The notes: generated by a model from the sequence alone, not told the origin. Positions 1 to 32,000 are shown, counted from the first letter of the stretch. The stretch: 32,000 nt of DNA from an uncultured archaeon (GCA_964648855.1 CAZYLT010000022.1:260-32259); one strand, 5' to 3'. A program made the numbers and translations.

Positions 1-1
1 C

Positions 2-196
2 ATTACAGAGATCGAGGTGGCTCAGTTCTTTGAAGGGCAACAATTCGTTGACATGTCAACTCGAACGCGGCATCCAGCAAAGGTTGCCTTGAACAAGGTG
101 AACGATGTTGAGCTTCCAGTGGAGATTCTTGGATACAATCGTCTGGCAGGATGGCTGCAGCTCAGGGCTTATGCCGCAAAATGGGGTGAATATTGA
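2..196 (+). CDS. 3' end of a hypothetical protein (5'-partial, runs off window)
   Basis: Frame 2 is open from base 2 to TGA 194-196: ITEIEVAQFFEGQQFVDMSTRTRHPAKVALNKVNDVELPVEILGYNRLAGWLQLRAYAAKWGEY*. Composition is protein-like; family not recognised. Confidence 0.55.
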   Translation: MTEIEVAQFFEGQQFVDMSTRTRHPAKVALNKVNDVELPVEILGYNRLAGWLQLRAYAAKWGEY

Positions 197-506
197 AACC
201 CCCACTTGTGTGGAGTCTCCCCTCTTTAGGAATGGCGCTAGGGATAGCACTGAAATCGTCGGTCTGCATGATAAGGCATCCGCCGCCCCCGCGTATATGG
301 GAGAATGGCCTCGTTGCACCCAGTGGAACTAGAGTGCAAAGGTGTTAGTAATCTCTTACTGGATTTTTTGAGAGGCAACATCCTAAGATTCGCTGTTCTG
401 TGTCAATTTCTTGAGTCTATATATGGTACCTTGGAAATAGGAGAAAGACTCTTTGGGAAATAAGCAACATATCTCTTCTAACAAAGAATTAGCATAGAGA
501 ATGAAC

Positions 507-653
507 TCATTCTAAGCCAGTATTTTTGGCGTAGTCGTCTTCATTGGATTCTGCTGCTGTAGTGTTTTTGTGCTGTTGAAGTTCGTCGCCTATCTATTCA
601 AGCTCGGCAAGCTAATCTTCAGAAACAGTCTTGTCTGGACTGGCCGAATCCAT
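507..653 (-). pseudogene. Small acidic ORF remnant with two internal TAG codons
   Basis: ATG at 653 directly follows the TAG of 654..890 in the same frame: MDSASPDKTVSED*LAELE*IGDELQQHKNTTAAESNEDDYAKNTGLE*. Confidence 0.3.
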
Positions 654-890
654 CTACGCCAGCACCCCCGTTGGCTCTTTTCCGACAGCCACATCTTCAT
701 CGGGCTGGCTGTCATGTTCTATTAGCACGTCCTTGATGCGTTGCCATTTTTCAAAAAATAGCATGGGAAACTCATCCTGGCTCAGTCCGGGATTGTGGGG
801 AATCCCCATCTCATCCTCGTACTCTTCTTTCATCTGGTACCATTTCGCCTTCGTCTCCGGCTTCATGTACCATCTGTCGTATTCTGGCAT
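654..890 (-). CDS. Small ribbon-helix-helix-like / antitoxin-like DNA-binding protein
   Basis: 78 aa with a strand-helix-helix pattern (YDRWYMKPETKAKW..MKEEY...LSQDEF..LFFEKW) typical of archaeal MGE RHH proteins. Divergent from the wHTH gene. Confidence 0.5.
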   Translation of the reverse strand: MPEYDRWYMKPETKAKWYQMKEEYEDEMGIPHNPGLSQDEFPMLFFEKWQRIKDVLIEHDSQPDEDVAVGKEPTGVLA

Positions 891-1025
891 GTGTTTAACC
901 TACCGGATTTCACGTTTTGATATGCATCAGATAGGATACACCTACTAATAAGCCTAGCGCATATCCATATGTGAAAAACGCAACGTGAATTTCTTGGGAA
1001 AAGGGTAAAGCGGAGATATGGTTCC

Positions 1026-1322
1026 ATGTTATTGATTTTCATGACGCTGGAACTTCTGGAGCAAACGGGTGCTCTGCGCACATTAGTCAAAGTGTATGAA
1101 AGGCCCCGATTTATTACGGAACTTGTGAGGTCCTCCATTAATCCGGAAGGAATAGCAAGCCTTGATTCTATAATGAAAGTGCGCGAGAAACTAGGAGAGC
1201 TAGGCCTGATCCGCGAGGAGATGGAGGAAGGCGCCCGCCCAAAGACGTTCCTGGTCATCACCGAGAAGGGGAAAAAGGTAGCCGAGAGGCTCAGGGAGAT
1301 ACAGGAGATATTGGGGGATTAA
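1026..1322 (+). CDS. Winged helix-turn-helix transcriptional regulator (MarR/PadR/HxlR-like), copy 1; likely start ATG 1041
   Basis: LGELGLIREE...RPKTFLVITEKGKKVAERL is the wing + 'LTEKG' signature of MarR/PadR-type wHTH. Confidence 0.85.
   Translation: MLLIFMTLELLEQTGALRTLVKVYERPRFITELVRSSINPEGIASLDSIMKVREKLGELGLIREEMEEGARPKTFLVITEKGKKVAERLREIQEILGD
1203..1322 (+). repeat. Direct repeat copy A (3' end of wHTH gene)
   Basis: 120 nt matching 3696-3815 with 17 mismatches by manual alignment, mostly at third codon positions. Confidence 0.9.
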
Positions 1323-1323
1323 G

Positions 1324-1992
1324 TTGGAGGAAAAGAGAAGCCACAATAGGAATGCATCTGGAATTAGATCAGTTTTATTAGAAAAATATTGGTCTGCTAA
1401 AAATGGTCTAGGTCTGCTTGCAATTATGGGCATAACATTGGGGCTTGTTGCCTCTTCTAGCGAATTATGGTTATCAAATGAAAGCTCTCTATTTGCAAGA
1501 TTCACATCTTTCGAACATTCAGTGTTTTACGTCATTATCACGGGGATTATTCTCTTCATCTTGTATTACTATGACTGGAAAAGGACTGTAACTCAGAAGA
1601 GTTTGCTCAGAAATGCTTTCTATTCTCTTGCGTGTGCGCTTCTGGATTTATTCCAAATGTGGTTAGTTATCATGTTTTCCTTTCTCCTTCTAAATGAGCT
1701 CACTCTTTCAAATTTTCATCTGTATTGGAAACTTTTTTATCTCACTATGCCGCTCACAATCGGGGAGTTCGCCTTGTCTTCAGCTCTGACTAATCTTCTT
1801 CAAAAAGCCAAAAATTTGGAGAGAAGATCCCATGAGCATGAACAGAAGATCGTCGAGACGGCCAAAAGCTTACAGGATGTCGTTGTGCCACCAGCACCAG
1901 ATATCAAAGAGGACAGTGAAAGGCTCCAAGACTACCTTAGTAAAAAGAAGAGAGGGGAGAGAAGCATTGGAAACCGAACGGAAGAGAAATGA
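1324..1992 (+). CDS. Membrane protein (about 4 TM helices) with C-terminal coiled coil
   Basis: Four hydrophobic segments followed by a charged heptad-like tail. TTG start 2 nt after the wHTH stop. May be the 5' half of a frameshifted gene with 1832..3445. Confidence 0.7.
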   Translation: MEEKRSHNRNASGIRSVLLEKYWSAKNGLGLLAIMGITLGLVASSSELWLSNESSLFARFTSFEHSVFYVIITGIILFILYYYDWKRTVTQKSLLRNAFYSLACALLDLFQMWLVIMFSFLLLNELTLSNFHLYWKLFYLTMPLTIGEFALSSALTNLLQKAKNLERRSHEHEQKIVETAKSLQDVVVPPAPDIKEDSERLQDYLSKKKRGERSIGNRTEEK

Positions 1993-3445
1993 AGAGATTG
2001 AAGGTATTCTTTCATCGTTGATTGAAACAACTGAGAGATTAGAAAATGTACAGAATGAAATTATGGAAGATAATTTGAATCCCATAATTGAAAAGATGAA
2101 AACTATCACAGATAGAATTCAGGTTCTTAGTGATTCGACCGGCCAAAACAAGGCTGTAATTGTTGAATTGCTTGATGATTTCCAGCAGTTCAGAGCAGAT
2201 TTTGACTCTTGCAGCTCTAGATGCGGAGGAATTCCCAATGAAGAAACTGCAGAAGAGGTCAAGAAGCTATTTGATGATGTAGATGAATTGATTGATGATG
2301 GAAAAACCGACCAAGCGCTTGCATTAGCCTATGAACATAGAGTCAAGCTCAAAGATTCCTGGGATTATTGGATCAAGCTTGGGTCGAGATATAGCGGTGC
2401 CAATGAAAACGAAAAAGCAAAGAAGGCGTTCGAGCAGGCCATAAAACTAAAGCCCGAGGAATTTCTTTCTCATTGTCAGTATAGTGGTCTGATTAAAGTA
2501 ACTGAAGGCCCTGAGAAGGCATTATCCTATATCAAAGAATTCGTAAAGAGTGTGCCTTTGAGGGGGTGTCATGTCTTCTATAATGCACTGGGATGGTTAT
2601 TAATGGATGTTGCAGAACCCAATGATGTAGAGGATATTGTTTCAAATATTACGAACCCCGATTCTCCCGAATGCACTCCCTGCGTCCAAGCATTTCTCTA
2701 TTCCAGAGTAAACATGGATTCCAAAGCTATCTCGATAATTTCAGACCATGATGTTTCAGATTGTGCCATTTATCCTCTCGTTAAGACAGCCATCCACGCA
2801 AAAGCAGAGGTCAAAGAAGGCTTAGAAGATATGGTGAAGTCTGCAAATGTTAGCAAGGATCCAGACCCATTTGAAGTTAGCCTTCTAATTATGATTTTGC
2901 AGAATGTTGGTCGTTCTTTAGATTGCGATCCGACACTAAAATTTGTGAAGAGAGTCAAAAAGAGATTCAAGTCAGAAAAAATACCTGAAGATAGGCAAGG
3001 AGCGTTGCATGAGTATTCTGCATACGCACTTATGGGTGCAGGGTGCAAGAATTTTGAATTCATCTCAAAACTCCAAGATATCGCATTAGAAACGCATGAG
3101 TGCTCATCGCTTCGTTATGATAGAATAATCTTGAAACTCATGTCAAAGCAATACAATAAGGCAGCGGAAGAGGCCAGAGAGGCACTGGATAAATACGATG
3201 ACGATGATTGGATTTTGCTGGCTTCAATTGACGCGATATCTCGTTCCGAGGAGCCGACAGATCTATCAAATCTCTATAAGAAGGCACTGGACATGAAGGA
3301 AATTACCACAAGCAAATACAGACTAATGGTCTTGAAGAATTCAGCGATAAGAATGGATAGCCCATTTCTCTCAGATATTGAAACCTTGCTCAAGAAGATT
3401 GGTGCCTCAGATGAGGATGCGTCTGGTAGTTCTGAAACTAAATAA
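1832..3445 (+). CDS. Coiled-coil + tetratricopeptide-repeat protein (true start probably TTG 1967, or fused to upstream ORF)
   Basis: TPR motif WIKLGSRYSGANENEKAKKAFEQAIKLKPEE plus further helical repeats. N-terminal coiled coil. GAGGGG at 1952-1957 precedes TTG 1967. Confidence 0.75.
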   Translation: MSMNRRSSRRPKAYRMSLCHQHQISKRTVKGSKTTLVKRREGREALETERKRNEEIEGILSSLIETTERLENVQNEIMEDNLNPIIEKMKTITDRIQVLSDSTGQNKAVIVELLDDFQQFRADFDSCSSRCGGIPNEETAEEVKKLFDDVDELIDDGKTDQALALAYEHRVKLKDSWDYWIKLGSRYSGANENEKAKKAFEQAIKLKPEEFLSHCQYSGLIKVTEGPEKALSYIKEFVKSVPLRGCHVFYNALGWLLMDVAEPNDVEDIVSNITNPDSPECTPCVQAFLYSRVNMDSKAISIISDHDVSDCAIYPLVKTAIHAKAEVKEGLEDMVKSANVSKDPDPFEVSLLIMILQNVGRSLDCDPTLKFVKRVKKRFKSEKIPEDRQGALHEYSAYALMGAGCKNFEFISKLQDIALETHECSSLRYDRIILKLMSKQYNKAAEEAREALDKYDDDDWILLASIDAISRSEEPTDLSNLYKKALDMKEITTSKYRLMVLKNSAIRMDSPFLSDIETLLKKIGASDEDASGSSETK

Positions 3446-3497
3446 CCCTCACCTCATTTCCGATACTACCGTTGGGCAACCTATGATTTCGATGTGA

Positions 3498-3815
3498 ACG
3501 GGTGATTCAAGGAGGTTTAGAACGAAGCCTATTGCCAGAACAAATGAAATACCGGGAGCTCTTCAACTGCTCATTTCACTTTATGAAGAGCATAAATACA
3601 TCACATTAGTTCTGAAAAGCAGTAGTAATCCGAAAGGCTTCATTTCCCAAACAGCCTTGTACGAAGCAAGACGCGAGCTAGGAGAGAAGGGTCTTGGCCT
3701 CATCCGCGAGGAGATGGAGGAGGGCGCCCGCCCCAAGACCTTCCTGGTCATCACCGAGAAGGGGAAGCGGGTCGCGGAGAAGCTCAAAGGGATTCAGGAG
3801 ATATTGGAGGAATAG
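3498..3815 (+). pseudogene. Second winged-helix regulator copy lacking a canonical start (missed by ORF track)
   Basis: Open frame from 3498 to TAG 3813-3815: ...NEIPGALQLLISLYEEHKYITLVLKSSSNPKGFISQTALYEARRELGEKGLGLIREEMEEGARPKTFLVITEKGKRVAEKLKGIQEILEE*, colinear with 1026..1322. No upstream in-frame ATG/GTG/TTG. Possible ATT start at 3531 after GGAGGT 3511-3516. Confidence 0.8.
3696..3815 (+). repeat. Direct repeat copy B (3' end of wHTH gene)
   Basis: ggcctcatccgcgaggagatggaggagggcgcccgccccaagaccttcctggtcatcaccgagaagggg... matches copy A. Confidence 0.9.
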
Positions 3816-4038
3816 CAAGATAGGTGCATTTCTCCATGAATTATGTGGATAATTCAAATATCAGTGGAAATATGGCTAAGGAGCATTTTGAACTCATATG
3901 AGGACCATATTTACACCCGCAAATAACATAAGGGCGCATAGAATAGTAAGTTTATTAGAAAGAAGGTGGAGCTAGGCATATGTCGAAGATTGATTTTGAA
4001 TATCATCGCCTTTTTACAGATAACCGGGGTGTTAGAGT

Positions 4039-4416
4039 ATGACCGAGAAGAAAATAATAGCCAATTTCAACTATGAATACTCCCCTGAATACAAGGAGTA
4101 TTATGCAACAGGTGCTAGAGGCGGAATAATTAACGGATATCATTATCATCTGGAATTCTATAGAGAGACACAACATATCTCTACTCAGCAACAATTGGTG
4201 GAAACTTCAGAGGGAAGAAGGGTTGAAGATATTTCCGACGTAGAACCCCCAGTTATTCAGAGAGAATTCTTGTTTGGCCTGAACCTCTCATTTCATGCTG
4301 CTTTTGAACTATATCAGTGGCTAGGAGCAAAATTATCCGATATGGCCAATATACAATCGCGGACTCTTGAAGCACTAAGAGAGTCTGTGCCCACGGGTGA
4401 AACTATGGATGAATGA
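4039..4416 (+). CDS. DUF3467-like small protein
   Basis: Pattern EYYATGARGG...LEFYRE...QREFLFGLNLSFHAAFELYQWL resembles DUF3467-type proteins found in TA/defence-like loci. Confidence 0.55.
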   Translation: MTEKKIIANFNYEYSPEYKEYYATGARGGIINGYHYHLEFYRETQHISTQQQLVETSEGRRVEDISDVEPPVIQREFLFGLNLSFHAAFELYQWLGAKLSDMANIQSRTLEALRESVPTGETMDE

Positions 4417-4915
4417 GCAGGCATCAATATATCCTAGAGAGGAAGATACGAGCAGGGAGCCAACCCTTACCCCCCTGACAAAAGGATATACTTCATCGGA
4501 AAGTTTTCTCATCATAACTGATTCTGATAGGGATCAAACACATATTGCTCGCTATAGCGATGATGCTTTGTTCCGTAGACCTCTTGATACCAGCACAATC
4601 ATTTTGGAGGAAGTCAAAAACCTGAAGAAAAAGGTAGCTGGATTAGAGGAAGCGGTTGAGGTTCTTAGAAGTGACATGGACAGTCATTTAGGTGTCACAA
4701 GGAGCTACTACAAAGACCTTTCTCAAGCCGAGATAAAGGAAATAATCAAAGATCATATCGAAGAAGAGGGGAACTTTTGGCCGGATGAGCTCGCTGAAGA
4801 ATACAACCTTAGCGTCTTGGCTGTCATGGAAGCAATTGACGAGCTTGTCGAGGAAGGGGTTCTTGAGAGGAAGAACAAGAATGACGTACCCAGACGAACT
4901 ACCAGGGGAAATTGA
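4409..4915 (+). CDS. Hypothetical protein: disordered N-terminus, coiled coil, C-terminal winged HTH (antitoxin/regulator-like)
   Basis: ATG 4409 overlaps the upstream stop. LEEVKNLKKKVAGLEEAVEVL coiled coil. FWPDELAEEYNLSVLAVMEAIDELVEEGVL is wHTH-like. Confidence 0.7.
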   Translation: MNEQASIYPREEDTSREPTLTPLTKGYTSSESFLIITDSDRDQTHIARYSDDALFRRPLDTSTIILEEVKNLKKKVAGLEEAVEVLRSDMDSHLGVTRSYYKDLSQAEIKEIIKDHIEEEGNFWPDELAEEYNLSVLAVMEAIDELVEEGVLERKNKNDVPRRTTRGN

Positions 4916-5267
4916 GGCAGAAGTTGTTACCATTGCGTGTAGGCAGACAAGCCCCCGGCAACTGCCACATGAAGCAGTCGATCGCGATGTATATTTTGAA
5001 AGGCGCGTAATTCTCATCTTTCCTGAACCTTATGGAAAAAAGGAGACCTCTTGATTGAATGGTGAAATCTCCGGAAAACACGGCCCTTTTGAGTGTGTAG
5101 CAGCAAGATATGAGAAGCTTAAACGAAGGGGATTGCAGCCACCTGGAACGCATCATTATCAAGAACATACGATAGAAGGAGTACGAATTAGAGAGATTTT
5201 CCCTTATGGGCCCAGAAAATCGCATATGAAAACCCCACAAGAAATTCTATTAGAAAGCGACAACTAG
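4881..5267 (+). pseudogene. Third gene of the operon, interrupted by a single in-frame TGA (5052-5054)
   Basis: ORF-track entries 4785..5054 and 5055..5267 abut in the same frame: MTYPDELPGEIEAEV...YGKKETS*LNGEISGKHGPF...LLESDN*. Confidence 0.55.
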
Positions 5268-5404
5268 GCCACGCTGTAATTCATAAGTTTCATTCTTTCG
5301 ATTCTAAGTACATACACCAAAAATAGTACCTGAATCCCATTCTCTGAGGTTCATATCGGAAGAACACCTAAGTGCTAGTGTAGCTAATTGCCAACCGTGG
5401 TACT

Positions 5405-5872
5405 ATGGAGATTCAGGAACAACAACCAGTATTCAGCCGGTCTGAGAAGTTTGAAATCAACGATATCGAGTTCAGAGAGATTACGATAAACAATTACAGG
5501 CTACAAGCAGAGGGTAGATCATGGACACGCTTCGTGCTTAGACTATCCTTCATCGGCGGAGCCTGGATGGAAAAATGGAGACGGTTTGGTGCAAAATTGC
5601 TCGCGGCAGGGATACTGATGGTGACGTTCCCTCTATTTCTGGGCCCAGTCCTAGGTCTGGGTCTCTTATTCTGGTATTATAGTGGATCCCAGATTCTTTC
5701 CGTGATGTTCGTCTTTGTAGGTATGGCATTGATTGCCATCTGGGTTGTATTCAAGAGGGAGGCAATCAAGATCTACACGCCATCCGAGACCTTCAAGATA
5801 GAAGGGTCAGCAGGCTTCATAGAGGCGGTCTGGGGGGCAATCATGGCACGTCAAGCGTCAAGGGATATCTAA
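5405..5872 (+). CDS. Membrane protein, bacterial-PH-like beta domain interrupted by a 2-TM hairpin
   Basis: Beta strands (EITINNYRL...FVLRLSFIGGAWME), two TM helices, then AIKIYTPSETFKIEG and a terminal helix. This is the split-PH architecture. Confidence 0.6.
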   Translation: MEIQEQQPVFSRSEKFEINDIEFREITINNYRLQAEGRSWTRFVLRLSFIGGAWMEKWRRFGAKLLAAGILMVTFPLFLGPVLGLGLLFWYYSGSQILSVMFVFVGMALIAIWVVFKREAIKIYTPSETFKIEGSAGFIEAVWGAIMARQASRDI

Positions 5873-5877
5873 AACCA

Positions 5878-5910
5878 AGAGGCTCAGGGAGATTCACGAG
5901 ATACTAGGAG
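5878..5910 (+). repeat. Direct repeat copy C (33-bp remnant of wHTH 3' end)
   Basis: agaggctcagggagat is identical to 1285-1300 (16/16), extending to 28/33 versus 1285-1317. Translates RLREIHEILG versus RLREIQEILG. Confidence 0.75.
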
Positions 5911-5921
5911 GGAAATGGACA

Positions 5922-6563
5922 TTGTATGTAATAGCTCGTTTGTATGGCAATCGTGAAAAACAGATAGAATGGCATCAAGGATTGAGAGCGCCCCTCAAGA
6001 ATTTGATTGATAGTGGTGTCATAAAACGTTTTGTTATGACCTATCATGGAGATAAGCTCTATCTCTGTCTTGAGTCGCTCGAATTGATTGAAGATACTCT
6101 CGAACATTTAATGGTAGCCAGTTCATTCAGTGCCATCACCAACTATCTGATTGAGAATGTTGGAGAAAAAAGCATTGAGACATCTAACTATGAATTCGAG
6201 GTTCGGGACTCAATTCTTGCCACACTGAGGAAAAAAGGAGTCCAAAATCCCTCAGATGCCTTTGTTTCTGAACTGACTAAAAGGCAAATCGATAATGCAT
6301 CGCGTGGATCCAAAGCGGCTATGGAAATACTCTCACAAGACCCAGCTGATATTTCTGACTGGAATTCACTGACATACGCGGCCTTTAAGAAATGCCATCC
6401 CCTAAATGAAGGTTGGTTCATCTCTGATTCAGCGCATTTTTGCTTCAATTCACTAGGATTGTCAAATCAGGAGGAAGTTGCCTGTAGAAGCCTATTCGAA
6501 GTAATTAACAGTGTGAATAGCGCTGTGAGAAATCTTTTTGACCGGGAAGATTGGAAAACATAG
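5922..6563 (+). CDS. Hypothetical protein distantly similar to lantibiotic dehydratase C-terminal / thiopeptide-type domain (PF14028-like)
   Basis: Motifs IKRFVMTYH..KLYLCL, NYEFEV and SAHFCFNSLGLSNQEE echo WFFIRY..HLRLR, YEPE and HMxxNRLGxxxxxE. SD GGAGGG at 5907-5912. Confidence 0.5.
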   Translation: MYVIARLYGNREKQIEWHQGLRAPLKNLIDSGVIKRFVMTYHGDKLYLCLESLELIEDTLEHLMVASSFSAITNYLIENVGEKSIETSNYEFEVRDSILATLRKKGVQNPSDAFVSELTKRQIDNASRGSKAAMEILSQDPADISDWNSLTYAAFKKCHPLNEGWFISDSAHFCFNSLGLSNQEEVACRSLFEVINSVNSAVRNLFDREDWKT

Positions 6564-6619
6564 AAATTAGAGAAATGTTAAGAAACGAAGAAGAATGACT
6601 ACAGCTCTTCATCGATGTC

Positions 6620-6991
6620 TTATTCAGGAGGAGTAACTCGGACTGTTTCAGTAGAGCGAAGCGTCCACTTGTTATCATATTTGACAAATACCTTCAAAGT
6701 GAAATCAGATGACGTACTAAGACTCCCGGTATGTCGAACTCTTAGTACCGGATTCAAAAAATTCGTATTCTGACAGTTGATTATTAATCTGTGTTTTGGC
6801 CGAATTTGTTCAGTCACCATTCGGAGGTCCTCTTCAAGACGAATTTTTACTGTGGGGGGGCATTCAAACTTCATTTTATACTCATTCAAACCCGGTCCAT
6901 TTTCTGCTTCGATATACAAGACCATAGGATACCATCCGATAATTGTGGGAAATGAGCCAAGCTCATAACCACAAGAACGTCGAAAAAACAT
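6620..6991 (-). CDS. Hypothetical all-beta protein (possibly 5'-truncated)
   Basis: 123-aa ORF with alternating hydrophobic strand pattern. Starts right at the putative island junction. Confidence 0.45.
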   Translation of the reverse strand: MFFRRSCGYELGSFPTIIGWYPMVLYIEAENGPGLNEYKMKFECPPTVKIRLEEDLRMVTEQIRPKHRLIINCQNTNFLNPVLRVRHTGSLSTSSDFTLKVFVKYDNKWTLRSTETVRVTPPE

Positions 6992-7002
6992 CCTAATGTT
7001 GA

Positions 7003-7281
7003 CACATTTCTGGAATTATCACATCTACGCTCGCTGCAATGGTCCTTTGGTCTGAGCGAAACAATGCAAATCACAAGCAACTCTACATAGCTACGTGTAT
7101 TGTATTTCTTCTCTGTGCTGCCTCCAATGTCTTTGCCTTTCTTAGGAATATCGAATTCATTCTATACCAGACAATATATACCAGCAATCCGCTTTTCATT
7201 CCAAATTTCATTGCCTGTGGAATTATCAGACCCATTCTCTTATTCGCGATTTTCTTTCGCAGGATTTCCCAACTTCCGTAA
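7003..7281 (+). pseudogene. 5'-truncated paralog of membrane protein 7489..8148
   Basis: STLAAMVLWSERNNANHKQLYIATCIVFLLCAASNVF aligns with TIVGLTLWTAASNSTRPIFFEFAAFVIPVASILHF, with similar distance to the stop. The frame is closed upstream by TGA 7000-7002. Confidence 0.45.
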
Positions 7282-7488
7282 ACTAAGGCCCAAATAGATA
7301 ATCTGCTGCGATATTAAGTCAGCTGCAAAATAATCTCCAGCGCGGCGCTCTCCCTCAACACTAAGTATTATATGAAAGACATTGGGGTTCGTAAATGAAT
7401 ACGGTTTCCGTTCTACTTGATTCACTATGAAAATTAAAGAACAATTCACGACAATCAGGCTTTTCACTTCATGATATGGTGAATAGAA

Positions 7489-8148
7489 ATGGAGTCTCAC
7501 ACACAGGAGAACGAATTCGGAACAGAATCTCATTCAGCAAGGCTAGAGTCACCTAAGAAATACTTGGAATACGGACTATGTGGATCTATTTTCATGTTCG
7601 TTGGTTTTGTGGTTAGTCTATTCCTAGCGTATAGGGAAATATTGCTTCCTGAAGGTGGAATAATTCTGATACCAGTATCAAGTGGCTTGACCACTGTGTT
7701 CGCTGTCCTGTATAATGGTCTATTCTGGCAAGCTTTCAAAGCATTCAACGACAAATCCCCTAACAAGTACGCAACCATAGCCTCGGAGGGATTCTTGCTT
7801 CTGCTTGTCGTTGCTCTTCTGCAAATTGCCCTTGGTGTTATTGATCCAGTAATTGGGCTGTTTGTTGTCAATATAGCTCGTGTTTTCGTGTGGACGATAG
7901 TTGGACTCACTCTTTGGACCGCAGCCTCCAACTCGACACGGCCAATATTCTTTGAATTTGCAGCGTTCGTGATTCCAGTTGCGAGCATTCTTCATTTCAT
8001 CACAAACTCGATTCCACTACTAATGGAGGACAGGCATTTCTACACGGCTCTGTTTGGCACCTATTTGTATAACATCGGTGACTACGTCTTCATCGTAGCT
8101 GTATTCTTTCTAGTATTCTGGGTCAAGTACAGGGAATACCCACGCTAA
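7489..8148 (+). CDS. Polytopic membrane protein (about 6 TM), unknown function
   Basis: 219 aa with multiple hydrophobic helices. GGTGA SD at 7478-7482. Confidence 0.8.
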   Translation: MESHTQENEFGTESHSARLESPKKYLEYGLCGSIFMFVGFVVSLFLAYREILLPEGGIILIPVSSGLTTVFAVLYNGLFWQAFKAFNDKSPNKYATIASEGFLLLLVVALLQIALGVIDPVIGLFVVNIARVFVWTIVGLTLWTAASNSTRPIFFEFAAFVIPVASILHFITNSIPLLMEDRHFYTALFGTYLYNIGDYVFIVAVFFLVFWVKYREYPR

Positions 8149-8244
8149 CGACATATATTGCCAAGATTTGAGCTAACAGCTGGATAGTTATACAGTGTAG
8201 TTTAAAACTGATGTCCGACAACGAATTTACATTGGGGGTAAGCT

Positions 8245-9183
8245 GTGTTGCAGAAAGAACAACAATTGTTCGCATCTCGGTTCAAGAAGCGCATGGACGC
8301 GGCTTCACAGGAGCGAGTGCGGATTGTTATCAAAGAGCAATATAAGGACGCATTTGAGGTCTTGGAAGACTGCGAGAATGCAGGTCTAATTCCCGGAATT
8401 GTGGGTCCTCCTGGAGTTGGTAAGACTCTACTTCTACGTGCCTATGCGGAGAAGAGTAAGAGAAGTTTTCACTGGATTACGGGTGACGAAGGTGTGAGAC
8501 CATCTCATTTGATTGGCTCATTCAATCCTGCACTTGTATTGCAGAAGGGATTCAATCTCGAGTCATTTGAACCCGGACCGCTGCTGAAATCTATGGTCTT
8601 TGGCTCAGTCTTTGGTCTAAATGAGGCCAATCGATTGCCTGAATATGTTCAAAATTCTCTTCTGGAACCCTTCGAAGAGCGGTCAGCCAATGTCCAGCGG
8701 TTAGGCAGAATCCAGGCTGATGAGGACTTCTTCCCCGTACTTAGCATGAATCCTGAAGAGATGGCAGGCGCTCACAGGCTAAGCGAGGCGCTAAGAGACC
8801 GGATTAGAGTATGGATAAAGCTTGGCTATCCACGAAAGGCCACGGAAATCGAAATCGTGAAAGTGAACTGTCCGGAGTATAATTTATCAGATCATGTGCT
8901 GGGCCAGATTTACTCGCTTGTTTCGGCCACTCGGTCCTCAACTGATATTGAGATTCCCGCATCAATTCGAGCTGGTATTTCAATAGCCCGATTGAGTGCT
9001 GAGATGGCTAAGAGGCAAAAGATGAAGGAGATAGACCACAATACTCTCTCCACGGCTGCGCATTATGTCTTGGTAGGTGCACTTCGATTCAGACCTGGCG
9101 TAGATTCTGAACCGGCGGTGAACGCATTGGTGAGACGGGTGCTTGGAAGCAAGAGGAGCGCTGAGAGTGGCAAGTCAACCTAA
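8245..9183 (+). CDS. MoxR-family AAA+ ATPase
   Basis: Walker A GPPGVGKT, Walker B variant FGLNEANR, MNP sensor, LSEALRDR arginine finger, SIR lid motif. Confidence 0.92.
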   Translation: MLQKEQQLFASRFKKRMDAASQERVRIVIKEQYKDAFEVLEDCENAGLIPGIVGPPGVGKTLLLRAYAEKSKRSFHWITGDEGVRPSHLIGSFNPALVLQKGFNLESFEPGPLLKSMVFGSVFGLNEANRLPEYVQNSLLEPFEERSANVQRLGRIQADEDFFPVLSMNPEEMAGAHRLSEALRDRIRVWIKLGYPRKATEIEIVKVNCPEYNLSDHVLGQIYSLVSATRSSTDIEIPASIRAGISIARLSAEMAKRQKMKEIDHNTLSTAAHYVLVGALRFRPGVDSEPAVNALVRRVLGSKRSAESGKST

Positions 9184-11659
9184 AATCGAATCCACCATGG
9201 AGAATGTTCCTGAGTTCTCCCATGAGTTTGTGACTCGTATGCGTCGGTCTGAAGAGGTCAGACTTTATCCGAGTGTTCGCCAGACTCAGGCCATCCCGAA
9301 GTTTCTGTCCGCCCGATACTTCAAGAAAGGCGAGCTGTCTCTGGACGATTTTGTGGATGCCGCCGTGTTTACAACTCATCCACCGGATCAGAAGATTGCG
9401 CGTGAAATCGCTGAGGATATTCTCCTTGGGCGAGAGAAGCCAAAACCAGTGGCTGCCAAGGTCAAAAAGGAACAACCCAAAGCCACTGCTCCAAATGCCA
9501 GTCACATACAGTCCGTCATAGACCAAATAATTGCAGAACAAGAGCTTGCAGCGAAAATTCAACAAGATAAGGTCGAGGAGGGCTATGCCTATCTTCAAGA
9601 ATTGCGAGAGAAACAGAACAAACAGCTGCATTCTGCAGCTATGGACTACTTGAACGAGGGGGATGTCGTCTTGCAAGGCATATCCTCTGATTCTGAACTG
9701 AAGCAAAAAGCCTCAGACGAGCTAATGCAAGGCACAGGAAACCTAAGCCACAAAGACATCCTGAATGCAGAAGCACTAGACTCTCTAGATAGAGTTTGTG
9801 ATTCCTCTTTCGAGGCTGAACAAATAGCTGCACGAGCCTTGCGTGGAGACACTGATGTAGAAGACAGATTCTCTTCCCTTGCAGATCGTGATCCCTCCTC
9901 GGCAGCTCAGTCTCTAAGACTCATGGAAGAGCTCCAACGAATATCACAGGACATGCTCAAAGGCATGGATAAGGAGCTGCAAATGAGGCTCAAGAACCTC
10001 GACGAGGTTGCGGAATATTCATCGAAACTAGAGAGAAGTCCCGACTCATTACAACAACATGTGAAGTCTGCACACCAAGAATACTCACTGAGTGATGCAA
10101 TGGAAATGGCATCAAGTATTGAATCAGCTACTGTTGACAGAGTCGGTGATGATATAATGAAGTCATATGCAGACTCTTACGAGCAGGGTGCTCGAGACAA
10201 GGTTGATTTGCGTCAGCTTGCTGAGAATCATCGCAATACATCTAGTTGGAACAACCTCGTGGACAAGGTTACTGATGATATTGTGTCCAATGCTGATACT
10301 CGGTCTGCTCCTTCTGAATTTCTAAAACAGAAGATCAAAGAGATGATGAATCTCAAGAGTAACATTACCAGCCCACAATGTGGGTATAAATGGCAGAAAC
10401 GCATGCAGAAGCTTGCAGATGAAGTCATGGGCAGATCCCCTGACAGAACTCATCTACGACAGAGCGTAAGGCAATGTTCGTCAATGGGTGCACCGGCCTC
10501 TCAGGAAGCCGTTACTGAAGCCGGTAGACGGGTAGGAATGAGCGATACCGAAATTCAGGAACTGCTGAATCCATCTTTTGAGGTCATCAGGAAACTCATA
10601 CAAGCCGGAGTTGCGGATTTTAACAGGCTTGATAGTCTGGTATCTCAAGCAAGTCTGTCACACGAACAATTGAGAACCCTTGCTGATATGGCACATGAGA
10701 GGGGTAATCAAAACGCGTTAGGTGCAATAGGTCATCACAATTTGCAGGCGGCAATGGGGCAATCGGGACGAGGAATGCATGGCGTAAATCAAGAGAGAGC
10801 GAAGTCCGTATTTGGTGGTCTCATGGGTGGGCCGGCATCAAATGTGATTCGAATATGGTACTCATATCGGGACGAACTGCCTCCAGAGTTGCGACGGCGT
10901 CTAAAGAAAATCGCCAGCCAACTCCTCATTGACCTCGGGCTTAGATACTCACGACAGACTATGGGATCATCTATGCTAGGTGGGATTCAGGAATCGACCA
11001 CCGTTCGGCCGTTTCGCATCGGAGACGATATTGACCTTATCGACTTGGAAGAAACAATAGATTATTTGCTATCCTCTGGAAATACTAATTTTGGCTTTGT
11101 GAGCCCTGAGGATTTCCTGATTACTGAAACATACCAGGGGCACAGGGCATTTTACTGGGCTCTTGACAAATCAGGCTCAATGGACAGCCCTGAGAAACTT
11201 GGTATGTTGTCTATTTCCGTCATGGCCGGGCTATATGGAGTGCAAAAAGATGACTTCGGTGTTGTTCTCTTTGATAATGAAACCCATATTGTAAAAGAAA
11301 TCGCTGACAAATCCGTTTCAGTGAAGAAAGTAGCGGCAGACTTGCTTGAGGTTCGTGCTAGTGGAGGAACGGGAGGTCGACAATCGATGGAACTTGCTCT
11401 CCGGAATTTCGAAGATACGCGAGCAAAGGAGAAGGTATTCATCTTCAGTACTGATGCTTACCTCTCCGATCAATCAATCTGTGAGGATTTGGCATCCAAG
11501 TTCAAGCAACAAGGAATCGAAATGATTATTCTCGTTCCTCCGTCTTCGTACGATAGTCGAGCTGCTGAGAAACTAGCAGAGAAATCTCATGGCGCCGTCT
11601 TAGATATCGCATCTATCGAAGAACTGCCTGAAAGACTGCTTAAGCTGACTAACTATTAG
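9143..11659 (+). CDS. Large VWA-domain protein, MoxR partner (probable start ATG 9197)
   Basis: C-terminal MIDAS LDKSGSM, GGT, FSTD. Preceded by RPFRIGDD..IDLEETI (CoxE/ViaA-type motif). Follows the MoxR gene. Confidence 0.9.
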   Translation: MEARGALRVASQPKIESTMENVPEFSHEFVTRMRRSEEVRLYPSVRQTQAIPKFLSARYFKKGELSLDDFVDAAVFTTHPPDQKIAREIAEDILLGREKPKPVAAKVKKEQPKATAPNASHIQSVIDQIIAEQELAAKIQQDKVEEGYAYLQELREKQNKQLHSAAMDYLNEGDVVLQGISSDSELKQKASDELMQGTGNLSHKDILNAEALDSLDRVCDSSFEAEQIAARALRGDTDVEDRFSSLADRDPSSAAQSLRLMEELQRISQDMLKGMDKELQMRLKNLDEVAEYSSKLERSPDSLQQHVKSAHQEYSLSDAMEMASSIESATVDRVGDDIMKSYADSYEQGARDKVDLRQLAENHRNTSSWNNLVDKVTDDIVSNADTRSAPSEFLKQKIKEMMNLKSNITSPQCGYKWQKRMQKLADEVMGRSPDRTHLRQSVRQCSSMGAPASQEAVTEAGRRVGMSDTEIQELLNPSFEVIRKLIQAGVADFNRLDSLVSQASLSHEQLRTLADMAHERGNQNALGAIGHHNLQAAMGQSGRGMHGVNQERAKSVFGGLMGGPASNVIRIWYSYRDELPPELRRRLKKIASQLLIDLGLRYSRQTMGSSMLGGIQESTTVRPFRIGDDIDLIDLEETIDYLLSSGNTNFGFVSPEDFLITETYQGHRAFYWALDKSGSMDSPEKLGMLSISVMAGLYGVQKDDFGVVLFDNETHIVKEIADKSVSVKKVAADLLEVRASGGTGGRQSMELALRNFEDTRAKEKVFIFSTDAYLSDQSICEDLASKFKQQGIEMIILVPPSSYDSRAAEKLAEKSHGAVLDIASIEELPERLLKLTNY

Positions 11660-11663
11660 TTTC

Positions 11664-12395
11664 CTAGGGAGTAAAGCCAGTTTTTCCAGTCAATGATTTT
11701 TCGTGAGCTTCTGAAACCCAGAACTTGTAGGCGCAGGGATATTCATCACGCCCCAAGTCTAGGAATCTATGGGAAAAGAGCCCCCTTAAAAGGCGCATGT
11801 ATCTGTAGAAAGTGTCATCTTTGCTCACAACCTCTGCGATTGCATTAATCTGATAGCTCATGGCATTTGGTCTATCCCTTGAACGCCAATAGAATCCGAG
11901 CGTTACTCTAGGATCGTTTAGAATGTTAGAATACGTGGCATCCCCATACATCTCAACCGCTCCAATTCTGAACCTGTCGATTTTCTTATCATCAATGAAG
12001 AGGTCTCTGTAGAACTGAACTCTATCTTCAATGGACTCTTCAAAAGGCACGCCTTGGAAGCTGAGGATTTTGCCTTCTATATCGGCAATCCTTTTTTCAA
12101 GCTCAGCATCTGTGAGAGTCAACCGGATTATCTTTGTAGCGACATTGACAGGGTAAGGTCGATGTATGTCAAAAGTACAAACTGCAGGTTTCATTACTGT
12201 ATCTCTATAGACTGACCCAAGGTTTGTTGCTACAGGTTCATCACCAGCAAGAGCCGCTGCTATCTTCTTGTACAACGGATCAGGTATGGCATTCAATGGA
12301 TACGATAGAACGATATCTCCCCTCTCCACCTCTATTTTCCTTAGTTCTCGGTCTATGAATCTTACTCGAGTTTCTTCCCTCTGCATCCTCATCAC
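11664..12395 (-). CDS. Pyridoxamine-5'-phosphate oxidase-like (FMN split-barrel) protein, paralog 2
   Basis: GAVEMYGDATYSNILNDPRVTLGF...SYQINAIAEV matches the 'T.xN+.xNP.+.L.F' split-barrel motif. Confidence 0.75.
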   Translation of the reverse strand: MMRMQREETRVRFIDRELRKIEVERGDIVLSYPLNAIPDPLYKKIAAALAGDEPVATNLGSVYRDTVMKPAVCTFDIHRPYPVNVATKIIRLTLTDAELEKRIADIEGKILSFQGVPFEESIEDRVQFYRDLFIDDKKIDRFRIGAVEMYGDATYSNILNDPRVTLGFYWRSRDRPNAMSYQINAIAEVVSKDDTFYRYMRLLRGLFSHRFLDLGRDEYPCAYKFWVSEAHEKSLTGKTGFTP

Positions 12396-12457
12396 AATGC
12401 TTTCTATTTTCTCACTATGGAAGACAATATGGATTTATGACATAAATTACTTGCTGG

Positions 12458-13192
12458 TTAGTGGGAAAAACCGGTTGAGCTTGTTAGGCTCTTGTCTAAA
12501 ACCTCTGAGATCCACGTCTTGTAGGCACAGATGTATTCCTCATGCTCCAAGTCCAAGAAACGTCTAGAAAATAAGGACCGCATAACACGCATAAAGCGAT
12601 AAAATGGATCTCCTTGTGGGATAATTTCGACTAGGCAATTTATCTGAAATCCTAGAGACCTCCCAGTGGATGAGTCATACCAACTAAACGCGAGGGTACA
12701 CCTTGGATCCCTGCGCAGGTTATTATAAGTTCTCGAGCCAAACATTTCAGCGATACCCAATCGCATTCGGTCTATTTTCCTGTCGTCGATGAGTAATTCC
12801 TTGTACAGTTCTATTCTCTCGGAGATAGTTTCTTCAAAGGGTCTTCCTTGAAAGGTAAGCATCACACCTTCAATCTCGTTGATTCTCTTCTCAATCTGGT
12901 CGTCTGTGAGAGTCAGTCTAACAATCTTTGTAGCGGCATTTACACCAAAGGGAGTAAGTTGCTCATTTGAAATGACAGCAGGCTTGTAGACGCCATTCTT
13001 CACCATTTGGCTGTAAATATGCATCGGCGCCTCAGAACCATCAACTAAGGTAGCTAAGGCGTCATAGAGCGACTCCGGGACCGCATTCAAGGGGTAGTTG
13101 AGTTGGAGCTCGCCATAATCAAATTCGATTCTCCTAGAGTCCCGGTCAATGAATCTTATGATTCCTCTGTTCGGAGAATTCACCTGCATCAC
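12458..13192 (-). CDS. Pyridoxamine-5'-phosphate oxidase-like (FMN split-barrel) protein, paralog 1
   Basis: AEMFGSRTYNNLRRDPRCTLAF...GFQINCLVEI. Colinear full-length paralog of 11664..12395. Confidence 0.75.
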   Translation of the reverse strand: MMQVNSPNRGIIRFIDRDSRRIEFDYGELQLNYPLNAVPESLYDALATLVDGSEAPMHIYSQMVKNGVYKPAVISNEQLTPFGVNAATKIVRLTLTDDQIEKRINEIEGVMLTFQGRPFEETISERIELYKELLIDDRKIDRMRLGIAEMFGSRTYNNLRRDPRCTLAFSWYDSSTGRSLGFQINCLVEIIPQGDPFYRFMRVMRSLFSRRFLDLEHEEYICAYKTWISEVLDKSLTSSTGFSH

Positions 13193-13341
13193 CTGAGCTT
13201 TACGCTAACATCTGTACACAGTATTTTCCACACTATATCTCATTGTATTACGCGTACATTTCCCTCATTCTCTTTGCTCTACATAAAAGATAATCAAATA
13301 AAGGGCCTTGCGATTAGTGGATACTACTAGGTAGTGATACC

Positions 13342-13620
13342 ATGCTGGATGCCTATGAAGTGGACTCGGATGCTCAACTGGTGGATATAACCACCGAAAC
13401 AATCACACTAGACACTTCGAAAGTTATCGTGGTTATCGACCATGATAATAAGACCGTCTATCTGTGGAGGGGCAAAAAGGCTAGTCTCTTCAAGAAATTG
13501 ATGGGGACGCGCGTGGCTGCAAAACTCTCACACGAATACAAACACTATCGGATTCGACCTATTGCTGAGGATCAAGAGCCATCTGCATTCTTAGACCTCG
13601 TTGACGAGGTTCATCACTAG
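13342..13620 (+). CDS. Single-domain gelsolin/cofilin-fold protein (Asgard proto-gelsolin type)
   Basis: LDTSKVIVVID...VYLWRGKKAS...AAKL...IAEDQEPSAFL matches the gelsolin repeat consensus (L.s.dvf+lD...++.W.G..s....A..l.....eg.Ep..F). Confidence 0.85.
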   Translation: MLDAYEVDSDAQLVDITTETITLDTSKVIVVIDHDNKTVYLWRGKKASLFKKLMGTRVAAKLSHEYKHYRIRPIAEDQEPSAFLDLVDEVHH

Positions 13621-13705
13621 TTCTAGGTCATGACCGATATAGTGATGAGGAAGTAATCGCGATTATTCTCGGGTTAGAAAACTGAAGTTCAACCGCCGTG
13701 CCTAT

Positions 13706-13942
13706 TTGGTCAAGGTCAGGAATGTTCAGGCCGGGCTCAACACCCGAACCAAAATTCTAAAGCATTTGAATTTCAAGAGATGGACTTCAGCTGGTGAGAT
13801 TGCAGAGAAGATTGATGTCACCTATAATACCATTCTCTATCATCTGAAGAATATGCAGGCTGAAGGTACTGTAACAAAACAGAAAGACGGTCCTGGCTGG
13901 AAACTTATTCAGACAGGACAGACTGAGTTGACTGAATACTGA
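13706..13942 (+). CDS. Small winged-helix (ArsR/HTH_24-like) DNA-binding protein
   Basis: TRTKILKHL...SAGEIAEKIDVTYNTILYHLKNMQAEGTV. Confidence 0.85.
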   Translation: MVKVRNVQAGLNTRTKILKHLNFKRWTSAGEIAEKIDVTYNTILYHLKNMQAEGTVTKQKDGPGWKLIQTGQTELTEY

Positions 13943-13990
13943 ACACAATATAACTTGCATTATTTGTGTGAAAAGACTCTCAGGTTATCC

Positions 13991-14021
13991 GAAGCGTAAA
14001 TCCTATAGCGGGTTTCGCTTC
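13991..14021 (+). other. Intergenic stem-loop
   Basis: gaagcg-t-aaatcc / gggttt-cgcttc with loop tatagc, between the wHTH and SnoaL genes. Confidence 0.4.
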
Positions 14022-14041
14022 CAGTTAGTATTGCTGAACAG

Positions 14042-14452
14042 ATGATGAATGAAGATGAGCTATTTGAGTTCTGTGAAGAATGGTTGTCGACTTGGACGGG
14101 GAACCAGCCGGAAGAGTTGATTAGATTCTATTCGGAAGATGCCCTATACGTTGACCCTGCGCATCGAGAAGGACTCAAGGGACATGAGGATATTCTTCAA
14201 TATTTTGAGAGATTGTTAAGGGTCTATCAGGATTGGAGATGGAAGCCAATCGAGGTGTTTCCAATAAAAACTGGTGGAATTGTCAAATGGGAATGTGAGA
14301 TTCCTGTTGGTCAAGAGGTTCTGCACGAGGTTGGAATCGACATTGTTGAAATTGAAGATGGTAAGATAACACGCAATGAGGTCTATTTTGATAGAACACG
14401 CCTGCTCGCTGCGGTGGAGAGGAAGAAGCAGCTAGAGCGATTACGATTTTGA
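14042..14452 (+). CDS. NTF2-like / SnoaL-family protein
   Basis: WLSTW...LIRFYSEDALYVDP...GLKGHEDI...GIDIVEIEDGKITRNEVYFD. Confidence 0.9.
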   Translation: MMNEDELFEFCEEWLSTWTGNQPEELIRFYSEDALYVDPAHREGLKGHEDILQYFERLLRVYQDWRWKPIEVFPIKTGGIVKWECEIPVGQEVLHEVGIDIVEIEDGKITRNEVYFDRTRLLAAVERKKQLERLRF

Positions 14453-14459
14453 TACCATG

Positions 14460-15404
14460 TCAATCCAATTCATAAATAGCATCCGCATTTTTCCAATACA
14501 TTTTATCTAATACCCGTCTGGGCAGATCAAGTCCATTGATGTAAGTGCCTCCTTTGCCAACAGTATCCTGATCCACAAATGGCAAAGGCACACCCCGAGC
14601 ATCGGTCTCCCAGATCATTCTCTCAGTGTAGTGTCTACCTTCGTAGTAATCTTCGTTCATAGTTCTGGCAACACAATCGGTACCATAGAGTATTCTGTCC
14701 GAATGTTTGATTATAATTTCTCTGGCCTTCTCGGGGGCTTTGCCCAGCTCTCTCGCCATCCATCTAGCACTACTGGTGTCAACATGTAGGTTTGGATATT
14801 GGTCAAACATTCTGGCGAGATTGTCTAGACGATGGGGCTCTGCTTGAGCACCAAAATGCGCCTGTTGAAAGACTACGTTACTGCTCCTCTTCAGTCTGTT
14901 TTCAAACTGCTCTAGGTGTTCATCCTTTGTGCCATATTGATTGCTGTCTGAATATCGATTCTCAAAATAGGTATCAGGGTCTGCAATGTGAATCAGAAGT
15001 GGCAATTCATGTTCTGCAAGTGCATGAAATAATGGGTCAAAAATTGGGCTGTCTACTGAAGGGACCTTCTCTTTTTCTAGTCTATCAGACCAGAATGGTG
15101 CAAAGTGCATTTTTACCAGACTGTATCCATCTTCGCGAAGGTGAGCCACTTCTTTCATAGACGGTTCGGGTCCTTCAGTGAACAATCTCCATCCTGACAT
15201 GTATTTGGCAAATACGAACCGACCCGGATACATATCCTCATAGGCATCAATTTCATCCCCATGCACTATTAGGATGGATTTCTCTGTCCCATATTTTTTG
15301 CCTACTTCCACGAATAGCTTGAGCGCCTCCAGTTCGATTACATGTGCATGAGAGTCAAATATCGGCCCAGTATATTTGTAATCGATTCTCGGATATTTCA
15401 TCAA
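14460..15404 (-). CDS. Amidohydrolase_2-family metal-dependent hydrolase
   Basis: IFDSHAH, LLIHIAD, AHFG, VDTS, DRILYGTD, KMYWKNA motifs. Confidence 0.9.
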   Translation of the reverse strand: MMKYPRIDYKYTGPIFDSHAHVIELEALKLFVEVGKKYGTEKSILIVHGDEIDAYEDMYPGRFVFAKYMSGWRLFTEGPEPSMKEVAHLREDGYSLVKMHFAPFWSDRLEKEKVPSVDSPIFDPLFHALAEHELPLLIHIADPDTYFENRYSDSNQYGTKDEHLEQFENRLKRSSNVVFQQAHFGAQAEPHRLDNLARMFDQYPNLHVDTSSARWMARELGKAPEKAREIIIKHSDRILYGTDCVARTMNEDYYEGRHYTERMIWETDARGVPLPFVDQDTVGKGGTYINGLDLPRRVLDKMYWKNADAIYELD

Positions 15405-15543
15405 ACACCCCTGCCAGAATCTCCTTGAAAACTCTGTTCCTCGCGGTAAGGATAATATTCTGATTGATAACAGAAGACCTTTTTAGTCGAGTTCATTTGC
15501 TATAATCTAACCATTCGTGAATGGTTTGGGAGATATAACAATA

Positions 15544-16236
15544 ATGAAACGCGCGCTAAACGTGATTCTTGCAGTAGCAATTGTAACAATGTTCCTGGTT
15601 TCGCCGGTAGCTGCAGCAACCTCACAAGGATTGGAATGGGGTGTGGCTAGCGGTGATCGATTCGATTTCACTATGTCCAGTACTGATGAAGATGTTCCAA
15701 GTGAAGATATATACCTCAACATAACGGATATGCCTGCTCTGGCTATTCCTGACCCTCTTGATGATTGGAATGCCATTCCGGAGCCTGATATTGGGTTCTG
15801 GTGGGAAAATGGAACTAGCATGGGACTTTCAACACTGATATTCCTTGGCATATATTTCGTTGGTGCAAAATTCGCTTTACCTGTAGGTAATTTCACTCTT
15901 TTGCAGAGCTTGCTCGCACCAGAACTGACCGGTGAAGACATCACTTCTGCAGGCGGCCTTTGGACCGTAGAATGGAGCATGGATACCACAGCAACTGAAG
16001 AGGCTAAGATTACTGCTGCTTATTCAACATCGGACGGATTTCTTGCAGAGTACAAAATTGAGACATGGAGCACCCTAAATGATACACTCCTAGAGTCCAT
16101 TGAAGTGACAAGGGCGACAATTCCGGGCGGAGGCGTGGATGACATATTGCAGCTTCTAGAGGATAACATCCTCTACGTTGGTATAGGCGTTGCTGTGATT
16201 GTGATCATCGGTCTTGTTGTATGTAAACGTAAGTAG
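15544..16236 (+). CDS. Secreted, C-terminally membrane-anchored protein (Asgard cell-surface type), paralog 1
   Basis: Signal peptide MKRALNVILAVAIVTMFLVSPVAA. WGVASGDRFDF motif, acidic body, C-terminal TM + CKRK. Confidence 0.85.
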   Translation: MKRALNVILAVAIVTMFLVSPVAAATSQGLEWGVASGDRFDFTMSSTDEDVPSEDIYLNITDMPALAIPDPLDDWNAIPEPDIGFWWENGTSMGLSTLIFLGIYFVGAKFALPVGNFTLLQSLLAPELTGEDITSAGGLWTVEWSMDTTATEEAKITAAYSTSDGFLAEYKIETWSTLNDTLLESIEVTRATIPGGGVDDILQLLEDNILYVGIGVAVIVIIGLVVCKRK

Positions 16237-16245
16237 TTTTTAATT

Positions 16246-16280
16246 GAGGGGGAACTCCCCTCTTGAACTTTTTTTGTTTT
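16246..16280 (+). terminator. Hairpin + T-tract terminator
   Basis: GAGGGG-gaact-CCCCTC (16246-16262) followed by long T runs, 10 nt after the stop. Confidence 0.7.
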
Positions 16281-16331
16281 ATTTTGTCCGGAGTACTTTT
16301 TTGTGCAAAATATCTATCTTGTATTTGATAG

Positions 16332-17081
16332 TTGATCATGAAAAGCAGGACGACTAAGAATTATGTGGTATTGGGCATTGTATCAGTTCTGATACTGCAG
16401 GTATGTGTACTTCCAGCGGTCGCATTGCGACATTGGTGGGGCGTTGAAGATGGCGATGAATTCGAATTTGAGTTGTATGTCAAGTCTTCAGGCTATACTG
16501 AAATAGATGATGAGGTTCTGCTCAGGGTTACAAACACACCCAATCTCACAGACACATACAGCTCTATCAGTAGAATTCCAATTCTCGAAGTTGAACAATC
16601 CTTTCTGAATGGCACACAGCTCAATCTTGATGGGCCTTGGAACAAGGCACTGGAGCACTTAGCCTATCCGGTGGGCGACTGGTGGCTGCTTTCTACCTAC
16701 ATCGAAGATGAAGATATGGTGGATTACGACATCATTGAGGACAGTGACTTTTGGGGGTACGAATGGAGAAACATTTTCGAAATCAGCGTTACCACTGTAC
16801 AAGCGTCACTTCGAGCAGTATATCTCAAAGAAGATGGGTTCTTGTCACACTATGTTTATAGGTTATTCAACACGGACACCAATGAAACGTTAGAGTATCG
16901 AGAAGCATCGAGAATGAATATCGTGCTTGGTATTGACAGGGTACTGACTACCATGGGCCCTCCTCTAGCAATCACTACGATTGCTCTTACAATCTTGTTA
17001 GTGGCATATAGATTTAGATCTCGATTATTAAAGAACAAGGATAGGGATATGCAGAAGAAACATAGTCCTCTAGTTAGTTAG
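16332..17081 (+). CDS. Secreted, C-terminally membrane-anchored protein, paralog 2
   Basis: Signal peptide. WGVEDGDEFEF, YPVGDW and YLKEDGFLSHY match LPVGNF and YSTSDGFLAEY of paralog 1. C-terminal TM + basic tail. Confidence 0.8.
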   Translation: MIMKSRTTKNYVVLGIVSVLILQVCVLPAVALRHWWGVEDGDEFEFELYVKSSGYTEIDDEVLLRVTNTPNLTDTYSSISRIPILEVEQSFLNGTQLNLDGPWNKALEHLAYPVGDWWLLSTYIEDEDMVDYDIIEDSDFWGYEWRNIFEISVTTVQASLRAVYLKEDGFLSHYVYRLFNTDTNETLEYREASRMNIVLGIDRVLTTMGPPLAITTIALTILLVAYRFRSRLLKNKDRDMQKKHSPLVS

Positions 17082-18710
17082 TAATCTAGGCACTGCACTT
17101 CTAGCAAAGAAGAGCTCCACAACAACTAAAACGCCCTGAATTCCTAGCCCAACTACTATCTGACTTGTGAGAAATATTCCTAATAGCAATCCAAGCAGAG
17201 GTATTAGTCCAACTGCAGATGCAACCATGATTGCAATCAGTGTTGCTTTTTGATTATTCACAGGGTTGACGGCAACTGTCCTCCCTCCACCAACAATTCG
17301 AAATAGGATACCACCTACTATCAATGCAAGTCCATATCCAAGAGGAACCTGGATAACTGGAATGAGAATCGCAAATGGAGTAAAGGGAGTGCCTACTAAG
17401 AAGAGGACTGACACAACGACCATGAAGAAAGTGTACGTAGCCGTAAATAATGTGGCCTTAGCTTTGAGGTTCATCATGCTACTCAAGGGGAGCCCATCAT
17501 AAACCGAAGCACCTTGAGTATCTACTCCCAGCAGACCTGTCACACTGATTCCTGAGAAGCTTTGCACCATGACCATGAGGGTTAGAATTGTTGCCAAACT
17601 GACTGTGCCCCCAGCAACTTGGGCAAACGTTGGTATCCAAGCCACTAGCATGATCAGTGGAAATATCATGATGGCTAGAGACCCCAAGTCGCGCGTTGCC
17701 AATCTGATGTCTTTCCTTATAATTGCCAATATGGGAGTAGAAATCTTTAGTGGCCTCCCCATCGACTCATAGTCAATAGTGGTTTCGATTCCCCCTAGTA
17801 CTGTTCGTCTCAACTCTCTTCTGGCTATCCGATAGCCGCGAATTGCGAATACGGAGTACAACGCAGTAGAGCAGATCGAGAGCAATGCAATTCCCGCTGA
17901 AACTAAGAAGCCGTATGTTGCAATTCCCGTTAGCAATCCCATATTGAATGGGAATAGAACACTGAACAACACGTTGACCGCAATGCCGTACTGATGCGAT
18001 AGACTGGTGAGGATATCAACCAAGGTGGGCAAGTAATTCCCAACCGAATAGACAGCAATGAATCCTACCAAGAGCATAGCTCCCGCCAGCACCCGCACAA
18101 CTGTGGACATGATAGACCCGGGTTGTTCAAGTGATTTCTTGTGATACCATTTGGCGACGAGTATGAGAGTTGTGAATGAAGCTAGCACTGTTACCAGACA
18201 AGAGAAGAATGCAGCTATACTTGCAACAGGGCCCATAAATATCAAGAAACCCAAAGGGAAGACCGTTAGAATGGCGATAGATGGTCCTGCAAAGGTACGC
18301 ATGAATGCAAGAAAGATAACGTCCTCAAGGTCTTCTTTTGAAATGGGCAACATGCCAGGAAACGAAGCAACCCCTGACATAAAGAAACCAGATGTTCCTA
18401 ATAGATTCAGGAAGAATACCAAGACAAAGCTAAGCAGAAGAAAGGAACCGAAGCTGACTGTCAAGGAAATTAATGGGGATTGAGCTGGGTCATCAAATAG
18501 AATGAGAGCAATTGATATCGCAGCGATGGTGACAACCAGAAAGGTTGTAAAAACCATACTAATCGTGCTACCTCTCTTTGCCCTGCTCATAATCCGTTCA
18601 GGATCTTCTTTAGCTCTTGCACGAAAGGATGGGTTAGAATTTAGTTGAGATCTGAATCTCGCTTCGCGTATGATAGTGCCTGCAAGTTTCCATTTCTTGC
18701 TGAAATTCAT
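17070..18710 (-). CDS. ABC-2-type exporter permease (multi-TM)
   Basis: About 14 TM helices, AIIRKDIRLATRD motif and LPIS/LPLS motifs. Overlaps the ATPase stop. Confidence 0.85.
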   Translation of the reverse strand: MNFSKKWKLAGTIIREARFRSQLNSNPSFRARAKEDPERIMSRAKRGSTISMVFTTFLVVTIAAISIALILFDDPAQSPLISLTVSFGSFLLLSFVLVFFLNLLGTSGFFMSGVASFPGMLPISKEDLEDVIFLAFMRTFAGPSIAILTVFPLGFLIFMGPVASIAAFFSCLVTVLASFTTLILVAKWYHKKSLEQPGSIMSTVVRVLAGAMLLVGFIAVYSVGNYLPTLVDILTSLSHQYGIAVNVLFSVLFPFNMGLLTGIATYGFLVSAGIALLSICSTALYSVFAIRGYRIARRELRRTVLGGIETTIDYESMGRPLKISTPILAIIRKDIRLATRDLGSLAIMIFPLIMLVAWIPTFAQVAGGTVSLATILTLMVMVQSFSGISVTGLLGVDTQGASVYDGLPLSSMMNLKAKATLFTATYTFFMVVVSVLFLVGTPFTPFAILIPVIQVPLGYGLALIVGGILFRIVGGGRTVAVNPVNNQKATLIAIMVASAVGLIPLLGLLLGIFLTSQIVVGLGIQGVLVVVELFFARSAVPRLLTN

Positions 18711-19504
18711 CCAGATAGAGCCCCCCTCAGGCTATCTACACCTTCAGTGACCTCATCTACCTGTTCAGTTAGTTTCAAGAATAGTTGTTCTAGAGTAGCA
18801 CTCTCTTCTTTTGCTTGTTCTCTCAATTCTTCCAGAGTACCATCTGCAATGATCTTTCCATGATCAATGATGCCAACTCTATCACAGAGTGCTTGAGCAA
18901 CCTCCATTATGTGCGTACTCAAGAGAACCGAACCGCCATTCTCCACATGGATTTGTATTGCATCTTTTAGGATTCTGACAACTCTTGCGTCGAGTCCTGA
19001 GAAAGGTTCATCCAAGATCAAGAGCTTCGGGCGGTGGATGAGTGCTGTCATCAACAGGCATTTCTGTTTGTTGCCCGATGAAAGGGTCACAATCATTTTG
19101 TCCATGTTATCGGTAAAATCCAAAGCTTTGGCGATATCTGCAACTCTCGAGTTGACCGAGTCCTCTGGAAGCTCTCTTACCGATGCAATGAATTCGAACA
19201 ATTCTCTCGGCGTCAGTGACTCGTATAGAACAGTTTCCTCTGGAACGTATCCAACGACTGACTTCACCTCAACAGGATTCTGCAGACTGTCCACGCCCAT
19301 AACGGAAGCAATACCTGAATCGGGGTCTAAAAGGCCCATGATCACCTTTAGTGTTGTAGTTTTTCCCGCTCCGTTTGGCCCTAAGAGACCGTATATTTCT
19401 CCATCCTTCACTATTAGGGAGATATCATCAACAGCCACGACATCTCCGAATGTCTTCGTTAGACCGGTTATCTCAACCGCAGCCAATTCCTTGTCACCCA
19501 TCAC
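18707..19504 (-). CDS. ABC transporter ATP-binding protein
   Basis: GPNGAGKTT, LSSGNKQ signature, LLILDEP, STH switch. Confidence 0.95.
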   Translation of the reverse strand: MMGDKELAAVEITGLTKTFGDVVAVDDISLIVKDGEIYGLLGPNGAGKTTTLKVIMGLLDPDSGIASVMGVDSLQNPVEVKSVVGYVPEETVLYESLTPRELFEFIASVRELPEDSVNSRVADIAKALDFTDNMDKMIVTLSSGNKQKCLLMTALIHRPKLLILDEPFSGLDARVVRILKDAIQIHVENGGSVLLSTHIMEVAQALCDRVGIIDHGKIIADGTLEELREQAKEESATLEQLFLKLTEQVDEVTEGVDSLRGALSG

Positions 19505-19594
19505 TTTAGTGTCAGTTGAAGTATAGTCTATTTATGTCGTGTCTTGCACGCAGAACGCATTCATTGCAGACGCCAAATACGGAAATATGCCCAA

Positions 19595-20920
19595 TCACTT
19601 GAGCCTTTTCCACAGTGATTTCGCAGACTCGCGGGATAATCTGCTGACCTCTTCATCTGATATTCGTTGGAGCTTCCGATTTTTCAATACAACTTCTCCA
19701 TTGACCAGTACATCTCTTACATCGCGCCCGGAGAATGTATTTACAAGATGTCCGATGATACTGTTTGATGTAATTGGTGTGGGAACCCTCGTGGCATCAA
19801 GAATGACAATATCCGCTAATTTACCCGGCTTGAGACTGCCAATTTTATCCTCCAGTCCATAGCATCTTGCTCCTCCCATGGTGGCCATTTCAAAGACCTC
19901 TTTCTCCCCAATAATACTTGGATTGCGGTTTGCTAATCGATGAACTGTCAGTGCATATCTCATGTTTTCGAATGGGTCATAGATCCAGCCATCATTACCT
20001 AGTCCTACAGTAATTCCCTTTTGTAGCATTTTAGGCACCGGAGCCGTTCCTACTGCGTTCAGCATATTGCTCATTGGATTGTGAGCTATTGATGCTCCTG
20101 ACTCCGCGACCAAGTCCAGTTCATGCTCATTAACATGAACGCAATGAGCAAGAATCGCATGCTTACCGAGGACTCCTAATCGGTCCAATCTCTCTATCGT
20201 TCGCTCTCCATATTTTTCCAGATTATGATAGAGGTCGACGAGCCCCTCTGAAGTATGGATTGTTATTGGAACATCTACCTTCTTTGCGGCATCCACTGTT
20301 TTCTTTACCATATCATCGTCAACTGTAAATGATGCATGAAGGCTCATCATGGTGGAGGTTAATCCACTGTGTCCCTTGTTCTCCTGAATGAAACGTATAC
20401 TCTCTTCAAGTCCTCTCTCCGCCTCCTCGTGGTCATGACGCTCTGTCATTTCGAAAGCCAGCATTGAGCGAATACCAATCTTCTCAGTCCCTTTTGAGAC
20501 AGCGTCTAGGCTGTTTTCAATCGCGTTGGGACCAGAGTAGGTGTCAGCAAAGAATGTACTACCATTTCTTAGCATATCAGCAGATGCAGATAGCGCACTT
20601 GCTTCAGCGTCGTTCAGGTCCAACGCTTCATCAACGGGCCACCACACTCGTTGCAGAATCTGGGCAAAATCAGTTGGAGGTTCAATATTCAAGGAAGCGC
20701 CACGAAGAAGTATTCCATAGAGATGTGTGTGCGCAGTAATGAGACCCGGAATGACAATACAACCGCCTGCATCAATCTTATTATCTGCAGGTTTGCCTTC
20801 CCCCTCTCCGAGCTCTGTTATCTTTTGATCTTCTATTCGGATATATCCGTTCTTGATGATGCCTTGCTTTTTGTCCGCACTAACGATAAATGCGTTTTCA
20901 ATTGTTGTGATTTTGCTCAA
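19595..20920 (-). CDS. Amidohydrolase_1 family deaminase (SsnA / MTA-SAH deaminase-like)
   Basis: PGLITAHTHLY, HTSEG, AHCVH, HNPMSN, GNDG, GSLKPGKLAD. SD GGAGGT upstream. Confidence 0.9.
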   Translation of the reverse strand: MSKITTIENAFIVSADKKQGIIKNGYIRIEDQKITELGEGEGKPADNKIDAGGCIVIPGLITAHTHLYGILLRGASLNIEPPTDFAQILQRVWWPVDEALDLNDAEASALSASADMLRNGSTFFADTYSGPNAIENSLDAVSKGTEKIGIRSMLAFEMTERHDHEEAERGLEESIRFIQENKGHSGLTSTMMSLHASFTVDDDMVKKTVDAAKKVDVPITIHTSEGLVDLYHNLEKYGERTIERLDRLGVLGKHAILAHCVHVNEHELDLVAESGASIAHNPMSNMLNAVGTAPVPKMLQKGITVGLGNDGWIYDPFENMRYALTVHRLANRNPSIIGEKEVFEMATMGGARCYGLEDKIGSLKPGKLADIVILDATRVPTPITSNSIIGHLVNTFSGRDVRDVLVNGEVVLKNRKLQRISDEEVSRLSRESAKSLWKRLK

Positions 20921-20969
20921 AACTTTTGACCTCCATGGCCTTCTTCATCTGTTTTCACATAGCAGGCTG

Positions 20970-22448
20970 TCAGAGCTCCATATCTACTCGACGGACAGCT
21001 CCTTTTTTGGACCGGTATACAGTTCCCTCTCTTTCCAGCGTTTCCAATGCCTCCTCGAGCTCTTCTTCCGTAAGATTCACCTTAGTTGCATTCTTGTGTA
21101 AATCCTCAAGAGTAACGTCGCTATCCTGGCCGCCTGATAGATACTTTAGAAGACTCATAAATCGCTCTGTTTCTGATACGTCATCATCCACTATCAGTTT
21201 GAATTGTGTCGTTGATGCGGTTTTGTCTGCTTCCTGTCTAACATTAACCGATTCCTTTGCCTTCAATAGAGCACTCAGGAGACCTGCTTGTTCTGAGCTA
21301 TCAGTTTCGGTTTCTTTCTCTGGAGGTGCAATATCTGCGAGACTGACACCCCCTTGCTGATCGTCTTCCTCCTCCATGTACGGAATCGGATGCTCTTCAA
21401 CGTCAACACCCATCCATTCAGTATCAATGTCTGGATTGTTCTTAGCCGCTTCCAAGAGACGAGGTCGAAACTCTTTCATTATTCTGTCTCTCTGTTCCGC
21501 CAAATCTTCGCCATCACAGGGCACATGAGCCAAATTTAACAGAGTACGCTCTGCCTGTCCTCTAACGCGGATATGAGAGTCATTTGCAAAATAATCGATA
21601 ATCTTCAACAGACTTGTCAATCTTGAATTGGCAATGTTAACCTCTTCTAAGAGCGCTTGCTTAACCCTCCAGTCTGGGTCTGACACTATCTCCATGACGA
21701 TGCCTGCTGCTGAACTGATACCAACCTTTCCAATTGCTCTGGAAACTTTGGCTCGCGTCTGCCAGTCACCAGAAGATAAGAATGGTGCGAGATATCCTAT
21801 GGTAGACTGGTCAACAACTCCACAAATATACTCAAGCAACTCAGGTTTCCTTTGTGCCGCCTTTTTGGCGAGTGTCTTGAGCATTCTCTTGCCTGTGCTC
21901 TCTTTGAATGACAGAATCTTAGGAACTGAACCATAGGAAACAGTCTCTGTTTCCTTTCTAATCTTATCGCCGACCCAACGTGCGCCTCTTCTGCCAAGAT
22001 GAGCCATTATCCCAAAGACTGTAGCTTGATGCTCATGCCCGACTTCATCGAGCACCCCAACCCATCTCTTTTGTTCTGACGATGAAACTGGTCCTCCCGT
22101 TCTGCTAAATGCTTCCTCCACGCTCTGAAGCACTTGTTCTCTTTCAGCAGGGTTTATGGCTTCAAGAGCCTCAAATAGTGATGGAATATAAGACCCGAAA
22201 GCGTGCATTGCTGCAAATCTGAAATTGAGTTTCCTCAGTGTTAAGTCATCAACATCCAGTATGCTCATTATCTTTGGCAGAAGTGAGCGTGCCGCTCGGT
22301 GTTGCATTAATTCTCCGGCTGCTGTGTATGCAACTCCAAGGTCTGGCGAATCCAGTGAGCTGGATATAGCTCTCAGCTCTCTCAAGCCTTCAAGCTCCTT
22401 CCTCTTCGCCTTTTCCTCTCCTTTCTTCGTCATTATACTCCGACTCAT
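20970..22448 (-). CDS. HEAT-repeat protein with acidic linker and C-terminal winged helix
   Basis: Repeats LSSGDWQTRAKV, VSDPDWRVKQAL, ANDSHIRVRGQA. C-terminal EEALETLEREGTVYRSKKGAVR. Confidence 0.8.
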   Translation of the reverse strand: MSRSIMTKKGEEKAKRKELEGLRELRAISSSLDSPDLGVAYTAAGELMQHRAARSLLPKIMSILDVDDLTLRKLNFRFAAMHAFGSYIPSLFEALEAINPAEREQVLQSVEEAFSRTGGPVSSSEQKRWVGVLDEVGHEHQATVFGIMAHLGRRGARWVGDKIRKETETVSYGSVPKILSFKESTGKRMLKTLAKKAAQRKPELLEYICGVVDQSTIGYLAPFLSSGDWQTRAKVSRAIGKVGISSAAGIVMEIVSDPDWRVKQALLEEVNIANSRLTSLLKIIDYFANDSHIRVRGQAERTLLNLAHVPCDGEDLAEQRDRIMKEFRPRLLEAAKNNPDIDTEWMGVDVEEHPIPYMEEEDDQQGGVSLADIAPPEKETETDSSEQAGLLSALLKAKESVNVRQEADKTASTTQFKLIVDDDVSETERFMSLLKYLSGGQDSDVTLEDLHKNATKVNLTEEELEEALETLEREGTVYRSKKGAVRRVDMEL

Positions 22449-22487
22449 GTGATTACGGCTAGGGCATTATGTATTCTTCTTGCTATT

Positions 22488-23372
22488 CTACCCCTTATTC
22501 TTTTTCTCTGATTCCTGTAGTGCTTCCTCTTCCATGAGATAGCCGGTTAGATTTTCCTGGTCTTCATTACCTTGTCTTTTTGATGCCTTTTTAGCATCCT
22601 CTGATTCATCGATATCCACAGCTTCACCATCTAGAGAGAGTTGCTCGGTATCTTCTATGTCCGGCATGCCAATATCATCCGACAGCTCAATCTCTAGGAG
22701 GTAATGGTCATATGCCTCCTTAACCCGCGAGGCCTCGTCGCTTTTAGCATCGACTTCCTTTGTATCAATGCGTAAATCACGAAGAATTTTCTTACCCAAC
22801 ACAGTATGCGAGAGCTTCTTTACCGAAATCTTACCTTGCTTGACCGAGGGCTTAGCTTTTCGATAATTCTCAATTTGAGCTTCACGTACTTTTCCTGTTA
22901 GATATCCCAGGCCGTCTCTCTTGAGTTCACTTGGAACAAGATGACCGACTCTACTCTTCTCGATGAGACTCTTAGCCTGTTCGGCAAGAAACTCCCTGGC
23001 ATTTTTTCTTCCATCCTTGCTGTTTTCTTCCTTGAGCATTATATCGAGAATATCTCTTGTAGGCACCTCAACCGCCGTGCTCAAAGATAACATGCCTAGG
23101 TAGGACAAGACACCGGCTCGGATTTGCATTAGACATTCGGTCAGCATTCCATCATCAGAATCTTCAAAATTTCGTACTGCTATACTATCAATCCTATGCA
23201 AAGGACTCTCGTTCTTGTCCTTCCAGAAACCATTGAATGTTTGAGAAAGTGCGACGAAGTCTCCTCTATTAGCAAGATCTAGAACTTTCTTTAGAAAAGC
23301 CTCATCTTTTTTTCTTGACCACCCGGACGAACCCAGATTATTCAACCTCCGGCTATTAGAGCTACTACTCAA
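22488..23372 (-). CDS. Hypothetical protein with acidic C-terminal tail
   Basis: 294-aa ORF co-oriented with the HEAT gene; no family recognised. Confidence 0.75.
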   Translation of the reverse strand: MSSSSNSRRLNNLGSSGWSRKKDEAFLKKVLDLANRGDFVALSQTFNGFWKDKNESPLHRIDSIAVRNFEDSDDGMLTECLMQIRAGVLSYLGMLSLSTAVEVPTRDILDIMLKEENSKDGRKNAREFLAEQAKSLIEKSRVGHLVPSELKRDGLGYLTGKVREAQIENYRKAKPSVKQGKISVKKLSHTVLGKKILRDLRIDTKEVDAKSDEASRVKEAYDHYLLEIELSDDIGMPDIEDTEQLSLDGEAVDIDESEDAKKASKRQGNEDQENLTGYLMEEEALQESEKKNKG

Positions 23373-23545
23373 TTACTCGGGTATTTCTAAGTAACATACG
23401 CTGAGTCATTTGGATATTGCTATTGGAGAGCAATCAGTCTCTTCGATTTGTAGCTCTGCTACACAAGCCATCGCTGTGCAGCATAGCTAATGTGTGTTTC
23501 TGCTTTCGAAACCAGAACCCTCAACAACCGCGTCATACCACTTCT

Positions 23546-24748
23546 CTAGAAGAATGTTGGTTGGTCCTCACTGACTCCTTTGGGCGCTTCCATGTCCTTT
23601 GTTTCTTTTGGCGACAACAATTCGATCAGGTCATATTTCCTTGTTCCCATCTTAAGGTTCTCTGCATATTTTGTCACCAAGTAGGGGGTTTTCATTGGGC
23701 CATGTATGCGTGCAAATGGATGAAGGTCAGCTTCTGGGTCTAGGTTTACATTTCTAAAGAAGGGCGGGACCATGCTCTCAATCAGTCCCTCCTTTGCAAT
23801 CAAGTCAAGAGTAGCTTGCTCAATTGCAACAATGTCCCGGCTTCCCAGAATCCCGATATCATTCACGATGGCCGGCTGTGCAATGCCCCAGCAATCACAT
23901 AGGGCGGTGATGTCCAGCAAGAAATTCAGGTAGAATCTCTTGTCCTCATCAAAGGTATTTACTATTTCATTGGCACCCTTAGCCATTAACTCTTGAAACA
24001 ATGCGAAGTTCGCAGGTCCGAAATGCAGGCAGTCCGTTCCCTGATCTGCGTCAATGCACTCCATACACTGGTTGCACATGCCAAAGGAAATTGTCAATTC
24101 GTGTTTTTCCTCATCATATTTTATGTGCCCCTCAGGACATGCCTCAACCAGCTCTTTTGCATGTTCAGGACTGCATTTATCGGCATCCCAGTATTGTATG
24201 CTGTCTTCTACGCCATGGATTTTCTTCCATCTACTAGGCCCAGTATATCCACCAAGAGCTATGTTCTTGATAGCTCCGCCATAGCCACAGGTATTGTGTC
24301 CTTTAGCATGGCTCAAATCGATGAGAACGTCAGCATCACGCAGAACTCCTGCAATTGAGAGCGTGTCTACGTTGTGGAAATCAAACTCGCGTTGCTCATG
24401 ATAACCGTCTTTTACACCCGCAACAGGTATCAAAGGACATCCAAGGGTTTCTGAGGTGTAGCCCCGTTCAGCTGCGTTATAAACGGCTGTTGGATTGTCC
24501 GTCACAAAGGGATAGCCTCCAGCTTCCTTCACAACTTTTACGACTCTTCTCACGAAAAATACTGGGACGGTCTGGTAGCCATCTCTGAAGCCTAGATGCA
24601 TCTTGATTGCAACTTTGTCCTTCTTTTCAATGGTAGAAAAATCCAGATGCTCGATTATTTTATCGAGTTTTGCACTCATTGATGCGAATCTGCCAGCGTT
24701 CCCATGTTGGATCGACCCAAAGTAAACCTTTGATGCTCCATCTGTCAT
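23546..24748 (-). CDS. DUF362-domain iron-sulfur protein
   Basis: SKVYF, VAIKMHLG, SHAKGH..GYGGAIKNIALG, ferredoxin-like Cys motifs (CPEG, CNQCMEC), CDC, DIGILGSRDIVAIEQA. Confidence 0.88.
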   Translation of the reverse strand: MTDGASKVYFGSIQHGNAGRFASMSAKLDKIIEHLDFSTIEKKDKVAIKMHLGFRDGYQTVPVFFVRRVVKVVKEAGGYPFVTDNPTAVYNAAERGYTSETLGCPLIPVAGVKDGYHEQREFDFHNVDTLSIAGVLRDADVLIDLSHAKGHNTCGYGGAIKNIALGGYTGPSRWKKIHGVEDSIQYWDADKCSPEHAKELVEACPEGHIKYDEEKHELTISFGMCNQCMECIDADQGTDCLHFGPANFALFQELMAKGANEIVNTFDEDKRFYLNFLLDITALCDCWGIAQPAIVNDIGILGSRDIVAIEQATLDLIAKEGLIESMVPPFFRNVNLDPEADLHPFARIHGPMKTPYLVTKYAENLKMGTRKYDLIELLSPKETKDMEAPKGVSEDQPTFF

Positions 24749-24905
24749 ATCAATACCAATGAGCTAAGAAATAAAACGGTTGTGAATCCCTCTTCGAGAA
24801 CCACCCCTAGACTTTATCTTGTACAATAATGTTAATTGGCAAAAGCAGTCCAGCTGAGTTAACTTGTGAAGAGGTATCGGCATACTGAACGAGAGTGATG
24901 AAGGG

Positions 24906-25856
24906 ATGATAGCATTTAGTGAGATTATGTGCAATAAAACGGGATCCAAATTAAGAGGACTGACTCACACGACACTTCAAGTAAATGTGGGAAACCGATG
25001 CAATCAGCTTTGCTACCATTGCCATGTGAAAGCAACACCCGAAAGCGAAAATGTGATGTCTTGGAAAACAATGGAAAGTATTCTCAAAGTTGCGGGTGAA
25101 GTCAAGCCAGAACTTTTTGATATAACTGGCGGAGCGCCTGAGTTGAACCCCTTCTTGCCTCGGTTTCTGAAGAGCCTATCAAATCAAGAACATGATGTCC
25201 AAGTCCGCACGAATCTGACTGTATTACAAGACCCTGGTATGGACGAAATGATGGATTTGTATAAAGAACTTCAAATCCGATTGGTCGCGTCATTGCCTTG
25301 CTATCTAGAAGAAGATGTGGATCATCAGCGAGGAGAGGGCGTATTCAAAGACAGCATTGAAATTCTGTGGAAACTCAATGAACTAGGATATGGTCTGGAA
25401 TCTGAACTAGAACTTGACCTCGTATTCAACCCAGAAGGCCCCTTTCTGCCTCCTGAACAGTCACAGCTGGAGGCAACCTACAAAGAGGTTCTATTGAACG
25501 AATATAATATTCATTTCAATAATCTATTAACCATAACCAACATGCCAATCGGTCGGTTTCAGGAATGGTTGGAGGAGCAGGGTAATGCCACAGAATATCA
25601 AGAGCTACTAGTTAGCGCATTCAATGCTTCAACTCTCGATAGGCTGATGTGTAGGCATCAGATATGCGTTGGATGGGATGGACTCCTGTACGATTGTGAC
25701 TTCAATCTCGCTTTGGGACTTCCTGTTGTAACAACACCTAATCGTGTAACACACTTTGATGCAATTTCACATCGGAATCGTGAAATTGTCACGGGCCCAC
25801 ATTGTTTTGGCTGTACAGCTGGAAGTGGCTCCTCATGTTCGGGCGCTTTGGAGTAA
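24906..25856 (+). CDS. arsS: Radical SAM/Cys-rich protein, ArsS (TIGR04167/DUF3641) family
   Basis: TLQVNVGNRCNQLCYHCHV (CX3CX2C), DITGGAPELNP, ASLPCY, LMCR, YDCDFN, HCFGCTAGSGSSCSGAL. Confidence 0.88.
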   Translation: MIAFSEIMCNKTGSKLRGLTHTTLQVNVGNRCNQLCYHCHVKATPESENVMSWKTMESILKVAGEVKPELFDITGGAPELNPFLPRFLKSLSNQEHDVQVRTNLTVLQDPGMDEMMDLYKELQIRLVASLPCYLEEDVDHQRGEGVFKDSIEILWKLNELGYGLESELELDLVFNPEGPFLPPEQSQLEATYKEVLLNEYNIHFNNLLTITNMPIGRFQEWLEEQGNATEYQELLVSAFNASTLDRLMCRHQICVGWDGLLYDCDFNLALGLPVVTTPNRVTHFDAISHRNREIVTGPHCFGCTAGSGSSCSGALE

Positions 25857-25896
25857 AACGGATACTCATTTCGGCGCAACTAAGGATTGAAACGAA

Positions 25897-26583
25897 ATGG
25901 TATTCCGTGCTGCGATATTCCTGATGATGAAGTATCCTAAGGCAGGTGCGGTGAAGTCGCGCTTGGCTCAATCGATAGGAGAAGAGGCTGCTGCTCATCT
26001 GTATCGAGTCTTCATACAAGACACCTTGGCTTTGATTCGTTCTGTTGACACACCCTATTACATAGCCGTGTATCCCCCTGATTCCATCCAGGAATTTGGC
26101 AAATTGCTGGGCGGAACATATCGTTTCATGCCACAGAGAGGGGCACATTTGGGGGAGCGACTCCATAATGGCTTCGTAGACATGTTTGCGAAGGGGTATG
26201 ACCAAGTCATTGCTCTAGCCAGCGACAGCCCAGACCTCCCCTCTAAAATTCTCAAGACTGCCCTTTCTAGCCTTAAGGACCAAGAAGTTGTGATAGGACC
26301 GGCACTGGATGGCGGATACTACTTACTTGGATTCTCGCAAAAGGGCTTTATCTCTAATGCCTTTGAGAATATACCGTGGAGCACAGAAAAGGTATTTCGT
26401 GAGACTCTATTACGAATCAAGTCTGTTACGAATCAAATCCATGTCCTACCTAAATGGACAGATATCGATACTATGAGTGAGCTTCGATTCTTCTATGAAA
26501 AGCACCGAATAAATCAAACAACTCTTGAGACAATGAAATACCTCAGTAGTCATCCTGGACTCCTTGAGGGTGCACGCAAATGA
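25897..26583 (+). CDS. TIGR04282/DUF2064-family glycosyltransferase-like protein
   Basis: KYPKAGAVKSRLA, QRGAHLGERL, SDSPDLP, GPALDGGYYLLG, IPWST, DIDT. Confidence 0.9.
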   Translation: MVFRAAIFLMMKYPKAGAVKSRLAQSIGEEAAAHLYRVFIQDTLALIRSVDTPYYIAVYPPDSIQEFGKLLGGTYRFMPQRGAHLGERLHNGFVDMFAKGYDQVIALASDSPDLPSKILKTALSSLKDQEVVIGPALDGGYYLLGFSQKGFISNAFENIPWSTEKVFRETLLRIKSVTNQIHVLPKWTDIDTMSELRFFYEKHRINQTTLETMKYLSSHPGLLEGARK

Positions 26584-26798
26584 ATCTTGCAGGATGCGAA
26601 TGCGATTCTTGTTTCTGCGGTATGGTTCCTTTGAGATTGACCAACATGGCGAGCCAGTTTTGATTTAATCATCTGACAAGGTCTAATCCTCACTTCAAGG
26701 CGGATAAATTCAGCCTTGGAATAACGAATGTATTAATATTGCTTTCATCTGACTGCATTTACATGTCCACGACTGAGTGGTAGAAGGCGATTTGAGTT

Positions 26799-27488
26799 TT
26801 GAAGACTCCCCCTTTGATATCAGTAGTTTGCCCCATACATTCATCAAATCATAAGCTTGAAGCGATTCGTAATGTATTGTTATCATCGAACGTTCCTATT
26901 GAGTTAATTGTGGTGATAAACAACCCGGAAATTTCAGTTAAGATAGTACCACAGAATTTCGAAGAGACAGTGGTGAAGTGTCCCCGAAGGGGACGTGGAT
27001 ACGCCTTTCTGGCAGGAATCGCTGAGGTCAGGGGGCGAATAACTATGCTTTTACACTCTGATACCGTTCCTCCTCTTGGCTGGGACCATGTCATTCTTTC
27101 TGCATTAGCGAATCCAGATGTTGTTGGGGGTGGTTTCTCCCTTTCATATGATACACGAAACCCACTCCTAGAGATAGTCAGCTGGCTTTCGAATCAATGG
27201 GTTCGACTCACAAAGGAAATGTACGGAGATCGGGCTATGTTCGTTCAGACCAATATTCTTGAACGGTGTCTATCAGCCCTTGATGTTCCACTGTATGAGG
27301 ATTTGCGACTTGCCCGATGCATGCTCAGACAGGGTGACTTGATACTGGCAAATCAGAAGATTGAAACTAGTGCAGTGAAGTACCAGAAGTATGGGGTTCT
27401 AGAGTACCTCAGAAAAATCTGGCTTTCCCGAATTTGGTATCACGTGGGAGTATCTACTTCTCAAATATATGATATGTACTACTCCTAG
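26799..27488 (+). CDS. GT2 glycosyltransferase, TIGR04283-like
   Basis: ISVVCP, GRG, LLHSDT, VGGGF, YGDRAMFV, PLYEDL, IETSA. Confidence 0.8.
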   Translation: MKTPPLISVVCPIHSSNHKLEAIRNVLLSSNVPIELIVVINNPEISVKIVPQNFEETVVKCPRRGRGYAFLAGIAEVRGRITMLLHSDTVPPLGWDHVILSALANPDVVGGGFSLSYDTRNPLLEIVSWLSNQWVRLTKEMYGDRAMFVQTNILERCLSALDVPLYEDLRLARCMLRQGDLILANQKIETSAVKYQKYGVLEYLRKIWLSRIWYHVGVSTSQIYDMYYS

Positions 27489-27655
27489 GCGAGATATTAG
27501 ATGTCGAGTACCTCCTCGCGCCAAAGTCTAATCCAAGTAAATGAGGGGCCTTATGGCTGATATCATCTCACTCAGAAGCTGAGGAATGAAATAGAACTCT
27601 TTCATGACATCAAAGAATATACTATTAAGATGAGATATATCGATTTCAAACCACT

Positions 27656-28978
27656 TTGACACTGCTAGACTATTCCCGGCTGAAGCTGAGAGAGTTCTCA
27701 GGCCTCTCAACATTCCAGTTTCTCTCATATTTTCGTAGAGCGATTGTGTACACCTTCCTGTCAATCTACTTGCGGTCCCTGGGCCTCTCTACTACTGAAG
27801 TAACCCTAATGGCCACAGTGGGGATGATTGCCAATGCTGGGGCACAATCTCTTCTTTGGGGGCGTGCTCTAGATAAATATCGGAAACCGACTGAATTCGT
27901 AGCGCTGGGAGAATTTCTTGCTGGATTCGGACATATTTTCATGGTCTTTGGATATCAACACTTTCTTGCAATAGGCAATACAATCCTTGCAGGTTACGTC
28001 ATTATCTTCAGTTTGGGCGGCATCGAGGTCTTCTGGAGCATGTCCAATGTAGGATGGTCTGCACTGATATCTGAGCTGACTGAGTTCGACGAACGAAAAA
28101 AGGTCATGGGCCAGCTTTCTATTATTGGCGGATTGGGCGGAATAGGAGGTGCCTATCTTGGTGGGTTTCTTTTCGATAATGGTGCAGGATTTGCTGACGG
28201 AAGTATCTTTTTCATCGCCGCCATAGTGATGATTTTTTCCAGCTTCATTGTCTACTTTGCCATTCGCTTTAAAGATGCACTACAGATGCAGAACATAAGA
28301 ATACCTGAGCCAGTAGAAATCCCCTCTCTCAGCGATTTACCTGCGAAATTGCGAAAGGCGTACTTGCTGTTCATTATCGCACTAGTCTTTCTGAATTTCG
28401 GGCGTAATTCGATTTCAATCATATCGAGCCTGTTTCTTGCTGACCCTACTGGCTTTGGCGCTACAGGTGAACAAATTGCTCTTTTTAGTAATGTTGGTAG
28501 TATCGCATCCATGCTCTCAGGGCTGTTGGTCGGATCAGTTGTTGCCGACAGTGACGATAACAAGGTTTTGCTCTTTGGCGCATGCTTGTCAATCATTGCT
28601 ATAGCATGGCTTATCATTTCCCCCACTTTTCTGCTCAGTATAGTTTCATCATTTCTCATTGGAGCATCCCATGTGGTCATTCAATCTTCAAGCTACTCAA
28701 TTGTGGCACACATGGCTCCCGAGGAATTTAGAGGACGTCTCTTTGCCTACTATAACGCGACATTCTTCCTAAGCTGGGGTATTGCAGCAACGCTAGTCAC
28801 TGGACCCATTGCTGATGCCCTGATAGGAGTAGGATTCAGGAATGCAGACGCCTATAGGGGTAGCTTTGTTGCCGCAATATTGCTAATTTTGCTTGGCATC
28901 GGTGTTCTCGCGAAATCAATTCGTTTTATGAGAAGAAATCCCCATTTCTGGTCAGAAATAAATGAGGATATGCCGTGA
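27656..28978 (+). CDS. MFS transporter
   Basis: 12 TM pattern, WGRALDKYRK (motif A-like), APEEFRGR. Confidence 0.9.
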   Translation: MTLLDYSRLKLREFSGLSTFQFLSYFRRAIVYTFLSIYLRSLGLSTTEVTLMATVGMIANAGAQSLLWGRALDKYRKPTEFVALGEFLAGFGHIFMVFGYQHFLAIGNTILAGYVIIFSLGGIEVFWSMSNVGWSALISELTEFDERKKVMGQLSIIGGLGGIGGAYLGGFLFDNGAGFADGSIFFIAAIVMIFSSFIVYFAIRFKDALQMQNIRIPEPVEIPSLSDLPAKLRKAYLLFIIALVFLNFGRNSISIISSLFLADPTGFGATGEQIALFSNVGSIASMLSGLLVGSVVADSDDNKVLLFGACLSIIAIAWLIISPTFLLSIVSSFLIGASHVVIQSSSYSIVAHMAPEEFRGRLFAYYNATFFLSWGIAATLVTGPIADALIGVGFRNADAYRGSFVAAILLILLGIGVLAKSIRFMRRNPHFWSEINEDMP

Positions 28979-29039
28979 GGGACACATATGTGTTTGCTCT
29001 GATATCTGCGGATGCCGGTATTCAATCAGATTGATATTT

Positions 29040-29615
29040 TCAACCGAGTCCGGGAGTCGTGGATGCCAAGTCCTGTCCGAATGCCTTTCGAATCATATTA
29101 CCAAGGCCCACACTTGAAAGAAGATACCATGTGTAGAAGTGCAACCCGAATCCGTTGCCTGGGATATTGACACCTAACCACGGGTCAATAAACCATAATG
29201 CCTCTTGTGGATTTAAAGGAAGAACTGCCACAGGCACCCCCGCGTATAGAGAATTGAGAATGGTGAAGACCAATATCAATGGGATGTAGAAGATCAGCAT
29301 TGGTTTACAACGAGCTGACATCATCTTACTCTGAAGCGTCATTATCCGAGACTGACTGTCTTGCACCTCCTGCATAAGCACAGGGTCCATGGTCTCTCTG
29401 GCCTTTTTGAATTTCTTCTGCCACTCTTGAACTTCCTTCGTGTTTTCCTTCATCTCTTCAACATCTGTGAAGCGGTTTGTAGCCCAAATGGAGATTAAGG
29501 AGAGTCCAACGCTAACCAGTACGATGAACACAGTGGAAGCAGGCATATACTGCACTGGAGACATGAACGATGTAATCGTCTGAATAATGTCGCTGAATAT
29601 ATCCATAGCCTTCAA
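29040..29615 (-). CDS. DUF106 / EMC3-TMCO1 (Oxa1-superfamily) membrane insertase-like protein (ATG 29606 alternative start)
   Basis: TM1, cytosolic coiled coil (TDVEEMKE...MMSARCKPM), TM2, and C-terminal WYLLSS...IRKAFG. Confidence 0.88.
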   Translation of the reverse strand: MKAMDIFSDIIQTITSFMSPVQYMPASTVFIVLVSVGLSLISIWATNRFTDVEEMKENTKEVQEWQKKFKKARETMDPVLMQEVQDSQSRIMTLQSKMMSARCKPMLIFYIPLILVFTILNSLYAGVPVAVLPLNPQEALWFIDPWLGVNIPGNGFGLHFYTWYLLSSVGLGNMIRKAFGQDLASTTPGLG

Positions 29616-29684
29616 CAGGTCATCGTCCTACTAGCCGTGTTTTAAGGATTTTTACATGAATCATCAAAATTCTACCTGGGGAGG

Positions 29685-30030
29685 AACCTTTTGTGGTGCC
29701 AATTCTCTTGCAAAAGCCCTACGTTTACTGAGTGAATACTATAATGTTCGTTTCCTGGAGACATGAGCAGAATGTATACTGGGGTCAAAGACCTGCGAAT
29801 AGGACAAATAGTACAAAGATTACACCCCCGCATACCTGTCGGGTAACGGCATTCCTAGCATACCTGCACACAAAGACCAACACCCGGTGGTCATTAACCC
29901 CCAAATGTAGACTTCCAGTGGAAGTAAACGTTAGCTAGCTTCCTTGCAAAAGCATGAAGACGCTTTAGTACACGTATAGCTATTTCGCGCGCTTTATTCC
30001 AGTATGGAAGCTAGAGATTTTCAAAAGTGC
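29685..30030 (-). ncRNA. Candidate structured non-coding RNA (family not recognised)
   Basis: Multiple stems (29935-29943/30006-30014; 29721-29729/29923-29931 enclosing 29781-29793/29889-29901), G-U pairs valid on the minus strand, and a TATA box about 20-25 nt upstream. No convincing ORF. Confidence 0.5.
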
Positions 30031-30047
30031 TATTCTATGCATTATGA

Positions 30048-30055
30048 TATATAAA
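30048..30055 (-). promoter_or_regulatory. Archaeal TATA box (TTTATATA) pointing into the candidate ncRNA
   Basis: Plus strand tatataaa = minus strand TTTATATA. No ORF start follows at the expected distance. Confidence 0.5.
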
Positions 30056-30154
30056 TGAAGTACCGTTTTTGCATTAAATATGCCGCTTTACACAACGATT
30101 TTCAATTGCCGAGCTTAATTCTGTATAAACGTTTACGGCTTGATATCCTATGGT

Positions 30155-30162
30155 TTTATATA
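30155..30162 (+). promoter_or_regulatory. Archaeal TATA box (TTTATATA) for leaderless gene at 30185
   Basis: Consensus TATA ending 23 nt before the GTG start. Confidence 0.6.
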
Positions 30163-30184
30163 ATGGTCAGCGTTTACTTTCTTT

Positions 30185-30484
30185 GTGTTAACCGCCGGGA
30201 GGGTTAGCCGCGAAATGATGATGTTTACACGTATGCTAAGAAGACAAGGTTTCTATAGAGTGAAGAATCAGGAAGAACCAGTTTACATGAAGCACAACGT
30301 CGGTATCGGCGGAATATATGTGCGGATTGAAAACAAGCGAGCGCACATAACCGTGAGAGACCTGGATATTGACAGGGAATTCAAGGGTGTTGCGCGCCTG
30401 GAGGATTTCATCGATCAACTTGAAGATGAGTCATACCGCCAGAAATGTTTCATAGTCAACCGAATGGCTGAAGCAGGCTCATAA
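30185..30484 (+). CDS. Small hypothetical protein (alpha/beta)
   Basis: 99 aa with natural composition and a TATA box at canonical spacing. Confidence 0.75.
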   Translation: MLTAGRVSREMMMFTRMLRRQGFYRVKNQEEPVYMKHNVGIGGIYVRIENKRAHITVRDLDIDREFKGVARLEDFIDQLEDESYRQKCFIVNRMAEAGS

Positions 30485-30544
30485 ACTGCTGGTCACCTAG
30501 TAAACTCACCTCCTATAAGAAGAACCACCCAATAGGAAATGATG

Positions 30545-30587
30545 TTCCAGAAGGTCCTATGATTCCAATTCATAGGACTCTTTGGAA
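30545..30587 (+). other. Long stem-loop downstream of 30185..30484
   Basis: ttccagaaggtcctatga-ttccaat-tcataggactctttggaa: 18-bp stem with 2 G-U pairs and one A-C mismatch on the + strand. Confidence 0.65.
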
Positions 30588-30823
30588 TTAAACTAATATT
30601 CGATATAAGACAAGTGAGATTTCCCATAGGCGGCGAACATCAGGATTTGATGCAACCCATTATTGTGACTTCTTCCAGCGCATCTTACTGTTTTTGTTTT
30701 TAGTGAGGCCACTAGATTCATTAGGCTTCAAAACCTGTATTCCGGTTGATAATATGTAGTTAGGGGGTAATCAAGACGTCCGGATATCTCCCTTCGCGAT
30801 CTGAGGATACAAAACCATGGGAA

Positions 30824-31015
30824 TTGGTAGAAACAAATGGAGGGGAATCTACTCCTGTAATTTGTCTTCTGATGATTCTAGCATTTTTCGAATCTGCGGC
30901 ACTTTGGTTCAATGCTGTTGACGGGCCAGAGGACTATCCTCTTTTTCTCTTTGTGGGGGTTGTTCTCCCAGTCATTTTCTTACTGTTGGTATGTTACCGC
31001 TCCTACCGTAATTGA
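30824..31015 (+). CDS. Small 2-TM membrane protein
   Basis: 63 aa with two hydrophobic helices and a basic C-terminus. Confidence 0.45.
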   Translation: MVETNGGESTPVICLLMILAFFESAALWFNAVDGPEDYPLFLFVGVVLPVIFLLLVCYRSYRN

Positions 31016-31094
31016 GTTGTAACGAATATGCGGCGCGTTTCGGAGTTTACAAAGAGTCTGGCATGCTGCTGTTTCTCGAGTATGATTTCCACTG

Positions 31095-32000
31095 CTAGCC
31101 CGAGAATGCAGATTTCATTTTTCCCCAGATGTACTTGGGTGCTATTGCTCTGATTGCACTAAAAACCGACCTCTTTCCAACCAGCATTTCCGCCACCACA
31201 CAGCAAGATTCCTCAGAATCCAAGAATGCAGATCGGCTCTCACCATCACTGGAACCAGTGAATCTCTTCTGTAGCCACAATCCCCACTTCAAGTCACCGC
31301 CAAAGGCTCCTTTCCACTGGTCTTCATACTGCTTGAGAAATCGAGCAGAGAAGTCTCTATCATTGATGGCTTCTGCTGCGACAGAGCCAGCTATCCTACC
31401 TGCGAAAAGCGAGTAATGTATACCTTCACCGGATATCGGAGAACAGTGGCCTGCAGCATCGCCGGCCAAGAGAATATTATCCGAAAATGATGGTGTGATT
31501 CGGCCGCCAAGTGGAATGGGTGCTGCCTCCTTCTTCAAGAGGGTTGTTTCCGTCAGCATCTCTTTGATATTCGGTTCCTCGATGAAATCATCGATATAAT
31601 CAGCTATTCGTTTATCGTCATTTCGTACTCGAGCTACCAATCCGCCTGATCCTATGACTGCTGTTCTCCTCGTCGGGAATATCCATGCATATCCTCCTGG
31701 CGAAAACTCGTGTCCGTAATAGAATCTATTCTCCGGTTCAAAATCATTCGCATCGGTTTCCCTTTGGAAGTGGTACTGCCGTGCATATCCCATTTGACTA
31801 TCCGTGAGTCTAGGTCTTACTAGCCCGCTTTTCACCCCAACTGGATATGCTCCTGATGCATCAATGACAAGTTTTGCAGTCACTTCATAATCAGATTGAT
31901 CTGCAGTTATCCTTAGACTACAATAATCACCGTCCCTTTCGATTGCTCGAACTTCATGACCCAAGTTAATCCTAGGTTGACTGTGACTGAGATTGGAGAG
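31095..32000 (-). CDS. Geranylgeranyl reductase-family FAD oxidoreductase (5'-partial)
   Basis: VIDASG, PGGYAWIFP, LLAGDAAGHCSPISGEGIHY. The frame stays open to the window edge. Confidence 0.92.
   Translation of the reverse strand, partial: LSNLSHSQPRINLGHEVRAIERDGDYCSLRITADQSDYEVTAKLVIDASGAYPVGVKSGLVRPRLTDSQMGYARQYHFQRETDANDFEPENRFYYGHEFSPGGYAWIFPTRRTAVIGSGGLVARVRNDDKRIADYIDDFIEEPNIKEMLTETTLLKKEAAPIPLGGRITPSFSDNILLAGDAAGHCSPISGEGIHYSLFAGRIAGSVAAEAINDRDFSARFLKQYEDQWKGAFGGDLKWGLWLQKRFTGSSDGESRSAFLDSEESCCVVAEMLVGKRSVFSAIRAIAPKYIWGKMKSAFSG

Follow-up and report, generated by a model that had tools for sequence, protein, structure and literature searches.

Why does the 3' end of a single wHTH gene recur in front of several unrelated sets of genes within a few kilobases of archaeal DNA? 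The question is raised by a stretch of 32,000 nucleotides (CAZYLT010000022.1:260-32259), referred to below as the window, from the 3.1-Mb, 62-contig MAG GCA_964648855.1 (completeness 94.6%, contamination 4.75%). The initial annotation placed three copies of this 3' end at about 1203-1322, 3696-3815 and 5878-5910, and that first observation is confirmed (Table 1). Positions 1200-1321 and 3693-3814 share 86% identity, and the 34 nt of the third copy (5875-5908) match 1282-1315 at 85%. This short match is significant: in blastn (E 3e-4) it is the sole other match in the genome besides weak noise, a DNA profile of 21 wHTH 3' ends recovers it at 5876-5910 (E 7e-4 for the loci, 5e-3 for the whole genome), and its ungapped score of 20 was never reached when 3816-9000 was shuffled 300 times with dinucleotides preserved, the maximum being 14. 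As had also been proposed, the third copy is in frame with the following ORF and donates its Shine-Dalgarno sequence, the codons ILGG giving GGAGGG (5907-5912), 9 nt upstream of TTG 5922. The last codons of the wHTH gene, QEILEE (CAGGAGAT..GGAGGA), are readable as a Shine-Dalgarno sequence; behind copies 1 and 3, as well as in C4, L078 and L079, they provide that signal to the ORF that follows. At copy 1 the stop codon occupies 1320-1322 and the cargo begins with TTG 1324, so that the spacer is 1 nt.

Table 1. Features of the island and its borders, numbered from the first nucleotide of the window.
Feature	Position	Strand	Remarks
Tail of fused ORF remnant	2..196	+	5' end of 1009-aa gene joined to 3' end of 379-aa gene
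f71, 78-aa gene divergent from wHTH	654..890	-	homologous to divergent 71-aa gene of 8 loci
Divergent intergenic region	891..1025	.	palindrome CATATCCATATG (960-971) and TAGGATA half-site (932-938)
Copy 1, intact wHTH regulator, 98 aa	1026..1322	+	alternative start ATG 1041 possible
Repeat copy 1, coding for wing hairpin and C-terminal helix	1200..1321	+	last codons form Shine-Dalgarno sequence of next gene
Cargo 1a, 222-aa membrane protein	1324..1992	+	34% identity to 222-aa L058:8213-8878
Cargo 1b, TPR protein	1832..3445	+	Pfam TPR matches; 28% identity over 438 aa to L058:8859-10373
Copy 2, full-length wHTH paralogue of a second lineage	3498..3815	+	no canonical start; 81% nt identity to L078
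Repeat copy 2	3693..3814	+	includes conversion tract of ~57 nt (~3699-3757), copy-1-like
Cargo 2a, 125-aa protein	4039..4416	+	paralogue on own C29, 42%
Cargo 2b, 172-aa protein, C-terminal wHTH-like region	4397..4915	+	GntR/HTH_24 matches, all under Pfam cut-off
Cargo 2c, 70-aa ORF	5055..5267	+	no homologue found
Cargo 2d, 155-aa membrane protein	5405..5872	+	recurrent wHTH neighbour
Copy 3, ~35-nt wHTH 3'-end remnant	5875..5910	+	codons ~86-97; native stop lost
Cargo 3, 213-aa protein	5922..6563	+	no family found
123-aa ORF convergent with array, right end of island	6620..6991	-	not an f73 homologue
Right boundary of island (7008/7009) and 3' part of interrupted host gene	7009..7281	+	ORF 7039-7281

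By its predicted fold, copy 1 is a PadR/MarR-like wHTH regulator. Its AF2 model (pLDDT 87) comprises a wHTH, a wing and a C-terminal helix, and its best PDB matches in Foldseek are PadR/MarR/HxlR regulators (TM ~0.6-0.7), with 4ejo (PadR), Rv0880, QsrR, YodB and AF1382 at the top. The protein would share with these regulators the wHTH fold, beta-hairpin wing and C-terminal helix; unlike them, it has no Pfam match above the gathering score (best, ArnR1-like_WHD, 18.4 bits vs a cut-off of 26) and belongs to a family confined to Thorarchaeota-type sequences, all 22 members being from Thorarchaeota or metagenomes. The wHTH 3' part encodes the most conserved part of the protein, and some of the DNA similarity among copies therefore reflects ordinary purifying selection. 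The divergent gene f71 has homologues in L024, L063, L064, L065, L066, L094, L096 and L097, and relatives carry ATCCTA-N2-TAGGAT-type palindromes in the same divergent position, with palindromes, as candidate operators, at cargo heads too.

The three copies had been described as progressively eroded, but copy 2 spans all 97 codons of a wHTH paralogue, in a frame open from 3498. It lacks an ATG, GTG or TTG start and carries ACG (3522-3524) at the position of ATG, and AGGAGG (3511-3516) at the position of ATGATG, in its orthologue L078. In agreement with the expected divergence of the 5' half, copies 1 and 2 share 46% nucleotide identity there vs ~86% in the 3' part, where 17 differences divide into ~10.5 synonymous and ~6.5 non-synonymous changes. 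The resemblance of copy 2 to L078 extends across the whole gene with a dN/dS of 0.12, which supports assigning its diverged 5' half to a separate, conserved lineage. Within 19 codons, copy 2 is copy-1-like: upstream of this tract 66 informative sites are L078-like and 9 copy-1-like, whereas inside it the counts are 1 and 11 (Fisher p 6e-8). The dS of copy 2 relative to copy 1 falls from 1.48 upstream to 0.36 in the tract, and that relative to L078 rises from 0.59 to 1.24. Copy 2 is thus a mosaic gene, in which the tract records gene conversion with copy 1.

Among the cargo, the membrane protein behind copy 1 has a homologue in L058 that is likewise placed after a wHTH remnant, and the TPR protein probably starts at ~1945-1980, because the alignment with its homologue begins at residue 50. 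The 125-aa protein has a weak homologue in the core operon of L024 (27%, E 3e-5). The family of the 155-aa membrane protein occupies 10 places in 8 of 87 genomes, five of these directly downstream of a wHTH copy, and next to its homologue in G074 (L064) a short wHTH remnant follows, as in the window. The labels 'DUF3467-like' and 'dehydratase-C-like', previously attached to cargo genes, find no backing in Pfam, and a PADLOC search of nine island cargo and flanking ORFs returned nothing below E 0.009.

By comparison with a sister genome, positions 1-7008 are judged to be an insertion in a host membrane-protein gene: in G076:C21, the end of the source genome's own C16 is directly joined to window position 7009 in one open frame. 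Both genes of the fused ORF remnant are intact on own contig C4, C22:1-271 matching C4:1-271 at 93% and C22:270-443 matching C4:4080-4253 at 73%. Neither an integrase nor an element core remains in the island, a PF00589 search of the whole genome gave zero matches, and the window holds the decayed relic of a Thorarchaeial integrative element.

The elements of this uncharacterised family carry a ParB-like protein and a tyrosine integrase, with no virion hallmark found, and their regulatory module consists of f71 (71-78 aa, leftward), the wHTH gene (rightward) and f73 (65-73 aa, leftward and convergent). The wHTH-f73 interval ranges from 0 to 7.4 kb and its content differs between related elements; at five empty sites (own C51, L027, L094, L095 and L097), the stop codons of the wHTH gene and f73 adjoin or overlap each other. 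This junction is the accessory-gene slot of the family. At occupied sites, wHTH copies that lack their 5' end come after the cargo, as many as four behind a single intact gene. In L024, the wHTH gene is followed by two genes and a remnant that abuts f73 just as at empty sites; L064 presents wHTH, two genes and a remnant, and L026 wHTH, an R-M module, a remnant and two genes, while L058 and L069 have cargo between two remnants, the second abutting f73. L096 holds four remnants and one intact gene ahead of f73, L061 is a lone remnant-f73 unit, and in L063 and L062 cargo abuts f73 without a remnant. The polarity is pronounced, the 3' end being kept in ~30 copies and the 5' end in one (G010). Detection bias does not account for this polarity, because the HMM would give a higher score to an N-terminal fragment. 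Several remnants have orthologues in other genomes, however, so that the number of events is a maximum.

Of 12 intact wHTH genes, at least 9 have differing genes downstream, as the initial annotation had anticipated, and cargo order varies around families that recur: membrane+TPR twice, the 155-aa protein five times, a 244/243-aa pair four times and a 284-aa protein twice. Modules comprise 1-4 genes and 0.3-4 kb; the R-M modules of L026 and L096 are encoded on the opposite strand, and some cargo heads have their own TATA-like box and palindrome. An N6_N4 MTase with MvaI/BcnI, GmrSD_N, HEPN RiboL-PSP and a CyanoTRADDas_TM protein are found in relatives and point to a slot that is probably defence-rich there. 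In the window itself, none of the cargo genes matches a known defence family. Intact and remnant copies are 80-91% identical within a locus and 58-77% between loci; remnants in G082 reach 93-97% identity to the same genome's intact gene on a different contig.

As the best reading of this architecture, which we advance tentatively, we propose an accessory slot that is anchored on the regulator and receives its cargo by recombination within the conserved 3' end of the wHTH gene, possibly through host homologous recombination. Related elements, otherwise very different, would pair through what they share, f73 and the ~90-190 bp coding for the wHTH wing and C-terminal helix. Crossovers in both arms would swap cargo cleanly, and the cargo-f73 junctions of L063 and L062 are as expected from such double crossovers. 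A single crossover in the wHTH 3' end only would insert a module, donated for example by a circle or a co-resident relative with a partial wHTH copy; an intact wHTH gene would be restored ahead of the module, and the displaced, 5'-truncated 3' end would stay behind the new cargo. Repeated events would produce an array of intact gene, cargo, remnant, cargo and remnant, whose wHTH copies may continue to exchange sequence through gene conversion. In the window, the membrane+TPR pair and then the four-ORF module are stacked behind copy 1, with cargo 3 behind the oldest remnant, copy 3. Fragments of the f73 3' end adjoin wHTH remnants in L058, L040 and L026, a hint of the mirror-image event on the other arm. 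Against this reading, no polymorphic or circular module forms were seen.

We consider it rather unlikely that the modules accrete by site-specific recombination, in which an element's tyrosine integrase would act in trans on an attachment site with its core inside the wHTH 3' end, integrase-less modules bringing a substitute 3' end and the original staying at the module's far side. The topology so predicted, in which the insert follows an intact gene and precedes a copy that lacks its 5' end, is the one observed, and it has a documented precedent in e14, for which PMC13626634 (citing Hill et al. 1989) describes the intact icd gene, inserted DNA and then icdC, a 5'-truncated 3'-end copy. Moreover, three observations count against homology and fit such accretion: remnant breakpoints cluster within a few nt (~-84 to -78, ~-58 and ~-38 from the stop) despite differing upstream flanks, which pure homology would not predict; four loci (L024, G015:C119, G005:C27 and G082:C51) have a tyrosine integrase within 0.6-8 kb of wHTH copies; and the repeat unit of L096 and L102 runs ~30 nt beyond the stop, including an ATCCTA-N2-TAGGAT palindrome, and in L096, where remnants are only 58-62% identical to the intact copy, is thus not simply the conserved coding sequence. 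However, the clustering falls at the start of the ultra-conserved KTFLVITEKG block and may partly be a detection effect, 5' limits of remnants overall spread from codon ~1 to ~86, and the palindrome's 2-nt spacer and divergent-promoter copy fit an operator better than a tyrosine-recombinase core. Furthermore, none of seven bracketed cassettes contains a recombinase gene or adjoins an integrase, integrases are absent from several loci and from the source genome, and in L065 and L066 the DNA past the integrase yielded no copy of the wHTH 3' end. The term 'integrase-independent' used in the initial annotation is accordingly unproven, as relatives have integrases nearby and the island of the integrase-free source genome is a relic.

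Less probable again is the absence of any dedicated process, that is, ordinary duplication and illegitimate recombination giving tandem paralogues or elements that then decayed, with selection keeping 3' ends because the following gene uses them as ribosome-binding site or promoter region, or f73 as its 3' UTR or terminator. The Shine-Dalgarno sequences supplied by wHTH codons and the strong conservation of the protein's C-terminal part would fit, as would remnants that overlap the f73 3' flank, their roughly neutral-looking substitutions (in L026, 6 amino-acid changes in 12 nt differences), and the unit at L061, explicable by left-side erosion. Yet random erosion of stacked elements should leave some f71 or core fragments, and internal wHTH copies never have one alongside; individual cargo families recur with changed order and partners; the copy 2 tract points to exchange between copies; and the 30-to-1 skew is extreme for selection alone. 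Remnants also remain recognisable although the cargo proteins beside them are down to 28-53% identity, so that renewal or homogenisation is needed. A chimeric assembly of related elements or strains joined at the common 3' end is very improbable: the MAG is fragmented into 62 contigs, its contamination is 4.75%, and C22, C4 and C16 all break at the island, but exact identity between copies 1 and 2 extends to ~26 nt at most, copy 3 has only 35 nt, and the same architecture appears in at least 8 independent assemblies (NCBI, JGI, ENA and Logan).

Loading by recombination in the wHTH 3' end, as we prefer to read the slot, would have parallels in several known systems. e14 and phage 21 bring a substitute 3' end when they integrate at icd/icdC, integrase-less elements accrete in tandem at the 3' end of fda to form ICE-CIME arrays, and tycheposon arrays occupy tRNA genes. 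As in e14/icdC and ICE-CIME, an intact gene, an insert and a 5'-truncated copy follow each other here (window, L024, L026, L064 and L096); as in e14/icdC, duplicates differ mostly at silent sites, and as in these systems, repeated use of a site gives arrays of partial 3' ends delimiting modules. Unlike in e14, ICE-CIME and tycheposons, the target is the element's own regulator and not a host housekeeping or tRNA gene; the modules here are small and lack an integrase, and the remnants range from 35 nt to the full gene.

The label 'integron-like' holds only as an analogy: unrelated modules are stacked in one direction behind a fixed platform gene, each bounded by a recurring sequence, and the platform side supplies an expression signal. 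Unlike in integrons, no IntI-type integrase lies beside the array, and no attC-type hairpin emerged when copies 1-3 and two foreign remnants were folded as DNA, the first two copies on both strands (z-scores -1.2 to +1.8). Moreover, integron cassettes are mostly single promoterless ORFs in one orientation, whereas the modules here may be multi-gene and on either strand, and the slot is closed by a second conserved gene, f73.

Phage and ICE hotspots also lie between conserved genes, as with lambda rexAB behind cI, P2/P4 and SXT/R391. The slot resembles these in its variable content between two conserved genes, directly behind a maintenance-state regulator, and in the R-M, type IV restriction (GmrSD) and HEPN genes of relatives; it differs in its Asgard archaeal host and element family, and we know of no such hotspot described as leaving serial truncated copies of a flanking gene. 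The interpretation given in the initial annotation is thus supported in part: in a Thorarchaeial mobile element family, the wHTH 3' end recurrently delimits stacked and shuffled cargo behind the regulator. Because the last wHTH codons can be read as a Shine-Dalgarno sequence, we propose that anything landing behind a copy would gain a translation signal.

The three copies of a winged helix-turn-helix (wHTH) regulator gene which the initial annotation had placed in the window were recovered there, with matches of 86% between copies 1 and 2 and 85% between copies 1 and 3 (see the table), and the copy array is real and non-random. The short copy 3 is the sole further match in the 3.1-Mb genome to which the window belongs (blastn E 3e-4), is recovered by a DNA profile of 21 wHTH 3' ends (E 7e-4 over the loci compared, 5e-3 genome-wide) and, with a score of 20, exceeds each of 300 dinucleotide shuffles, which reach at most 14. 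As had been proposed, it shares its frame with the TTG at 5922, and its ILGG codons yield the GGAGGG that provides the SD of this ORF. Copy 2 had been read as a start-less gene; it indeed has no canonical start, and its frame, open from 3498, encodes a full paralogue, more than a mere 3' end. Its orthologue, on the metagenome contig L078, shares 81% DNA identity with copy 2 across the full gene length and reads ATGATG...ATG in the start region, versus AGGAGG...ACG in copy 2. Because the ATG positions are replaced in this manner, copy 2 has either lost its canonical start or uses the ACG at 3522 behind a perfect SD. The dN/dS between the two orthologues is 0.12, and the copy 2 lineage was therefore functional for most of its history.

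In an AlphaFold model of the regulator, with 24 family members as input (pLDDT 87), a long C-terminal helix comes after a winged helix-turn-helix. Among solved structures, PadR, MarR and HxlR-type regulators come closest, and every Pfam match to the protein lies under its cut-off. The repeat spans the wing (residues 62-78) and the C-terminal helix (80-97), which form the best-conserved part of the protein across a small family of 22 proteins, so that the 3' DNA similarity is partly due to plain purifying selection. Only two of the 22 carry a source name, and both come from Candidatus Thorarchaeota MAGs.

In relatives, the wHTH gene sits between f71, a divergent gene of 71-78 aa, and f73, a convergent gene of 65-73 aa which has no homologue in the window. 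Where the core is assembled (L024, L065, L096, and partly L026 and L027), f71 heads an operon whose first gene encodes a 600-715-aa ParB-like protein, and three loci have a tyrosine integrase at a distance of 7-8 kb from the wHTH gene. A search of the L024 core for virion hallmarks (PHROGs) matched only ParB-like and integrase families. Six-frame HMM and DNA-profile scans of all loci in the comparison revealed three states of the slot between the wHTH stop and the f73 stop. In empty sites (contig C51 of the window's genome, L027, L094, L095, L097), the two stops abut or overlap. Sites occupied with a scar contain cargo and 5'-truncated wHTH copies, here called remnants. In L024, the wHTH gene is followed by genes of 244 aa and 243 aa and a remnant that abuts f73 just as in empty sites; in L026, by a small ORF, an R-M module, a remnant and homologues of the 244/243-aa pair; and in L064, by two genes and a remnant. 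L058 and L069 hold a remnant, cargo and a remnant abutting f73, and L060 holds two tandem remnants. The largest array seen, L096, has one intact wHTH gene and four remnants between f71 and f73, in the 7.4 kb before the latter, with five modules, one of them a minus-strand operon with an N6_N4 methylase. Finally, some sites are occupied without a scar, as in L063, where four defence genes abut f73, and similarly in L062.

The 3' end is kept in every remnant, and in those examined the stop codon lies at or within a few codons of its native position, with copy 3 of the window and L067 as exceptions; the sequence upstream of remnants is rich in stops. About 30 copies are 5'-truncated versus one that is 3'-truncated (G010), a number which overstates independent events, since some remnants are orthologous between genomes. 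The skew towards 5' truncation cannot stem from detection, since the HMM would give an N-terminal fragment the higher score. Fragments of the f73 3' end adjoin wHTH remnants in L058, L040 and L026, with a full f73 located 1-2.5 kb beyond; their HMM matches are weak (E 8e-4 to 0.02), and they suggest the same scar-leaving process on the other flank of the slot. The empty site on C51 (L021, 5188 nt) has as its neighbour a cluster on the minus strand that comprises a PAPS-reductase-like gene, Cas6, a Cas5-like ORF, a Cas7/RAMP gene and two further ORFs, a layout reminiscent of plasmid-borne, CysH-associated type IV-B/type I CRISPR-Cas systems. This short contig may be an episome.

Different genes had been noted behind each copy, and across the comparison at least nine different immediate downstream neighbours follow 12 intact wHTH genes, with cargo modules recurring in differing combinations. 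The membrane+TPR pair behind copy 1 also occurs on contig C51 of genome G082, bracketed by wHTH 3' copies (protein identity 34% and 28%). The 155-aa membrane protein upstream of copy 3 adjoins wHTH copies in five of its ten genomic places and in G074 is likewise followed by a short remnant, while the 244/243-aa pair has four occurrences. Cargo in relatives includes N6_N4 methylases with an MvaI/BcnI nuclease, GmrSD_N, HEPN RiboL-PSP and a CyanoTRADDas_TM protein. For the window cargo, PADLOC gave no match below E 0.009, and the earlier labels 'DUF3467-like' and 'dehydratase-like' find no support in Pfam. Exact-protein look-up of the membrane protein in the membrane+TPR pair and of the 155-aa protein for alternative arrangements in other assemblies returned no record. 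A resemblance of the region downstream of the L078 gene to the copy 1 cargo was rejected as an off-frame extension of the wHTH match.

Several comparisons speak for sequence exchange between wHTH copies. Intact genes and remnants are 80-91% identical within a locus and 58-77% between loci. Copy 2 is a mosaic. Upstream of a 19- to 24-codon tract, 66 informative sites are L078-like and 9 copy-1-like, versus 1 and 11 within it (Fisher p 6e-8); correspondingly, dS falls from 1.48 to 0.36 against copy 1 and rises from 0.59 to 1.24 against L078. Remnants in G082 are 93-97% identical to the intact gene on another G082 contig. The L096 remnants, by contrast, are just 58-62% identical to the intact copy, belong to differing sub-lineages and look like relics of different donors. 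Remnants are still recognisable beside cargo proteins which have diverged to 28-53% identity, which neutral decay would not permit.

The reading we favour, with slightly less than even confidence, is homology-driven exchange. If incoming DNA with a partial wHTH copy recombined with a resident element through one crossover in the wHTH 3' end, the outcome would be the topology observed: an intact wHTH gene, the cargo and then a 5'-truncated copy retaining the old downstream junction. This reading is favoured because scar-free swaps show the use of both conserved flanks, remnant lengths span 35 nt to the whole gene, conversion tracts are present, f73 3' fragments hint at a mirror event, and no recombinase is encoded in any of seven bracketed cassettes or in the window's genome. 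A serious rival, though in our view a less likely one, is a site-specific variant like that of e14/icd or ICE-CIME. It would account for breakpoints with unrelated upstream flanks that fall in clusters around -80, -58 and -38 nt relative to the stop, for integrases close to several arrays and for the repeat in L096 and L102 extending about 30 nt beyond the stop; the -80 cluster, however, coincides with the start of the KTFLVITEKG block, and the clustering may therefore be partly a detection effect. A second wHTH 3'-end copy beyond the integrase, which would mark a whole-element att site, was not found in L065 or L066. Lone remnants may have arisen by passive decay in which selection retained the 3' end, either as the next gene's SD or as the 3' flank of f73. 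Overall this reading is improbable, as it accounts neither for the shuffling and the copy 2 mosaic nor for arrays being free of f71 and core fragments.

The core of the initial annotation's proposal, a recombination handle for stacking or swapping cargo behind the regulator of an Asgard mobile element, is supported by the comparative data. The likeness to integrons fails on all three defining features tested; attC-like hairpins were sought in the repeats, and none were found. The known kinds resembled are 3'-end-targeted accretion and mobile-element accessory hotspots, here as a new variant in an unexplored host lineage. Neither the Asgard mobile-element paper (PMC8813620) nor the ANME-1 hotspot paper (PMC13385816) describes this element or repeat architecture.

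Palindromes of the ATCCTA-N2-TAGGAT type occur in the f71/wHTH divergent region of five relatives and, in L096, L063, L060 and L098, 15-45 nt past the stop codon of a wHTH copy, whether intact or a remnant, in some cases directly following a TTAAATA box; two further ones lie in the L064 cargo region. The palindrome is likely an operator common to switch and cargo promoters, and cargo heads in those lineages appear to carry the switch's putative operator. Another palindrome, CATATCCATATG, occurs in the window, at one place in the divergent region. TAGGATA or CATAT-N2-ATATG operators at the window's cassette heads were rejected, TAGGATA being scattered and the palindrome single. A far-reaching model, which we put forward tentatively and think doubtful as a whole, is a recombinase-free cassette system in which the 3' end of the element's own repressor gene and the convergent f73 would form a portable homology arm. 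Host homologous recombination would re-insert modules bounded by such arms after their excision as circles, connecting them to the transcript and SD of the regulator and, in certain lineages, also to a promoter with the regulator's operator. This functional integron analogue, built from coding sequence, would be the main defence-gene trade route of Thorarchaeial elements.

In the host chromosome, homology to the same-genus sister G076 begins at window 7009, and G076 fuses the exact end of contig C16 to this base within one ORF, a membrane protein. Window 1-7008 is therefore an insertion splitting a host gene, with its boundary seen on the right side only, the left end being unassembled. The junction has a 6-nt overlap between the end of C16 (...GTCTGGA) and the window sequence that continues it, TCTGGAATTATC. 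The core of this island is lost: the genome (94.6% complete) contains no match to the tyrosine recombinase family PF00589 and no homologue of the relatives' ParB-like core. Several relatives have a single, element-associated PF00589 match, and these Thorarchaeia may be without a XerA-type recombinase. The first 455 nt of the window's contig, C22, are a deletion fusion of two genes intact on contig C4 (1009 aa and 379 aa); both contigs begin at the same homologous base, with 93% identity over 271 nt. The 1009-aa family, which has no Pfam match, recurs beside wHTH remnants in G075:C14, on the own-genome contig C28 and in L079 (there a 1610-aa protein). G075:C14 is syntenic to C4, and a neighbouring 230-aa protein is 90% identical. 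The window's genes from about 8.2 kb on are ordinary chromosomal ones and include a tandem duplicate of two adjacent paralogous ORFs (about 243 aa) with weak PNPOx_N matches.

Coordinates of the features discussed (own, genome of the window)
Feature	Locus	Position
f71	window	654-890
Copy 1, intact wHTH	window	1026-1322
Copy 2	window	3498-3815
Copy 2 mosaic tract	window	about 3699-3757
155-aa membrane protein	window	5405-5872
Copy 3, remnant	window	5875-5910
GGAGGG	window	5907-5912
Copy 1/copy 2 match	window	1200-1321/3693-3814
Copy 3/copy 1 match	window	5875-5908/1282-1315
Cut membrane-protein gene	window; own C16	7009-7281; end, 56567
Paralogous ORF pair (-)	window	11664-13192
Deletion fusion	C22	1-443 (window up to 196)
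Intact counterpart	L020 (own C4)	1-4259
Empty site and gene cluster	L021 (own C51)	399-701; 1062-5046
Largest array	L096 (Ga0315284_10000039)	7430-15896
f73 3' fragment	L058	18029-18073
f73 3' fragment	L040	1638-1733
f73 3' fragment	L026	8464-8607
ATCCTA-N2-TAGGAT or TAGGATA-N2-TATCCTA	L096	7921-7934, 8312-8325, 13683-13696
Same	L026	1082-1095
Same	L065	10237-10250
Same	L064	10159-10172
Same	L097	3868-3891
Same	L063	10275-10290
Same	L060	3598-3613
Same	L098	727-742

To our knowledge, the mobile elements and antiviral defences of Asgard archaea have hardly been studied, and genetic manipulation is not yet possible in any member of this lineage. Two small markers, wHTH and f73, together with 3'-end remnants provide a sequence-only finder for exchanged Thorarchaeial accessory genes. 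Several of the slot genes are classical defence genes, and many are of no known function, including the membrane+TPR pair, the 155-aa membrane protein and the 244/243-aa pair; by guilt of location, the latter are candidates for new defence or exclusion systems. The arrays would show a coding 3' end serving as a cassette boundary and would also be a documented case of gene conversion and of the shuffling of modules among archaeal elements.
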